A stretch of 64,000 nucleotides of DNA from Acidobacteriota bacterium (GCA_040007715.1 JBDTUN010000921.1:4761-68760), one strand, 5' to 3'; shown: positions 1-64,000, numbered from the stretch's first letter. Notes: a model not told the origin generated them from the letters alone. Numbers and translations are program-made.

Positions 1-374
1 AGCCGAACTGGGACGCTTTCCAGTCCGACTTCCTTGGCAGCCAGCAATCTGCGCTGACCGGCCACACAAATAATCTGCCAATGGCCGTTTGGGTCAACCC
101 TTAAATCGCCAATCAAGTTTTGTTTCACGCCCTGCTTTCTAATAGACTCGACTAATTGTTTGAATTCGGGCGCTGAAACATCGAGTATTTGGCGAATATT
201 GTCCTGAATAGTGAGAAAGTTTGTCGGCAGAATTACCGTCTTGCCGACATTGCTCAGGAGTTTCTGTAATCTGTCATTTTCGGTATGAGGTTTTTGCTGC
301 TCAATTTCGCTTGTGTCAGCTTTGGCTTCGGCCGCGAACTTGTCCAAATCTACTGTCTTTTTCTGCTTATTCAT
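1..374 (-). CDS. parB: ParB-like partition protein (N-terminal part, gene runs off window start)
   Basis: Manual translation of minus strand from ATG at 374 gives MNKQKKTVDLDKF...GDLRVDPNGHWQIICVAGQRRLLAAKEVGLESVPV. This is the ParB N-terminal nuclease-like motif (GxRRxxAAxxxG). It lies directly downstream of parA on the same strand. Confidence 0.6.
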   Translation of the reverse strand, partial: MNKQKKTVDLDKFAAEAKADTSEIEQQKPHTENDRLQKLLSNVGKTVILPTNFLTIQDNIRQILDVSAPEFKQLVESIRKQGVKQNLIGDLRVDPNGHWQIICVAGQRRLLAAKEVGLESVPVR

Positions 375-455
375 CTTTAGACTCTTTCAAAAGAGAATTC
401 GTGAAGGTAATCAATTACCTCCATAAGTTCCGGGCAAGGTAATTGATTACCTTGC

Positions 456-1325
456 TTAGTCGATCACTTCGTCCATCGCTTCAAACGCATCTTTCGAATC
501 AGTGATCTTATCAAGTCTAGGGGGAGAGACACGGCCAACTCTGCGCCCTTTGAGTAACGGAAGAATCTCACCGGCGAGCGACTGATAGGCCATGGTGATT
601 GGCGCATCCTCACGCAAACTGGCGAGTAACATTTGCTGCTCCGCGGCGGTTTTGACACGCGAGGAAAAAGGAATCACTGTGCTAAAAACCCGTATGTTCC
701 CCTTCTCGCCATACTCTCTGAGTGATTCAGTAACTCGTGGGTGGACCGAAACTCGCCGGTCGTAGCCTGTGATCATTAAACCGAGCAACGTCAATGTACG
801 ATTGGCAGCATTCCTTACACGCTCAGCATATTCAATGACATCGAAGACCCCGCGCGCGGCATCCGGCTCTGGGAATAGCGGGATCAAATAATAGTGAGCA
901 ATGGCAAGGGAGGAGGTGAGCAGGCAATTTTGTGCGCCATGTGTATCGATGATAACGATGTCGTATTCGTCCATTTTTGGCGTGTCAAAGGGAAAGTTAA
1001 GAAGCTTGTCCTGCTCAAAAGATGCCCCGAACTGCCTTTCGATTTCACGGAGCTTTGGAGTTGCCGGAATTAAATCAACTCCTTCTGTCTTTGTTTGAAA
1101 AATAAAGGAATCGATTACCTTCCTTTCAAGGATCAAGTCTGCAATTGAGCGGGATCGAGCGGCTTCCTGGCTAATTCCCATCAAATCAGTCAGATTCCGC
1201 TGAGGATCCATATCAACAGCTAGGACCCTTTTTCCCATGGTAGCGTAGGCGGCGGCTAGATTTCCGGCAGTTGTTGTTTTTCCCACCCCGCCTTTCTCAT
1301 TTGTGATTACGATAATGCTTCCCAT
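456..1325 (-). CDS. parA: ParA/Soj-family partition ATPase
   Basis: N-terminal deviant Walker A (ITNEKGGVGKTTTAGNLAAA), VDMDPQ motif, 289 aa. Classic ParA. Confidence 0.9.
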   Translation of the reverse strand: MGSIIVITNEKGGVGKTTTAGNLAAAYATMGKRVLAVDMDPQRNLTDLMGISQEAARSRSIADLILERKVIDSFIFQTKTEGVDLIPATPKLREIERQFGASFEQDKLLNFPFDTPKMDEYDIVIIDTHGAQNCLLTSSLAIAHYYLIPLFPEPDAARGVFDVIEYAERVRNAANRTLTLLGLMITGYDRRVSVHPRVTESLREYGEKGNIRVFSTVIPFSSRVKTAAEQQMLLASLREDAPITMAYQSLAGEILPLLKGRRVGRVSPPRLDKITDSKDAFEAMDEVID

Positions 1326-1446
1326 AAACTCCGCCTTTCCTTGATATGATCATTTAGCTATCTGTGGTGTTTGCTGAAACTCTGAATTTATCTCAACTCA
1401 GTATATATTAACGTCAGAGCTATTTTCAATTTGCGAAGTAATTAGT

Positions 1447-1740
1447 GCGGAGTTTCAAGAGAAGATTCGCATGTGGAAAAGGAAACGGTCTGGTCTGTCT
1501 ACTTGGGAAAGTAGAGGCGAATGATTGAAGATAAAGAGTTTAGCCGACAACGAATAGTTTCAAGGACAGTATAAAGTTCAATTTTGGAGCAAAGAGAGCT
1601 AATATATTGATTCGATGGCACTTACAAAGGTATCCGGCATTTGAAGAAATATTTTTAGGGGTGAGCGGCGGGGGTGAGGAGTTTCGAGAGAAGATTTCAG
1701 CCCTAAATTGAGGGTACATGAGGAGTTTCGAGCGAAGCAG
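1447..1740. repeat. Three ~21-bp direct repeats (G[C/A]GGAGTTTC[A/G]AGAGAAGATT at 1447-1470, 1676-1698 and 1720-1740) in the AT-rich parA-rep intergenic region. Candidate iterons / partition sites.
   Basis: Repeats read directly from the sequence. Their position between the divergent parA and a candidate rep gene is typical of iteron or parS arrays. Confidence 0.5.
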
Positions 1741-1808
1741 GAAAATATTTTAAAGTTTCTCACCGCAATTATCTCCTGTCTTTACAGGTACTTATACGGC
1801 AAGTACCG

Positions 1809-3080
1809 GTGCATCTAAAAAATGGATATAGACAGCCAAGAACGACTGAAACTATTTTCATGGCTTCAATGAGCGATCAAAACGGAACAATAGGGATGCT
1901 TGATCTGGAAAGCTTGGCGGCGGAGTTCTCTGCCGTGCGGGTTGAGAGCGTAATGTCCAAGTTGCCTTTGCATACGCTGTCAACGCAAGGACAGATGCAG
2001 GTGCGGATTGAAAGGCGCGATGACAAAGGGGAACTTTCGTTGCTGTGGCAAGTCTCGCCATCAAGCCAATTTGGCGAACCGAGACAGTTGGCTTACAGAC
2101 TCGACACGCTAATTATCAACAGGCGGCTGGACGAAGCAGGAACGCCAACCCCCAAAGTTATTCGTCTGGGCAGCCTCCGCAACATTTGCCGCGAGCTGGG
2201 TTTGACCGAGAGTGGTCACAACCTCAATGACATAAAACAATCGCTATCACAAAACGCTGGCGCAACGATCCGTGCCAAACTGTTCTACTGCGATAAGGAA
2301 GGGAGTCAACGTAAGTTCGAAGCGGTCTTCAACAGGTATTCCGTAGTCTTCACAGGTGACACTTTGCCTAACGGGTCCGAGGCGGACGGCGTTTTCGTAG
2401 TGATGAACGATATCTATCAGGGCTTTCTGAATCAGGTGCCGTTGCGCCCTCTGGATTACAACTACCTGCGACAGCTCTCGCCATCAGCAAGCCGGTTTTA
2501 CGAGATCGTGAGTTTTCGAATTTATGCGGCCCTGAAATATGGCTGGCCAAAAATCTCTTTGAGCTATTCAGAATATTGCGAGGCGTCAGGGCAGAGAAGA
2601 TTGACGACCGGTACTGAAGTGAGCAAGCAGATGTACAAGCTTCACAAGCCTCACCTGGAGAACGGCTATTTGGCAAAGGTTGAGTTTGAAAAGACGCTGG
2701 ATAAAGAAGGGCTATTGAATTGGAACATCTGGTACGTTCCGGGACCACGGGCAAAAGATGAATATATCCAATTCAGTTCAGGCAAAAATAGCTCGGAATC
2801 TGCCGCTGAGGTGCCAAACCACCTATTGCCGCATAGTCAAGCACCGGCTGAGGAACTGGTGACCCATTTCCTGACAATCAGATTTGGCGGAACGAAAAGG
2901 CGAATTTCGCCCAAGGAGATCAAGATGGCGGAAGCGATATTGCATTCTCACAGCCCAGATGAATCGAAGAGAGTTTTGTCAGAGGCTCTCAAGTTAGCAA
3001 CTGAGTCTGGAATCAAGCCACTTTGGATGACTGAACTAAAGAGCCATATCGGGACAACTGTAAAGTGTCGTGAAAAATAG
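1809..3080 (+). CDS. Hypothetical protein, possible plasmid replication initiator
   Basis: 423-aa ORF immediately downstream of the iteron-like repeats and divergent from parA. I recognise no catalytic motif, so the call is positional only. The true start may be the internal Met (MASMSDQNG, ~1860). Confidence 0.3.
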   Translation: MHLKNGYRQPRTTETIFMASMSDQNGTIGMLDLESLAAEFSAVRVESVMSKLPLHTLSTQGQMQVRIERRDDKGELSLLWQVSPSSQFGEPRQLAYRLDTLIINRRLDEAGTPTPKVIRLGSLRNICRELGLTESGHNLNDIKQSLSQNAGATIRAKLFYCDKEGSQRKFEAVFNRYSVVFTGDTLPNGSEADGVFVVMNDIYQGFLNQVPLRPLDYNYLRQLSPSASRFYEIVSFRIYAALKYGWPKISLSYSEYCEASGQRRLTTGTEVSKQMYKLHKPHLENGYLAKVEFEKTLDKEGLLNWNIWYVPGPRAKDEYIQFSSGKNSSESAAEVPNHLLPHSQAPAEELVTHFLTIRFGGTKRRISPKEIKMAEAILHSHSPDESKRVLSEALKLATESGIKPLWMTELKSHIGTTVKCREK

Positions 3081-3303
3081 GAGGGTTGCAGAAGATAAAA
3101 ATCTTTAGCAGGGAAGTAGTCCATCGGGCGACGAGGTAACCGCCCAAAAGAAATTTGGCCTGAAGCGCATTTGTTTGGCGACTCATCGCTTCAGGCCAAT
3201 TCATTAACTCGCTTGATTGCGAGGTGGGTATTTGTGTGTCTACCCAACGTAGAGCATTCTGAATATCTGCCCATGCACTGTCAAGCCCTTTCTCAAAAAG
3301 GTA

Positions 3304-4623
3304 TTGATTATGTTTGCTACGGCTGCACAGCCTGCGCCTAAATTCGTCAGGCGAACGATCCTCAACGAGGACGAATACCGCGTCAATTTCAAACAGATAG
3401 ACAATGAAGTGATCAAATCTTTGGTTTCAGCCGAAGCGAGAGAAGTCACGCCGATGATGTCGAGTATTTACCTAAGCCTGCTCTCGGCGCCGCAGCATTG
3501 TTGGGAGCGGGAGGGGGTTTTACATTTCATCGGTGAAGATTGCGCGGACGGCCATCTGACCGCTTGGGAACAGATGCGTAAAATTGTGGGCGTCGCAAAT
3601 TCTACGCTTTCGAAGTCTCTTGATTGGATGCATAAGACCGGCGTTATAGGCTATGACGCCCGCGCCAACGGTGTGGGAATCCGAGTCTTTTTCAACCGAG
3701 CTTTGGCTTCAATCCGCTCCAAACCGGGACAAAAAAATTTGCGTCTGGTTCCCACTCCATTTGCCGACGTTCCCACTCCATCTAATGGAGTGCGCTTTAA
3801 GGAATATAGTTCTGAGATAGATTTAGAACAATTAGATCCCCGCGCATCCGCGCGGGAAGAAAATCAATCGAGTAATCAAATCTTCGCCGAAGCGGCTTCG
3901 ATCACTGAACCACCCGCGACAAGTCCGAATCTAAAAATAGTTCCTGCACGGCCCACAGCAGTTGATAGGGAAATTATTGCGGCACTAACGCGGCAAATCA
4001 CCAATGATCTACGACCGGAAATCAATGCAGCGGTCAAACGCGAAACCGACAACACCAAAGATTGGTTTTTGAAATTTGGATTGCCTAAAGCCACGCGTGT
4101 CGCGCAGCGCGAAACATACGATCTCCTACGCTCCCACGGTGTGATTCCGAAAAAGCCAAGCAATTCAGGCGAGGTTGGCCGGTACAATGCGAATTCAGGA
4201 CAGGGTAAGGAAGGGAAAAGCGAGAACGAACGAATTGCTGCCTTCCTTGCGGAAACCAGCGTTGCAATCGAACAGGTCATCGCATCTCGCGATGTTTCAG
4301 GAAAAGCAGAGTTGCTCACCGCTGTCACAGCAGTTGATAGGCAACTGATCGAAATCCGCGACCGGTTAATCAGCGGCGAACCGATGGCGATAGAGGAAAT
4401 TGATAATAGCTTGTTGGCGATTGAGAATGAGCTCAGCGAAGCGTTATGGGATGCGACTGACTTTGATCAACGAGAGGCGATGCTGAAATTGGCGAGATTG
4501 GAGATGCAAAAATACGCTCTGCGAATGGAGAAGAAAACCTTCGAAGACACTGTACGTCGGCGAGTGTTGGCGCAGCTCCGCGAACAATATGCAATCCCTC
4601 GCATTGGCCTTTTCTATATCTGA
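3304..4623 (+). CDS. Hypothetical protein with winged-helix/HTH-like segment (possible replication or regulatory protein)
   Basis: 439-aa ORF with an HTH-like stretch (STLSKSLDWMHKTGVIGY) and a coiled-coil C-terminus. Coding-like composition. Confidence 0.3.
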   Translation: MIMFATAAQPAPKFVRRTILNEDEYRVNFKQIDNEVIKSLVSAEAREVTPMMSSIYLSLLSAPQHCWEREGVLHFIGEDCADGHLTAWEQMRKIVGVANSTLSKSLDWMHKTGVIGYDARANGVGIRVFFNRALASIRSKPGQKNLRLVPTPFADVPTPSNGVRFKEYSSEIDLEQLDPRASAREENQSSNQIFAEAASITEPPATSPNLKIVPARPTAVDREIIAALTRQITNDLRPEINAAVKRETDNTKDWFLKFGLPKATRVAQRETYDLLRSHGVIPKKPSNSGEVGRYNANSGQGKEGKSENERIAAFLAETSVAIEQVIASRDVSGKAELLTAVTAVDRQLIEIRDRLISGEPMAIEEIDNSLLAIENELSEALWDATDFDQREAMLKLARLEMQKYALRMEKKTFEDTVRRRVLAQLREQYAIPRIGLFYI

Positions 4624-4842
4624 CTGAGATGCTCAATGAAGTTTGCCCGCTGAAATGCTTCGTGAAAGCGCTATGTCTAATTGGTCATCTGAACAACTTG
4701 AGATGTTAAACGAAGCGTATCAATCTCAAGACCAAGATTCGTATGAATGGGTTAAAGGCTTGTGACGAAAACTTCCGCAATAGATGAGTTATATACTCTG
4801 ATTAATGTCATGGTCGCCCAAGTTACAAGTCGCTTGAATAAT

Positions 4843-5161
4843 TGAATGATGCACAGTAGTGTCCGGTCATAAGTCGAATAGATATAACTCTTTAGAAAAC
4901 TGGTCTGACGGTTTCTGTAACTGACACTCGAAAAGTAGTTGTTTTAATGGATTTTATCAAAATAGAAAACGAAATTATTTGTAGAATTTCGTAGAGGTTA
5001 CGCCTTAAATTCAGTTCTTTCCTAGCAATTGCCACCATAGAGATTGAGAGTCTCTGGCTTTCTGCTGAAATCGAAAAATCGTAAAATCGCTGTAATCAGC
5101 TATAACCCAATACCTTATAGCTCTGATATTTTTTTTAACCGGACACTACTGAATGATGCAC
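4843..5161. repeat. 12-bp direct repeat TGAATGATGCAC (4843-4854 and 5150-5161) plus 12-bp perfect inverted repeat AGTAGTGTCCGG (4855-4866) / CCGGACACTACT (5139-5150), bracketing ~270 bp of AT-rich DNA
   Basis: Read directly. Lies in a ~590-bp low-GC non-coding gap between gene 3304-4623 and the primase-like gene. Confidence 0.5.
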
Positions 5162-5210
5162 TATGATCATTTTTCCATCCACAAGTCGCGGGAATTGCCG
5201 AAAACATCTT

Positions 5211-6347
5211 TCAACACCTGAGGCGGGCAGTTAGATCAGGCCAGAGGGTATCAATCCGCCTCTGCAGATCACGACTAAGCGCATGAAACCATCGTTCGAT
5301 GCTGATTGGCCACACTGCATGATTAAGAGCTACTGCGTCGTCAATTCCTTTAGCATCTCGAGGCCAGGCGGCGATCTGAGTAGTCTTAAGAGTTTTTTCG
5401 GCTTTGATTCGGCAGGAGAGTAGAGCGGCGAGTCGCAAGCAAACAGCCTCATTCGTATAGTAATCCTGGTCGAAGGCAATTAACACACATCGTCCCCGCG
5501 TGATCTTAATCAACATTTCGTGATTGGAAGCAACGCCAGCGGTAGCGACAGCACAAGTTTGCGGGCGCAAGGCGGCGAGAACATCCGCCTTGAGTAAACC
5601 TTCAACAATAACAATTGTGGCGTCACGAGACATCTCCTCCGGGCGGAATGTGAAGTGCAATGGGTTGCCGGAACTGGTGCCATCAGGCAAATCATTCGAC
5701 GAAAGCCAGCAATAGCGCATCCTATGCTTGTAAAGGCCGAAGCAGCGCATTTGGCAAGCTTGGATCAATCCCTGCCGGTCGCGACAAGGGATTAACAGTC
5801 GCGGGTATTGGAAATCCCTGCGTGTCCACAGATGCCAGCCATCGCTATCTCTCCAAAACCCAGGCACACCTCGTAGCGAAGTAATCTCAGGAAATTGCGC
5901 TTTTACCACCTCAAGAGTTTGGCCGGCGAGCAAGTCGCGCTGTCGGGATTGGGTGGGCAACGCTCCGTAACTGTGAATCTGATGCTCGGCAAGACCACGC
6001 GTTAGAAGCCCCTTCTGTCCTTCCACTAACAGCTTACGCTGGCTGGTTGCTGGTGAAAGTCGGATCAAGGTGCGATAGGCGAAGTCTCTAACACAAATGG
6101 GTGCTAAGGAACTTTGCGGCTTATCATGTTTCGGAGGTGAGTAAACGAAAGGGACATCGGCATTGGATATATGGACAAAGATAGCACCGCCTTGCCGATT
6201 GATGCGCCGCGCTCCCTGGCTCACGCGCATGCAGATGGTCACCTGTTCGTCGCGTGTGTATATGCACCAGTCAGGCTTTCCGCACACGCGGCAAGGCCTG
6301 CGCTTACTGACGCGAGCATAGCCAGAAGAAACGCGCCACTTGATCAT
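5211..6347 (-). CDS. Primase-like protein: N-terminal Zn-finger (CRVCGKPDWC) plus TOPRIM domain (DUF3854-like architecture)
   Basis: Cys cluster at the N-terminus. TOPRIM-like segment IVIVEGLLKADVLAAL...VLIAFDQDYYTNEA (conserved E and DxD). This architecture is common in conjugative elements. Confidence 0.5.
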   Translation of the reverse strand: MIKWRVSSGYARVSKRRPCRVCGKPDWCIYTRDEQVTICMRVSQGARRINRQGGAIFVHISNADVPFVYSPPKHDKPQSSLAPICVRDFAYRTLIRLSPATSQRKLLVEGQKGLLTRGLAEHQIHSYGALPTQSRQRDLLAGQTLEVVKAQFPEITSLRGVPGFWRDSDGWHLWTRRDFQYPRLLIPCRDRQGLIQACQMRCFGLYKHRMRYCWLSSNDLPDGTSSGNPLHFTFRPEEMSRDATIVIVEGLLKADVLAALRPQTCAVATAGVASNHEMLIKITRGRCVLIAFDQDYYTNEAVCLRLAALLSCRIKAEKTLKTTQIAAWPRDAKGIDDAVALNHAVWPISIERWFHALSRDLQRRIDTLWPDLTARLRC

Positions 6348-6393
6348 TTTTATTACCTCCGTGAATACCCACCACTGCCAGCCGCAATAATCT

Positions 6394-8442
6394 TCAGTAC
6401 CGCAGCGTCAGTGCTTGCTCGGCGCGGCGAGCGAGGTCGCGGCTCAAGGTCGTGACGATCTGTGACATCTGTTCGAGCTTGACGGCCTTCATCCCGGAGA
6501 CTTTCATCACCTCAGCAGCCTTGAGCGCCCCGGCGAAGTTGAGTTGGTTGGCTTCGAGGTTGAGCTTGTAGGCCGAGTTGATTCCACCAACCTGCTGGCG
6601 GTAGCCGCGCTCGACTCCGCCGGCGGAGAAGTCGCGTTGCGCACGTGCCGCGCCGACGTTCGCAGCGGCCTGAGAGTCGGCAATTTTGCCTGCCTCCTTC
6701 GCGTAGTCGTCAGCCGCATCAATCCGCTTCTGGCCCGTGTACTCGTAATTCTCGATGTGGGAGCCCCGCGCATCGCGCAGGATATTGGCTCTGGCGTCGG
6801 AGGTCGTGTTGTTAATGCTGATTTCGCTCGCACCACGCGCCGGCGTGGTCAGCACCTTCGCGGCGTCGCCTACGACGATCCCGGCGCCGTGATCCACCGT
6901 GTCAAGTGAACGACCGGTTAAGGTCGTGACGTTGCGCTCGGCTTGTGAAAGGCGAAGGTCATATTCTTCTCGCCGCATTGAGATATTGGTTTGCTGCTCG
7001 CCGAAACTGCGGTCGGCCAGATACCCGCGCGTCTGCTGCTGGCGGTTCTGCTCGACCAGGCCGCGCGTTGCGCTGCGTTGCGCTTCAGTCATCTGCACCG
7101 ACATGGCGTAGCCGCCCGCGATTGCACCGAGCGATTGTGACCTCGTTGCCGCAGCAGATTGCAGACCGAGGATCTGTTGCGCACGGCTGGTCAGACTGCC
7201 AGCGTCTCTGCTCGCAGTCGCCCGCGCCTGCTCAGCCTGATATTGCCCTTCAAGGCGCGTTTCACCGGCTTGCCGCTGCAAGGCCGTGCCGTACTTTACG
7301 CCGGCGACCTCCATCCCGGTCGCGGCGAACGCGCCGAGCCACCCGGAAGCAGTCGTTGAGACGGCTTCAAAGATTTGCCCGAAGGCGAGCTTGTAGCTGA
7401 TGTAGGGCGAGGCGAGCAGGAGCAGGGAACTGAGAGCCATCAGTACCATCAAGATCAGGCAGGCATAAACAGCCTGCGTAATCTTTGCCGGATCGCCAGT
7501 GATCTGACCATTCGGGTCGAGACTGAAGATACCAGTCTCCGGGCTGATGATCTTGAAAGCCAGATTACCTGCCGTGTAGACGGCAAGTCCCAGGATGTGA
7601 CTGACAAGCGGCGTAACGAGCGTGAAGACCGACGCGCTCCAGGCAAATGGATAAGAGATGCGCTGCGCTAAGTTGCGGTCAATCGCGAGCGCAATGGCGA
7701 ATGGCACAAATAGCCGCAGCCCGATGGTGAGTAGCGCGCTGAGCAGAGCCAGGAAGAGACCTGCGAACTCAAGTAGGAAGCGCCCAACAGTCATGCCGAT
7801 AAAGACGTTCGAGAGGTTCCAGGACGAAGCATCAAGCAGCTTCGTAATGTTGCGGAAATTGGCGTTCTCGCTCGTCAGCGCGCCGATGGCTTCTTCGGGA
7901 TTGTTGACGACGGGCTTAACGAGGAACATCCCTTCGGTGAACTTCTCGTAGTTCGCGTTAAATTCAATTTCAGCATCCCAGAAAACCTTCCTGAACTCAG
8001 TCACGTTGACGATGTCATAACCGATTTGGCTGCCGGTATTGATGATGGTGCGGCCCGTGCCGAACAGCATAAAGATGACGGCGAGGCGGAAGCACCACCA
8101 AAAGAGTTCTTTTCCCGCGCCATCGTTTTCGCGAAACATTCGCGCGAAGGAAATCAGCATGACGATGACCGCAATCCAAAAGGCGAGATTTTCGAGACCT
8201 TGCACCAGCGGACTTTCAATCGCGTTCTGCAATTTCGGGATCAGGTTTTCGGCGATGAGCACCAAGTCTATCAGCGGATCGCCGGTTGTGCCGGTGGAAT
8301 TGGCATTGCTCGCTGGCGTCGGGGTAGGTTGTCCGCTTGGACTTTGGGCGAGCGCCTGCGGTCCGGCTCCGCAAAGGATCGTGAGCAGAAGTGCGCAGGC
8401 GCTCATCCACGGGGCATACTTGCACCATTGGTTATTGGCCAT
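6394..8442 (-). CDS. VirB6/TrbL-like conjugal transfer inner-membrane protein
   Basis: 682 aa with a signal-like N-terminus, multiple long hydrophobic helices and a Q/A/R-rich repetitive C-terminal tail. It sits between the VirB5-like and primase genes in a T4SS block. Confidence 0.5.
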   Translation of the reverse strand: MANNQWCKYAPWMSACALLLTILCGAGPQALAQSPSGQPTPTPASNANSTGTTGDPLIDLVLIAENLIPKLQNAIESPLVQGLENLAFWIAVIVMLISFARMFRENDGAGKELFWWCFRLAVIFMLFGTGRTIINTGSQIGYDIVNVTEFRKVFWDAEIEFNANYEKFTEGMFLVKPVVNNPEEAIGALTSENANFRNITKLLDASSWNLSNVFIGMTVGRFLLEFAGLFLALLSALLTIGLRLFVPFAIALAIDRNLAQRISYPFAWSASVFTLVTPLVSHILGLAVYTAGNLAFKIISPETGIFSLDPNGQITGDPAKITQAVYACLILMVLMALSSLLLLASPYISYKLAFGQIFEAVSTTASGWLGAFAATGMEVAGVKYGTALQRQAGETRLEGQYQAEQARATASRDAGSLTSRAQQILGLQSAAATRSQSLGAIAGGYAMSVQMTEAQRSATRGLVEQNRQQQTRGYLADRSFGEQQTNISMRREEYDLRLSQAERNVTTLTGRSLDTVDHGAGIVVGDAAKVLTTPARGASEISINNTTSDARANILRDARGSHIENYEYTGQKRIDAADDYAKEAGKIADSQAAANVGAARAQRDFSAGGVERGYRQQVGGINSAYKLNLEANQLNFAGALKAAEVMKVSGMKAVKLEQMSQIVTTLSRDLARRAEQALTLRY

Positions 8443-9301
8443 TTTGCAAATTCTCCCTGAGACGGATCGTGGCGTCGGTGATGCCGCGCCAGGCTTTGTT
8501 CATGTTTCGGATGTTGCGTCCAAAGTGAGTGCGTTCTTCTTCGATCTTGTAAATCTCTTCGACGCGCTTGGCCTTGAGATCGAACAGGCGGCTGACTTCG
8601 GCCTCTGCCTTGGCGGACTTCTCTTCGAGCTTGGCGATTTCGAAAGATAACTGCTCTATGTCGCGATCCTTGTCGGTGCAGTCATCGCAAGCCCTCAACC
8701 GCTCCAGTTCCTCCTTCTTGCCCGTAATGTAGTCGTTGAGTTGTGCCAGTTGTTCGGCCTCGCGCTGCTGGTCATAGACGATGCGTTCGAGTTGGTTGTC
8801 CATCTTCTTCAACCGCTCGAACTCTGCTTCGGTGTCCTGCGCGGTTTTGCCAATGCCGTAGCGTAGGTACTCTGCGAAGTCGCGCTTGTCGGCTTCAGGA
8901 TCAAAGATGCCGTTACGCAGCCGTTGCTCGATGTTCATGATCGCGCGCGCCGAGCCAGTGACTAGATTGACGAGTTGGTTCTTGAGCTTGAAGGAGAGAC
9001 GAACGGCCTGTCCCCAATTGCTCACCAGCGTCCGCATACGACGTTCATTGGCCAGCGCCTCATCCACGGTCTGCAAGATGCCTTTCAAGTTTGTGAGCTG
9101 GCCGACGGCGTTCTCATACATTCGGGTGTACTGGTTAACAGTCTCAATCCAGCGATTGATCTCCTCAATCCGCTTTTTGATTTGGAGCGCGTAAGCTGTC
9201 GGATCAAAGACCGTCCATTGTGCTTGAGCGGTTGCTGGCATCAAGACGGCGGCTAGAACGACGCCGAGCAGCATTTGTCGGGGAAGGGAATTGCGACGCA
9301 T
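8432..9301 (-). CDS. TrbJ/VirB5-like conjugal transfer protein
   Basis: Start chosen at ATG 9301, preceded by GGAGGTAAAAATA (strong SD). Signal peptide, then WTVFDP...INRWIETVNQY and a long coiled coil, typical of TrbJ. Confidence 0.5.
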   Translation of the reverse strand: MRRNSLPRQMLLGVVLAAVLMPATAQAQWTVFDPTAYALQIKKRIEEINRWIETVNQYTRMYENAVGQLTNLKGILQTVDEALANERRMRTLVSNWGQAVRLSFKLKNQLVNLVTGSARAIMNIEQRLRNGIFDPEADKRDFAEYLRYGIGKTAQDTEAEFERLKKMDNQLERIVYDQQREAEQLAQLNDYITGKKEELERLRACDDCTDKDRDIEQLSFEIAKLEEKSAKAEAEVSRLFDLKAKRVEEIYKIEEERTHFGRNIRNMNKAWRGITDATIRLRENLQNGQ

Positions 9302-9336
9302 ATTTTTACCTCCAGAGATGTGATGATCAGGAATCG

Positions 9337-12132
9337 CTAGACCAGCCACGACTCATCAATGGTAACGAGACCCGCGCCGGTGAGTCCTGACGGGTAATGC
9401 TCGGCGAGCCAGGCGATCACCCGCACAAGCGGCCAGCCGGGCTGGAGCGCCTGCACGCGGGCGCGGGCGTTGCGCTCGTCGGGATTGGTGGTAAATGTCC
9501 ACAACTCGACTGGCGACAGATCGCACTGGATCGTCTGCACAACCTTGTCTTCACCAGAACCGAGCACGAGCAGGAACTGGGCGTGCGAGCCGGCGACATT
9601 ATTAATGACGCTGACGGCGGCGGCGGCCTGCGGGGCGAGGCCGGAGTCTTCCGCAAGCTTCGTGTAGTCGCCAACCTGCTTGCCAATGAATTTGACGACG
9701 GCGGTCTTCGCGATGTCGGGCAGGTGCGACAAATCCTCGTAGGCCTGGGTGGCGAGAATGGTGACGACGTTCTCTTTGCCGCCGGTGCGCGCGCCACGCC
9801 GGATCACGTCAAGGATTCGCGGGTATTTGTCCCGAATCTTCCAGACCTCATCAAAGACCAGAAGCGTTGGTGATCGCGTGCCGTCAGCATTCAACCTGCC
9901 GATGGCGCGCAGCACGCGGGCAGCGGCGCGGTAGGCGAGCGATTCACGCACACGTTCAGGGAAGGCTTCCAAGCTGTCGAGTTCGTAAACATCAAGAGAT
10001 GAATTGCCCGTGAAGTCGGGATGCGTTGGGGCGTCGAGAAAGCTGTGGCCGACGAACTGTCCGAGCGCCAGCTTGAGCGCCTCGGCGCGCTCGGCGGCGG
10101 CTCCTTTGAATGGCCAGGTGCTTAGATAATCAACCAGGTGCGAAAGAAGTGGCTCGTGTTTGGGCAGCCCTGGGCGGTTGCGCGGAACTTCGTTCCGGTA
10201 GACTTCACCCACCAACGTAGTTAACACGTCTTCCGCAAGCGTATCGTGCGCCGGGACGCGTGCGAGTTGCATCAGGTCACCGACGACGAAGGCAATCTGC
10301 ACTTCGTCGGGCAGTTCACCGCTCTCCAAACCTTCGTAATCCCACACGTTAATCGTTCGGTCGCTGCCAGCTTCAAAGCGAAGATGCCGTCCGTGGAGCA
10401 CATCCACAAGCGGCCCAAACGACTCGCCGAAATCCACCGCACGCACGCAGGAGTGCGCTTTGGTGGCGAGCACGTCGTTGATAACCCGCCCAATCAAAAC
10501 GCTCTTGCCGCCGCGCGGAGCAGCAAGCGCAAGCGCAAGCGGAGAACTGACGAGTTGCCGGTCAAAGAGGTCAAGGCCGATGAGCTTGCCGGTTGGTAAC
10601 GAAAACAGCGTGTGCGGTCGCGGCGCGCCTTTCCATTCTGATTCGGTGGGGATAAGCGGAGCGAGCGATGAGGCGGTTTCAGTGATCTCACGGGCGGTTG
10701 ATCTGGCGTCGGCTTCGCCGACGAGCGCCTTTGGATAAAGCACACTGAGCGCGGAAGGTTCTTCGCGCTCAGCATCAGCGCCATTGATCTTCCTCACCTC
10801 AGCGACGACCTGCTCACAGTAGCGGTCAAGATTCTTGAGCGATTGCGACAGTTCCGCGCGGGTGCGGGCAGGTTCACCATAAACGACGACGTAGAATCGT
10901 ACCTGAGCGAGAGCTTCACGCCCGCCAGCAAGGTCCTGCCGGATCGCGCTCAAATCCTGCAACGCAACGGCTGCTTCCGGCGTGAGCCGCTGCCTGCCCG
11001 TAAGACTTTGCGCCGAGCGTCCGACCTGGCGGATGCGGCGGTCGAGCCGCTTGATACCTTTATTCTGATCCGGGTAGATAAATTCGCTGACGACTGTGTG
11101 TCGGAAATTGAGCGCCGCGTTGACCGAGAGCAGGCGCAAAGCGTCTGCGGTGACGAACGGCTGCGGCGGGGTGAAGAGCGAGACGATGGCTGCGGGGTGA
11201 GCGCCGTGCATCACGTAATGGCCGGAAGCTTCAATGGTTTCGCCGCAGAGATACTCACGCACGTCAGCGCCATCGCGGGGCAGGGAGGGGAAGCTCGTTG
11301 CATTCTGCCGGTGTCCCAGGTAGACGGCAGCCCATAATTCATCTTGTGTGAAGCGCGTAAACTCAAGCGCGCTTTCGCGCTCAATCAGCCGGAACGCCTT
11401 TTCAGCCTGAAGGAGCGCCGCCTCTTCTTCGTCGAGTGTGCGCCGCACGATTGTCTGTGCGGAGGAAGCTTTCCAACCGGCCGCGAGCGCCTGCGGGAAG
11501 CCGGCCACGCCGCGACCACTCAACTCGCGTTTGACGGTCGGCAGGAATTGATCTTCAGAGCGGCGCTGCCCCTGATTGGGCACACGCACCCAGCAGGTGA
11601 GCGCGTTGCGGCGAAAGCCGCCTCCTGCCGCCAGCGCCGCATAAGTTTTCAGTCCGCCGTCGTGCAGCAGCGCGGCGAGTTGATGAACGCTAGTGTAGTC
11701 GCGCGCCCGCGCGTGACGCAGGAGCGCTTCGCCCGGATCAATATCCGTAGCGAGCCGGAACTGGATCACCGTGCCAACAGGCTTGCGCGCCGCGAGCAGG
11801 CGGGCGAGCGCGTTACAACGATTCTCAAGCACGAGATCGTCGCCGAAGATCGAAGGCTCCATCTCGACGTGGTAGGCGCGCGTGAAAGACCCATCAGCGT
11901 GCCTGAGTGCGTCACCATAAAGGCCGATGATCGAACTCTCGCGCGGGTGTCCGAGAGGTTTGATCGCGGCGGCGTTATTGGATGTATGTCCAGAGAGGCT
12001 GCCCGTCGCGCGCAACGCCACCAGTTCGCCTTTGGCACGTAGCCAAACGGGCGCAAGTTTGAAAGCCATCCCAGCGCCCATTCCAAGCGCGGCGGCGGCG
12101 CTCGCGGTAATCGCAATCGCATTTCCATCCAT
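9337..12132 (-). CDS. virB4: VirB4/TrbE/CagE-family T4SS ATPase
   Basis: ~930 aa with Walker A LAAPRGGKSVL and Walker B LLVFDEVWK. Start taken at the second ATG (MDGN), which has AAGGAG 5 nt upstream. Confidence 0.85.
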   Translation of the reverse strand: MDGNAIAITASAAAALGMGAGMAFKLAPVWLRAKGELVALRATGSLSGHTSNNAAAIKPLGHPRESSIIGLYGDALRHADGSFTRAYHVEMEPSIFGDDLVLENRCNALARLLAARKPVGTVIQFRLATDIDPGEALLRHARARDYTSVHQLAALLHDGGLKTYAALAAGGGFRRNALTCWVRVPNQGQRRSEDQFLPTVKRELSGRGVAGFPQALAAGWKASSAQTIVRRTLDEEEAALLQAEKAFRLIERESALEFTRFTQDELWAAVYLGHRQNATSFPSLPRDGADVREYLCGETIEASGHYVMHGAHPAAIVSLFTPPQPFVTADALRLLSVNAALNFRHTVVSEFIYPDQNKGIKRLDRRIRQVGRSAQSLTGRQRLTPEAAVALQDLSAIRQDLAGGREALAQVRFYVVVYGEPARTRAELSQSLKNLDRYCEQVVAEVRKINGADAEREEPSALSVLYPKALVGEADARSTAREITETASSLAPLIPTESEWKGAPRPHTLFSLPTGKLIGLDLFDRQLVSSPLALALAAPRGGKSVLIGRVINDVLATKAHSCVRAVDFGESFGPLVDVLHGRHLRFEAGSDRTINVWDYEGLESGELPDEVQIAFVVGDLMQLARVPAHDTLAEDVLTTLVGEVYRNEVPRNRPGLPKHEPLLSHLVDYLSTWPFKGAAAERAEALKLALGQFVGHSFLDAPTHPDFTGNSSLDVYELDSLEAFPERVRESLAYRAAARVLRAIGRLNADGTRSPTLLVFDEVWKIRDKYPRILDVIRRGARTGGKENVVTILATQAYEDLSHLPDIAKTAVVKFIGKQVGDYTKLAEDSGLAPQAAAAVSVINNVAGSHAQFLLVLGSGEDKVVQTIQCDLSPVELWTFTTNPDERNARARVQALQPGWPLVRVIAWLAEHYPSGLTGAGLVTIDESWLV

Positions 12133-12189
12133 TTTTACTCCTTTCAATTGATCGTTAAGTTTGGGAAAGGTTAGCAGGTAACGCGGCGG

Positions 12190-12540
12190 CTACTCATCCT
12201 CAATGAAGCTGCGCGGCGCGAATTCGCCAGGCAAGAGGTGACGGATGATTTTGCCCTGCAATCGCGCCTGAATTGAGTGCTTCAACCAGCCAGGACGGCT
12301 CTGCTTGCGGATGACGTTCAGCGCCAGGATCGAGAGTCCCATTGTTGCAACCCAGCCGACGAGTTCCGCCGGGATGCGGTAAAAGCTCCAGCCCATCACG
12401 AAGGGCAGGGCGTAGCCCGCGACGCTGGCGAGAATGACGAATCCCCAATCTTCGTCGGTAATGCCGAAGCGCAGCACAGGCAGGTAGATTTGCGAACGAA
12501 TAGGACGCTGTTGCATGGCGTAATGAAGCTCAGTTGCCAA
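12190..12540 (-). CDS. VirB3/TrbD-like small membrane protein
   Basis: 116 aa with two hydrophobic helices, located immediately downstream of the pilin gene and upstream of virB4 (canonical B2-B3-B4 order). Confidence 0.45.
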   Translation of the reverse strand: MATELHYAMQQRPIRSQIYLPVLRFGITDEDWGFVILASVAGYALPFVMGWSFYRIPAELVGWVATMGLSILALNVIRKQSRPGWLKHSIQARLQGKIIRHLLPGEFAPRSFIEDE

Positions 12541-13021
12541 AGCCGGTGTCGAAGTTGACGGCGTTGCCCTGCGAGATCGAGTAGACGAGTGCGACGATTC
12601 CGCCGAAGGCGAAACAGCCGATGGCGGCGATGATCTGTTTGCCGGCAGGTTTCTCGGTGCCGTAATTCACCACGCCCCAGCCAACGAAGACCACGCCCAT
12701 GATAAAGAGCAGGTTGCGCCCCCACTTGATTGCCTCGCGGATGGCGTTGCCGACCTGTTGGTCGCTGCCGAAGATATTGCCGCCCGGCGTTTGCGCGAGC
12801 GCCTGTCCTGTTGGCAGCAGACATAACAGACAGGCGAGTGCGAGTGTGGCAAACGGTTCTACCGCAACTGACAATTGTGCGATGTTGATTAAGCGGACTC
12901 CGAAGCGAGCGGCTTTGGATTGTGCAAGCAGTTCGTCTTCAGGCTCGACCAAGCTCATTGCCGAGCTTGCGTCCCAGCCTTTGATCTTTTGCCTTGTGAT
13001 GTTTCGGATAGATGACTTCAT
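12530..13021 (-). CDS. VirB2/TrbC-like pilin precursor
   Basis: Long leader ending in an AxA-Q signal-peptidase-like site (ALAQT), then two hydrophobic segments (LLFIMGVVFVGWGVV, IIAAIGCFAFGGIVALVY). Position upstream of virB3. Confidence 0.5.
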   Translation of the reverse strand: MKSSIRNITRQKIKGWDASSAMSLVEPEDELLAQSKAARFGVRLINIAQLSVAVEPFATLALACLLCLLPTGQALAQTPGGNIFGSDQQVGNAIREAIKWGRNLLFIMGVVFVGWGVVNYGTEKPAGKQIIAAIGCFAFGGIVALVYSISQGNAVNFDTGFGN

Positions 13022-13261
13022 TTCTTAGCTCCTGTTTGACGTTGATCGTCCAGCAGTCCACCAGAATGCCGGCAGACTTGTGAGTCCCGCGAAGGCTGCG
13101 AACAGCGGCCACGCGAGAGGAAAGGTGTGTCAGCGTGTGGCTTGGCAAAATCCGAGCCACAAACGAAGGCACTGTTGTTGCCAGTGTGACAAACGCAAAA
13201 CGCCGGTGGCGCGATGTGTTGTCACGTCGCGAGCTATCAACTCACAGACAACGGAGTAAGA

Positions 13262-13984
13262 ATGAAGTCAAAGCTGACCTGCTGCCTCCTGCTGTTTCTC
13301 TTCTGCACCAATGCAACTGCGAAAGCACAGGGGGCGGGGAAGGGAAGGGAAGTGGCCGAACGAACGAGAAGGTACGAGCCTTACCTGGCCGAGTCCGCCA
13401 CGAAACATGGTGTCGACGCGCGGCTGCTCTGGGTAATCGCCTGGCTGGAGACGCGCTTCAACCCTGCGGCTGTGAGCCGCAAAGGCGCGCGGGGCCTGAT
13501 GCAGATGATGCCCTCGACGGCGCGGCGATTTGATTTGAAGAACCCACACGAGCCTGCCGCCGCGATTGATGCCGCTGCGAGATACGTTCGGCTGCTGACG
13601 ACACGTTACGGCGGGCGGACAGATTTGGTGCTGGCGGCCTATAACGCAGGCGAAGCTGCGGTTGACGCTTATCTGACGGGGCGGACGATTCAAGCAGGAA
13701 ATAAGGTAATCAATCCGGGGCGACTAATCACCGGCGGAATCCCGCCCTACCGCGAAACGCGGGAGTACGTGGCGAACGGCCTCCGGCTACTTGATGGCTC
13801 TCTCTTGTCTTTCTCTTCAGTCATTCCACGTAAGCACCGTCCTGCGGGAGACAGCGCAGGCCAGTCCGACCGCGAAAAGGAAACCGGGCGAGCTTCAGTA
13901 CGCAGCAGCGTTTCTTATGCTGTGGCGCCAGAGCAGAACGAGGCTGCCTCTTCATCAAAGGTGCGTCGTTCAATCTCCTGGTAA
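13262..13984 (+). CDS. Lytic transglycosylase (SLT domain), VirB1-like
   Basis: Signal peptide, then the SLT motifs WLETRFNPAAVSRKGARGLMQMMPSTA and AAYNAGEAAVD. Start taken at MKSKL (13262). Confidence 0.85.
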   Translation: MKSKLTCCLLLFLFCTNATAKAQGAGKGREVAERTRRYEPYLAESATKHGVDARLLWVIAWLETRFNPAAVSRKGARGLMQMMPSTARRFDLKNPHEPAAAIDAAARYVRLLTTRYGGRTDLVLAAYNAGEAAVDAYLTGRTIQAGNKVINPGRLITGGIPPYRETREYVANGLRLLDGSLLSFSSVIPRKHRPAGDSAGQSDREKETGRASVRSSVSYAVAPEQNEAASSSKVRRSISW

Positions 13985-14413
13985 GGGCGTTTGACTCTTC
14001 GTTCTTCTTTCATCCCACCGTCGGATTACGTTGAGAGGCCAAATGCCACAGTTGAATTACGGTGAGTGAATGGCAGGTCATCATCCTTTTGATTCTCGGC
14101 GTGACTTCTCAACCCGAAGGCTATGGCCGCTGATTCGATTTCACCGTAATCCAACGGTGAAGTCTAAAAGCAGCGGCGTTGGATTACTGCCCGCAACTGA
14201 TCAGCAGCGTATGCGTCGTAGCGCAAAGACCGCCAAAGATGCCGCCAGCCTTTATTCATAGCTCATCCTCTGAGAGTTCCTGCATTCATACGTCTGTCTC
14301 CCCGTTCTCTCTTGCGTGGCACTACAGTTGATAAGGTCAAATTGCCCGGCGCGCAAAAGAATAGATGCTCCCCCGCCGCGCCGGGCGCGAAGTTAAATTG
14401 AAGGAGACCGAGC

Positions 14414-15151
14414 ATGAGTGCGAGAGAAGAGTTGATCTATCCAGCGGCAAGCACGGAGAGTTTTCCTGAAAGAACAAGCACACGCGATGCAGCAGAAGCC
14501 CGGTCGCCAAACCTGGTCGTTTACCGCGACCCCGACGACGTCCGCACCATCTTTCAGTTGCTCTCGTCGCTAATTGTCATCCTCGCACTCTTCTGCCTGA
14601 GTGCCTTCGGCAACGCCGTGCAGTACTGGCGGCGGCCGGATCGCATCGTTGTGGACAAATCAAACGGGCGCGTGCTGATGATCAACGACCGCCAGTATGG
14701 CGAGACTGACTCGGTTAAGCTCATGTCTGACCGCCCGATGGAGAACGACAAGAAGTACCTCGTCGGCGAGTACGTGCGCGCTCTCTACGCGATTAACCCG
14801 GCGACGCGCGCCGGCGACATCAAAGCGGCGCTCGAAATGATGGTGCCAAACTCAGCCACAAAGTTTGCGACTTACTTGAAAGAACAACATGTCCTGGAGC
14901 AGCAGCGCGCCGAAAGCTGGCAGGCTGTTTGGTCACCACAGGACATGACGATTGACCGGGTTGACCCTTACACCGTGCGAGTGCTCGGCAAGCAAGAGGT
15001 CACGAAAGTCGTCAATAACCAAGTGATGCAAGAAACCAAGCAGTTGCAGTTGACGGTCAAGCTCGTGGCCGATCCGGCAGGTCGCACTGACCAGAACAAG
15101 CGCATGGGCTTTCTGGTCGCGGCGATTGATTACAAGGAGATTGGCTCCTGA
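14414..15151 (+). CDS. VirB8/TrbF-like protein
   Basis: Bitopic layout: ~45-aa cytoplasmic N-terminus, one TM (LLSSLIVILALFCLSAFG), then a ~190-aa periplasmic domain. Placed before VirB9/VirB10 homologues. Confidence 0.4.
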   Translation: MSAREELIYPAASTESFPERTSTRDAAEARSPNLVVYRDPDDVRTIFQLLSSLIVILALFCLSAFGNAVQYWRRPDRIVVDKSNGRVLMINDRQYGETDSVKLMSDRPMENDKKYLVGEYVRALYAINPATRAGDIKAALEMMVPNSATKFATYLKEQHVLEQQRAESWQAVWSPQDMTIDRVDPYTVRVLGKQEVTKVVNNQVMQETKQLQLTVKLVADPAGRTDQNKRMGFLVAAIDYKEIGS

Positions 15152-15189
15152 GTTGTAAGGCCTGTTATCAAGATTGAGAAAGGAACGTA

Positions 15190-16425
15190 ATGAAGCAGAA
15201 GATCATAACCATCATCGCCCTGTCGCTCGGACTGTCGCTGCTTGCCGGTTCGCCCAGTCTGGTGGAAGCGAAGCAGAAGAAGAACTGCCGCAGACAAGCA
15301 AAACCGGCAGTGGTCACAAAACCAGCGCTCGCCGTCATCAACAATCCGACGCTGGCTTTTCAATCGGGCGAGGTAAATGTCGCCGTGCGCGGCGACGAGA
15401 ATCCGATCATCCGCCTGCAAATGATGGCGAGCGGACAGGCGCTGGTCGAGTTCCCAGCGAAGGATCGCATCTTCAAGGTGAATCCGGCTGACCCTGACCT
15501 GGTGACCATCGAAGACTCGCCAACAAAGGAGTATGACCGCTATATCCTGCTGCGTTCGAGCAAACAGTTTTTGCCCCCTGCCCCCGGCCCACAAAGCGCG
15601 TCGCCGGCGACTTCAATGCTGGTGCAGATGTCTTCAGGGATGGTGATCACGTTGCTCGTCTACCCGGTGCGCGATTTGGCGCAGGTAGTGCATCGCTGCG
15701 TGGTGAGGTACGACCGCGACGCGATTGTGGGCGCGCGCCAAGCCGCCGGACTGGCCGTCAACCTTGACCATCACGATCCGGCCCCCCAGAAAAATGTTAT
15801 CACTTCCTTCCAGTACACCCCCCCGCTGAAACTGAATCTCGCATCCTCAACTCCCCAACAATCATTAGGTGAGAATGCCGTATTCCCACTGCCAGAACTT
15901 GCGATGAAGCGAATAGATGAGGGAGAAAACGGAAAGACCAAAGCGCCGCCGCCAACGTCTGCCGCTCCGCAAGCCCGCGCGACCGAAATCAAAGTCAAGA
16001 AAGAGGCCAAAGAGCGCACAGGGCCGTGGGATGGATGGGATAGCGGGAAGCTGCGCTGGAGCAAGCCACTGCACGGACTAAAAGCGGCGGCGCAGACGCG
16101 CGCGCTGAGCGCCGCCGAGCGCCAGGTTCTTGTCACGGTACGCAACGATTTATCAACTCCACTCAAAATCGCCCCCGGTCAGCCGGAACTGACAGTGCAG
16201 ACGCTTGATGATAAAGGGCGCATGCTGCAAGTCGAGCCGGTCAAAATTTCCAAGGTCGAGTTGGATCAGCCTGACGGCTTAATCGCGCCGGGAGAAAAGC
16301 GGCGCTACCTTATCTCCTACGAAGCTCCAGTGCTGGGGGCGAAGCAGAGGCTTTGTGTGTCGGTGTCGCAAAGCAACGCCGCTGACGAGCCGGTTGTGGT
16401 CGAACTTACGACGGGGACAAGATAG
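15190..16425 (+). CDS. VirB9/TrbG-like protein
   Basis: Signal peptide (IIALSLGLSLLAGSPSLVEA), a beta-rich N-domain and a Pro/Ala-rich linker. Synteny between VirB8-like and VirB10-like genes. I did not confirm a family-specific motif. Confidence 0.4.
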   Translation: MKQKIITIIALSLGLSLLAGSPSLVEAKQKKNCRRQAKPAVVTKPALAVINNPTLAFQSGEVNVAVRGDENPIIRLQMMASGQALVEFPAKDRIFKVNPADPDLVTIEDSPTKEYDRYILLRSSKQFLPPAPGPQSASPATSMLVQMSSGMVITLLVYPVRDLAQVVHRCVVRYDRDAIVGARQAAGLAVNLDHHDPAPQKNVITSFQYTPPLKLNLASSTPQQSLGENAVFPLPELAMKRIDEGENGKTKAPPPTSAAPQARATEIKVKKEAKERTGPWDGWDSGKLRWSKPLHGLKAAAQTRALSAAERQVLVTVRNDLSTPLKIAPGQPELTVQTLDDKGRMLQVEPVKISKVELDQPDGLIAPGEKRRYLISYEAPVLGAKQRLCVSVSQSNAADEPVVVELTTGTR

Positions 16426-16435
16426 AGGGGGCACG

Positions 16436-17920
16436 ATGCAGAAAATACTTGATGAAGCTGAAGAGAAAGAACTGAGCCTGAAAGACGTGACCGAGGAAGG
16501 AACCCTGCCCGGCGAAAAGGCCAAGCGGAGCGGGGCAAAGAAAAAGTTCCTGATGGTTGCGGCGCTCTGTGCTCTGCTTGTTATCACGGCAGTCGGCGCA
16601 TACTTCCTGCTTGGCGGGAAGCATGTTCAGGTCAAAGCGGGCCGGAAGGTAACCGAGAGAATAACGAATGGAGCGGATCTGCAGAGGGCGGCCTACGACT
16701 CTCTGCGTGGTTCGCTCAGCGGGCTGGCGGCCGAGGCGACATCCGCCAGCCCAGCCATTAATGTTGGATCGGGACAACCCGCGATCATCGCCATGCCCGG
16801 CGTATCACCGTCCCCTTCACCCATCGCAGCTAGCAGTGGGGTTCCGAAAGCTTCCACGCCTGCGCAGTCGGGCATTGCGCTGACGCTTGCCCCTCCGGTT
16901 GAGGCTGCGACGCCGAAGCTATCTGAACGCAGCCGACAACAGGGCGAGGCGAACACGGAAACATCCACGCCTGAGAGAAAGACCGGCAATGCGGCTGCGC
17001 CTTCGGCATCTGGCGCAAGGCCGAATGTCGGGGCGTCAATTACTTTCGCGTCCCCGCGTGACGACAAATCGGCGAAAACAAAAGAAGAGGCAAAGACCAA
17101 CCCTGCTGAATCGGCCAAGTCACTGCTTGCCGGTGAACCCCTGCATAAACTTGATGCAAACCAACCGGCTTTGAAGAGAGCGCAAAGGTCATCCGATCAA
17201 GGATCGGGGCCGAGCTTCGGCGCCATGCTTCCCGTTCGCTCAATGGGCGTGCTTTACACGCTGCGTCCGGGCAATCTTGCGCGGTTCGAGCTGGCGCGAG
17301 ACATCCGGGCAGGGAATTGGGCGCTCAAGCGCGGAACGGTCTTCGTCGGTTCGGTGCTCGGCTCGGACGTGGATCGCGCTTATGTGCAGATCAAAGGATT
17401 CATTGATCCTGAAACGAGCAGCTTCACGCGGCTGGAAGGAGAAACCTTGGGGAGCGACGGCGGCGCGGGCTTGCGCGGAAAACGGCGGCGCGTCTCATCG
17501 GTCTGGGTTAAGGTGTTGGATCGAGCCGCGCAGTCGGGAACGCAAATACTGACAGGCGTGCTGGGGAGGCGCGACTCTTCAGTCATCGTCGCGACTGATC
17601 CATACGGAACCTACCGTTCGGGCGCTGGCTACGATCAATCTCAATTGCAAAACAATCGCACTTTCGTCGAGGTGGCAGCCGGAACGGTCGGGTTCGTATT
17701 GGTGACAACCTTACCTGAGCCGAGCAAGCCCGACGCGCATCTGGTCGGCGCGAGTATGCAAGACGAGCTTTCATCGGGTGCGGTGCCGGACGTCGAGTTG
17801 GCTGAGTTATTGGTTGAGGCAGACCCGGAAAGAATTCGTGAAGCATTGCCGCGCATGAATCCCGAACTACGCCGCGTCGCCGAAGGAGTCCTTGCGGAGA
17901 TCGAGGCGAAGAAGAAGTAA
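16436..17920 (+). CDS. VirB10/TrbI-like protein
   Basis: Cytoplasmic N-terminus, single TM (FLMVAALCALLVITAVGAYFLL), a long Pro/Ala/Ser-rich region and a conserved-looking C-terminal barrel-like domain (RAGNWALKRGTVFVGSVLG...). Start at MQKILDE (16436). Confidence 0.55.
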   Translation: MQKILDEAEEKELSLKDVTEEGTLPGEKAKRSGAKKKFLMVAALCALLVITAVGAYFLLGGKHVQVKAGRKVTERITNGADLQRAAYDSLRGSLSGLAAEATSASPAINVGSGQPAIIAMPGVSPSPSPIAASSGVPKASTPAQSGIALTLAPPVEAATPKLSERSRQQGEANTETSTPERKTGNAAAPSASGARPNVGASITFASPRDDKSAKTKEEAKTNPAESAKSLLAGEPLHKLDANQPALKRAQRSSDQGSGPSFGAMLPVRSMGVLYTLRPGNLARFELARDIRAGNWALKRGTVFVGSVLGSDVDRAYVQIKGFIDPETSSFTRLEGETLGSDGGAGLRGKRRRVSSVWVKVLDRAAQSGTQILTGVLGRRDSSVIVATDPYGTYRSGAGYDQSQLQNNRTFVEVAAGTVGFVLVTTLPEPSKPDAHLVGASMQDELSSGAVPDVELAELLVEADPERIREALPRMNPELRRVAEGVLAEIEAKKK

Positions 17921-17930
17921 CGGAAAGCCG

Positions 17931-18935
17931 ATGCAGCCAAACGACTCGCATCGCGCGGTCATCAACCCTCGCGCATTATTGATGGAAAGCGGAGAAGAGG
18001 TTCTGGCCGATTTGCTGCGCGGCACGGGCTACGTGATCCAACCCGGCATGCTGCGCGACTTGGCGCATGTGCTGCGTAGCTGCCTGCCGTGGCTGATTGA
18101 GGGGCCGCGCGGAGGAGGGAAGACGGCGCTCGCCGAAGCATTGGCGCAAGGCTGTAACCTGCCGGTCTATTACCTGCAAGGGATGGAAGGCCTCACGCTC
18201 GCCGACGTGCTCTACGACTGGGACCACGAAGGGCAGACGCAGTGGGTGCGGCAGGCGGTGGCCACGGGCGGGAGTTTTGAAGAGGGCAGGGCAGGGCAGT
18301 GGACGCGCGAGTTTCTCAAACTCGGCGAGGCGCTCGCTGCTTATGAGCGAGCCGCGCAGGATGAAGTCGTGCCGATTCTGATTTGCGACGAGTTCGACAA
18401 GGTCAGCGAGAAACTGGAAGACATGCTGTTGCAACTCTTTGCGCGCGGCTACGCGCATGTGCCGCGCTACGGCGAGATCGGCGTGCGGGATCAGGCGCGC
18501 TGGCCGGTCGTGATCCTGCTCTCGAACGACCAGCGCCATGACCTCTCGGCGCCGATGCGCTCACGCTGTCTCTACAGTTGGCTTCCGCCGCCGCTGCCGC
18601 GCGAAGAGGTGCGAATTCTGAAGGCGCGCTGCCCGATGGCGTCGCGACCATTGCTCATCAAGTTGGTGAAGCTGATCAACGGAATTCGTGGCTTGCCTGG
18701 CATCGTTGACAAGCCGGGATTGCGCGAATCTATTGCCTTGCTGCGCGCGCTCATCGCCGAAGGCCGCGCAGACCTGAGCCCGGAATGCCTTGAGCGGCAT
18801 CTTTGTTTTCTCGCCAAGCGTCATCTCGATCTGGAGAACTTGCGCAAATCTCTCGCCCGCGTCGAGATGATTATGGAGTCACCTGATTCCACCATCGAGG
18901 CCTGGGTTGAAGAACTTGAGGAGGCGATAGTATGA
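17931..18935 (+). CDS. MoxR-family AAA+ ATPase
   Basis: Walker A GPRGGGKT, Walker B ILICDEFDK, sensor regions LLSNDQRHDLSAPMRSRC and a C-terminal ...YP..EE..IL-like PLPREEVRIL. Layout and spacing are typical of MoxR/RavA. Start ATG at 17931. Confidence 0.75.
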   Translation: MQPNDSHRAVINPRALLMESGEEVLADLLRGTGYVIQPGMLRDLAHVLRSCLPWLIEGPRGGGKTALAEALAQGCNLPVYYLQGMEGLTLADVLYDWDHEGQTQWVRQAVATGGSFEEGRAGQWTREFLKLGEALAAYERAAQDEVVPILICDEFDKVSEKLEDMLLQLFARGYAHVPRYGEIGVRDQARWPVVILLSNDQRHDLSAPMRSRCLYSWLPPPLPREEVRILKARCPMASRPLLIKLVKLINGIRGLPGIVDKPGLRESIALLRALIAEGRADLSPECLERHLCFLAKRHLDLENLRKSLARVEMIMESPDSTIEAWVEELEEAIV

Positions 18936-19651
18936 GCGTGGCAAAACAACGATGGCAACCGTCGCCGCCCCTGGTGGTGAGCGTGACGGCAGTGGGTGTT
19001 CTTGCGCTCTTCCTCGCGCTAAACTGGATTGCCGTGCGTCGTGGGCGCGTCAACGCACACGTCGAAATTGCCGATCCGGTGATTGAAAACATCGTTGCTC
19101 GGACAACGCTAGGTGTGCCAGCAAAGGATTTGCCGGACGGTGAGGTTGAACGCACCGCCGCGCGTGTTCGTGACGCGTCAGCGCTGACGATGGGGCTAAC
19201 TCTGTTCGCAGTGAATGAAGGTTTGAATCGCCGCGCCATCACGAACGTCGGGACTTTGGTTGGCCGTTTCGCCGCGCGCAGCCTGTTGCCGCCCGGAGTT
19301 AGGCAAAACACTGCGCCAGGAGTGCTCGAATCCGAGCGCGCGATGATCTACGTGCGTTACCGCCCCGAGCCGCTCGCCATCGAAATTCTCTCTGTGGGCC
19401 GCGAGCGATTAGATGGCCCCGCGCTCATCGGGCGCATCGCCGCTGGTGGCGATGAAGATGCGGGCGCATCACTCTTCATCGCGCGTGGGCTGGGCGACGT
19501 TCTATTGCCAGACCCCTTCACTCCAGCGGCGCGGATGACAGCGCTGAACTGGAGCCTTGAGCCGCTACGCGATCGCGCCTTCACGCCGCAGGAGATGGAA
19601 CAAATTAATGGCTGGTTGCAGGCACAACGCGGCGGGCTGGGTTCACCCTGA
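18932..19651 (+). CDS. Hypothetical membrane-anchored protein, translationally coupled (ATGA overlap) to the MoxR ATPase
   Basis: N-terminal TM (VVSVTAVGVLALFLALNWIAV) and a 4-nt overlap with the upstream stop. No recognisable VWA motif. Confidence 0.4.
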   Translation: MSVAKQRWQPSPPLVVSVTAVGVLALFLALNWIAVRRGRVNAHVEIADPVIENIVARTTLGVPAKDLPDGEVERTAARVRDASALTMGLTLFAVNEGLNRRAITNVGTLVGRFAARSLLPPGVRQNTAPGVLESERAMIYVRYRPEPLAIEILSVGRERLDGPALIGRIAAGGDEDAGASLFIARGLGDVLLPDPFTPAARMTALNWSLEPLRDRAFTPQEMEQINGWLQAQRGGLGSP

Positions 19652-19656
19652 GACGT

Positions 19657-21750
19657 ATGATGGCGATGAAAAGACTGTGGCGGACCTGGCGCGAGCAGCC
19701 GCGTTCATTCACGCACCTGTGCGAGCAGCTCGACGCGCGCTACGGAATCCCTCGCCCTGCGGTAGCTCAACACCTCCCCGCCTATCAAGCGACCGTCTTT
19801 TTTCTGAGCGTCTGCGTCGAAGGTGTGTTGCTCATTGTGGCGGGCATGTTCTCCGCCTGGATTTGGTGGAAGGCGGCCCGGTGGCTTGAGGTCAGCATTG
19901 AGGTCGAGTTGTTCTGCCATGTGTTGTCGCTCACCGGCGTCCTTATCTCGTGGGCCGAAGTCGCGTCGCTCACACTCCCCTATTACCACATCCATCAACG
20001 CTCGACCTATGGCACGTCGCGCTGGGCAGATGCGCTCCTGCTCAAAGACCTCCATCTGTCGCGGCGCAAAACAGAGGCGCTGAAAGCAGGCGAGCTTCCT
20101 TTGGGTGGACTGGGAACGGAGTACGATGTGGTATTGAGCGCCGCGCACGCGATGTGCCACCTGGCGCTGTTCGGTCCACCCGGTTCCGGCAAGTCCGCGA
20201 CATTCATAATGAACTGGCTCAAGGTGTGGTCGCAGACCGGCTCGGCCATCGTGCTCGACCCGAAAGGCGAACTGTATGACCAGACCGCCTTCCACTTCGA
20301 GAACGTCTTTCGCATTGACCTGCACGAACCGGCGCGGTCGGATCGTTGGAACTTCCTGCCCGCCTGTCGCGGCGACGCGGAGATGGCGCACGAAGCCGCC
20401 GCGACCATTCTCGGCGTTGACGCAAATAAGCCGACAACCGCTGACCCTTTTTGGAAAGAGGCCGAGACGGCGGCGTTGACGGCGATCCTGCTGCACCTGG
20501 CGCAGGCCGTCCCGCGCCCTACGCCGGCAATGATTCAAGAATTAGTTTCCGGTTACTCGCTCGCCGACTTGAACAAGATGATGATGAGTTCGGCTGATAA
20601 GAACGTGCCGCTCTACTGGGGGATGTTCACGAAAGTCGAGCCAAAGCTGCAGGGCGGCGTTTTGATCGGCCTCGGCGTGCGGTGCGCCTCATTCAGTATT
20701 CCGAACGCGAAGGCGATTTCTTCGCCCATCACGCCCTACTTTGCAGCACGCGGCATTCGCCCGGTGTCATTCGAGGAATTGCGCCGCCCGCGCACCGCGA
20801 TTTATGTGGTCGTGCCGGAAGGTGATGCGATGCGCTACAAGATCGTCATCGCCACGCTCTTTGGCCTCGCGGCAAGTTATTTGAGAAAGGCCGAGTTGCA
20901 GATGGACTCCGCACCCGTGCTTTTCAGCTTTGACGAGGCGGGCAGCATTCCGATTCACGGCCTCGGCGAGATGGTGAGCGTGGGACGGAGCCGCTTAATG
21001 GCGGTTGCGCTCGGCTACCAGAACATCGGCCAGGTTTATAACCAGTACGGATCGGACGGAGGCGACGCCATCCTCGGCTCGGTCGGCACGATGGTTTTCC
21101 TACCGGGACTCGACCATCGCACGGCGGAGTACGCGTCCAAGCGCATCGGACAGGCGACCGTCTGGCAATCCACGTCAGTGGATGTCAAAGAAGGAACCAA
21201 GTTTGATTCGGAGCGGACAACCGAAGTGGGCCGCGCCCTGATGGACGCCTCCGAGGTGCGGCGGATGGTCAAACACCGGCAGGCAGTGGCGATCATCGGC
21301 AACGCGCCGCCGGTGCGCTTCGCCTACCCGTCGCTGGCAAAACTCGATGATCCGCCGCTTTCTCGACGCGAGCAAACATTTTGTAATGCGGATTCTCTAC
21401 CACCGCCTGCATCGCAGTTTCAACCGGCTACAGATAGTAGTGAGGTAGTAATCAGTGGGATGACGCAGACAGCCGCGCGCACAGGACAACTCCCCGCGAT
21501 CGTGATCGAGAGGCAGGAACCGGAGCGTGTTGTAGAGGTGAAGTCGGTTGATGAAGAGCAGATTGAGCGCGCTGAGGCCGACACCGAACGGAGGATACCT
21601 CTGTTTAACGCACGCCAGTTCAAAATGATCGGCGCTGCCACAGGTGCGCAGGCTCTGGGCTTCCAGCCCGAATATGATCCGGAGAAGATCGCTCCAGCTA
21701 ACGACCCTTGCTGTTCTGACGGCGTGGAGCGGGACGAACCTGAACGCTAA
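19657..21750 (+). CDS. Type IV secretion coupling protein (VirD4/TraG/TrwB family)
   Basis: Two N-terminal TMs, Walker A LALFGPPGSGKSATFIM, Walker B LFSFDEAGS, 697 aa. Confidence 0.85.
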   Translation: MMAMKRLWRTWREQPRSFTHLCEQLDARYGIPRPAVAQHLPAYQATVFFLSVCVEGVLLIVAGMFSAWIWWKAARWLEVSIEVELFCHVLSLTGVLISWAEVASLTLPYYHIHQRSTYGTSRWADALLLKDLHLSRRKTEALKAGELPLGGLGTEYDVVLSAAHAMCHLALFGPPGSGKSATFIMNWLKVWSQTGSAIVLDPKGELYDQTAFHFENVFRIDLHEPARSDRWNFLPACRGDAEMAHEAAATILGVDANKPTTADPFWKEAETAALTAILLHLAQAVPRPTPAMIQELVSGYSLADLNKMMMSSADKNVPLYWGMFTKVEPKLQGGVLIGLGVRCASFSIPNAKAISSPITPYFAARGIRPVSFEELRRPRTAIYVVVPEGDAMRYKIVIATLFGLAASYLRKAELQMDSAPVLFSFDEAGSIPIHGLGEMVSVGRSRLMAVALGYQNIGQVYNQYGSDGGDAILGSVGTMVFLPGLDHRTAEYASKRIGQATVWQSTSVDVKEGTKFDSERTTEVGRALMDASEVRRMVKHRQAVAIIGNAPPVRFAYPSLAKLDDPPLSRREQTFCNADSLPPPASQFQPATDSSEVVISGMTQTAARTGQLPAIVIERQEPERVVEVKSVDEEQIERAEADTERRIPLFNARQFKMIGAATGAQALGFQPEYDPEKIAPANDPCCSDGVERDEPER

Positions 21751-21759
21751 AGGAGAAGC

Positions 21760-22299
21760 ATGCAAGCTACGGGTAAGCAGCCGGGATTGAGCAAACTCCG
21801 CATCACCTACCTGTTTGCGATTGTCACTGCCGTCGTTGGGATTGGTAGCTTCGGCTATTACATTTATCGCGACTACCGCGATGCTCGTCTCAACCTGCCG
21901 CAATCACAGATCGAGCGGCTCATCAAAGACCTGCGCCTTTATCAATCACAGACGCGGCATTTCCCCATCACCTTTGCCGAGATCAACGAACGTCTCTGGC
22001 ACACCACGCCGGTGCCGGACTATGGCAATGATGGCCGTCGTACCAGGACGAAGAACTACCATTACCTCTACACGAAGGTAAGTGACGAAACCTGCGCCTT
22101 CTGGGCCTTACCCGTAGGCCCACAGCGTCATTACGCCGTGTCGTTCTTCGTGGTGGTTTCGCCGGGTTGGCTGCGCACCTGGAAAGGGCGGCCGCTGAGT
22201 GATGAGCAGATCGCTACAGTCGCGGAAGTCCCCTCGCCGGAGATGCTGGCCGATCTCGGCCTGAATGAGATGCCACAACGTGCTCTCAATGCTAAGTGA
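21760..22299 (+). CDS. Hypothetical membrane protein
   Basis: AGGAG SD 5 nt upstream. N-terminal TM (ITYLFAIVTAVVGIGSFGYYIY). Confidence 0.4.
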   Translation: MQATGKQPGLSKLRITYLFAIVTAVVGIGSFGYYIYRDYRDARLNLPQSQIERLIKDLRLYQSQTRHFPITFAEINERLWHTTPVPDYGNDGRRTRTKNYHYLYTKVSDETCAFWALPVGPQRHYAVSFFVVVSPGWLRTWKGRPLSDEQIATVAEVPSPEMLADLGLNEMPQRALNAK

Positions 22300-22365
22300 G
22301 CAGGCCTTCTCATCGTCGCGACACTTTCCCCGGGAGTAATATCGGCGTATTTTTGATTTCAGTAA

Positions 22366-22767
22366 TTGCGGAAGGAGGCAGCAGCAATGACTAAATCGGC
22401 GCGACACCATCAACGCCAGATCATCACGGCTTCCGAAGTCGGCGACTTTGTCTACTGCGCAAAGGCTTGGCAACTCAAGCGAGAGGGGGTCACCGCGGAC
22501 AGCCCACGCCTTGAACAGGGGCGAACCTTTCATGCAAGGCACGGCCTGCAACTCGCGCTTGCCGGACGCCTGCAACAAGCGGGGCTGATTTTCGCAATGA
22601 TTGCCGGTCTGCTGCTCATCGCCTTGTTGGTTTGGTCTTACACGAGGAGCAATGGGACAGTGGGCGGTCTGGATCGGAATTGCAGTAATTCTGGCGGCGC
22701 TGCTCCTGCTCGCCGCGCAGCGGCTTCGCGCACGGAGTGGTCTGCCGCCCGGAGAAATAGTTTATGA
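22366..22767 (+). CDS. Cas4-like nuclease, N-terminal fragment (frame 1), with Cas4 N-terminal Cys motif and one TM helix. Frame changes near 22650.
   Basis: ITASEVGDFVYCAKAWQLK matches the Cas4/RecB-like N-terminal motif. It is followed by the helix LIFAMIAGLLLIALLVWSY. After ~22655 this frame decays into Ala/Arg-rich nonsense. Confidence 0.45.
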   Translation: MRKEAAAMTKSARHHQRQIITASEVGDFVYCAKAWQLKREGVTADSPRLEQGRTFHARHGLQLALAGRLQQAGLIFAMIAGLLLIALLVWSYTRSNGTVGGLDRNCSNSGGAAPARRAAASRTEWSAARRNSL

Positions 22768-23233
22768 TGATACATCCGGGAAGGCTGGCGAGGTGCTTAC
22801 CTCCAGACGCTACGGACTGCGCGGGAAACCCGATTACCTGCTTGAAGACGATGTTGACAGCCTCATTCCAGTCGAAGTGAAATCGGGCGCGGCCCCGCCA
22901 AGCGGAGAGCCTTACGTTTCCCACCTGATGCAACTGGCCGTTTACTTTCTGTTGGTCGAAGACGCTCTTCAGCGTCCTACCCCTTATGGCTTGATACGCT
23001 ATCGTGACTGCACGGTGCGCGTGGCGAACACGGAAAAGTTGCGCGCCGATCTTCTCGACATTCTCGGACAAATGAGAGCGGCGCAGGCGGACGGCGATGC
23101 GTGCCGCAGTCATAATCAAGCGCGCCGTTGCCGCAGTTCTCAGTGGCCTACGCTTGTAATGAACGGCTGGCGTGAAGAGCGCGCGAGTTATCACAATGTT
23201 TCCATCTCCGTTGCGGAAAGTTTAGAAAGTTGA
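22601..23233 (+). CDS. Cas4-like PD-(D/E)xK nuclease core (frame 2), TM helix then nuclease motifs. Probably the C-terminal continuation of 22366-22767.
   Basis: Meaningful from ~22652 (GQWAVWIGIAVILAALLLLAA). Motifs GLRGKPDYL (motif II), PVEVKSG (ExK), QLAVYFLL (QxxxY) and C-terminal Cys residues (DACRSHNQARRC). Confidence 0.55.
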   Translation: MPVCCSSPCWFGLTRGAMGQWAVWIGIAVILAALLLLAAQRLRARSGLPPGEIVYDDTSGKAGEVLTSRRYGLRGKPDYLLEDDVDSLIPVEVKSGAAPPSGEPYVSHLMQLAVYFLLVEDALQRPTPYGLIRYRDCTVRVANTEKLRADLLDILGQMRAAQADGDACRSHNQARRCRSSQWPTLVMNGWREERASYHNVSISVAESLES

Positions 23234-23509
23234 TGTCAGAAACGGTTTTTGCATCTTGAAACAGGGCTGATTTGCGTCTCCAAGTCTACCTTCAGCCTGG
23301 AAAATCGCGTCAGCGTCAGCGTAGCCGCTTTTCTTAAACTATTAGTAGGCACATCTTGAAGCCAAATTAGCCTGTAAATTCAACAATTTCAACGAATCTA
23401 AACTTTCTGCAACGGAGGTTTCCATGCCATCTCTCGACGCGACAGTTGCTTTGTGAGAAAATGTCGGCACTTGATAGAAAGCGTTGACGGATCATCACAC
23501 GGGTAATGT

Positions 23510-24115
23510 ATGTCGAAGATCATCGAAACCAAACGGGCAGTCAAACTGATGAAGCGATCCGGGATCGTTCGTGCGGGTGATCTTGCTTCGCAGGGAGTCC
23601 ACCCGATGACGCTCAAGCGGCTGGTTGAGCGCGGCGAGGTTGAGCGGGAAGGGCGAGGGCTTTACCGTCTGGCAGGGACTGAGGTGAGTGAACACTACAG
23701 CCTGCTGCAAGCAGCGCGTAGAGTGCCGAACGGAGTAATCTGTCTGCTCTCGGCACTGCGCTTCCACGGCCTGACGACGCAGAAGCCCTTTGAGGTTTGG
23801 ATGGCCATTGAGCGCAAGACGCGCCGGCCTGCCGTTGATGCGCCGCCGTTGCGCGTTCACTATTTTTCCGGCGAAGCCTTCACCGCCGGCGCGGAAGAGC
23901 GCTTGATCGAAGGCGTAAAGCTGCGCGTCTACAACCCGGCCAAGACAGTCGCCGACTGTTTCAAGTTCCGCTACAAGATCGGGGTGGATGTGGCGCTCGA
24001 AGCGCTACGCGACACACTGCGCAAGCGCAAAGCGACGGCAGATGAGATTTGGCATTACGCCGGCATCTGCCGCGTGGCGCGCGTGATCTATCCTTACCTG
24101 GAGGCACTCGGTTGA
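23510..24115 (+). CDS. abiEi: AbiEi-family antitoxin / transcriptional regulator (type IV TA)
   Basis: Recognised family pattern: N-terminal wHTH (GIVRAGDLASQGVHPMTLKRLVERGEV...GLYRL) and ICLLSALRFHGLT in the C-terminal domain. Confidence 0.7.
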   Translation: MSKIIETKRAVKLMKRSGIVRAGDLASQGVHPMTLKRLVERGEVEREGRGLYRLAGTEVSEHYSLLQAARRVPNGVICLLSALRFHGLTTQKPFEVWMAIERKTRRPAVDAPPLRVHYFSGEAFTAGAEERLIEGVKLRVYNPAKTVADCFKFRYKIGVDVALEALRDTLRKRKATADEIWHYAGICRVARVIYPYLEALG

Positions 24116-25032
24116 AAAAGAAGCCTCCGGCCAACCTGCCTGCTTCAGTGCATGACCGCCTTTTGAAGATTGCCAAGCATCGAGGCGGAGAATTCCAGAA
24201 TCTGCTGGTCAACTACGCGCTGGAGCGCTGGCTCTATCGGATGTCGCAGTCGCCGCATCGTGAACGGTTCGTGCTGAAGGGAGCGATGCTCTTCTCGCTC
24301 TGGACGGATGAACCGCATCGCTCGACACAGGACCTTGATCTGCTCGGTTACGGCGACAACTCCATAGCTGAAATGGAACGCGTCTTTCGGGAGATTTGCG
24401 CGGTCGAGTGTGTCGCCGATGGACTAGAACTGCTGCCGGAGAGCGTCGAGGGCGGGTTGATCCGTGAAGACCGTAAATATGAGGGCGTCAGGATCAATCT
24501 ACTGGCGATGCTGGGCAAGGCGCGCATCCCGCTGCAGATTGACGTTGGCTTCGGCGACGCTGTCGTGCCGCCGCCGGCAGAGATGGAGTATCCAACGCTG
24601 CTTGATCTCCCCGCGCCACACCTGCGCGTTTACCGGCGCGAGACCGTCGTCGCGGAGAAGTTTCATGCGATGGTCGAGCGGGGAATCGGCAACAGCAGGA
24701 TGAAGGATTACTTCGATCTTTGGGTCTTGGCCGGGACGTTTGAATTTGAAGGAAGGACACTTGGGGAATCGATCCGCGCCGCCTTTGAGCGGCGGCAGAC
24801 GCCGTTGCCGACGATTACGCCCGTCGGGTTAAGTGAGGCATTTGGGAGTCATCCGGAAAAGCTCGCACAGTGGCGGGCATTTGTGAAACGCGGCAAACTC
24901 AACGCTGGTAATGTGAATTTGCCGGAAGTGGTTGCGCGTGCGCGTGATTTCTTGATGCCTTTGATGGAAGTTCTCGCTGCCGGCGCTTCGCCGGGCGGAA
25001 GTTGGAAGCCAGGAGAGGGAAGATGGAAATAA
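24112..25032 (+). CDS. abiEii: AbiEii/AbiGii-family nucleotidyltransferase toxin (DUF1814)
   Basis: Family-typical segments ([13 protein letters not shown]...[11 protein letters not shown]...[25 protein letters not shown]). TTG start at 24112 overlaps the abiEi stop (GTTGA). The Met at 24049 would overlap abiEi by 67 nt, so it was not used. Confidence 0.7.
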
Positions 25033-25592
25033 TGAAGGAAATTTACGTCTCGACTGATGTTGAAACCGACGGGCCGATTCCAGGCGTCAACTCAATGTTG
25101 AGTTTCGGCTCGGCTGCCTACCTTGCTGATAAAACGCTGGTCAGCACCTTCACGGCCCATCTGGAGACGCTGCCCGGCGCGCAAGCCCATCCAAAGACGA
25201 TGCGGTGGTGGCAAACGCAACCTGAGGCTTGGGCGGCCTGCCGCGAGAACCCACAAGCGCCGGAAGAAGTCATGCCCCGTTACGTCGCCTGGCTGAAAGC
25301 GCTTCCGGGGCAACCTGTGTTTGTCGGTTACCCGGCGTCCTTCGATTTCATGTTCGTCTACTGGTATCTGATCCGCTTTGCGGGCGAGAGTCCATTCTCG
25401 CATTCAGCGCTGGACATCAAGACATACGCGATGGCGTTGCTCAAGAAGGGCTACCGTGAGAGTGTCAAGCGCAATATGCCTCAGCGCTGGTTTGACGCTT
25501 TGCCGCATACGCATCTGGCATTGGACGACGCGATTGAGCAGGGCGCGCTGTTTTGCAATATGCTGGCGGTCAATCTTGAAGGCGCAGGTTGA
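25023..25592 (+). CDS. DEDDh-family 3'-5' exonuclease (RNase T / DnaQ-like fold)
   Basis: Exo I motif [10 protein letters not shown] near the N-terminus and a C-terminal H-x4-D (HTHLALDDA). Its ATG overlaps the abiEii stop (ATGGAAATAATGA). Confidence 0.65.
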
Positions 25593-25670
25593 GCACATCA
25601 TCGCCGTAACCGGTAGCATCCGAGTAAGAATCCTTTCGGATCGGATCAACGATGAGATTGAGAAAGAGAG

Positions 25671-28600
25671 ATGAGCGATGCGATCAACAATGATCCGGAC
25701 TTTTTGTGGCAGACGCTGCTCATTCTACGCGCGCTCGTCAGAACAAAAGACGACTCCTCAATTCGGCTCGAAGGGGATCGGCTTTACCTGGCGAGTGAAG
25801 AATTGCGGCTGCCTGCAGATGCCCTCTCCGAACGAGAGTTGAAAGATCGGATTCGCGAACTTGCACGCCGCGCAGGGCTGCCGGATGTTTCGGTCGGCTC
25901 GCTCGCCGAAATCTGGCGGACGGAATTGACTAATCGGGCGCTCTCTCGCAGCGAACTGCTCGAGCGCGGCGAGTGGGCGATCCTCAAACGCAATCCGAAA
26001 GAGACCGACATTGTCAGGCGCTGGCGCGATGAGTTGCTGGCGCGGATGGTAAACCAGTTGGCTGACCTCAATGCCGTCGAACGCTTTGAGCCTGCGGCAA
26101 CTTCCCAAGATCGCGAGCGCAAACTTGAACTCGGCCCGCTGATTGAGGATTGGCCGCGCCGCATTCTGGAAGACGATTACTGGAAGTATGCTGAAGCCCC
26201 GCTGCCGGAGATGAAGCCGCTGGCGCTGGATGATGTCTGGGTAGACTTGTTTTTGAGCGACCCGCTGGAAGCGACGGAAGAGCATGAAGTCGCGGCTTAT
26301 CAAGATTGGCACGACGAGCGGCAACGTTGGCGGACGGAGCCGGCGGCCTTCGTGTTGGAGAGGGTTTATGGCGCGACGGCGCTGGTTGGCCCGCCCGGCT
26401 GCGGCAAAACGACGCTGCTCAAATGGTTCGCCCGCCAGTTGATTGCCCGCCCGCAAGGACGCTTCCTGCTGCCGCTTTACGTCCCGCTGCGGAAGTATGC
26501 GCAGGCGCGTTACGCCTCCGGAGCCGGAAGCCACGCTCCGGCGTCCCTGTCGCTGCTGGAATTCGCCCTGCGTCAATGCGGCATTAAGCAACCTGCGCAG
26601 TTGGCCTTGTGGATGCCGACCATTGGCTATCTGACGGGCGCGGATCGCACCAACGTGCTGCTGATGCTCGACGGTTGGGATGAAGTGCCGGCGGAGCATC
26701 GTGAGCCAATGTTGGCGGAAATTGACGACTTGGCGCACGCCTTCGCCATCATTATCACGTCGCGCCCTTCCGGGTTTCCGCGCCTGCTGCCGGTCAGCCA
26801 TATTTACGAGATCGCCAGCCTGTCGCCAGACACCAGCGAGCGGTTGGTTCGCCGCTGGTTCGAGGCTTCGGGTGCGCCCGAGCAGGCAGAAGCGGTCTTG
26901 CGCAACTTGGACGCACACCCTGATTTGCGACGGCTGGTGCGCAATCCGTTCCTGCTCTCGTTGCTGTGCGGCATTTGTCGTCATGCCGATTACCTGGCGA
27001 CATCCTCCACGATGTCTGGGGCAGTTTCGCGCACCGCGCTTTACCGCCAAGCCATCCGCCTGATCATCGCACATCACAACCGGCACTTCCCGCGCCTGAT
27101 CACGGCGTTGGAAGAACGCAAGGTGGCGCGGCTCGCGCTCTGGCTGCAAGCCGACGCGCCGAATGCTCCGCGCTACGTCTTTGACCGCGCCGATGCGCAG
27201 CAATGCCTCAATGAAACAACGACGCTGGAGAACGTCCGCTCTTCGAGACTGCTCAGCCAACTTCATCTGGATCGAGAATCCTTCCACTTCCTGCACACGA
27301 CCTTTCAAGAGTATCTGGCCGCGCGGGGGCTATTGAGCGAACCGCCCGCCACGGCGGAGTCGCGGTTGCGCGAGCGCGTTTACGATCTGGGCTGGCAGGA
27401 GATTCTGTGTTTCGCTGCTGGCGAGAGCGCGGATGAAAAGATCAAAAACATTCTCTGGCAGCAACTCTCCGCGCTGGCGCGCCAGCCGGATCGCTTTGGG
27501 CTGGTCTTTGTCCGCCTCGCGCGCTTCGTGCGCGAAGCCGGAGCCGGTGACGGCGGGAAGTCTTTACTCGGCGTGGACGTGCGCGATGAACTCTGGCGGG
27601 CGATTGAGCAGGGCATCGAAATCAACGTCTTCGTGGACGCACATGCCGAACTTGATTCGAACGATCTGCTGCGGCGTATTGAAGAGCAGCTTGGTCGTAA
27701 TTCGGATGAACGAATCAGGGTGCGTCTGATCCGCGCGATGGGACGGTTCCGCAGCCCTGAAACGGCGCGGGCGCTGGTTGACAGAGTGCTCCACGGCGAC
27801 GACAACGCGGCGGCGATTGCGGCTTATGCCAGCCACCGCGTGCTTGACGCCGACGGCTTCCGAACATTGCGCGCAGCGATAACAGATGAAGAGTTAAGCG
27901 AGCAGCAACGCATCCGCGCACTGCGAACTTTGGGCAATGCGCGTGATTCGCTCATCGTGCCGGCACTGGCAGAGACAGCATGGCGACCGCTTGACGCCTT
28001 GAGCATTGAAGCGATCAAAGCCTTGGGCCGCATTGGTGACGCCGCCGCTTCCGCAAACTTAACTGAATTGCTTTCTGAAACTAACGACGTCGCCCGGCAG
28101 GAATTCATCATCACGGCGCTCGGCCAAGCGCGCGATCCTATTGCCAGGGATCGTTTGATTGAAGAAATCACTTTCCGTTGGCCGGACGACCCATTGTTGC
28201 CCGGCGCGCTTGAGGCGCTGATCGAGAAACCTTTCTATCACGGCGCGGAGACAGTGGCCGGATTGCTGCGCTGCGAGCGCCCGGAAGTGCGTGCCGCTGC
28301 AGCGCAGGCGCTCGCCGACTCGGCCCGCACGACCTACGGCCATGAACTGGCGCGCGTAGCTCAAGAAGACGGAGTGAAGGCCGTGCGCATGGCGGCGCTG
28401 CAATCGCTGATTAAACAGGGCGGCCCGCAGGACATCCTGAAGCTCTCCCGGCTGGCTGGCGACGAAGCGAGGGATATGGAAGAACGCGCCGAAGCGCTCG
28501 CAACCGCGCTGCAAATCTGCGCGCGGTTAACGCCGGATGCCTTGATGCTCAGAATGTTGAACCACTCGGCGCTTGATGCTTTGCAAGCGCCGAGTGGCTT

Positions 28601-31600
28601 GCTGGCGATGAGCGCCGCGTCACACGCACATGTGTTGGGTGACCAGATTGCCGAGCGGTTGCTTGAAATTTGTGGTGATGACCAGGCGTCGGATTCTGTC
28701 AGGGAAGAGGCTTGCCGTTCCATCGCGCGAATCCTGCGGAATCACGAGCACGTTTTGAAGGATCGAGCCGCAGACCTGTTACTTGATCTTGTGCGGCGCG
28801 AACCGGCGACCACTGCGGACGAAGAGGAGCCGAACCTGGATTCGCGCCAGCGTCTGGCGCAGGCCGCAGCCGTGGCGTTGACCGAGATCAACGTCGCACG
28901 CTTGCTCGGCGAGCCGGGCACGACATGCGCAAATGCGCTGGCCGCATTCGCTGTTCGAACGGGCTGTTTGGTGTTTCCTGATCGGATCATCAACGCCGGC
29001 GGTCAGACGATCGCCATCCAGCCACAACGTGCAGCCTCAACTGAACAAACATTGAATAGCGAGGCCGACCCGACTAACCGCGCCGATCACACCAGCCAGG
29101 CCAACCATGAATGCCTGCGGCGGGTCAGGCGATGGAGCCGCATCGCGGCAGACGACGCCCAGCAAGTTATTCAAGCAGCCGGTTCGGATCATCACGCCGA
29201 GGTGGTATTGGGACCGGAGTTGTACGTCGAGCGCGACATTGAGCAAGAGATTTGCGACCGTCTGGAAAAGTCAGGCCGTCGCGGGCAGTCCGCTTCCGTC
29301 CTTGTAACGGGTGATGCCGGACACGGAAAGACCAGCCTGCTGTGGCGGCTGCATCACACGTATGGGGCGCATCAGGCGCTCGAAGGGGCAGGGAACTGGG
29401 AGCCGTGGTTCATCAAATCAACATTGCTGGTGATGACTCCGCGTGCCGGAGAAGCGACAGGCGGACTATACCTTGATGATCTGCTCGCGGCTGCGCGGCT
29501 GGTGCTGGCTGAAGGGCGTAAGCCGCTGGTGCTGCTGGATACGGTGGACGCGTTGTTGCATGGCGAAGAGGCGGAGCGGGAGAGGGTGGTCGAGGCACTA
29601 CTCACCCTGTTGGAAGAAGGTTGCTCACTGATCGCGGCCTGCCGCCCGCAAGAGGCGGTGTTGCTGGGGCCGCTCAGGCGAGGCTCGCTGAGACTCGACG
29701 AATACCGAGGGCGCGAACTGACAGAGGCCATTGATAAACACGTCGCCCACTTCTACGCCTACGCCGACCTGCATACGCGCGAAGAGCACCGCGCGCACAT
29801 CAACTCCGTCGTGGCGCGCGGCCTGCCGCTGCGCGAAGTCTGCGTCAATCCGCTGACGCTGCGAATGCTGTTCGTGCTTTACGCGCCCGACGCTGTGCCG
29901 GCGGAAGTCAACGTCTTTGACCTTTATGACAAGTTCTGGCGGGATCGTGTGGTCACCGACAGGCGCGCCGGCAGTCCGTTGCCACCATCGGGTGCCGCCA
30001 ATCTTGAAAAGGCCGCAGCACTCGTCGCGCTGGTGATGTTGGCCGAAGGGCAGCCGGAATTGCCCGCGCAGCGCGTGCGTGATGGCGTGACCAACTTTGG
30101 AGGGGACGCAGCGGAAATCGAGCAGCTTATCAGCCGGGGCGTGCTGCACGGGCAAGGTGGCGCAACGCTGCACTTCTTCCATCAAACCTTTTTCGAGCAC
30201 AGCGCCGCGCGCGCCATCTTGGATCATTTCGGTGGCGGCGGTTTGACGATGCTGCAGCGCAGGCTGGCGAGCAGGCCCCACGATATGTTTCTCAGCCCGG
30301 TTTATGAACAAGCCCTGTTGCTAGCGGAGAATATGCCAGCCGCCGTCCGCCTCTGCGCGGATGATTTGCTGGGTAACCTCTTCCGCGCCGATTCGGCGAT
30401 TGAACGCAGCTCCGCCGCCTACATTTACGCCCATCGAAAAAGCGTTCCAACCGCAATTGCGCGGCAGTTTCATGCTTTACTGAAAGCCGCCGACACCGCG
30501 CTGGTCAGGCGCTTTCTTGCCGTCGCCCCGAACCTGCCGATCCAAAGATGGGCCGATCTGTTTCACGAACTTGACCTGATCTGGGAGCGCGGGAAGTGGG
30601 AAGAGCACGCGCACGTTCTCGATTTGCTCGAACGCCTGGCCGTGCGCGACGATCAGCGCGTGTTGGACTACCTGAGCAGGCACGAAGTCCTCGACTACAT
30701 TCTCAAACTACCATTCCATTTTCAGGGGGCGACACGGTTGCTGAGAGTTTATGCGGCGCTGGCCATTCATCAGCCGGTGCGGAGTTGGGAACTGGTTGGC
30801 AGGCTCTATCGCTTCGGTCTCAAAGAGCAGAGCCAGGATTTACAGATCAGCGCGATCAATGCGCTCGCGGAATACGCCACTCTCTACGGACCGGAAACCA
30901 TAGCGAGCCGGTTCGAGGAGATGGCGCGCAGCACCGCTGGTACGCCGCCGCGCTTTAACGAAGTCTTCCCGCAGGCCATCGGACGGTTGTGGGCGATTGA
31001 GTGGCGCGCTCGGAATGTCGCACTCAAAACCATTGTTGAGCAAGCGAGCGGCCCGCAGGCCGATCAGGTGCAAACGCGCGCGCGGCTTTACGGACTTGCC
31101 GCATTGCTGGTTGATTCCGGCAACGTCGCGGACGCAGCTTACCTATTCGAGAGCTTCAGGCGCGAAGCGGACGTTCACCGGCAGTGGCTGTGGGCGAGGA
31201 TGTGTTTGCCGGGCTTGCTTGGCAGTGAGGTGGAAGACAATGAACTCTCGCCTGCTGTGCGGCATATCAGAAGCGAGATCATCGCGATCTTTGGCGACCG
31301 GATCAGACAACCAAAAAGTTCTGCCGAAGCCGAGGCTGAAGCCGCGCCAGACTCGCAACGCATTTTCCTGATGGCGTGCGAAGCAGTGGAAAAGGCGAAC
31401 TTCTCGCCGGCGCGGCTGGCTGCATTGCTGGACTTCCCTGAAGCCGAAGCGCCGGAGGTCTGGTTGGATAAAGAGCTTTTTGCCGAGTTGTTGCCGGACG
31501 CCTATGTGGGTGGTCACTATGGAGCGGTGGAGGCCATGCGACTGCTGACGAATGCGCCGGAACGATTCCCGGAAGCGCCGGTCGTTCCCATCGCGCTGCG

Positions 31601-33560
31601 CCTTTCGGCGCTGGCCGCCGAACACCGCGAAGCCGTTTGGCAGTACCTCGCGCTCACCGCCCGGGCAGGGAGCGTGGAGGGCGCAGCGGCGCTCGTGCGG
31701 ACGCTGGAATTGTTGCAGCCGCCGGTCGCGGAAATCACGGATGATCTGAAGGTCTCACTAAACGCTTTCCGGCAATCGCTGGCGGCCTCGCGCTCCGTCC
31801 CCGCGCAACGGATTGGGTGCGCGTTGTGGTGGCATTTGGTGCGGTTGGGCGTTTGCGACGCGCCTTCACTCGATGAGATCAAGCGGCAACTGAAGGAGAA
31901 GTCCGATGTCACCACCCGGGCGGAACTCGTCAATCTGCTCGCTCAGGCCTCGGTCAGAAGCCGCTTTGATGCCGATCAGGTCGCCGCGATTCTGTTGCCG
32001 CTCGCCGGGTTGAAAGACCAAAAACTCGGCAAAACGGCGTTGACGGCGCTGGTCAACTTGATCGTCGAACTGCCTGTCGAAGCGCCTGAATTTATTCTTG
32101 ATGCGCTCGATGTGGCTTTGGCCGCGCCGACAGACTCCGGCCGCCCGACGCTTTTTGGCCGAGTGATAGAGTTTTTGTCGTTGCGTAACGTCGCCCTGGC
32201 CACGGAAATACTGAAGCGGATTCTGCTCGCGCCAGCCATCACCGAGTTGGGCAAGCAAGCGCAGAAGGACATCGCTAACCGGCTGCGCTCACCGGCCCGC
32301 CAACTCGTTCGTGTGATGACGCAGGAACAGCGCAATCAACTGCTCGCTTTGACGACGGCCATTGATCCGCTGCTTCAGCGCGTGATTGTGGAGGCTGTTT
32401 GCCACGAGGCGTTTATACCATCCATTGAGGTGCTCGATCAGTTATTGGCATCTACTTCTGGCGCCTCTGGCGCTGATGGTCAGGGGCTTGCTGATCGCAC
32501 GGTTGAATTGATCAGGCGACAGAAATACGCCAGGGAGCGTTCTGCCGGCGGCGAAACATGGGGGGAGTTGCCAAAGTTGTATGATCTGGTGAAGCAGGGA
32601 ACGAACTTTTCTGAACAGGAGACCGAACGAGTGAACATAAAACAAATTGATAGCGTGAGCGCCAGCAGCCAGGCTCAGTTGGCCAGACCGAGGCTCGGCA
32701 TCGTCATCGCTTTGGGTGAGGAGTTTGCTGAACTGTTTCGCGAAATCGAAGGATCATTCTTTCGCGACCGCGACCCTGACACGGGCCGGAATTACTACTT
32801 CTTTGATCGCGCTTCGTCAGCAACAGGGAAGACGTACCGCAATGTCGCCACCTTTGTAGGCGGCATGGGGCCTACGTCAGCGGCCCTAGTCTCACAGGCG
32901 ATGATGATTCGATACGCCCCACAGACAATGGTCATGCTGGGCATTGCGGGCGGCATAGATAGCGACGTGCGCATCGGCGACATCATCATTCCAACAGTCG
33001 TGGACGCTTACCTGGAAAATTCCAAAGCCGAGAAGTCGGCGGGCGGCGACGGATTTGAATTCATCCTCGGCGGCGAACCATTCCGCCCTAGCAATACCTG
33101 GATTCGGCTGGTTGAGCATTTGCCGTTTGCGCACAGAGATATTTTTGCCCGCTGGCAGGAAGAGTGCGCGGACGATTGGCTGACGTTGATGCCTGACGCG
33201 ACCGTGCGCGAGGAGTTGGTCGCTAAGTCTTGCGTGCGCGAAAAAGCCGGGTTGGTGACTGGCCATCTAGCCTCCGGGCCAACCGTCGGCGCGACTGAAA
33301 AATTCTCCGAGTGGCTCAAGACTCATCGAGACCGCAAGTATTTGGGCCTGGAAATGGAAGCGGCTGGATTGATGGCGGCGGCGAACGAGTATTTGCACGC
33401 CAAAGACACTTTGGTCGTCCGCGCGGTGTCCGACTTCGGCGACGAACGAAAGAAAGAAATGGAGCAAAAGTCGAAAGGGGTGCTCCGCCGCTATGCGGTT
33501 CGCAACGCCATCAGGCTGCTCTGGCTACTGGTCGAGGCAAACGACGCTATAAACGAGTGA
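25671..33560 (+). CDS. Giant (2629 aa) STAND NTPase: NACHT module 1, HEAT-like repeats, NACHT-like module 2, long helical repeat region, C-terminal PNP/MTAN-family nucleoside phosphorylase-like domain
   Basis: Module 1: GPPGCGKTT (aa ~241), LLMLDGWDEV, IIITSRP, NPFLLSLLC, FHFLHTTFQEYLAA. Module 2: VTGDAGHGKTSLL (aa ~1212), LVLLDTVDAL, LIAACRPQE, VNPLTLRMLF, LHFFHQTFFEHSAA. C-terminus (aa ~2341-2629): GIVIALGEEF..., MVMLGIAGGID and LGLEMEAAGL, matching the PNP_UDP_1 / MTA nucleosidase family. Confidence 0.8.
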   Translation: MSDAINNDPDFLWQTLLILRALVRTKDDSSIRLEGDRLYLASEELRLPADALSERELKDRIRELARRAGLPDVSVGSLAEIWRTELTNRALSRSELLERGEWAILKRNPKETDIVRRWRDELLARMVNQLADLNAVERFEPAATSQDRERKLELGPLIEDWPRRILEDDYWKYAEAPLPEMKPLALDDVWVDLFLSDPLEATEEHEVAAYQDWHDERQRWRTEPAAFVLERVYGATALVGPPGCGKTTLLKWFARQLIARPQGRFLLPLYVPLRKYAQARYASGAGSHAPASLSLLEFALRQCGIKQPAQLALWMPTIGYLTGADRTNVLLMLDGWDEVPAEHREPMLAEIDDLAHAFAIIITSRPSGFPRLLPVSHIYEIASLSPDTSERLVRRWFEASGAPEQAEAVLRNLDAHPDLRRLVRNPFLLSLLCGICRHADYLATSSTMSGAVSRTALYRQAIRLIIAHHNRHFPRLITALEERKVARLALWLQADAPNAPRYVFDRADAQQCLNETTTLENVRSSRLLSQLHLDRESFHFLHTTFQEYLAARGLLSEPPATAESRLRERVYDLGWQEILCFAAGESADEKIKNILWQQLSALARQPDRFGLVFVRLARFVREAGAGDGGKSLLGVDVRDELWRAIEQGIEINVFVDAHAELDSNDLLRRIEEQLGRNSDERIRVRLIRAMGRFRSPETARALVDRVLHGDDNAAAIAAYASHRVLDADGFRTLRAAITDEELSEQQRIRALRTLGNARDSLIVPALAETAWRPLDALSIEAIKALGRIGDAAASANLTELLSETNDVARQEFIITALGQARDPIARDRLIEEITFRWPDDPLLPGALEALIEKPFYHGAETVAGLLRCERPEVRAAAAQALADSARTTYGHELARVAQEDGVKAVRMAALQSLIKQGGPQDILKLSRLAGDEARDMEERAEALATALQICARLTPDALMLRMLNHSALDALQAPSGLLAMSAASHAHVLGDQIAERLLEICGDDQASDSVREEACRSIARILRNHEHVLKDRAADLLLDLVRREPATTADEEEPNLDSRQRLAQAAAVALTEINVARLLGEPGTTCANALAAFAVRTGCLVFPDRIINAGGQTIAIQPQRAASTEQTLNSEADPTNRADHTSQANHECLRRVRRWSRIAADDAQQVIQAAGSDHHAEVVLGPELYVERDIEQEICDRLEKSGRRGQSASVLVTGDAGHGKTSLLWRLHHTYGAHQALEGAGNWEPWFIKSTLLVMTPRAGEATGGLYLDDLLAAARLVLAEGRKPLVLLDTVDALLHGEEAERERVVEALLTLLEEGCSLIAACRPQEAVLLGPLRRGSLRLDEYRGRELTEAIDKHVAHFYAYADLHTREEHRAHINSVVARGLPLREVCVNPLTLRMLFVLYAPDAVPAEVNVFDLYDKFWRDRVVTDRRAGSPLPPSGAANLEKAAALVALVMLAEGQPELPAQRVRDGVTNFGGDAAEIEQLISRGVLHGQGGATLHFFHQTFFEHSAARAILDHFGGGGLTMLQRRLASRPHDMFLSPVYEQALLLAENMPAAVRLCADDLLGNLFRADSAIERSSAAYIYAHRKSVPTAIARQFHALLKAADTALVRRFLAVAPNLPIQRWADLFHELDLIWERGKWEEHAHVLDLLERLAVRDDQRVLDYLSRHEVLDYILKLPFHFQGATRLLRVYAALAIHQPVRSWELVGRLYRFGLKEQSQDLQISAINALAEYATLYGPETIASRFEEMARSTAGTPPRFNEVFPQAIGRLWAIEWRARNVALKTIVEQASGPQADQVQTRARLYGLAALLVDSGNVADAAYLFESFRREADVHRQWLWARMCLPGLLGSEVEDNELSPAVRHIRSEIIAIFGDRIRQPKSSAEAEAEAAPDSQRIFLMACEAVEKANFSPARLAALLDFPEAEAPEVWLDKELFAELLPDAYVGGHYGAVEAMRLLTNAPERFPEAPVVPIALRLSALAAEHREAVWQYLALTARAGSVEGAAALVRTLELLQPPVAEITDDLKVSLNAFRQSLAASRSVPAQRIGCALWWHLVRLGVCDAPSLDEIKRQLKEKSDVTTRAELVNLLAQASVRSRFDADQVAAILLPLAGLKDQKLGKTALTALVNLIVELPVEAPEFILDALDVALAAPTDSGRPTLFGRVIEFLSLRNVALATEILKRILLAPAITELGKQAQKDIANRLRSPARQLVRVMTQEQRNQLLALTTAIDPLLQRVIVEAVCHEAFIPSIEVLDQLLASTSGASGADGQGLADRTVELIRRQKYARERSAGGETWGELPKLYDLVKQGTNFSEQETERVNIKQIDSVSASSQAQLARPRLGIVIALGEEFAELFREIEGSFFRDRDPDTGRNYYFFDRASSATGKTYRNVATFVGGMGPTSAALVSQAMMIRYAPQTMVMLGIAGGIDSDVRIGDIIIPTVVDAYLENSKAEKSAGGDGFEFILGGEPFRPSNTWIRLVEHLPFAHRDIFARWQEECADDWLTLMPDATVREELVAKSCVREKAGLVTGHLASGPTVGATEKFSEWLKTHRDRKYLGLEMEAAGLMAAANEYLHAKDTLVVRAVSDFGDERKKEMEQKSKGVLRRYAVRNAIRLLWLLVEANDAINE

Positions 33561-33783
33561 CACGGCAGCAGCTCTCTGCGGAAAGAACCTATGCCTTACA
33601 TATTTGTCCGAAGCTCTGGTCAGCGTTGAGTGCTACAAAGGACAGGAACAGAAAGTTGCGCGGCAGGGAAACCACCTAGGCTAGCGATGCTTTGCCTGCC
33701 TGCAATCTGATGTGGCGCACGAAAGCCAGCCAGTGAAGTCGTTGATCTCAGGGCACACGCTTATTTCGGGAAGGGAGATAGCT

Positions 33784-35073
33784 ATGATACCAATTCAAAT
33801 TCTGCTTGCCACCGACGAAGTCAGCATCATTCCCGATTACGCAAAACAGCTTTTTGAGAGTCCAGACTGGTTCGGCGATGACCCTGCGCCGGTTACCCGG
33901 GGGCTGACTGGCGAATTGTCCGCGCATGGTTTTCAAGTTGGCTTCACCAAACTGGATGAGCTAGCCGAATCGCTCGAACTGCGGGCGACTCTCGGCTGCG
34001 TCTACCATGTGCTATGCATCCTGACCATCCGGGTCTGGAAGGTTGGTCGCACGCTTCGCACAGCCATCGAATCAGTGCGCGCCTTGCCTGATGAAGTGCT
34101 ACTTACGAATGGTCTGCGTCTCAAAACGCTGCCGGTTGTCATCGCCAACCCTGCCAATCTGCTGGGCAACGCTAAAAAATATGACGATGATTTAGAATGG
34201 GTCGCCAATGCCCGCTGGGTTGGTGCCCAGCAAGGTGATGAAGTGGTGGCCGAGACGCTGATCCGCAGCCTGGCGGATTGGCAATCAGAAATGGTGGCGG
34301 AACTCGAATACGTGGGTTGTGGCGTCAGCATGAGCGAGACGGGAAGTCTCGAAGTCTTTCCCTATTTCGAGCGGAATTCCCTGGAGAGTCTGTTCTTCGG
34401 CCCGCGCGCTACCATCGCTGGGCTGCGTGAAACAGGTTTTATTCGGCTTCCAAAAGAGGCGGTCGTCATTGCTGATTCGCTCTATGCATTGGAGCAAGCG
34501 TTGAATGAGGTCAGAACTCTGCCACCCAAGGAGCAGGAACCGCGGCTACAAAAGTGCCTTGAAGAAAATCCGGTTTTGATCACGCAGGGAATGTTTGGAA
34601 CTCCCTGGTCACGACGCACACTCAAGCATCCAGACCCGCTTCAGCAGGCAATTCAGCCGGATTTCGTCATGACGCCTCATGCAGATTGGGATCAAGTCCT
34701 GCGCCCTCGCGTGCTTGAAATCAAGACTTCTGAAAAAATAGCCGTTCGCCGAAAGCAGCTAACGAAGGATTTGCTTGATGCTTTGGAACAACTCATGGGG
34801 CGTTATGCGCGTTTCTTTGCGGATGAAAGGACACGTGAGGTACAGACCAAAATTTATGGCCGCCCGCTCGAACGGCCAAACTACGCACTGCTCATTGACA
34901 GACATATCTCGCCGGAAGACAAACAGATTTGGGAAGAGAAACGAGGGCAGAGCGTATGGAAGGACGTGTCGCTGGTTACCTACAATGATCTCCTGGATTT
35001 CGCCGCACAGCGCGTGAGTTTGGTCAACCAAGTGAATTATCGCCTACATCAGAAACTAGCCGGTAAGGATTAG
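33784..35073 (+). CDS. PD-(D/E)xK nuclease-like protein (possibly Shedu/DUF4263-like)
   Basis: Start ATG 33784 with GGAGAT SD. C-terminal half carries PDFVMT...(15 aa)...LEIKT (PD...ExK). The Shedu family assignment is a guess from size and layout. Confidence 0.4.
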   Translation: MIPIQILLATDEVSIIPDYAKQLFESPDWFGDDPAPVTRGLTGELSAHGFQVGFTKLDELAESLELRATLGCVYHVLCILTIRVWKVGRTLRTAIESVRALPDEVLLTNGLRLKTLPVVIANPANLLGNAKKYDDDLEWVANARWVGAQQGDEVVAETLIRSLADWQSEMVAELEYVGCGVSMSETGSLEVFPYFERNSLESLFFGPRATIAGLRETGFIRLPKEAVVIADSLYALEQALNEVRTLPPKEQEPRLQKCLEENPVLITQGMFGTPWSRRTLKHPDPLQQAIQPDFVMTPHADWDQVLRPRVLEIKTSEKIAVRRKQLTKDLLDALEQLMGRYARFFADERTREVQTKIYGRPLERPNYALLIDRHISPEDKQIWEEKRGQSVWKDVSLVTYNDLLDFAAQRVSLVNQVNYRLHQKLAGKD

Positions 35074-35140
35074 CGCAAAGATCATTAGTTTTTGGCGAGC
35101 CTGTCGGTTATTCGAGGGGCGGCATTGTCGTAAGACCGCT

Positions 35141-37750
35141 TCAAGTGGACTGTATTGGAGACAGATCAACCGCTGTCACATAACTGCTTTTGAACTTCTT
35201 CGTCACATCACAAGCGAGTGTCAATTTGTCGCCCTCGACGTTGAGAACGACGGTGAGGAAAGGCGCCGCGACTTTCGACAGAAAAACCAGATCACCGCGC
35301 ACCGGTTCACGCGGCAAGGTGGGAGCGTTGCGCAAATCGCCGCTGAGGAGAGCGAGATGCGCGCCCCATTGCAATTGCGCCTTGAGCCACTCTTCCGATT
35401 TCCGGTTTGATATTGACGATAAAAGCGCTGTGCGCGTTCTGCTCACAGCCTCTTCATCACTCGAAGTGTCTGCGGTCAGGTACATCAGTTGTTCGAGGCC
35501 ATAGAGGTTTTCCCATAAGACATCCGGTTCGTCGTCGTCCAACACTGTTCTTACATCCAATTGACAATCCCAAGCCAACCACAACAGCAACCCGCGCACA
35601 GCCGATGCTTCAATGCAGTGTTCGTCACCAGCCTCCTGCAACGCTGCCTTCATCACTCCGCAATCTCGTGCATACAAATAACGACAGGCATTCAGAAAGA
35701 ACTCCCATTGAGCGTCGAGCGGCACGATGCGTTCCCCACGGGGAACCCATGCGGTGTAGTTAACACGGTTAGTAAGATGCTGGGTGAGACCGAGCACTGC
35801 GGCGAGATGCAGTAGCGCGCGCAGCGGATTGCTCTGGCCTTCAGCCGCAAGCGCGAGTTGGCCTGTCATACGCCTAAACAGGCTTCTAAACCGGCGGTGG
35901 CAAGTCTTCAAGAGCGCCGCGCCATCAATTTCGACGGACAGATCAGGCTCTTCACTTTCATCTTCCTTCAATTCCTCTTCACTACGTTTGATAATCAGGT
36001 ACCCCACCAAAGGGGAGGCAAGTCCCTGTCCGAGGCGGTGGATCAGAACGCTGAGGATGAGCGCAAGGTCGCCTGTTGCAAGCGGCCGCCATCTACGTGT
36101 GCCCGTTTTGGCCTGCCCCAGTCTTATGCTGTCTGCCGCCAGAGATGTTATTTCCGAGTCTCCATCGTTCTGGTTATTGCCGGAAGTAAATGAAGCTGAC
36201 CGCTCAAATAAGCCATCTACAGTATCGTCGGCGATCACTTTCTCAATCAGCTTCAGCAATTCAATGGGAGCTTCGCTGTCGGGCGAAGCAAGCGCGCGTT
36301 TGAACTCTCGCTGCAAATCGGTTTGTGCGGCATCGGCCAGATCCGCCGTGTGATGCACGATGGCGTAGGCTAAATCGCAGCCGTCAGTTTGCAGTTCGAG
36401 CAGCCGGGTAAATGACAGCGCGGCAGGATCGTGGACTTTAAGGCGGAGGATTTCACCATCGAAACTAAATGCTGAACTATCACCCAAATTCGTGCCGTCG
36501 GCATCAAGCAGAGTAGCGCGGCTAAAGCCCATCGGCCCATTGCTGAAACCGTAAATCTCAAAACCGTCTTCTACTTTGCAGGCAATCAATAGCGAACAAG
36601 CGATACGCTCCTCGTCGGTTGAAAGAGGTTTGTTCTGACTTACCTTCTCCCAGTCTGGCGCGGTGAGAGGCGGTTGTGTGGCCAGAGCCGACAGCCCCAA
36701 CGCCCGTCCGAGCGAGTCCTTTCTTCCGGCGCGGCGCAGAATGACTGCCTCGGCATTTCGTTTTGTAGGCCCTGCGAGCCAAGCCGGCGGCGTCGGGTTC
36801 GCGCTGCCGGTGATGAGCAGTTCTTCGCCCTGCTCGGTTTCAAAGAGGATCGCTTTAGCGTGCAGATAACCACTCCCATCGTGTAGCAAGCTTGCATCCA
36901 CAAACTTTGCTTGCGGGACGATCTGGCAGGCATCGGCTGGGATGATGACTTTTTCAGGCTCGATACCGACGACCAGATTCTTGGGTGAGAAATCTTCGCC
37001 GAGCCGCTTGATGAACATTAGGCTCTGATCGAAGAAGGGGCCGACCGCAACAATCCGCTTTACTCTGGCGGGCACACGTTCGCGCACCAACTCCCACAAA
37101 GGAGGCCCGGTTGGCTCTGACCCGAAGAAGTGGCTTTCCTTGCCATCTACAATTGGCTCCTGCGGCTCTTGTAACCAGGGTGCGAAGCGCGCCATTGCGT
37201 TGACCGTTTCCTGCAAAGGCTCCGGCAAAGTGGCGGCCCAGGCTTTGATGAAGTTTAGAGCAGCATGAAAAGTTGGCAGGAGCGCCCGGTCTTTGTTGCC
37301 CGAATACTCAAAGCAGTTGGTCAATTCCCGGTTGAAACTGAAGCCTGAGAGCGTGAGGTTGTGGCTGCCGACTAGCAGCAAACCATGCTGGCGACCGGCA
37401 AGCAGGACAAGCTTGGGGTGAAAGGCTCCGCCGCATTTGATTGGCAGCAGGGCGTAGCTTTTCCCAGCCAATCGCGGGCGTAAGTCTGTTCGCGCCAGCG
37501 CCTGCCCGCATTGCCCGGCATCCATCAGCACAACATTGTGCTGGCAGCCAGCCGCAGTCAGGTGGCGGAGTACCACCTCTTCGTAAAAAGGGAAATACGC
37601 ATTGAAGGTGGTGACGAGCGAGGCCGCATACTCGCGCCGCCGGATAGCTTCAAAAATCGAAAGCTCTTCAGGCACGGCAGTACTCCAGTAACTCATGCCC
37701 GGTCTGAGTGAGTCGTCTGCGGCCAGTGGTTTCATCAAACGCCAGTGCAT
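35141..37750 (-). CDS. Phospholipase D (PLD/HKD) superfamily protein, two HKD-like motifs in the N-terminal ~350 aa plus a ~500-aa uncharacterised C-terminal region
   Basis: HPKLVLLAG...LLLVGSHNLT and HAKAILFETEQGEELLITGSANPT (HxK...GSxN twice). The first motif lacks the canonical Asp. 869 aa; the 5' end overlaps the upstream gene. Confidence 0.6.
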   Translation of the reverse strand: MHWRLMKPLAADDSLRPGMSYWSTAVPEELSIFEAIRRREYAASLVTTFNAYFPFYEEVVLRHLTAAGCQHNVVLMDAGQCGQALARTDLRPRLAGKSYALLPIKCGGAFHPKLVLLAGRQHGLLLVGSHNLTLSGFSFNRELTNCFEYSGNKDRALLPTFHAALNFIKAWAATLPEPLQETVNAMARFAPWLQEPQEPIVDGKESHFFGSEPTGPPLWELVRERVPARVKRIVAVGPFFDQSLMFIKRLGEDFSPKNLVVGIEPEKVIIPADACQIVPQAKFVDASLLHDGSGYLHAKAILFETEQGEELLITGSANPTPPAWLAGPTKRNAEAVILRRAGRKDSLGRALGLSALATQPPLTAPDWEKVSQNKPLSTDEERIACSLLIACKVEDGFEIYGFSNGPMGFSRATLLDADGTNLGDSSAFSFDGEILRLKVHDPAALSFTRLLELQTDGCDLAYAIVHHTADLADAAQTDLQREFKRALASPDSEAPIELLKLIEKVIADDTVDGLFERSASFTSGNNQNDGDSEITSLAADSIRLGQAKTGTRRWRPLATGDLALILSVLIHRLGQGLASPLVGYLIIKRSEEELKEDESEEPDLSVEIDGAALLKTCHRRFRSLFRRMTGQLALAAEGQSNPLRALLHLAAVLGLTQHLTNRVNYTAWVPRGERIVPLDAQWEFFLNACRYLYARDCGVMKAALQEAGDEHCIEASAVRGLLLWLAWDCQLDVRTVLDDDEPDVLWENLYGLEQLMYLTADTSSDEEAVSRTRTALLSSISNRKSEEWLKAQLQWGAHLALLSGDLRNAPTLPREPVRGDLVFLSKVAAPFLTVVLNVEGDKLTLACDVTKKFKSSYVTAVDLSPIQST

Positions 37751-39317
37751 CCAGGTCGTGCAGGATTTGGAGTGCTTGCGTAATGCGTGGGCTGGTGAAG
37801 GCCGGTTGGATATGGCCGACCAAACGCAATCCCTCGTCTGTCGGCTTGATGCGGAAGGTGTCTCGTCCCTCAGCTTGCAATTTGCGAAGTGCGACTCGCA
37901 GATGTACGTCCAGTCCCCAGTGCGTTACGAGCCAGCCGAGCAGTTCGCGCAGCGGCAGCTCGTTCCACTTCTGTCGAGCGTTTGCACGCAGGGAAGTGAG
38001 GTTAATCGGGTAGCTATCAAGCTGCGCGACATTGGAGAAGAGGTCGTACTCTGCGCGCTCGTCACGCGCGGCCAGCGCCAGCAGAATGTCCAGCGCCACT
38101 CGCAGCGCTCCCGCCGCAGAAGCATCTTCAAGCGGACGATAGATGATCTTCTCCAGCTTCCAGCCCAGCATCAGTTCGTGTGCTTCATTCTCCCAGTCGC
38201 CAATTTCAGGCAGCGATGAGCGTACGCGGTTGACGGCTGCGGAAAAGGTTGCGTGTCCCTCACCTTTGAGTATCTGCTCGGCGAATGAAGAGATAAACCA
38301 CTGCCGTAGAGCCTCGCGATCACGCAGCAACCCACCGTTCTTCTCAAGCTCAATCAAGGCTGCCCAGAAGATTCCCTGAACGGCGATTGAAAGCAGTTCG
38401 TTGCATTGGTACACGGCCCAGCGTTGCCGCGCCGCTTCTAGCGTGGGCGTCAACTCCCAAGGCTGTTTGCCGGGTAGATGTCCTGAGTAGACGCAGGCTC
38501 TGAAGTCGCCCACATGCCAATTTTGATACTCTGGTTCTTCATTCTCAAAGTGCGCAGCCAGATCAAGCAACAATCCCAACGTCGCGCGCCTGTGCGTTCC
38601 TTCAACTTCGTAGAAGATGTCCCCGCGATTGAAGAACAGGTTGAGCAGCAAGGCGTGCTCTGCGGGATTGGCGGGCAAGTGGCAAGGGCAGAAGCGCTGC
38701 AAACGTTCGAGCGTCTCGTTGCTGATCTCATCCGCTTCAAGCGCGTCAAAAAAGTCATCGCGCTCGACGCCCGCATCAAAAGCTTCTGCCAACGGTACTC
38801 CGCGTTGTGGCGTGTATCTGACGACGGCGCGCGGGCTGCCAGCGAGGATGCCCAGTTGATAGAACGTTCCCAGATAATACTGACCCAGTCCGCCGAGCCT
38901 GTGCTTGAAGTAACGCTGTGGTGTGTCGTCGGTTGAGGTATACGTAGAAAGCTTTTGCGGTTTCCCATCCTGAATCAGGCCGAGCACGTTTAGCAGCGTG
39001 TTGCGCCCGACCAGCGCGGCACCGTGTCCTCTTTCATCTTCATCGGTATGGCTGCCGTGCCAGGCACCAATAAGTGTGAACAGGCAGTCGGCTCGCCGCA
39101 CCAGTTGCACGAAGTTCTCCATCGTCAATGGCGCGCATCGCTGTTCAATCGCCCATACCAGCCACGGGTAGAAAGAATAACACCGCGCCCGCTCAGTCAC
39201 ATTGGTGATGCCGGGCAGCAACTGCGCGTAGATATTTTCGCATGGCGCGCGGGCGGCGAGATGGTCTCGGCCAGCGATCTCTTGAGCGGGTTTGACCCAG
39301 GCGGTGATGACAGACAT
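37668..39317 (-). CDS. Hypothetical protein (549 aa), upstream partner of the PLD-family gene (overlapping ORFs)
   Basis: Long ORF with coding-like composition and no NTPase or nuclease motif that I can see. Its stop overlaps the PLD gene start region. Confidence 0.45.
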   Translation of the reverse strand: MSVITAWVKPAQEIAGRDHLAARAPCENIYAQLLPGITNVTERARCYSFYPWLVWAIEQRCAPLTMENFVQLVRRADCLFTLIGAWHGSHTDEDERGHGAALVGRNTLLNVLGLIQDGKPQKLSTYTSTDDTPQRYFKHRLGGLGQYYLGTFYQLGILAGSPRAVVRYTPQRGVPLAEAFDAGVERDDFFDALEADEISNETLERLQRFCPCHLPANPAEHALLLNLFFNRGDIFYEVEGTHRRATLGLLLDLAAHFENEEPEYQNWHVGDFRACVYSGHLPGKQPWELTPTLEAARQRWAVYQCNELLSIAVQGIFWAALIELEKNGGLLRDREALRQWFISSFAEQILKGEGHATFSAAVNRVRSSLPEIGDWENEAHELMLGWKLEKIIYRPLEDASAAGALRVALDILLALAARDERAEYDLFSNVAQLDSYPINLTSLRANARQKWNELPLRELLGWLVTHWGLDVHLRVALRKLQAEGRDTFRIKPTDEGLRLVGHIQPAFTSPRITQALQILHDLDALAFDETTGRRRLTQTGHELLEYCRA

Positions 39318-39663
39318 TGCTTCGGCTCTGAAGTAAGGTTAGCGGGGCAGCAAATTTTAGGTCGGCTTATCACGACTGACCAGCTACAGGATGAGCGCAG
39401 TTTTCTCAGTTCTGTACAAGTCCCGGAATACTCTCTCGCAAAACTTCGGGGGCACCGTAGTTTGGAAGCTCGGGGAAAGGAAACGCGTAGAGTAACCAGT
39501 CTCAAATTCCTTCGAATTCGGCGTGCCTGAATTTTAGTGTCCGGCAAATTTCCGTGACTGTCCGCAAAGTTTGATCGGATACGCCTTCTGGGATTTTTAC
39601 CTCAATTTCCAGCGTGACTTTGACCCTTGTGCCGCGCCAACTCTTCTAGGCGAACCTGATTAT

Positions 39664-40090
39664 TCATCCTTTCGTATCATTCGGGAGTCGGTAGGCGTGA
39701 ACGCCGGAGCTTTGAACTGATACTAACAATTTGGCATCGTATAAAACCTTGGTGTCGGCACTTTCACAGTCAATCCAGAAGCCCTGCCCAGAATATAAGC
39801 TGATCCGCTTCGCGGGCGAAAGTCCATCTTTTATGCCTTTCGTCTGGGCGAAGGGGAGCAATACTTTGCGTCCGATAACATTGATTACGTAATTTGTCCT
39901 TCAGTTTTACCGGTTGTGGCAGCCTACTTTGGTTGAAACGCTCGTATTTGAAGTTCAGCACAGTCTCACCACATCCGCACGATGAGCCGCTCTCATTGTC
40001 GAAGAAACAGAAGAGGGTTTCACCAGGGATAGTCCCGTAATTTTCAAGGGCCTTGCCAGCAATTCGAGCATGAAAGGATATTCTCACCAT
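39664..40090 (-). pseudogene. Frameshifted hypothetical gene in a low-GC patch (two overlapping minus-strand ORFs 39770-40090 and 39664-39861 in different frames)
   Basis: Each ORF has a plausible protein-like half (…GTIPGETLFCFFDNESGSSCGCGETVLNFKYERF… and …[37 protein letters not shown]…). Each runs on into the other frame as nonsense. Local GC is visibly lower than the flanks. Confidence 0.3.
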
Positions 40091-40100
40091 CAGGGGTTAG

Positions 40101-40610
40101 CTACGAAAAGGCAAATACTAGAATGTGCTGAAGGCTTTTGTCGGCAAGAAGCTTTTCCAGAGATCCAATGCGGCTTTCGGGCGTGTCAATTAGAACAATC
40201 CAGGTTACCCACTCCCGCGAGTACGCGGCTGTCTGGCCTATCAGCCTATCCCTCTCGACCTTTATGAGATTGACCTTGACTTCAATGGCAAGCAAATCAT
40301 CAATTAGAATATCGGGCTTGCCCTCTCTCGTACTTGGAAACATCTCAATCCCCAAATCGGTTTCTTTGGCAAGATATTCGAAGAGATCGTTAACGTACTC
40401 ATCTTCGGCTTCAAAGTGATCCGGCTCCCAGTCATCCAGGATGGGCGCGACCTCGGTGCAAACTTCTTCCACGCCGTCAGGGTCATCCCGTTCCGCCCGG
40501 CTCTTCTTCGCCTCGTCGTGCTGATTTTTTACCCACCACGCGCCGGTGAACAACCCGCTGGCGGCCCACAAAAGATGATCAAGTTTTATCTTTGAGTCGT
40601 TCATTCGCAA
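40101..40610 (-). CDS. Small PD-(D/E)xK (restriction-endonuclease-like) protein
   Basis: EDEYVNDLFEYL...GKPDILIDDLLAIEVKVNL...QTAAY, i.e. the E / PD / ExK / QxxxY motifs. 169 aa with an N-terminal hydrophobic segment. Confidence 0.45.
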   Translation of the reverse strand: MRMNDSKIKLDHLLWAASGLFTGAWWVKNQHDEAKKSRAERDDPDGVEEVCTEVAPILDDWEPDHFEAEDEYVNDLFEYLAKETDLGIEMFPSTREGKPDILIDDLLAIEVKVNLIKVERDRLIGQTAAYSREWVTWIVLIDTPESRIGSLEKLLADKSLQHILVFAFS

Positions 40611-40803
40611 AAGCTGGTTCCACCGCCAATCGCCATTCGAATAGCTGCCTCACTCAAGGTTGACGAATACGCACACCACTCGGCGGCGATTTCATGAAAC
40701 ATCCCCCCTGACTTGTGGTCAGATGTTCTTTGGGAAGCAACTCGGCAATTTTCGGGACTGGCATGTTGGCGAGTTTCTTAACTCGGCATCCAGTAGTCGG
40801 CCC

Positions 40804-41712
40804 TCACCTCACGCCTAAACCACCGATGACCTTACGGAGTTCGGTACAGACGGGGGCGATGGCTGCGGACAGATTGCTGTCCCCGCTGTAAACATATGTC
40901 AGGGGCGTCACTCCAAGTATGTCGGTAGGGATTTTTACATCGGTATTCTGCTCCTTCACGATGAAAGTGCGACTCCGTTCAAGTCTGCCCATAAATAATC
41001 CAAGTTCAAACACCGTATTGTCGCGCGGGGCGTTGTATTCATTCTCTCGGCTAAAGACCTTATCGTCCGGGCTAAACACGAACACTGCGAAATCCGCTTC
41101 GTTTACCATATTCAAAAGCGTTTCGACGGGGATGCTTGACGGGCCAAACACGCCGTCCGTCCAGACGACGGCTTCGACGTTGTCGTATTTGAGTCCGAGT
41201 TGGATCTCCTGAGCTATCGCCCGGCTCTCGACGGAACATCCAAGGAATAGAAGAGGCTTCGTGTTCGGGTAGTTCAAGAGGGTGGATCTTTGGCGCAACC
41301 GCTCGGCGACAATCTGGGCAATAACGCGCCAGACTTGCGGATAATCTTGCGCCACCTGATGAAAGTCAGGCTCAGATACTTTCAGCGCCACTACCGGTGA
41401 GCGGGCGGTCAGACTAGCCGATCTGGGTTCAGTGGGGCTGAGGAGCGACATCTCCCCGATTGACTCGCACGCAACACGAACTGCGACCTGGCGGCCGTTG
41501 ACAAGCACATTAACTTCGCCGACCAGAATAAAGTAGACGTCGTTATCTTCCGCGCCTTGGGCCATGATCGCGTCGCCGGTCTCGAATGAAACTAATTGCC
41601 CCACTTCAGCGAGTCGGCTTGCAAGCGCCTCGTTGTGTTCTACAAGCGGGCAATTCTGTAGTGCGGTGATCAGACGCCGCTGTCCATCGGTTCCTTCAAA
41701 TCGTTTCTTCAT
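40804..41712 (-). CDS. cNMP-binding domain fused to a TIR-like (CAP12/Pycsar-effector-type, PF10137-like) domain: Pycsar effector-like protein
   Basis: N-terminal CAP/cNMP-binding fold (FETGDAIMAQGAEDNDVYFILVGEV...IGEMSLL...RSASLTA). The C-terminal ~150 aa read LLFLGCSVES...DFAVFVFSPDD...RDNTVFELGLFMGRL, the pattern of the predicted nucleotide-binding TIR-like family. Confidence 0.6.
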   Translation of the reverse strand: MKKRFEGTDGQRRLITALQNCPLVEHNEALASRLAEVGQLVSFETGDAIMAQGAEDNDVYFILVGEVNVLVNGRQVAVRVACESIGEMSLLSPTEPRSASLTARSPVVALKVSEPDFHQVAQDYPQVWRVIAQIVAERLRQRSTLLNYPNTKPLLFLGCSVESRAIAQEIQLGLKYDNVEAVVWTDGVFGPSSIPVETLLNMVNEADFAVFVFSPDDKVFSRENEYNAPRDNTVFELGLFMGRLERSRTFIVKEQNTDVKIPTDILGVTPLTYVYSGDSNLSAAIAPVCTELRKVIGGLGVR

Positions 41713-41789
41713 AGTTTGTCAGGCATTCTCCTTCCTACTTTTGGAGAGGGGAATGGCCACTGTGCCTATTGTAGTGTTTTTCAATTAAA

Positions 41790-42509
41790 TTAAGTGGGTA
41801 AACGGCGGCTGGAAACAAACGGGTTGTGTTTCCCGAGGTGCTTAATGAGTCTGACCAGACGCTTTGCGTGGCAATGCTTGAACTTCTTGCCACTCTTACA
41901 CGGGCAGCCCGCAGCCGGTTCTATCTCCTCTCTGCCGCTCAGCAGACCCACGAAGTTGCTGACGAGCGCGGCATCTCCCCCAAGCGCGTCCTGGACGAAC
42001 TCGATATACCCGACAATACCATGCCCCCGCTCCCCCCACGCCCAGCGCTGGTCAGGAGACGCTTCATAGATCAGTTGGCGCTCATAGAATGTTGAAACAT
42101 GGTCTAAAAAACCATGAAGGGCCATCGCTTCGCGAGCCTTCCACTGGGATTCGACCGGCAGCCACAGGCAACACCCGCCGTCCGAAAAAAAATGCCGGTC
42201 AGCGATGTGCGGAAATAGATTGCCGGTTTCGAAAGCCATCGGCTCCATCTCAGGGTAGCTATCCGGAAATACAACGCGAGTTCTCACCCGCGTCGGTATT
42301 CCGCATTCCGCACGCAGGGTGATGGTGCCGTCTAGAAAGACTTTCCTATCCGCATAATTCAGTCCGTACTTCAAGCCCGGATAGTCGCGGCGAATAAGAG
42401 CACGGTCTTGAGCGAGGCGCTCATCGCCGTCGTCTTGCTCAAACCAGCGTCGCTTCCCATCATCCTTCGGCGTATGACCGACCAGGTATAATAGTTCTCG
42501 CACTCTCAC
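41790..42509 (-). CDS. E2 (UBC)-like fold protein with C-terminal SEC-C zinc motif
   Basis: FPDSYPEMEPMAF...FPHIADRHFFSDGGCCLWLPVESQW resembles the E2 core (YPxxPP...HPN...GxICL...W). C-terminal CPCKSGKKFKHCH is a SEC-C motif. It sits between the cyclase and the effector. Confidence 0.45.
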   Translation of the reverse strand: MRVRELLYLVGHTPKDDGKRRWFEQDDGDERLAQDRALIRRDYPGLKYGLNYADRKVFLDGTITLRAECGIPTRVRTRVVFPDSYPEMEPMAFETGNLFPHIADRHFFSDGGCCLWLPVESQWKAREAMALHGFLDHVSTFYERQLIYEASPDQRWAWGERGHGIVGYIEFVQDALGGDAALVSNFVGLLSGREEIEPAAGCPCKSGKKFKHCHAKRLVRLIKHLGKHNPFVSSRRLPT

Positions 42510-44001
42510 GCTCTCTTTCGGTAATAGTCACACCAGAATTGCTGGAAGTGATAAATGCCGGTGCCCCCGCTGCGGCCGTAGCTTTCTCCGCCCGCTCTAC
42601 CTTGTCCGCAGTAAGGTCGTTTGCGACGTAACACCCGGTGCCGTTGTCATACTTGAAGTGTTTGCTCAGGCGCTCCGGCAGCGCATCGTAAATGCGCTTT
42701 GAAATGCCGATCTGACCGCCCGAGCAATTCTCTTCAAATTTCGCGGCGCTTTCTACGGGAGCGCCGAGGCAGATGCGGTCGCGGTGGGCGCGGGTGCCGA
42801 GCTTCGAGACAAGCGTCGTATCAATGTCAACGCCGACGGCCAAGCGCAGTTCTTCGGCTTCGGGAAGCTTCTCCTTGATCGTCTTCTCCATGGAGGATTG
42901 CAGCCCGACTGCGGCGTTCACCGCCTCGGTTGCAATGTCGGCCTCCTCGTTTTTCGGCAGGTGATACAGCCCCTGTACGCGGTCACCCTGAAACTGAACG
43001 CGCAGGCCGTTATAGTCGCTGGCCACCACCCTCGCCATCTCCTTGCGCACGGCGTGGAGTACGCGCAATGCGTTACGCTTGTCCTCCTCCGTCTCGGCGC
43101 GATCAATGTATGCAGTGAAGCCGGTGATATCGCCAAAGATTGAGGCTGCCAACACTCGTTTGTTATTCCAGATGCTGAGCAAGTCAAGGTCAATCAACTC
43201 ATTGGCCGAACTGTAATCAATATCTTTGAGTGGATGGTCGCGCTTATCTTGATCAACGCGCGCGCAGCTCTTTCCCCGGTCCCAGCCGATGCCGTATTCC
43301 TCAAGCAACTCATCCAACCGCTTCTGCGGCACCGCATTGATCTGGTAGACGTCTCCTTCGTCGGTCTCCGCGCAGAGTTCACGGAGATCGTCTGGGAGTG
43401 CATCGTAAACGGCCTTTGCGAGGCGCAGTCGGCCTGCCGAACTTATAATCTTGGCGGCGTAGTTGGCACAGGCACCTAGGAATAACAACTCGCGGTCATT
43501 ACGTGTGCCATTGCGGGTGCCGATTGAATCGCCAACGTCTGCGCCGCCAGCAACTGAGAAATTGTCCAAGAGCGGATACGCAGGATTGAATACCGAGGCG
43601 ACAAAATCCTTTAGCACTAACTGGAGTAGAAGAGCTTTCGTCGCCAGCTTCTTGGTTTTGTCGATCGGGCGGTAAAAGATAGCGTGCAACTTTGGTCCCT
43701 GGAAATGAATTCGAAGGCCGTCGAAGATGTCTTCGACGATGCGCGAAACCTCTCGCTGGTAAACATGGACTGCCTGGATGAATCGCTTGTAATCAGTCGC
43801 ATCGGCGATGCTTTCGCTCGCGATAGGGCTAAAGTTTGTAACATAGACATAGACGTGCGCAGCGTGAATCTCGCGGCAGCATGTCTCCGTCAACAGATTA
43901 TTGAGATCGGCCTCGCGAACGAGTTTTTCAACTTCAATCTCACCCATATTGTCGAGATGTTTGCCAATACGTTCCAGGCTGTCATTATAATTCCAGCTCA
44001 T
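42460..44001 (-). CDS. Class III nucleotidyl cyclase with tandem cyclase-homology domains (degenerate N-terminal plus catalytic C-terminal): PycC-like
   Basis: C-terminal domain: AASIFGDITGFT (metal-binding Asp motif), VQFQGDRVQGLY, LAVGVDIDTTLVSKLG, DRICLGAPVESAAKFE. N-terminal domain is degenerate (HVYVYVTNFSPI...ELLFLGACANYAAKI). Confidence 0.7.
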   Translation of the reverse strand: MSWNYNDSLERIGKHLDNMGEIEVEKLVREADLNNLLTETCCREIHAAHVYVYVTNFSPIASESIADATDYKRFIQAVHVYQREVSRIVEDIFDGLRIHFQGPKLHAIFYRPIDKTKKLATKALLLQLVLKDFVASVFNPAYPLLDNFSVAGGADVGDSIGTRNGTRNDRELLFLGACANYAAKIISSAGRLRLAKAVYDALPDDLRELCAETDEGDVYQINAVPQKRLDELLEEYGIGWDRGKSCARVDQDKRDHPLKDIDYSSANELIDLDLLSIWNNKRVLAASIFGDITGFTAYIDRAETEEDKRNALRVLHAVRKEMARVVASDYNGLRVQFQGDRVQGLYHLPKNEEADIATEAVNAAVGLQSSMEKTIKEKLPEAEELRLAVGVDIDTTLVSKLGTRAHRDRICLGAPVESAAKFEENCSGGQIGISKRIYDALPERLSKHFKYDNGTGCYVANDLTADKVERAEKATAAAGAPAFITSSNSGVTITERERESARTIIPGRSYAEG

Positions 44002-44123
44002 CTATTCCTCCCTCCCTCGTTCATCTTTGGATCGAACGGGTAAAGCGTTTGCGGGCTGTCGCCCGGTGATTTCCTGCTCAGAACGGGGATGAGCAGGACT
44101 TGGATTTCATCGCCACATTGGCC

Positions 44124-45572
44124 TTAAGCAGCCAAAGAATAATCACTAAACCTGCCGCGTCCGCCGCGCGACTGCCATAACTGGGATTGTGATACCGCGC
44201 AGCCACGACAGTGGCGGAGGGCTGCCCGCTTATTGGCGATCACGGCAAGCAAACCATAGCGTAAATCTGTGCCGACCTCATTTGGCAGCGCGGCTAATGA
44301 GCTTCCCTCAAGCTTGAGATACTCAGCCAGCAATAAGGAAGCTGCGCCGGCGGAAAGGAATGGCAGCGCGCCCTGGACAGGCGGCTTCGATTCTTCAACC
44401 GCGATATTGCCTTCCGCGCAAGGGCCGCGAAATTGGGCTGCTGGGCGAGGCAGACGGCAGAGCGTGCAGTCTTCGCGACGTGGAATATGACGCCCAGCCC
44501 CCATTCCCCAGCCGCTGGTCGTGGTCGCTTGTAAAACGATGGGCGGAAGCAGAAAAGGCACTTCTGCCCAGGCCGCATCTTCGTTCGTTAAACTGATCCA
44601 TACATCGAAGGGGTGTTCCGCCATTCGCCCCGAATGCTCGCGCCACGCGCCGACGATGGCTTGTGTATAGATGTTTTGATGAGCCAGATAGCTGTGCGCG
44701 ATGGCGGTTTTATCAGAAGCCGCAAGCGCGTCCTTGAATGTAAACATCGGTGACCTGTTCAGGTTGGAAGTCTCAACCTTGTCTCGATCAAGCAGGGTCA
44801 ACGAACCGCGTAGCGGCATTAGATCAGCCAAGTAGAGAAATGCCGAGCCGACTGCCCCAACGCCGGCCAGCAATGTTTCTCCGAGATCGAGGTGCGGCGG
44901 TGGCGGCGGCGCCTCGGCTTCTACGAATGGTTCAGTCAACAACCGATGCGACCACGTAGACCAGGAAAACTCCGGCAGCCATTGTGCGCCAGGATGTCCA
45001 ATTGCTCTCTTGAAGAGATCAGCCGCACCGAGCGAAGCTGCCAACCCGGCAGCCGCCATTGTTGCCGGTAAATCGAACTCGCCGTGGAAGCCTTGCCCCC
45101 TGCGACCCAATGCCGACCAGCCGGCAGCGTTGATGACGAAATCTTCGGGCTGTAAACCATGAGCTTGCTGGAAAGCGCCGATCAAAAGTCTCAGTCTCGG
45201 CCTTCCGTTACTGTGCGCGATCTCTTTGACCTGGAAATCTCCGAAAGGATCAGCCGTTTGCATTTCATCTTTGATTCTTTCGGCGAGAAGGTGGTAACGC
45301 CCGCGCCGGAATTGCGGGCAGAGCGCGACTTCAGGCACGATCAAACGCACATTGCGCGCCCATCGCGCCGTTAGGTTCGCGGCCAACAGAGCCATCGCTT
45401 GAACCGTCGGTTGCCCGGCACTGGAAGGATCAATCCGAATCTCGATTTCGCGTTGTGCGTAATCGGCCAGATTGGCAACTTCGAGTAGCGTGCGGTTATC
45501 ACGCTCCCTATAGAATGCCTCGGCCGAGGGCCACCGCTGTAAGGCTGCTTGCTTCATTTCTTTATTTCTCAT
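44124..45572 (-). CDS. E1-like (ThiF/MoeB-family) ubiquitin-like activating enzyme (BilD-like)
   Basis: LLAGVGAVGSAFLYLADL...LTLLDRDKVETSNLNRS is the Rossmann/ThiF signature. A CTLC pair lies downstream. 482 aa. Confidence 0.75.
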   Translation of the reverse strand: MRNKEMKQAALQRWPSAEAFYRERDNRTLLEVANLADYAQREIEIRIDPSSAGQPTVQAMALLAANLTARWARNVRLIVPEVALCPQFRRGRYHLLAERIKDEMQTADPFGDFQVKEIAHSNGRPRLRLLIGAFQQAHGLQPEDFVINAAGWSALGRRGQGFHGEFDLPATMAAAGLAASLGAADLFKRAIGHPGAQWLPEFSWSTWSHRLLTEPFVEAEAPPPPPHLDLGETLLAGVGAVGSAFLYLADLMPLRGSLTLLDRDKVETSNLNRSPMFTFKDALAASDKTAIAHSYLAHQNIYTQAIVGAWREHSGRMAEHPFDVWISLTNEDAAWAEVPFLLPPIVLQATTTSGWGMGAGRHIPRREDCTLCRLPRPAAQFRGPCAEGNIAVEESKPPVQGALPFLSAGAASLLLAEYLKLEGSSLAALPNEVGTDLRYGLLAVIANKRAALRHCRGCAVSQSQLWQSRGGRGRFSDYSLAA

Positions 45573-45579
45573 CCAGCTT

Positions 45580-46080
45580 TCATTCCCTAAAATCTTTTTC
45601 GCCGGGAATCACGACGATGTGCCGGGGCAACTCCGCCAATCCGACCACATGGAACTGGCCGTTGATATAACGGTGGATGCCGCAGCGATTGATATTGATG
45701 CCGCGCCGCCCGAAGTACGGCACGACCACCGACAGCGCGCCCTCGTGCCTGGCAAAGTTATGCTCGTCATCGAAGCGCGAATGTCTGACTTTGTGGCGCG
45801 GGTGCGAATGGGCCTGCCCGATCAAAACCAGCGGTGTGCCGACCATTGCCGCCAGCACCTGCGCATTCGCTTCCGGTGTGGTCAGGACGCAGCCGTAGCG
45901 AGTATCCGCATCCGGCACGGCCAGCGTGGTGATGATTGCTTTCGTTCCCGCTTCTATGCCGAGCCAATAAACGACACCTTCAGCTTCGCGTTCGGCTGCG
46001 AAGCTTGCTAATAGGTCAGCAGTCCGGATTAACAGCGAATCGCTGATCATCACTACCGGAAATTGATCATCCGACCGCAT
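45580..46080 (-). CDS. JAB/MPN (JAMM) metalloprotease (BilC/Cap3-like deconjugating peptidase)
   Basis: HSHPRHKVRHSRFD fits the JAMM motif HxH-x7-S-x2-D exactly. 166 aa. Confidence 0.75.
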   Translation of the reverse strand: MRSDDQFPVVMISDSLLIRTADLLASFAAEREAEGVVYWLGIEAGTKAIITTLAVPDADTRYGCVLTTPEANAQVLAAMVGTPLVLIGQAHSHPRHKVRHSRFDDEHNFARHEGALSVVVPYFGRRGININRCGIHRYINGQFHVVGLAELPRHIVVIPGEKDFRE

Positions 46081-46538
46081 CAGCTCATCCTCCCCGTTGC
46101 GTCCAGGGTCTTGGTGTGCATATCGCTGATCATCATCGCCAGTGTGGTGATCGGGCCACCATTGGGTGTAGGCAGATGCCAGTCAACTAGACGCCAATCC
46201 CCATGCGGCCCGCCGAGTTCGCCGTAGGCCCTGCGGTTGTAACGCATACACACGCAGGGTGCCGTGTGAAAGACGTTCGGGTAGAGCTGCTTCAAGCCGC
46301 GCGCTTGCCCGGCTTCATCCGTGAATTCGATAGTCGGCGGAAAAAGTGGGTATTCGCGGCAGTCGAACTCGGCGTGGAAATTCTCGCCGGCGCGATTGCG
46401 GAAAGTGACTGAGAACTTCAAATGTTCCGCACTCAGACCGCTGGCCTCGAGCACCAAATTGGCGGCGGAAACATAAGGCATCGCCTCCGCCAAGTCCTTT
46501 TGTACGGCTTCGAGCGAGATTTCTGCCGGAACACTCAT
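46080..46538 (-). CDS. E2 (UBC)-like ubiquitin-like conjugating enzyme (BilB-like)
   Basis: EYPLFPPTIEF...LYPNVFHTAPCVCMRY...W.LP resembles the E2 core (YPFKPPKVKF...YHPN...GxICL). 152 aa. Shares a stop/start junction with the JAB gene. Confidence 0.6.
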   Translation of the reverse strand: MSVPAEISLEAVQKDLAEAMPYVSAANLVLEASGLSAEHLKFSVTFRNRAGENFHAEFDCREYPLFPPTIEFTDEAGQARGLKQLYPNVFHTAPCVCMRYNRRAYGELGGPHGDWRLVDWHLPTPNGGPITTLAMMISDMHTKTLDATGRMS

Positions 46539-46855
46539 GCCGCGTTGCCCCCTTGCACCGACAGGATGAGTAGCGCGCCATCCTTCAGGTGATAGCTGGC
46601 GACGGTGCGCTCCGGTTCTAACTGCTTGTCATTGTGCAGGAGTACATACTTGTTGCCATCTTCGACGAAGCCGAAGACTTCGCGCACATCATTGATGATC
46701 TGCTGAATTTTGCTATTGAGCGCGTAGACCGGACGGCGTTGCGCATCGGGCGGTTGATCAATGCTCCATAGACCGCGCGTTGTTTGCACGCGCAAGCTCA
46801 GGCATTGGTGCTGGGGGTGCTTCTCTTCAAACTGTAACGTTTTCTCTTCGGTCAT
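46535..46855 (-). CDS. Ubiquitin-like (beta-grasp) protein ending ...ILSVQGG-NAA (BilA-like)
   Basis: 106 aa with a C-terminal GG followed by a 3-residue extension, which implies processing by the JAB protease. First gene of the Ubl-E2-JAB-E1 array; it overlaps the E2 start by 4 nt. Confidence 0.6.
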   Translation of the reverse strand: MTEEKTLQFEEKHPQHQCLSLRVQTTRGLWSIDQPPDAQRRPVYALNSKIQQIINDVREVFGFVEDGNKYVLLHNDKQLEPERTVASYHLKDGALLILSVQGGNAA

Positions 46856-46864
46856 GCTTTTACC

Positions 46865-46909
46865 TCATCAAACAAAAATGGTGAGAGCTTTTGATTTGCT
46901 CTCACCATT
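46865..46909 (-). terminator. Rho-independent terminator (minus strand): 12-bp perfect stem AATGGTGAGAGC / GCTCTCACCATT with 9-nt loop, followed on the minus strand by TTTGTTTGATG
   Basis: Read directly. Located between the stop of the helicase gene (46945) and the start of the Ubl gene (46855). Confidence 0.6.
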
Positions 46910-46944
46910 AGTGACGGACTGAAATTCTGCCGTGTGCGAAATTT

Positions 46945-49900
46945 TTATTGCGGGACGATTGCTCCTAACCAGTGCGGACACGAAACCCTGACTGGACACC
47001 CGCCACACTTGTAATCATCAACCAGAGCGACGAACTTGCCGCCGGTTAAGGCGCGCAAGCTCTCAATGGCCTTCGTTGCCTCAGCGTCCATTTTTTTAGG
47101 GTCACGATTCGGTTTAATGCGGTAGAGTCTGGCGTCCGCGCCGGAGAAGGCCCAGAACTGATTTGTTTGTTGAAACTGGCGCAAGACAACAAAAGAGACT
47201 CGCTTGTATGTCGCTTTAATGTCGCTCCAGTTCAGTTCATCGACAGCAAATTCTGAAAGGGAGTCGTGCCGGTAGATGAGCATGTGTTGCGCCCCTTGTG
47301 CATCCCGAAAGCAAGCCACGAGATCGAGGCGTAAGGGCAATAAGCCTTCTTCGTAGTTGAAAACTAAATCGTCAGCTTCTGATGCGTGCAGAAACTCCAC
47401 CGCCCCAGCATGCGGCCGGAATGCCGTGGCGAATCTTTTACTGAATGCCAAGCCGATGCGTTCGTAAAGCGCCTTGTGCGGGTGGTTCTGCCATTCCGGC
47501 TTCTGTTCGTGAAACTCGGCAAAAAAATGCTCTTCGGCCTCCGCCTCTGTAATTCGCCGCTTTTCAAGCTGAGCGCTTATGATGATCCTGCGCATTGCGC
47601 GTCTGACGGCGACAGTGAAGCGTGGGTAGTAGGCCGGTAGAGCTTCCGGGAACCGACCTCTGAGGAACTGCTCCAAGTAGGTTGCAACTCCACAAAAGCT
47701 CTTGTCGAGGTAGCGTATTGACAGATGTGCGCGTGGCTGCCGTCCCCAGAGATCATTCGTCGAGACTGATGTCTTGACGACTTCTTGCTCCGGCAGAGGA
47801 TTCTGTGGAATCGAGTAAACCGATTGCCACCGGCCTAGCAAGCCTGGTAGCTCTCGCTTATCGCCTTTGCTGGTTCGGGCTTCGGCATAGGTGATAGTGA
47901 CGGCGCGCTGGGCGCGTGTGAGGCCGACGAACAGAAGCGAGTCTGCTTGTTTACGATCCTCCTCGCTCGCTGGCATCAATGTGGGTGGCAACCACCAATT
48001 GCGCTCTTTGGTCTTATTCTTGTTGAGTGTTTGCCCGGCCACCACCACGCAGGGAAACTCCAGGCCCTTAGATGCATGACATGTCAGGACACGCACAGCG
48101 TCACTGCCTGAGCGAGGCGCGGCAGTCACTGGCTTGTTGCTGGATAGGCTATCGCGGAAGCACTGTGCAAAGCCGAGCCGCGATTCTCGGGGTCGAAGTT
48201 TTTGGTGGGTAAAACGATAACCGGCGGCGCGCGTAAGAGAAGTAATGATCTCACTCAACGCCAGCGCCTTAAGAGTTTTATCTTCTCCGCTCAAGAGGCG
48301 TCGCAGGTATACGCCGCCGTCGAACAGGAATAAGCACAATATTGCGAACGCATCGCTGCTGTGCTTCTGGCCGTGCAAGCTGGCAAACAATCGCTTGTAC
48401 TCGACGATCAAATCTGCTCCGGCGAGACGATCAGCTTCATCTTGCTCAGTGTTATCAACCTCACCCTCCGTCTCCGCCGCAGTGACCAGAAACCGGATCA
48501 CTTCGTTGAGCAATTCCGGTGCGTAGTTGCCCCTGCCGAGCGCATACACGACTCGCGGTATCGAAGCCACTCGGGCATCAGGCAGTGTCAACACTGCCGC
48601 CAAGTCACCCGCCGCGCCTTCGGGCGTGACCAGGCCGCTGATCATCGCTTTGATCTTGCGCTTACCCAAAGCCAGCACAATGTTGCGTACGTCAATGTTG
48701 CGCCGCGCGAGAACCGCGATTTCGCCAGGCTTGATCCCTTCATCGAGCCATTGCCTGATCAGTTCGGCGATGCCCTCCTGTTCCGCCGCGTCGGAGTTGG
48801 CGGCGAGGATTTGAACAGGGATCTCGCCAAACGGCTGATGATCTGATCCCGCTTCCCAGAAAGTTTGAAAGTCGCTGCTCGATTGTTCAGGCGCGGCCAT
48901 TAACGTTGCCATCTGATTCGCGGCTCGGACGACCTGCGGGCACGAACGATAATTGGAGCGCAGGTCGAAAGATTGCGCGGCTGGAAAGAGTTGCTTGAAC
49001 AGTGCGACGTTCCTGGCCGGATCGGCGCCGCGGAAACGGTAGATCGCCTGCCTGATGTCGCCGACTACCCAAGGCTGATTCCCCTCGCCGCAGATTTGCC
49101 CAAGAAGCTCGACCATTGCCAAACTGACATCTTGAAATTCATCAACTAGGACGTGCTGATATTGCTTGCGCAGTTCGGCGATGAACGTGGGGCTTTTACG
49201 TAGTGTGTTTAGCGTAAGCAGAATCAGATCGGCAAAGTCAACAGCGCTCTCATGCTTTACATCCTCGTACTTGCGGAAGAGTGCAAGGAACTGTTGCGCT
49301 TTTTGATGTACCAGCTTTTCTCGCGGTTCAGCCACTGGCATGGCGGCGACCGCTTGCTCAAGGTCGACCGGGCCATACATTCTATCCTTGAGAAAATTGA
49401 TCTGCTCGACAGCGTGCCGCGCCGTCTCTCCCGGATCGCGCAATGTGACGATTGCCTCGCATTCGACTTGGCCGAGGAGTGTTGTGAGAAGCTCTTCCTG
49501 GGCGATCTCGTCAAGAATCGAGAAGTCAGACGCCAACTTCATCGCGTGCGACAACAATCGCGCGTGGCCGAAGCTGTGGAACGTGTGAATTTCGATGCTA
49601 TTGGCGATCTCTTCATCGAACCGTTTCCCGATACGTTCACGAAGTTCGTCCGCTGCTTCGTTGCTGAAGGTGAGAATGAGAATGTGACTTGGGTCAACCT
49701 TTTCCTCTCTCAAAAGGAAGTCAACGCGCATCACCAGTGTAGCGGTCTTTCCCGTACCCGGCCCGGCATCAACGATGGTAGCGCCTTGCAGATATTCTGC
49801 CGCCCGCTGTTGCTGTTTATTCAGAGATATATCGCCAGACTTATCGATAGCCTCTGTTGCATCACCTTTGAGGAAGAGGTCGAAGAGTGCTTCAGCAAGT

Positions 49901-50421
49901 TGAACCTGAATGATCTCTACAGAGACGCCCCATTTTTCCGTGAGGCCGGTAACGATTTTGTCAGAGCCTTGCATCCAATCGGCGAAGACTAGGTCGGCTG
50001 GGCAAACGAACTCTTTAGCGAAGGCGTTGGCCTCAACCTCTTCGGCATCTTTCGGGTTATAACGGGCGATCGCGCCCGCGCCGTCGCTGGTCGTGAATCT
50101 GGAATCGCGTAGCGGATTAGGAATCGCGTGTGGCCCGATCAACCGTTGGTGAAGTTTGAGGTGGCCGAGTTCGTGGGCGAAGACAAACAGTTTTTCGGCT
50201 GGGTCGTTATCAAGCGCCTTGTCATATCTGAGCTGGCCTTTTTGTGGCAATAGCTCGGCCTTGCCGTGTTGCATTGCGTCGGCGCTAAGTGCTCGCGGTC
50301 TGATTTTGTGCTCTGTCAGCAAGTACTGTTCGAGCCTTGCTTGTAAATCTTCCGGGTGAGCGCCGATGACCTCTCTTAGTTCCCTACCCCGTCTGCGCGC
50401 AAGTTCAAGTCTTTTCATCAA
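46945..50421 (-). CDS. Fusion protein: N-terminal ImmA/IrrE-type Zn-metallopeptidase, UvrD/PcrA-like SF1 helicase, C-terminal Cas4/AddB-type nuclease with Cys cluster
   Basis: HELGHLKLHQ...EEVEANAFAKEFVCP (HExxH peptidase, DUF955/M78-like). DAGPGTGKTATLV (helicase Walker A) and further SF1 motifs. C-terminus VALVDDYKCGGCPVRVSCPHW (CxxCx5C). 1158 aa. Confidence 0.7.
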   Translation of the reverse strand: MMKRLELARRRGRELREVIGAHPEDLQARLEQYLLTEHKIRPRALSADAMQHGKAELLPQKGQLRYDKALDNDPAEKLFVFAHELGHLKLHQRLIGPHAIPNPLRDSRFTTSDGAGAIARYNPKDAEEVEANAFAKEFVCPADLVFADWMQGSDKIVTGLTEKWGVSVEIIQVQLAEALFDLFLKGDATEAIDKSGDISLNKQQQRAAEYLQGATIVDAGPGTGKTATLVMRVDFLLREEKVDPSHILILTFSNEAADELRERIGKRFDEEIANSIEIHTFHSFGHARLLSHAMKLASDFSILDEIAQEELLTTLLGQVECEAIVTLRDPGETARHAVEQINFLKDRMYGPVDLEQAVAAMPVAEPREKLVHQKAQQFLALFRKYEDVKHESAVDFADLILLTLNTLRKSPTFIAELRKQYQHVLVDEFQDVSLAMVELLGQICGEGNQPWVVGDIRQAIYRFRGADPARNVALFKQLFPAAQSFDLRSNYRSCPQVVRAANQMATLMAAPEQSSSDFQTFWEAGSDHQPFGEIPVQILAANSDAAEQEGIAELIRQWLDEGIKPGEIAVLARRNIDVRNIVLALGKRKIKAMISGLVTPEGAAGDLAAVLTLPDARVASIPRVVYALGRGNYAPELLNEVIRFLVTAAETEGEVDNTEQDEADRLAGADLIVEYKRLFASLHGQKHSSDAFAILCLFLFDGGVYLRRLLSGEDKTLKALALSEIITSLTRAAGYRFTHQKLRPRESRLGFAQCFRDSLSSNKPVTAAPRSGSDAVRVLTCHASKGLEFPCVVVAGQTLNKNKTKERNWWLPPTLMPASEEDRKQADSLLFVGLTRAQRAVTITYAEARTSKGDKRELPGLLGRWQSVYSIPQNPLPEQEVVKTSVSTNDLWGRQPRAHLSIRYLDKSFCGVATYLEQFLRGRFPEALPAYYPRFTVAVRRAMRRIIISAQLEKRRITEAEAEEHFFAEFHEQKPEWQNHPHKALYERIGLAFSKRFATAFRPHAGAVEFLHASEADDLVFNYEEGLLPLRLDLVACFRDAQGAQHMLIYRHDSLSEFAVDELNWSDIKATYKRVSFVVLRQFQQTNQFWAFSGADARLYRIKPNRDPKKMDAEATKAIESLRALTGGKFVALVDDYKCGGCPVRVSCPHWLGAIVPQ

Positions 50422-51391
50422 GGTTTCCTTTTTTCGCCAAGTCCAACCAGTATTCCTTTACCTTCTTCGGCAAATTGGACCGTTCGATCCTATCAATGAA
50501 GCTTGAAACGCCTGGTGGATACGGCGACTTTCTGAGCGCCGCGACTTTGGCCTCTGCGCGCGAGCCACGGCTCGCGGCTCGCCTCAGCCTAGTTTTGTCG
50601 AGACTGTAACTGCGCGCGAACCGGTCAATGATCTCTTCCCGCACTGGGATGGGCGTGAGATCGTAATGATCTTCAACGTAGACCATCACTACATCGGGAA
50701 TGTCATTGTCACTAGCAATCTTCTCCTCTGCGAGACCGGTATGATCCGTCAATAGCCGCATCAGATCATCGTCGGCATCCTCATCCGACTCGTTCGCTGC
50801 CAATTTTTCGACTGGGGTTGCCGGATGATTGGATGTGCTGCCGCTCTTCTGTTTTGCCGTTTGCGCCGCGCCTTTGGCCTGCGCAAACCCCTCGCTCTCT
50901 AACCACTGCTTGGTTTGCTCGATTGACTGCGCCGCTACGCCTGATGGCAATGGCTCATCCAACTCGCTGTCAACGAGTAGGGTGAAGAAGTCATAAAGCT
51001 CGTCTTTGAATTGCGGATATTGATCGGCCAATTGATCCGCCAACTGGTGATCCTGCTGTTGTAGCCAAGCCGTCTCGATACGGGCATAGAGCTGCTCCAG
51101 CGCGATCTGTTGTAAAGCAATCACGCCAATATCCGCATCCAGTCTTTGCCAGTGTAAGCCGTCGCCCGATGGCGAGACCTCCACTTGCGTCAGTTCGTCG
51201 GTCGAGCCTTGCGCTAATTCTTCAACGGCCAACGGCGAGAAGCTAAAGCTCTCCTCGTTTTGCAGGCGCACAACGACCAAGCCGGATTCGCGGTCGTAGT
51301 GGGCGTGCCGGGCGCGCGGTTCAACGGCATGAGCGGCAGCGGCTGCGCGCTTGGCCTTCTCGTACTGCTCGTCAAACATTTTGTCATCCAT
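50405..51391 (-). CDS. DUF2442-domain protein with long acidic C-terminal extension
   Basis: N-terminal LVVVRLQNEESFSFSPLA...DGLHWQRLDADIGV resembles DUF2442. Overlaps both the upstream DUF4160 gene and the downstream helicase gene. Confidence 0.45.
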   Translation of the reverse strand: MDDKMFDEQYEKAKRAAAAAHAVEPRARHAHYDRESGLVVVRLQNEESFSFSPLAVEELAQGSTDELTQVEVSPSGDGLHWQRLDADIGVIALQQIALEQLYARIETAWLQQQDHQLADQLADQYPQFKDELYDFFTLLVDSELDEPLPSGVAAQSIEQTKQWLESEGFAQAKGAAQTAKQKSGSTSNHPATPVEKLAANESDEDADDDLMRLLTDHTGLAEEKIASDNDIPDVVMVYVEDHYDLTPIPVREEIIDRFARSYSLDKTRLRRAASRGSRAEAKVAALRKSPYPPGVSSFIDRIERSNLPKKVKEYWLDLAKKGNLDEKT

Positions 51392-51623
51392 GGATTTCTC
51401 TCCACTTTCTCAGCAGAAACAGATGGCGCTCTTCCACAATCGCCACGGCGCGGCGTGCATCGGGACGGTTCATCCACACTTCCCTGATTGCTAGCGGTTC
51501 TGTTTCGCTGCCTAGGTTGATGATGATCTGTTCGTTATCTTTGACAACGTGCACATGGGGCGGGCGGTGATCGCGCGTGTAAATCCTGACTTCAAAACCA
51601 TCTTGCATTAACACGACGGGCAT
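51384..51623 (-). CDS. DUF4160-family small protein (partner of DUF2442)
   Basis: MPVVLMQDGFEVRIYTRDHRPPHVHVVK... is the DUF4160 signature. 79 aa. Confidence 0.55.
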   Translation of the reverse strand: MPVVLMQDGFEVRIYTRDHRPPHVHVVKDNEQIIINLGSETEPLAIREVWMNRPDARRAVAIVEERHLFLLRKWREIHG

Positions 51624-51667
51624 ATGATGACTGGCTCCTCCGCTTCATCGTAATCTGCTCCGGTTGG

Positions 51668-52507
51668 TTACTTGCCTTGATAGCGGTTTCGCAACCAGTC
51701 GAGATCAAGCTCTTTCTCTTTTTGCTTAATCAGCGCCGCGAAGAGCTTGGCCCGTGCTTGTTTAAGCGTACGCGAGATGCGATAGCGGTCAATCTCCAAT
51801 TGCTCCGTCAGCGGCAGATTGCCAGTCTCCGAACGGCCTGATGAGATCGGTGAGGGATCAGGGCCGAATTGATCCTCGGCAACTCGGCGCATTAACGGGT
51901 CTTTGAATTCAGCGATGGTGCGACGAACGAAATCTTCGAGCCAGGGTACTTTGCTTTGGCGCATCGCTACGTGCCAGGGGATGGAGTCGTCGGCGACTTC
52001 CAAAGGATCACTCTCCATACCGGACCCTGGATCAATCACCATTTCCACCCGCTCGCCCCTGATCTTTTCGCCGCGCCTGCCGTTCAGATTGCGCCAGCCG
52101 TCCTCAAAACTGTGTTTGCAAAATGTTACCCAGTTGGTTTCGGCAAATGCTCCCCTCTCTGTCGGCAAAGTCCTGACAATCTCTTTAATCGCCTCCTGAA
52201 ATAAGTCCTCAGCGTCGTAGGCATATTGGCCTCGCGCGACCCGTTGCTTGGCCAGTTTTCGCACGACCAGCAAGTAGATCTCGCGGTGTCTAGTTGCTAC
52301 CAGCCGTTCCAACGTTACGCGCGCCGCCGCACCCACTCCGGCGCTGGCGAGTTGCCGAAAAGACTTTGCCAATACAGGTGCCGGTAGCTCGCTCGCTGTA
52401 GCCGTATCAAGCAGATGTAAATATTCGGGTGAATCAAGTGGCGGCAGTGCAGCGAAGATCATTTCATAGGGTTTCACTGCTGCTGCCGGCGTTTGCAATA
52501 AATCCAT
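51668..52507 (-). CDS. Sigma-70/ECF-like RNA polymerase sigma factor-like protein (tentative)
   Basis: C-terminal HTH-like region (LTEQLEIDRYRISRTLKQARAKL) resembling sigma region 4, and a region-2-like helical segment upstream. Weak call. Confidence 0.3.
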   Translation of the reverse strand: MDLLQTPAAAVKPYEMIFAALPPLDSPEYLHLLDTATASELPAPVLAKSFRQLASAGVGAAARVTLERLVATRHREIYLLVVRKLAKQRVARGQYAYDAEDLFQEAIKEIVRTLPTERGAFAETNWVTFCKHSFEDGWRNLNGRRGEKIRGERVEMVIDPGSGMESDPLEVADDSIPWHVAMRQSKVPWLEDFVRRTIAEFKDPLMRRVAEDQFGPDPSPISSGRSETGNLPLTEQLEIDRYRISRTLKQARAKLFAALIKQKEKELDLDWLRNRYQGK

Positions 52508-52887
52508 GCCTGCTCCTAATCAGTTTACATCTTGAAAGGCAGCCTCCCTTCTGATGAGCAATTAGAGTCACGGACAGAGAAAGGCTTATGTGCAAGAAAA
52601 ATATCGGGCGTTCAAGTGGTATCTTCTAATCATGATTTTGGCGTCATTCAGTGTCCTGAAGAGTGCATTCTGTAATGATCTTGCAGGGGCTTGGCCGGGA
52701 TTGGCATAAGGATGCTTCCCAAGCAAGGCAAAGCCTATGTCTGTCTTGGCGGTGGGTCAAGGTAATTGCCTAAAGAATTGGGTATGGGTGCTTGTGCTTT
52801 ATGAAGGGTAGTTGCTGTTGGCAACAGAAGGCTAAGCGTTAAAAGCGGTCAAGTGTTGCGTATCGAACCTTGCTTCGAGTGGCAATT

Positions 52888-53568
52888 CTAACTGCCCTGA
52901 TTGTGTGTAAGCGCTGCGCGGATCAGGTCAATAACTTGGGCAGGGGAAAGAATGTCTTCAATCCCGGTGCCAGCGAGCTTCGGGCCGATGTTGTAATCAA
53001 TCGCGTAGAGATCCTGTGCCGGAATGAAATCAATAGCGAACAGAGGTTCAGTGATCGTTGCGTGGTAGCCACGCGGACCTTCTTCGATAATTTCGATTTT
53101 GAAGTCACCCACATTGGAGCGCCAATTGTCGCTGCTGGCGTAACTCAGCCACCAGTGGCGGTCACCGATCTGGAGGTATTGCAGAGTCCAGCCGAGACCA
53201 CTTGGTTGGACTTTTATGTATTCGGTGCAGTAATGGTGCGGGAAGAAGCTGAGAGCGTCGTCTATGGAGACGAGATGAGTGTCGCCACCGTGTCCGCGTT
53301 CGGTGGCGTAGACGACCAGTTCAGTCATCTGCCGAACAACTTGTTCACTCACAGGCACGTTCATCTCCTGCCAATCGCGGGCAAGACGAGTCGCCATCTT
53401 CTCGACCATGCCGTTTCTGGGGACGCGATAGCCTGCCTGCTCCAGAAATGTATACATTTCGCGGCGGTACGGGCCACACTCGTAAAACCGATTGAAAAGA
53501 ACGCCTTCTTCCTTGTCGAAGCACGTGTCGTAATAATCGTTGAAGTCCGAGTAAAGCTTGATGTTCAT
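52888..53568 (-). CDS. Hypothetical protein
   Basis: 226-aa ORF with coding-like composition and no motif recognised. Confidence 0.3.
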   Translation of the reverse strand: MNIKLYSDFNDYYDTCFDKEEGVLFNRFYECGPYRREMYTFLEQAGYRVPRNGMVEKMATRLARDWQEMNVPVSEQVVRQMTELVVYATERGHGGDTHLVSIDDALSFFPHHYCTEYIKVQPSGLGWTLQYLQIGDRHWWLSYASSDNWRSNVGDFKIEIIEEGPRGYHATITEPLFAIDFIPAQDLYAIDYNIGPKLAGTGIEDILSPAQVIDLIRAALTHNQGS

Positions 53569-53696
53569 AGTGTCTATCTCGACATGGTTAATGCCTGCGT
53601 CTGATAACGACGGGGCATTGACTCCTTATTAGGTTTTATAGTGTTAATGAGGTGAGAGTGGTTTTCTGTTCGTTATCAGACGCTTATCTTTCATAT

Positions 53697-55283
53697 GTAA
53701 CCGTTCAGTTGGTTAGCCGTTTTCCCCGTGTCCGTATGGACAGTTGTTGGCTGACAAATTATTCTGCGGCTCGATGTGGCAAGCTTTGGGAATCAGTGAG
53801 AATGATTGGGCGCAGACCCCTTTGGCGGTGCGCACGGCGCTCATCTCTCAGCAACAGCAACTCTATTTGCTCCAGATTCGTTGCGCAGCCTATGAACAAG
53901 AACTTGCTGTTTTGCGCGCGCAGGTGCTGCAAATTGACGATCTCAAAGCGGAGATTGCTGAACTCAAAGAACGGCTGGGACGCAATTCCAACAACTCCTC
54001 ACAACCGCCCTCCGCTGATTCTCCGGCACAGCGAAAGAACACGACGCGCGAATCGAGCGGGCGCAAACGCGGCGCGCAGCAAGGGCATTCGGGCGCAGGC
54101 CGCCACCTCAAACCTCCGGATGAAGTAGATCAGGTCGTGATGTTACGTCCAACCAGTTGCGGCGCGTGCGGCAGCTTGCTGCTTGGCGAAGATCCGCAGC
54201 CCGCCCGCCATCAGGTCAGCGAAATCCCGCCCATCAAAGCTCTCGTCACCGAATATCAACGCCACACCTTATCCTGTCTGGCGTGCGGCGTGCGCACATC
54301 AGCCGAGTGGCCATCCGACTTGCCGACAGGCTGCTTTGGGCCGCGCGCCCAAGCCCTGGTCGGTTATCTGAGCGGACGGCTCGGCGCGAGCCAGCGCGAC
54401 CTGCGCGAAGTTTTGACGGATTTGTTCGGGCTCTCGATTAGTCTAGGCAGCATTTCGGCGCTCCAGCAACGTGTCAGTGCAGCACTGAGTATACCGGTCA
54501 CCGCTGCTGGTCAGTTCACGAAGGCGCAGCGTGTGCAATACGTAGACGAAACTGGTTGGAGAGAAAACCTTCAGGCAAAATGGCTCTGGATCAATGCGAC
54601 GGCAGAGGTGACAGCCTTTCACTTGTTAGACCGTCGCAATACGGCCTGCGCTCAAAGGGTGATTGATGCGCAAGCCAAAGGGATCCTCACGACGGATCGT
54701 TATAGCGGCTATCAATGGTTAGCCAACCGCCGCCGCCAGATTTGTTGGGCGCATCTCAAACGGGATTTCCAAGCCATCGCCGAACGCGCCGGAGAGGCCG
54801 GGCAACTGGGGGCGCAATTGCTCGCTCAAGTCAAAGCCTTATTCACGCAATGGCACGCCTATCGTCAGCCGGAGGGACCCACACGATTGGCGCAGCGTAT
54901 GGCCCCGATCAAAAGCAAGATCAAAGAATTGCTCCAATCTGGCGCTCAATTGAGCCACAGCAAGACCCGCCATACGTGTCAGCAGATCCTGAAAGTATGG
55001 GATGCGTTGTGGACGTTCGTGCGAGTGGAAGGGGTCGAACCGACGAACAACAATGCCGAACGTCCCTTGCGGCGTGCGGTGCTGTGGCGACGCAAATCCT
55101 TCGGCACGCAAAGCTCGCAAGGGAGTGAATTCGTGGCGCGCATCCTGACGACGATCACGACGTTGCGGCAGCAAAAGCGAAATGTCTTGGAATACCTGAC
55201 ACAGACTTGTACCGCGGCGCTCACTCAAACCTCACCGGCCAGCTTACTGCCGCCTTAACTTTCTTACCCAACTGAACGGTTAC
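53697..55283 (+). mobile_element. Intact IS66-family insertion sequence (single-ORF type, ~1.59 kb) with 16-bp perfect terminal inverted repeats GTAACCGTTCAGTTGG and 8-bp target-site duplication TTTCATAT (53689-53696 and 55284-55291)
   Basis: IRs and TSD read directly from the sequence. The internal ORF has IS66 TnpC hallmarks. Confidence 0.85.
53744..55258 (+). CDS. IS66-family transposase (TnpC-like)
   Basis: Leucine-zipper N-terminus, zf-IS66 Cys pairs (CGACGS...CLACG), DDE region (YVDETGW, TDRYSGY, CWAHLKRDF) and the IS66 C-terminal motif TNNNAERPLRRAVLWRRKSFG. Confidence 0.85.
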   Translation: MLADKLFCGSMWQALGISENDWAQTPLAVRTALISQQQQLYLLQIRCAAYEQELAVLRAQVLQIDDLKAEIAELKERLGRNSNNSSQPPSADSPAQRKNTTRESSGRKRGAQQGHSGAGRHLKPPDEVDQVVMLRPTSCGACGSLLLGEDPQPARHQVSEIPPIKALVTEYQRHTLSCLACGVRTSAEWPSDLPTGCFGPRAQALVGYLSGRLGASQRDLREVLTDLFGLSISLGSISALQQRVSAALSIPVTAAGQFTKAQRVQYVDETGWRENLQAKWLWINATAEVTAFHLLDRRNTACAQRVIDAQAKGILTTDRYSGYQWLANRRRQICWAHLKRDFQAIAERAGEAGQLGAQLLAQVKALFTQWHAYRQPEGPTRLAQRMAPIKSKIKELLQSGAQLSHSKTRHTCQQILKVWDALWTFVRVEGVEPTNNNAERPLRRAVLWRRKSFGTQSSQGSEFVARILTTITTLRQQKRNVLEYLTQTCTAALTQTSPASLLPP

Positions 55284-58200
55284 TTTCATATTCAATTTCC
55301 GCCCGGTCGTGATTCAAGTTAGTGACGTGCTGAGCCTCGTTACTTCTTTCTGATTGCAAAATCTCGCGGAGACTCTCAAATTGCCACTCCTGATCTGAAT
55401 CCACATAACCCGAATAATGCTCAGTCAGTTTTTGTGCCTCAAAATCTTGACGTGCTGCCTGCTCCCGCACCTCACCAGCCAGGCTTTTTGCTTCCGTCTT
55501 CAAGTGAGTAGTCTCTGTCAGGCGCAGATTCGCCACCGTCGCCCAGTCTAATTCGTGCGCTGGCAGCACCGCAGGCTGCTCGCGCTCAGACACTGGTTGC
55601 TGGCGTGACAGTTCAAGGTTTCGCCGCAGTAAGTCAATATTCTCAAAGCCGCGATATAGCTCTTCACGCGTCTTCGCTGCGTAGGCATCCAACTCGGCCA
55701 GCTTACGGGCGTCAGCAGGAGCGAGTTTCCCAAGCACGCCTCGCGTGAACCGCTCTTGCTCTTCGGAGCTTCCGAAAAGCGGTCTCTGTCTGGTTTCAGA
55801 CAAGGCATCGGACCCGGCTCGGTGGGCATGCTCGGCTAGGTATGCACTCCGCTTGGCATACGTGTCTCCCACCTTCAAGCTTTCTATATGATCACCATCG
55901 CTTTCAAGCCTTTGCTGTCCGGCCGGATCACGCTGAATGCCAAAAGTATCTGTTTGTCTTTGAGCAATAGTCTGCTCCAGGTTCGTGACCGTTCCGACTC
56001 CTGACGGATTGTCCTGCTCAACCGCTCCGCGTTGGAGCTCGCGCAGCTTGGCGCTGAAAGCCTCAAGATAAGCAGATCGTTCTCGATCTTCACGCAGCCG
56101 CTTTTCCTCCGGCACCGTTTGCTCGTAAATGAACTGCTCGCGCGCGGCGTGGGCGATCCGTGCTCGCTCCTGCAAATGCTCGTGTGTGCGCGCAATCGCA
56201 TCGCTCAGGTGCAAGGCTGCGGGGCTGGGGTTCCTTTCAAAGATTTCCGGCGGTGCAACCGACTCCCAAGCCAGGCTGCGTGCCCGGCGGCGCAGTTCCG
56301 CTTGCTCTTGTGACGGCAGCAGGGTGCGGGCTTCCGAAATCGAGAGCGACAGTATTTCAACGGTCGCCTTTTCACCGCGCACGGTAATTCCACGCCGCCG
56401 GTTCACGGCATCATTCAGCATCTGGCGCTCGACCGCCCCCATCGTCGCCATGTAATCCCGGTAAGCACCACTCGCTGCGGGAAGCTGGCCGAATCCCCGC
56501 CCAGTAGATGCAGGAGTAATATTCGTTTCGCGCCCAACTTCTCCCTCTCCGACACTGCGATCAGATGCGGACGATCGCGCCAATGCTTGCGTTCTCTCTT
56601 GCACGCGCTCAAACAGGTAATTGCGTTCATGGGGAGCGAGGCTTTCGTGCAGGCTGTGCAGGTCCACTTTGCCGGGGTTATCGAGCTTCTCGTTGAGGAT
56701 CGCCGCTTGATAGTGTGCAACGGCTTTGACGCTGTGCCGATCCCCCAACTCTCGTAGCATGAGCTTCAGTGCCGGTGACGATTCTAGCTGACCTTCGCGC
56801 AACAACTGCGCCCGTGCTTCCCGCTCTTCTCGCGACATTCCCCAATTGAACTTCAACTCTCGCATCTCCGGACTGAAACGTTCCGGCGATCGTCCGTAGA
56901 AGAGTAGCTGTCGCTGCCGCGCGTCGAGCGGGAGCGGCTCCGGTAACGGATATTGATCCGGCTCTTCGCGATGAAGTCGCAGCAATCGGCTACGTTCAGT
57001 GTTCTCGCGGAGGAAGTTTTCTGCTGTCCGGCTCAACTCCTTCGGCGTGCGAGCCGCGCCGATCTTCGTCTGTGCCTCACGAAATTCGGGGGAGCGGTTG
57101 AGCTCCCGCGTCTCAGGATCACGCAGTCGCTCGTCAACATATGCTTTGATGAAGCCGCCGATCTTGAACCACTCGTCACCCTCTTCCGGCCCACCCTGCT
57201 GGGCTTCATTCAGCTTCCGCTGATGCCCGTCAATCGCGGCAAAAATGATCTCACGACTGGTTCCACTCTCAAGCTTGCGATCAATCGCCGGGAGCGTTTG
57301 CGCGACCAGCCGTTCCTTCGCCTCGAAGCTCAGCCCGGCCGGCAAGCGCAACGATTCTGCGTCGAGTCTAACCTTGCGTGCGCTGGTGTTCATGCCAAAG
57401 GCGACGGCTTCATTCTCCCGCCCGTCATCAAGATTTACTTGCCCCTCCGGGCTGTAGCCGCCGCCTTCGGCCACATGCTGTATCTCGCTTGTTTCTTGGC
57501 CATCGCGGGCAAATCGGTCATCCGTCGTGACACCGCGCCCTTCGTCGGAGCTGGACCCGCCCCACATACTTCCAGCCTCCCTTACCTGTTCCAGAGAAAC
57601 AACTGGCTGTGCAATCTCGAGACTGTGTTGCGTTTCAAGTTGCCGCATGACGGCGGCCATCGTGCGCATCTCAGCGAGTGTGCGCCCCATCGCCGCTTCA
57701 CGCTCCGTCGTCTGATCCTGCCTCAGTCGCCGTCCTCTCTGATCCCGATTCAGCCGGTCGTAGTAGAATCGGAAGGTCTCGATCTCACCGCGCGCGTCGG
57801 CCATCTCGCCGGCGATGGCGCGACCGAGCGCATGAAATTCGGCGGCGCTCTCAGGGTGCGGAATGCGTTCGTAAGCATAAGAAAGAGAGGTGATGAAAGG
57901 CTGATCGTTCTCTTCACGCAGTTCGTGACCTTCCGCCGGAATGACGAGCGTTTCGCCTTTGATCATCGCGCCCCGTTCGTAGAGGTCGCGCATTTCCTGG
58001 CTCTCTTTTCCCAGCCAATCGGCCTGCTCAGCCGACGTTCGGTAATCGGGATCATCCAGACTCCGGCTCTGCAATGCGGCGCGCACGTCAGTGGCGCGCG
58101 GACGCTCGGTCTCCTCCGGTTCCGGGCCGCGCGCCAGAATCTCAGTGAGCAGTTCACGCCCGGCGAGTGAGGGGTTGCGGCTGGCGGCTGACAGCAACCG

Positions 58201-58329
58201 CTCATCCGAACTCGCACCGCGGTATTCCTGCGCTGTTTCCGCCGGTTGATCACGTCGTGATTGTTTTCCTGAGTCAGGCATAAATGATCCCGTGGGGTGG
58301 GAAGTGCGAAAGCACTGAAGCTCTTCCAA
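55264..58329 (-). CDS. Large (1021 aa) highly charged hypothetical protein downstream of the relaxase. Its last 6 codons and stop are supplied by the IS66 right end.
   Basis: Long ORF rich in E/R/Q with coiled-coil character and no catalytic motif seen. Reading across a reconstructed empty site (IS plus one TSD copy removed) gives ...EIEYER-stop, so the IS inserted 2 codons before the native stop. Confidence 0.45.
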   Translation of the reverse strand: MEELQCFRTSHPTGSFMPDSGKQSRRDQPAETAQEYRGASSDERLLSAASRNPSLAGRELLTEILARGPEPEETERPRATDVRAALQSRSLDDPDYRTSAEQADWLGKESQEMRDLYERGAMIKGETLVIPAEGHELREENDQPFITSLSYAYERIPHPESAAEFHALGRAIAGEMADARGEIETFRFYYDRLNRDQRGRRLRQDQTTEREAAMGRTLAEMRTMAAVMRQLETQHSLEIAQPVVSLEQVREAGSMWGGSSSDEGRGVTTDDRFARDGQETSEIQHVAEGGGYSPEGQVNLDDGRENEAVAFGMNTSARKVRLDAESLRLPAGLSFEAKERLVAQTLPAIDRKLESGTSREIIFAAIDGHQRKLNEAQQGGPEEGDEWFKIGGFIKAYVDERLRDPETRELNRSPEFREAQTKIGAARTPKELSRTAENFLRENTERSRLLRLHREEPDQYPLPEPLPLDARQRQLLFYGRSPERFSPEMRELKFNWGMSREEREARAQLLREGQLESSPALKLMLRELGDRHSVKAVAHYQAAILNEKLDNPGKVDLHSLHESLAPHERNYLFERVQERTQALARSSASDRSVGEGEVGRETNITPASTGRGFGQLPAASGAYRDYMATMGAVERQMLNDAVNRRRGITVRGEKATVEILSLSISEARTLLPSQEQAELRRRARSLAWESVAPPEIFERNPSPAALHLSDAIARTHEHLQERARIAHAAREQFIYEQTVPEEKRLREDRERSAYLEAFSAKLRELQRGAVEQDNPSGVGTVTNLEQTIAQRQTDTFGIQRDPAGQQRLESDGDHIESLKVGDTYAKRSAYLAEHAHRAGSDALSETRQRPLFGSSEEQERFTRGVLGKLAPADARKLAELDAYAAKTREELYRGFENIDLLRRNLELSRQQPVSEREQPAVLPAHELDWATVANLRLTETTHLKTEAKSLAGEVREQAARQDFEAQKLTEHYSGYVDSDQEWQFESLREILQSERSNEAQHVTNLNHDRAEIEYESNRSVG

Positions 58330-58380
58330 CTCCGCTTCGACGGCTCTGCATTCAAATATACGTTGGCAATCATCGTGCCC

Positions 58381-60699
58381 TCAGCGAGAGAAGAATTCAT
58401 CGCGGGAATGGTCATCACGCACTCGCTCCAATCTATCTGTATCGGTCGCCGTGCTCCGCTGCTGACCGAGCGCCTCCTCGTAAAGCCGCTCATAATGCTC
58501 CCGCCGTTCCGGGTCATGCTCGCGCGCCGCGTGAACTTCCAGCGTGGTTAATTCTCCTGGCGTGAACTGTGGCGTTGGAATGTCACTATTGGGATGTTCA
58601 CGCCGGAAGCCCTGTTCAGATTGCCGCGCCAGATTTGTCAGCACAGCTTGGCTCTGATTCGCCCGCTCATACTCGCTGGCCAGCCGCCGCCCGTGGGCAT
58701 CTACTGCAGCGACAACCTCGCGAAACTCCGCATGCCGGAACAGAAAGAAAAGCTTCTCCAACTCGCTCTTCGGCTCAACATCGGACAGGCGTTTGATCGT
58801 CAGATCACGTGTCCCGTCGTCCTTTACAACGACGTCGAGTCTGCCGCGTCTCTCGGCAAAACCTTCCAGGCGGGAGTGCGCAGAACGAACGTCAATTTCG
58901 GCGATAATCTCGCGCGCTCGCGCCCGTCCCACTCGCTCAGCCAAAGGCACATCGGTGTCGCGTTCGAGTTCTGCGACGAGTTCATGAAGAGCCGGATCGC
59001 GCTGCTCGCAGGCATGTGCATCCAGCAAACCCAGTTCGTACCGATTTGGAAGCGGAGCGGGCATTTCCTTCCCTTGAGCTTGATACTTTTCTCGCTCTGC
59101 TTGCTCAATGCTGGAGAGCGTCGCCGCCATCTCTGTCTTCTCTAGCACATCCGCTTTCAGACTCTCTTGCTTCTCCTCGATCTGATCGAGGATTGATTGC
59201 CGGTAGGCGGTTAATTCACCCGCGCGCCGCCTCGCCTGCTCACGTTTCTCCGAGTCCCAGTGGATGCGCGTGCGCCCGATGAATTGCGCCTGATCCGTCT
59301 CCCACGCGATGGCGCGTTCGACCTCAGCGAGTGAATACTTGCGTGAATGCTGATCGCTCACTGACCACCGCCATTGATGTTTCGATTCGTCAAATCTGGC
59401 CGCGCGTTCCTCGGCCAGCGCCAATTCGGATCGGGTCAGTAGCGACCGCGCGCCAAGCCTTCCGGCCTCCTGCGACGTGCGCGTCGGCGCGTTATTTTCG
59501 GCGGCCAGGATGCGCCTGACGGCCTCCAGTTCTCTGACCTTTTTCACCTCACCTGCGGCGATGGCGCGCTCTTGCATCCGGCTCAAATCAACGCGCGAGA
59601 TGATCGGCGTGGGCGGTTCCATTCCCGCAGCGCGATACTTGGCTTTGATCTCTGTGGCAGCGGGAATCAGGGTGCCGGCGAGCCTCTCGGCTTTGCGGAG
59701 GCGCACTTCTGTTTGGCTCAATGCTAATGAGCGTGCCTGCTCGATCTTTTCAATGATCCCGGCGTACCGTGTGGTCTCACGCTCGATGAGGATCTGTCGC
59801 GTCTGCCGCCGCTCCTCCGGGTTAAACTTCGCCCGCCCCTTGTCGTCCTGGCTCTGCCGGAGAACTTCATCGGCCTTCGCCTCGGCCCGTCGGCGGATGT
59901 CGGCAATGGAGAGCGTTCGTCGTCGGCCCTGCTCGTCGGTGATTTCATATCGCCGCAGTTCCCCATACCTGAGATGACCGTCGCGCCGTCCGGTAAGCTC
60001 CGCAACCTTGTCGGCGGTGACCATCGCCCGGCCCAGCATTAATCGCTCTCTGCGGTCTTCAACTCCGCCCCGTCGCAGCTCCGGCGCGACCTGTTTCTGC
60101 TCGCTTTCTCTCCTCACCGGCGACTCTTGTCGCGCCCGTTCAATCGCCCGGTCGAGTGATCTTTCAAAACCTTGACCGATCTTGCCCGGCTTGATCCGCT
60201 CCTGCCCGTTTTCCTCCTTCTCTCTGCCAGGTAAAAACTCTTTTGGCAGACGGTCGAGATGTTTCAGTCGGTCCGTCTCACGGTCAAGGTAGTCGCGGTG
60301 AATGATCAGGTGCAGGTGTGGATGGGACGTATTTCGGTGAATACCCGCGACCCAGATCAATTTCCGCGCACCGAGCGCCTCAGTCATCTCCGCCATCGCC
60401 TCGCGGGCGACTTCTTTGAGTTGCTGTTGGCGGCTACTTTCATCCTTGCCGAGCGCGTTGAAATCTCCCTCGTGAAAACTGATCGCCAGATGCATCAACT
60501 CGTCTTTGGCCGGAGTCCACGCGCCCGTCAGCGCCTGATCCGCCTTCCGATAGGACAGGCGATCCTCCCGTTCCGAGAAGAGCGCGCGCGGCTGCTTCCC
60601 TTCCCGCTCTTCGTGGCGATCGCGCTCGGCGACGTAGCGCGTGACACGGCTCGTCGCGCTCCCGCCGGGCTGCCCTTTGACTGCCACGATCACTCTCAT
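58381..60699 (-). CDS. Conjugative relaxase (MOB P/Q-type, VirD2/MobA-like)
   Basis: HRNTSHPHLHLIIH is the relaxase 3-His motif III. N-terminal relaxase domain, then long helical C-terminal region. 772 aa. Confidence 0.7.
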   Translation of the reverse strand: MRVIVAVKGQPGGSATSRVTRYVAERDRHEEREGKQPRALFSEREDRLSYRKADQALTGAWTPAKDELMHLAISFHEGDFNALGKDESSRQQQLKEVAREAMAEMTEALGARKLIWVAGIHRNTSHPHLHLIIHRDYLDRETDRLKHLDRLPKEFLPGREKEENGQERIKPGKIGQGFERSLDRAIERARQESPVRRESEQKQVAPELRRGGVEDRRERLMLGRAMVTADKVAELTGRRDGHLRYGELRRYEITDEQGRRRTLSIADIRRRAEAKADEVLRQSQDDKGRAKFNPEERRQTRQILIERETTRYAGIIEKIEQARSLALSQTEVRLRKAERLAGTLIPAATEIKAKYRAAGMEPPTPIISRVDLSRMQERAIAAGEVKKVRELEAVRRILAAENNAPTRTSQEAGRLGARSLLTRSELALAEERAARFDESKHQWRWSVSDQHSRKYSLAEVERAIAWETDQAQFIGRTRIHWDSEKREQARRRAGELTAYRQSILDQIEEKQESLKADVLEKTEMAATLSSIEQAEREKYQAQGKEMPAPLPNRYELGLLDAHACEQRDPALHELVAELERDTDVPLAERVGRARAREIIAEIDVRSAHSRLEGFAERRGRLDVVVKDDGTRDLTIKRLSDVEPKSELEKLFFLFRHAEFREVVAAVDAHGRRLASEYERANQSQAVLTNLARQSEQGFRREHPNSDIPTPQFTPGELTTLEVHAAREHDPERREHYERLYEEALGQQRSTATDTDRLERVRDDHSRDEFFSR

Positions 60700-60744
60700 T
60701 TCGACTCGTCTTGCCCTCCACGTCCGTCACAACTTTTCCCATCA

Positions 60745-61359
60745 TCACTCGGCCAGATGATGTTCACGAAGAATTTTGAAGACGGCTTGGTCGGTCTCTT
60801 CGTGGCTCTTCTCTTCCAGATTCGCGAGCAGACTTTTGACCTGTTCGGGAGTTTTTCGCTGCGCCGCCAGCTCGCCCTCCAGCAGCAGCCGGGTCTCCCG
60901 CTCCGTCATCATTGAGTAACCAAGCGCCTGCACGATCAGCGTGTAGAGCGCCTGCATAACCCGCCCCTCTTGTCCCTGTTGTTCCTGCCATCCGGCGAGC
61001 GAGTTCTGCATCTTTTGGATCACATCAAGCAGAACTGCATTCGACTGAAATTCGGAAACAATCCTTCGCACTTCACTCAGATTTTCGCGCAACGGATTGA
61101 GCGCATCGGTGAAGAATTGCCGTCCAGGATTTTGCACGTCGGATGCGCCTTCGCCATCGCTAACTGCGCGGAGGCGGCGAGTGCGCAACGCCTCGTGAAT
61201 GAGCGTGCGCGCCAATTCCGTCACCGTCTCTTTGCCGGGGGGATCGCAGAGCCTGGACATCTCCCGCAGGTCATCCAGGAACGGCCTGACGCCTATGCTC
61301 CTGGAAGAGATCAACCGGCGATTCTGCTTCGTCTTCGGCTTTATGGTTACTTTGCTCAT
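60745..61359 (-). CDS. Relaxosome accessory protein (MobC-like, tentative)
   Basis: Start ATG 61359 with GGAG 9 nt upstream. Small basic/helical protein immediately upstream of the relaxase in the same orientation. The ORF-track N-terminal extension (to 61536) covers the repeat region and was rejected. Confidence 0.35.
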   Translation of the reverse strand: MSKVTIKPKTKQNRRLISSRSIGVRPFLDDLREMSRLCDPPGKETVTELARTLIHEALRTRRLRAVSDGEGASDVQNPGRQFFTDALNPLRENLSEVRRIVSEFQSNAVLLDVIQKMQNSLAGWQEQQGQEGRVMQALYTLIVQALGYSMMTERETRLLLEGELAAQRKTPEQVKSLLANLEEKSHEETDQAVFKILREHHLAE

Positions 61360-61389
61360 TGAGGTTGCTCCCATAGCGGATCGCGCTCC

Positions 61390-61600
61390 GGCGGCTAGCG
61401 AGCAAGCGTTATGCCCGCACGTCTTGCCCATATTTTTCACGGGAGGGAATGATAATTGGTGAGTGAATGGCGGAGAGTTCGCCACCGTTCGGCAGTTGAC
61501 GCTAGCGAGTAAATGATTGTCCGCCGCCGAGTTCATCCGCTTCGCTCGCGCCGCTAGCAGGTTTCGCTAGCAGCCGCTAGCGAGCAACCCTGTCTAACAT
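61390..61600. promoter_or_regulatory. Candidate oriT / relaxosome binding region: repeated GCTAGCGAG(C/T)AA and GCTAGCAG motifs (61392-61407, 61500-61515 and three tandem copies in 61551-61600)
   Basis: Repeats read directly. Located immediately upstream of the mobC-like/relaxase operon, where oriT normally lies. Confidence 0.4.
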
Positions 61601-61802
61601 AAGCGTTTGACGACTCCGCAGGCGCTAAAATGGCGGCCCTATCCTGCCTGCTCAACTAATCGTCCTTCTTACCGTTTCTTTATTCTCTTAAACAGCCTGT
61701 CTTCGCTGAGGTCATCCAATTGCCTGAAGGTCGGCAGTTCTTTTGTCAGTGACCGGGCGACGAAACCTTTTTCCCGCTCGCACAACAGGGAATCCGAAGC
61801 GC

Positions 61803-61850
61803 GCACCGTAATTCAACGGTGTGGACAGTTTTCACCACCGTAATTCAACG
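61803..61850. promoter_or_regulatory. Two 16-bp direct repeats CACCGTAATTCAACGG (61803-61818, 61835-61850) with symmetric GCGCGC flanks, ~45 bp upstream of ORF 61894. Candidate operator.
   Basis: Read directly from the sequence. Confidence 0.4.
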
Positions 61851-61893
61851 GCGCGCTGAATAAATCATTTTTCCAATTTGAAGGAGAATTGTT

Positions 61894-62223
61894 ATGCCGA
61901 GAAAGAAAACTCTGACGGAAACTGAATCGCACAAACCGCTGATCAGCATTGAGCGGATTATCTACGAGAAGACCGCTTTCAAAGTGAGTAAGGGCGTGCT
62001 TGTGAACCTTGAACAGTACGTCTCTTACATCAAAGACGCGACAGGCGATGAACCCACGCCCGATGAGATCGTGGACAAGGGGATGCAGCGCCTGTTTGAC
62101 GCCGATCGGGGATTCAAGCAGTGGCTGCAAAAGAATATCGTGAACGGCGGGAATGAACGGCGCACTGAATCGTTGAATGGCAGCGCGAAAAGCGTGGGAG
62201 CAGTCGCCGCACCGCAGCCGTAG
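61894..62223 (+). CDS. Hypothetical protein
   Basis: 109-aa ORF. GAAGGAG SD is present 7 nt upstream of the ATG. Confidence 0.4.
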   Translation: MPRKKTLTETESHKPLISIERIIYEKTAFKVSKGVLVNLEQYVSYIKDATGDEPTPDEIVDKGMQRLFDADRGFKQWLQKNIVNGGNERRTESLNGSAKSVGAVAAPQP

Positions 62224-62358
62224 AAGCGGCCACGCTGGCCCCTTGCGCTGACAACGGCAGTCGGAATCATTCACCGACTGCCGCTCGCGCATTGCTACCG
62301 TGCCGACGGCGATTCCAGATGTACTCGTTGAGAGTTCATCCATTCGAGCGCTGCGCGA

Positions 62359-62655
62359 TTACAATTCGAGCGCTGCGCGAACGACATCCCCGTGACAGGC
62401 CACTTGGCGAGACCGTTCCTTGCACCAGCAGATCAAAGTCAGATCGCCCTTCCGGGCTTCACCGACCATGCGGCACAGTTCGCGGTACACCCCACCACGT
62501 TCTTTAATTTGTTGCCATAGCCACTCCCGGTACTTGGCAATCACTTGCTCGCGCGTGCCGTGCGCCCCAATTCTGAACGGATTCCCGATCAGTGACGGCC
62601 TGCCGATATAAACTCCCTCGCCGCGGTACGTCTTCTTATTCTCAATGCGGATCAT
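62359..62655 (-). CDS. DUF4326-like small protein
   Basis: YIGRPSLIGNPF... motif near the N-terminus recalls the DUF4326 family. 98 aa. Confidence 0.4.
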   Translation of the reverse strand: MIRIENKKTYRGEGVYIGRPSLIGNPFRIGAHGTREQVIAKYREWLWQQIKERGGVYRELCRMVGEARKGDLTLICWCKERSRQVACHGDVVRAALEL

Positions 62656-62880
62656 CTTTGTTCTCCTTCACACCTTAACCCACAGCTAAAACCTGTACGG
62701 CGAAGTTGAAGAAGAAAGGGCGCAGCAAAGCTGTATTGGGTTCGCAAGCGGGCACTCCACCAGGTTAGGGATCAGAGAAGAAATGAGGAGCGGCGGCAGG
62801 CTGCATTTGTGGTCGTCATCCGATCGCCCGAACAACTCACCACAATGCCCCACCGCCCTGATCAATAGTTGGGCATCGCA

Positions 62881-63294
62881 TCAAAACGGTATCTCTTCAA
62901 GTTCGTCCGCCGAAACCTTCTCGTGTCGCGTGTCGGCTTTCGGACGCGCCCCGCCACCTTCGTCGCGTTTGGCGCGCGACATAAACTCGAACGAGTCCGC
63001 GATCAGAAACGTCGTGGCTCGCTCAACGCCTTCGCGGTCGAGGTACGAATCGGTTTGCAGCCGACCGTTGAATGCGAGGCCGCTCCCTTTCTTTGCATAT
63101 TGTGCGAGCACTTCGGCATTGCGTCCGAAGACCGTAACGCGAAACCAATCTGCAATGCTGACTTTCTCGCCGCCGGCATCCTTCTTGAACCGGTTGCTGG
63201 CCAGCGAAACGTTGGCGACCGGTGTACCGCTGTTGGTAAACCGCAATTCAACATCCTGGCCTAAATGACCTGAAATTTGAGCGTAGGCAGGCAT
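62881..63294 (-). CDS. ssb: Single-stranded DNA-binding protein
   Basis: OB-fold motifs (WFRVTVFGRNAEVLAQYAKKGSGLAFNGRLQTDSY) and an acidic C-terminal tail ending EEIPF (the SSB D-I-P-F tip). Confidence 0.8.
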   Translation of the reverse strand: MPAYAQISGHLGQDVELRFTNSGTPVANVSLASNRFKKDAGGEKVSIADWFRVTVFGRNAEVLAQYAKKGSGLAFNGRLQTDSYLDREGVERATTFLIADSFEFMSRAKRDEGGGARPKADTRHEKVSADELEEIPF

Positions 63295-63412
63295 CGTGTA
63301 TCTCCTTATATTGTTTGTGCTGTTGTTCGGTAAGTGTGGGGATCAAGCTTTTGATCCCCCTGAGCGTGTCTTACTAACCGCAAGCAATTTTCTTCCTGAC
63401 CTCTCTGGCGAG

Positions 63413-63994
63413 TCAGTGAATCGAGTTGGCGACTTGAGAGTGAGAGATCGGGGGGCGCAAGTTGGAATGCTGATGTTGCGTGAACTGGTTCCGGTCTCGC
63501 GCGGCATCACCCGTCGCAGCGGTTCCTTTTCGGGATTTGAGCGCCTCCCAAACGCGAGTTTGCTCCTGATTTGAGAGCGTATGAACTGCGTGATTCGGCT
63601 GGTTATTTCCGTAAAGCGCCCACGACAAAAACCGCAGCTTCGCGTTCGACGCGGAAGTGATTTCCTGAATCATGCGGTGCGCGGTTTGGGAAAGCCGTGC
63701 TGTTTGCAGCCGCACGCGCTGCAAGTCAGCCGCTGTCTTCAACGCTGTGAAGTGTTTGAGCGGCAGCGCGCCCGACTGCCTCGCCTCGTAAGCCTGCTTC
63801 ATCAGTTCTCCGACGATCTTCGTATCATCGGTGCCGCGAACGGCTTTATGAAACCGTCGGTACGTGTCATTCGTGCGCAAAGCCGTCAGATGGAAATCCT
63901 GCGCACAATCGGCCAGCAATGCTTCCAGCACCTGGACGGTCAACTGTTGCAACTCGCGGTTGGCGTGCGAATAAAAACGCCCGCCGTTTTCCAT
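63413..63994 (-). CDS. Hypothetical protein
   Basis: 193-aa ORF with coding-like composition and no motif recognised. Confidence 0.3.
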   Translation of the reverse strand: MENGGRFYSHANRELQQLTVQVLEALLADCAQDFHLTALRTNDTYRRFHKAVRGTDDTKIVGELMKQAYEARQSGALPLKHFTALKTAADLQRVRLQTARLSQTAHRMIQEITSASNAKLRFLSWALYGNNQPNHAVHTLSNQEQTRVWEALKSRKGTAATGDAARDRNQFTQHQHSNLRPPISHSQVANSIH

Positions 63995-64000
63995 CCGGTA

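What the first reader, a model, noticed from the sequence alone, without database searches (positions are those of the whole stretch)
46945..50421. UvrD-like helicase fused to an N-terminal ImmA/IrrE-type metallopeptidase and a C-terminal Cas4-type Fe-S nuclease
HELGH...EEVEANAFAKEF (peptidase), DAGPGTGKTATLV (SF1 helicase) and a terminal CxxCx5C cluster after DDYK appear in a single 1158-aa ORF. ImmA-like peptidases normally cleave cognate repressors, so fusion to a helicase-nuclease is unusual. This gene may be the lead gene of the DUF4160/DUF2442/helicase block. It is separated from the Bil-like operon by a strong terminator.
Basis: partly seen in the sequence, partly recalled or inferred. 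Interest (0 to 1): 0.6.

Follow-up and report, generated by a model that had tools for sequence, protein, structure and literature searches.

The report
Helicase-protease sensor guarding ubiquitin-like operon
The 1157-residue protein really is a protease–helicase–nuclease-fold fusion, but it is not a lone oddity. It is the last gene of a widespread three-gene cassette (sigma factor, small DNA-binding-type partner, fusion protein) that nearly always sits next to bacterial ubiquitin-like defence operons and most likely switches them on when it senses abnormal DNA.

Summary
The ORF (46945..50418, minus strand) is real and intact. It has a CapP/IrrE-type M78 peptidase domain with invariant HExxH…E, a complete UvrD/SF1 motor, and a C-terminal domain with the Cas4/AdnA/AddB fold and four invariant Fe-S cysteines. 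The nuclease motif III (D/E)xK is lost family-wide (D→R or hydrophobic, K→R). The domain is therefore probably a DNA-binding pseudo-nuclease.

The architecture recurs in about 60 species across many phyla and on plasmids. It always follows an ECF-like sigma gene and a small XRE-HTH-like gene "X". X is fused to the N-terminus of the protein in 9 of 120 close homologues.

In 49 of 60 loci a Bil- or Bub-type ubiquitin-like operon is adjacent. Three relatives (51–88% identity) keep the same eight-gene unit, window 44124..52507, in unrelated flanks. A clade-specific promoter-like motif occurs both upstream of sigma and directly after the helicase stop codon, ahead of a conserved terminator hairpin.

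Best reading: a helicase-fused variant of the CapH/CapP switch, with an integral sigma factor, that controls the adjacent Bil-like operon. I found no description of it in the searchable literature. It is a new variant of a known kind, and the mechanism is inferred.

The parts
52566..52596 (-). Promoter-like motif upstream of the sigma gene (TTGCACA-N13-GTCCGTGA; read as -35 TTGCAC / 16-17 nt / -10 CCGT)
   Evidence: Conserved in L087, L088 and L089 while the flanking bases diverge. The regex [TC]GCAC-N14-18-[TC]CCGT hits the 64-kb window (both strands) only three times, two of them at the two predicted sites. L001 has a hit 94 nt upstream of its sigma gene.
51668..52507 (-). ECF-like sigma-70-family sigma factor gene (279 aa), first gene of the cassette
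   Evidence: NCBIfam TIGR02937 E 5e-7, below its cut-off. It is 48.5% identical over its full length to the equivalent gene in L001. A family profile hits sigmaE 1or7 (E 1.2e-5), SigH and FliA. Plasmid orthologues are annotated as sigma-70 family or sigma-24. A sigma-like gene is present in that position in most of the 63 loci.
51384..51623 (-). DUF4160 gene (79 aa), an insertion specific to this clade
   Evidence: Pfam PF13711, E 7.7e-10. Present in L087-L089 and absent from other clades.
50405..51391 (-). Partner gene: DUF2442 (residues 31-93) fused to 'X' (residues ~95-328), an XRE-HTH-like protein and the presumed substrate/inhibitor
   Evidence: Pfam DUF2442. The X part is homologous to L001_183 (E 4.5e-19). 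It is also homologous to the N-terminal extension of the long variants P0024 (E 2e-21) and P0067 (E 5e-8). The X family profile hits the XRE-type HTH protein 3kxa (E 7.7e-5) and ClgR. An X gene was found directly upstream of the helicase in most of the 63 loci.
49894..50418 (-). M78 (CapP/IrrE/ImmA-type) Zn-peptidase domain plus HTH-like linker (residues 1-175)
   Evidence: Pfam PF06114 above its cut-off. H82, E83, H86 and E127 are invariant in 56 family members. The profile hits CapP 7t5t (E 6.7e-7) and IrrE 3dte (E 0.0027).
47881..49824 (-). UvrD/SF1A helicase core (residues 199-846)
   Evidence: Pfam UvrD-helicase E 2e-60 and UvrD_C. Walker A G219-T225, D426, E427, Q429, D430, R491 and R835 are invariant.
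46948..47853 (-). C-terminal Cas4/AdnA/AddB-fold Fe-S domain (residues 856-1157), probably catalytically dead
   Evidence: Model pLDDT 89. Foldseek hits: ACE1 Cas4-family 9iab (E 4e-7), AdnA 6ppr (5e-7), AddB 3u4q (1e-4), Dna2, Cas4 SSO0001. C909, C1138, C1141 and C1147 are invariant in 56/56. Motif III D-x-K of AdnA aligns to R-x-R in the family and to I1048-Y-R1050 in the window.
46910..46940 (-). Promoter-like motif directly after the helicase stop codon (TCGCACA-N13-GTCCGTCA), the same motif as upstream of sigma
   Evidence: Distant clades carry a counterpart, T[TA]CCG[GC]-N13-18-[CG]GAT[TA]. It lies within -40..+250 of the helicase stop in 28 of 62 loci, mostly 3-23 nt after the stop. About 1.8 hits are expected by chance over all the tested zones.
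46869..46909 (-). Hairpin (GGTGAGAGC-N9-GCTCTCACC, extended by AU pairs) plus U-run: intrinsic terminator / 5'-UTR stem-loop between the helicase and Ubl genes
   Evidence: -19.2 kcal/mol, z = -4.07. Conserved in L087-L089 with compensatory and G·U changes.
44124..46855 (-). Bil-like ubiquitin-like conjugation operon: Ubl 46535-46855, E2-like 46080-46538, JAB 45580-46080, E1 44124-45572. This is the presumed regulated output.
   Evidence: PADLOC BilB, BilC and BilD hits, plus Pfam ubiquitin-like, Prok-JAB and ThiF hits. The same four genes follow the helicase in L087, L088, L089 and L090.

Best explanation
Window 44124..52507 (minus strand) is a single mobile unit of eight genes: sigma, DUF4160, DUF2442::X, the M78–UvrD–Fe-S fusion, and BilA/B/C/D-like genes.

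The 1157-aa protein is the sensor and protease of a CapH/CapP-type switch. The GAF sensor domain of CapP/IrrE has been replaced by an AdnA/AddB-like helicase with a nuclease-dead Fe-S domain.

Proposed sequence of events:
1. The ATP-driven motor and Fe-S domain engage aberrant DNA, such as ssDNA or free ends from phage replication or DNA damage.
2. This activates the N-terminal Zn-peptidase.
3. The peptidase cleaves the XRE-HTH-like partner X.
4. Loss of X frees the cassette's ECF-like sigma factor, or de-represses its promoters.
5. The sigma factor transcribes from two matching promoters. One lies upstream of its own gene (feed-forward). The other lies directly after the helicase stop codon and turns on the ubiquitin-like conjugation operon.
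6. The hairpin with its U-run insulates the operon from read-through of the cassette.

Shown: the domain identities, the conservation of catalytic residues and their loss in the nuclease motif, the conserved gene order, the X::M78 fusions, linkage to Bil/Bub operons, and the duplicated promoter-like motif.

Inferred: DNA as the signal, cleavage of X, the role of sigma at these motifs, and the direction of control.
For: Peptidase: Pfam M78 scores above its cut-off. The best real PDB relative is CapP (E 6.7e-7), then IrrE. HExxH…E is invariant.

Partner: X lies directly upstream in most of the 63 loci. It is XRE-HTH-like. It is fused to the N-terminus in 9 of the 120 best homologues. In the fused variant P0067 there is no separate X gene and sigma directly precedes the fusion.

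Sigma: present in most of the 63 loci and ECF-like. UvrD-type helicases without HExxH (L072-L084) have neither sigma nor X.

Motor and Fe-S domain: the motor motifs and four cysteines are invariant, and the nuclease motif III is lost.

Linkage to ubiquitin-like operons: 27 Bub-type, 19 Bil-like and the window lie downstream on the same strand; L003 and L005 are divergent. That gives 49 of 60 loci with enough sequence. Plasmid pAb-C102_1 shows the same arrangement.

One unit: relatives at 88, 68 and 51% identity keep the same eight genes in unrelated flanks.

Promoter-like motif at both sites: for the window's clade, and for other clades (28 of 62 loci after the helicase stop; 8 loci at both sites; about 1.8 hits expected by chance).

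Precedents: CapH/CapP is activated by ssDNA and controls the adjacent immune operon, and 24 CBASS loci also carry a sigma-70 factor (doi 10.1101/2022.04.27.489752). 31% of Bub operons carry CapH+CapP (doi 10.1101/2024.11.21.623953). The ECF sigma/anti-sigma pair DdvS/DdvA controls a CBASS–CRISPR island (PMC11506125, abstract listed).
Against: There is no experiment on any member.

The fold of X is unresolved. The model has pLDDT 71 and Foldseek found nothing significant. Whether X is a DNA-binding repressor or an anti-sigma factor is therefore open.

The shared motif could be an operator rather than a promoter. With the strict pattern it is found upstream of sigma in only 9 of 62 distant loci.

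In the window the predicted -10 lies only about 7 nt before the hairpin and U-run. Transcripts started there might also terminate unless something else intervenes.

About 11 of 60 loci have no ubiquitin-like operon nearby.

In the window's clade a near-invariant E/D1052 and a mostly conserved D1032 leave room for a non-canonical active site.
Confidence: 0.6

Rival explanations
1. The fusion protein is an integral working part of the ubiquitin-like pathway rather than its regulator. For example, it could be a DNA-tracking targeting factor that brings the conjugation machinery to phage DNA–protein complexes, a substrate of Ubl conjugation, or a peptidase that processes a pathway protein. Sigma and X would then regulate the whole set.
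For: Tight and ancient linkage to Bil/Bub operons, and co-mobility as one unit. Bil/Bub operons lack a recognised E3 or targeting factor (doi 10.1101/2024.11.21.623953). The motor motifs are fully conserved, which is costly for a mere switch.
Against: The cassette occurs with at least three unrelated ubiquitin-like operon types. It occurs in both co-directional and divergent orientation. It sometimes has no such operon nearby. That pattern is typical of portable regulators. The M78 + XRE pairing with occasional fusion matches the CapH/CapP and ImmA/ImmR logic. Most described Bil and Bub operons function or are found without it.
Confidence: 0.17
2. One reading: a stand-alone defence effector. 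This would be an ATP-dependent helicase–nuclease, like AddAB, AdnAB, Nhi or Gabija, that degrades foreign DNA. Its activity would be gated by the N-terminal peptidase.
For: The helicase + Cas4-fold + Fe-S architecture resembles AdnA, AddB and Dna2. PADLOC hits GajB-like and DRT-associated UvrD models. The gene lies in a defence island.
Against: The catalytic motif III (D/E)xK is replaced family-wide, where AdnA D934 aligns to Arg or Ile. The QxxxY motif is also lost. No GajA or other nuclease partner is present. The PADLOC hits cover only the generic UvrD core, residues ~195-595. The conserved sigma/X partners and the promoter arrangement are left unexplained.
Confidence: 0.1
3. An induction or maintenance switch of the mobile element itself. 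This would be an ImmR/ImmA-like module with a conjugation or replication helicase, as in ICEBs1, that controls element genes. Its linkage to ubiquitin-like operons would be incidental cargo.
For: Mobile-element context: MobL relaxase and IS66 in the window; relaxase, SSB and integrase in relatives; many plasmid copies. ImmA/ImmR is the founding example of M78 + XRE control of an ICE (established knowledge).
Against: The flanks differ completely between relatives, while the sigma-to-E1 block is kept. No relaxase, integrase or replication gene is consistently adjacent. The promoter-like motif points at the Ubl gene.
Confidence: 0.07

Closest known systems
CapH + CapP (CBASS/Bub-associated HTH repressor and M78 peptidase; Lau et al. 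2022, doi 10.1101/2022.04.27.489752), and its relatives IrrE/DdrO and ImmA/ImmR
   Same: An M78 HExxH…E peptidase whose best PDB relative is CapP. An HTH-like linker follows the peptidase. An adjacent XRE-type partner is present. Partner–peptidase fusions occur in both. Both sit beside immune operons, including Bub. A sigma-70-family factor is noted next to 24 CapH/CapP pairs.
   Different: The C-terminal GAF sensor domain is replaced by about 960 residues of UvrD helicase plus a Cas4-fold Fe-S domain. A sigma factor is nearly universal here rather than occasional. The gene order is sigma–X–peptidase and co-directional with the target operon. No helicase-fused form is mentioned in the CapH/CapP, Bub or CapK/CapS papers.
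AdnA/AdnB, AddA/AddB, RecB (helicase–nuclease DNA-end processors) and Cas4/Dna2 Fe-S nucleases
   Same: An SF1A motor is followed by a RecB-family fold stapled by a 1+3 cysteine Fe-S cluster. The family profile aligns to the AdnA nuclease domain at E 2e-10. Foldseek hits AdnA, AddB, Dna2 and Cas4.
   Different: The catalytic D-x-K and QxxxY motifs are not kept. No partner subunit is encoded. An N-terminal peptidase is present. It is the mirror image of AddB, which has a dead motor and a live nuclease; here the motor is intact and the nuclease is apparently dead.
Gabija GajB and other defence-associated UvrD helicases (PADLOC models)
   Same: Strong hits to the UvrD core (E ~1e-60). The location is a defence island.
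   Different: The hits cover only the helicase core. There is no GajA partner. GajB has no M78 or Fe-S domain.
ECF sigma/anti-sigma control of defence islands (DdvS/DdvA of Myxococcus, PMC11506125) and CapK/CapS (PMC13373217)
   Same: A dedicated regulator set encoded next to immune operons, using sigma-type or anti-sigma-type logic, with DNA damage as the suspected input.
   Different: DdvA is a transmembrane anti-sigma factor and CapK is a kinase. Here the presumed release step is proteolysis by a helicase-fused M78 peptidase. No anti-sigma domain was detected in X.

Membership tests
Peptidase M78 (ImmA/IrrE/CapP) | HExxH zinc motif plus a downstream Glu ligand, matching the family profile | tested here: met
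   PF06114: 42.8 bits against a cut-off of 22. H82, E83, H86 and E127 are invariant in 56 sequences. CapP 7t5t E 6.7e-7 with both motifs aligned.
Peptidase M78 (ImmA/IrrE/CapP) | Cognate XRE-family HTH partner encoded next to it | tested here: met
   The X gene is immediately upstream in most of the 63 loci. The X profile hits XRE-HTH 3kxa (E 7.7e-5) and ClgR. X is fused to the peptidase in 9 of 120 homologues. The fold model of X was not decisive.
Peptidase M78 (ImmA/IrrE/CapP) | C-terminal GAF-type sensor domain (IrrE, CapP) | tested here: not met
   Residues 199-1157 are a UvrD helicase plus a Cas4-fold domain. There is no GAF hit.
Peptidase M78 (ImmA/IrrE/CapP) | Signal-dependent cleavage of the partner | not testable with these tools
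   This needs biochemistry. A near-invariant K-[AS]-D-x-K-P motif in a predicted disordered linker of X is a candidate site.
UvrD/Rep/PcrA SF1A helicase | Walker A, DExQ and the arginine-finger motifs intact | tested here: met
   PF00580 E 2e-60. GPGTGKT, D426, E427, Q429, D430, R491 and R835 are invariant.
Cas4/AddB/AdnA Fe-S PD-(D/E)xK nuclease | RecB-family nuclease fold | tested here: met
   Model pLDDT 89. Foldseek: ACE1/Cas4 family 4e-7, AdnA 5e-7, AddB 1e-4, Dna2 1e-3, SSO0001 Cas4 4e-3, with TM-scores 0.25-0.49.
Cas4/AddB/AdnA Fe-S PD-(D/E)xK nuclease | Four cysteines (one N-terminal, then CxxCx5C) that ligate the 4Fe-4S cluster | tested here: met
   C909, C1138, C1141 and C1147 are invariant in 56/56. 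They align to the AdnA cysteines. Cluster binding itself was not tested.
Cas4/AddB/AdnA Fe-S PD-(D/E)xK nuclease | Catalytic motif II Asp and motif III (D/E)xK, plus QxxxY | tested here: not met
   Motif II Asp is kept in 40/56 (window D1032). Motif III AdnA D934-L-K936 aligns to R-x-R in the family consensus and to I1048-Y-R1050 in the window. QxxxY is not kept. No Pfam or NCBIfam nuclease hit. The window-clade profile gives no PDB sequence hit.
Gabija (GajA+GajB) | GajB helicase paired with a GajA OLD-family nuclease | tested here: not met
   Only GajB-type UvrD-core hits were found. None of the ten neighbouring proteins hits GajA.
CapH/CapP-type 'controller of adjacent pathway' regulators | Encoded beside, and conserved with, diverse immune operons | tested here: met
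   49 of 60 loci lie next to Bil- or Bub-type operons of at least three types, in co-directional or divergent orientation. A few have other neighbours.
CapH/CapP-type 'controller of adjacent pathway' regulators | [quoted passage not shown] | not testable with these tools
   The only support is indirect: a shared promoter-like motif upstream of sigma and of the Ubl gene.
ECF sigma / anti-sigma pair | Sigma2 and sigma4 regions in the sigma protein | tested here: met
   The family profile hits sigmaE 1or7 (1.2e-5), SigH, FliA and SigL over sigma2-end to sigma4. TIGR02937 gives E 5e-7 but is below its cut-off. Sigma70_r2 hits weakly in P0067's neighbour.
ECF sigma / anti-sigma pair | Recognisable anti-sigma domain in the partner X | tested here: inconclusive
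   No anti-sigma family or structure was hit. The N-terminal helical domain of X (pLDDT ~80) is unassigned.

The most novel reading that the evidence does not exclude
The cassette is a fourth, mechanistically distinct class of 'Cap'-type immune regulator. An ATP-driven DNA translocase with an Fe-S pseudo-nuclease head acts as the sensor. It proteolytically releases a dedicated sigma factor to switch on Bil/Bub ubiquitin-like operons. If so, it supplies the missing activation step for Bub systems, whose biological role is still unknown and which have not shown phage defence in heterologous tests (doi 10.1101/2024.11.21.623953). It would also be the first case of a helicase motor coupled directly to an ImmA/IrrE-type protease.
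Probability: 0.45. Interest if true: 0.8.

Novelty: new variant of a known kind. Interest (0 to 1): 0.7.

Why it matters
How bacterial ubiquitin-like defence systems (Bil, Bub) are switched on is largely unknown. [quoted passage not shown]

This cassette is linked to these operons in dozens of species and on clinical Acinetobacter plasmids. It points to another input route in which a motor protein reads DNA directly and converts that into proteolysis and sigma-factor-driven transcription.

It gives concrete, testable parts: two promoters, a candidate cleavage motif, point mutants, and cultured hosts such as Aeromonas sobria, Pseudomonas and Acinetobacter.

It also offers an example of a RecB/Cas4-type Fe-S nuclease domain reused as a probable non-catalytic DNA sensor.

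Tried and rejected
- Sequence searches of the C-terminal domain gave nothing: Pfam and NCBIfam and the window-clade profile against PDB sequences. Only the structure model and a profile of the proteobacterial-type domains connected it to AdnA/Cas4.
- PADLOC gave only generic UvrD-core hits, so I rejected membership of Gabija or DRT.
- I tested whether the hairpin arms are an operator repeated elsewhere. GGTGAGAGC with up to 1 mismatch is at chance level, and the only exact copies are the two arms.
- A crude test of best 30-nt ungapped identity between the sigma-upstream and post-helicase spacers was too insensitive (observed 17.8 against control 17.0). Explicit bipartite patterns replaced it.
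- The structure of X (pLDDT 71) found no significant fold match. The repressor-versus-anti-sigma question stays open.
- The word-indexed homologue search for X found only close relatives. Iterated local HMMs on fetched loci were needed.
- The exhaustive profile search with the window-clade C-terminal domain found only 122 cluster representatives. All are the same protein type or fragments of it. None is a canonical nuclease.
- Six literature searches found no description of the cassette. The library is incomplete, so this is absence of evidence only.
It is not conserved and lies after the last beta-strand, next to the cysteine cluster.

Full report
**Observation.**
The ORF at 46945..50421 on the minus strand is present and uninterrupted. 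An ATG at 50418, preceded by AAGGAA and overlapping the stop codon of the upstream gene, is the more likely start and gives 1157 residues. Pfam places Peptidase_M78 at residues 71-174 (42.8 bits, cut-off 22), UvrD-helicase at 199-468 and UvrD_C at 773-846. Neither Pfam nor NCBIfam recognises residues 856-1157. An identical protein is deposited from an Acidobacteriota MAG. More than 120 full-length homologues (39-91% identity, 100% coverage) share the architecture, so the fusion is neither an assembly artefact nor a chance ORF.

**The three domains.**
- *Peptidase.* In an alignment of 31 homologues, and again in 56 family members from many phyla, H82, E83, H86 and E127 are invariant. A profile of the N-terminal 195 residues finds CapP (7t5t, E 6.7e-7) as its best genuine PDB relative, followed by IrrE. 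Both zinc motifs align, and an HTH-like linker follows, as in those proteins.
- *Helicase.* The motor motifs are invariant: Walker A, D426, E427, Q429, D430 and the arginines.
- *C-terminal domain.* I modelled it with a 25-sequence alignment (pLDDT 89, pTM 0.83). Foldseek against the PDB returns the Cas4-family protein ACE1, the nuclease domains of AdnA and AddB, Dna2 and Cas4 SSO0001, with E from 4e-7 to 4e-3. Four cysteines (C909, C1138, C1141, C1147) are invariant in 56 of 56 sequences.

**The nuclease is probably dead.**
A profile of the proteobacterial-type C-terminal domains aligns to the AdnA nuclease domain at E 2e-10. That alignment gives a residue-by-residue comparison:
- AdnA motif II (GRLDRLE) matches a mostly conserved Asp. 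This is window D1032, present as Asp in 40 of 56.
- AdnA motif III, VVVD934-L-K936-TGKS, aligns to vvvR-r-v-R-tG in the family and to L-I1048-Y-R1050-H-D in the window. D934 is the residue mutated in the nuclease-dead AdnA(D934A) structures.
- The QxxxY motif is not kept either.

Other members read NERACD, NEFFCD or EEYNCD, and the string lies next to the cysteine cluster, not in the catalytic strand. I therefore read the domain as a Fe-S-containing DNA-binding pseudo-nuclease. There is perhaps a one-in-four chance of a non-canonical active site, because E/D1052 is nearly invariant in the window's own clade. That clade-specific domain is rare. An exhaustive profile search of 1.84 billion representatives finds 122 clusters, all of them this protein type or fragments of it.

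**The gene is part of a conserved cassette.**
- *Partner X.* The gene directly upstream (50405..51391, 328 aa) has DUF2442 at its N-terminus. Its residues 98-328 are homologous to the ~230-residue N-terminal extension carried by nine longer homologues of the helicase (P0024, E 2e-21; P0067, E 5e-8). That fusion marks it as a dedicated partner, which I call X.
- *Sigma.* The next gene upstream but one (51668..52507) is a weak ECF sigma match. It is 48.5% identical to the gene in the same position in a 45%-identical relative.
- *Distribution.* A scan of one genome per species returned 80 loci. In about 60 of them the protein has HExxH near residue 84, Walker A near 217 and a C-terminal CxxCx5C, with a length of 1100-1250 residues. 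The hosts include Acidobacteriota, Gemmatimonadota, Chloroflexota, Alpha-, Beta- and Gammaproteobacteria (Aeromonas sobria, Pseudomonas, Caulobacter, Sphingomonas, Mesorhizobium, Collimonas), Latescibacterota, Patescibacteria, Verrucomicrobiota and Planctomycetota.
- *Gene order.* Iterated HMMs built from the window's sigma and X proteins find both genes directly upstream, on the same strand, in almost all of the 63 non-redundant loci. They find neither next to the ordinary UvrD-like helicases that lack HExxH (L072-L084), which serve as a control.
- *Plasmids.* The same trio is on plasmids, with 298 records matching at E ≤ 1e-20. On A. baumannii pAb-C102_1 and P. koreensis p2 the first gene is annotated as a sigma-70-family or sigma-24 factor.
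- *Profiles.* The sigma family hits sigmaE, SigH and FliA structures. The X family hits the XRE-type HTH protein 3kxa (E 7.7e-5) and ClgR.
- *X structure.* A model of X (pLDDT 71) shows an N-terminal helical domain, a disordered linker, an HTH-like domain and C-terminal helices. It has no significant fold match.
- *Clade-specific genes.* DUF4160 and the DUF2442 fusion are confined to the window's own clade.

**Linkage to ubiquitin-like operons.**
I clustered the neighbouring genes. Immediately downstream, on the same strand, there are:
- 27 loci with Multi_ubiq, a JAB–ThiF fusion and DUF6527/BubE (Type I Bub-like);
- 19 loci with a Ubl-like, DUF7665, JAB and E1-like set;
- the window, with its own Bil-like set (PADLOC BilB, BilC and BilD hits).

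Two more loci (L003, L005) carry a Bub-like operon divergently upstream. That makes 49 of the 60 loci with enough flanking sequence. The X-fused variants behave the same way. P0067 has sigma directly before the fusion and a divergent Multi_ubiq/E2/JAB-E1 operon. P0024 is followed by four Bil-like-sized genes. Relatives at 88, 68 and 51% identity keep exactly the same eight genes from sigma to E1, while everything outside differs. The unit is therefore window 44124..52507. The remaining loci have other neighbours, such as a DNA methylase or TauD-like plus SMC-like genes.

**Regulatory sequences.**
Among the window and its three relatives, two short blocks stand out from otherwise diverged spacers:
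- TTGCACA-N13-GTCCGTGA lies about 60 nt upstream of the sigma start codon.
- TCGCACA-N13-GTCCGTCA lies directly after the helicase stop codon.

A pattern for this motif hits the whole 64-kb window only three times, two of them at these sites. It hits each relative exactly twice, at the same two sites. Read as -35 TTGCAC, a 16-17 nt spacer and -10 CCGT, it has the layout of an ECF-type promoter.

Distant clades carry a related motif, T[TA]CCG[GC]-N13-18-[CG]GAT[TA]. It lies within -40..+250 of the helicase stop in 28 of 62 loci (mostly 3-23 nt after the stop), and also upstream of sigma in 9 loci. About 1.8 hits are expected by chance over all these zones.

In the window the second motif is followed by a hairpin (-19.2 kcal/mol, z = -4.07) and a U-run. 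The hairpin is conserved with compensatory and G·U changes. However, it sits downstream of a conserved promoter-like element and only about 15 nt before the ribosome-binding site of the Ubl gene, which leaves no room for another promoter. It probably blocks read-through from the cassette. How transcripts from the nearby motif escape it is unexplained.

**Interpretation.**
The closest known system is CapH/CapP. It pairs an XRE-type repressor with an M78 peptidase that is activated by ssDNA and de-represses the adjacent immune operon. CapH–CapP fusions exist, and a sigma-70 factor lies beside 24 such pairs. CapH/CapP accompanies 31% of Bub operons.

Here the GAF sensor of CapP/IrrE is replaced by an AdnA/AddB-like helicase with a dead nuclease head, and a sigma factor is integral. 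I propose three steps:
1. The motor and Fe-S domain detect aberrant DNA.
2. The peptidase then cleaves X.
3. The sigma factor then drives its own promoter and the Bil promoter.

The architecture, the conservation, the synteny, the fusions and the motifs are shown. The signal, the cleavage and the promoter usage are inferred.

Rivals are an integral role in the ubiquitin-like pathway, a true helicase–nuclease effector, or a mobile-element switch. None is excluded, but each explains fewer of the observations.

**Novelty.**
The papers defining CapH/CapP, Bub and CapK/CapS, and their supplementary tables, mention no helicase-fused peptidase and no such cassette. Six full-text searches found nothing else. 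The library is incomplete, so this is not proof. I rate it as a new variant of a known kind, of clear interest to people working on bacterial immune regulation and ubiquitin-like systems.

Noticed in passing
window 40804-44001 (minus strand): A Pycsar-like block lies directly after the Bil-like operon. It comprises the PycC cyclase (42460-44001, PADLOC E 1e-121), a 239-aa PADLOC 'E2' protein with a SEC-C motif (41790-42509), and the PycTIR effector (40804-41712). This is a Pycsar with an E2-like accessory gene.
   Followed up: no
window 51384-51623 and 50405-51391: A DUF4160 gene, and a DUF2442 domain fused to the N-terminus of the partner protein X, occur only in the window's own clade (L087-L089). 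Other clades have sigma–X–helicase without them. Their role, for example as an extra input or a toxin–antitoxin-like pair, is unknown.
   Followed up: partly
window 53744-55258 (+), 58381-60699 (-), 55264-58329 (-): An IS66 transposase sits just beyond the sigma promoter region. A MobL/VirD2-type relaxase and a 1021-aa ORF with no Pfam hit lie further on. The island sits in a mobile element.
   Followed up: no
window 33712-37750 and 25671-33560: There is a Shedu-like SduA_C protein (33712-35073), a PLD-like 869-aa protein (35141-37750) and a 2629-aa ORF that I did not examine. These may be further defence-island content.
   Followed up: no
L087 18618-19070; L088 14503-14955; L003 11456-11908: A YdjM (PF04307) gene recurs just downstream of the unit in relatives. 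In L003 it directly follows the helicase gene.
   Followed up: no
Partner X, window residue ~P293 of the 328-aa protein (about 50510-50530); alignment A6: The X family has a near-invariant K-[AS]-D-x-K-P motif (window RKSPYP) in a predicted disordered linker between the HTH-like domain and the C-terminal helices. It is a candidate recognition or cleavage site for the peptidase.
   Followed up: partly
Helicase→Ubl spacers of L012, L017, L018, L020, L023, L043: In distant clades the promoter-like motif is also followed by a stable stem-loop in the presumed 5' UTR, mostly without a U-run. A conserved RNA element or protein-binding site may be involved.
   Followed up: no
L051 and L064: A minor clade of the cassette, with C-terminal CxRCx5C variants, sits next to divergent TauD-like dioxygenase and 1337-aa SMC-like ATPase genes instead of a ubiquitin-like operon.
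   Followed up: partly
L001 6990-7977: In relative P0012 two extra genes (216 aa and 78 aa, no Pfam hits) are inserted between X and the helicase. No ubiquitin-like operon follows.
   Followed up: no
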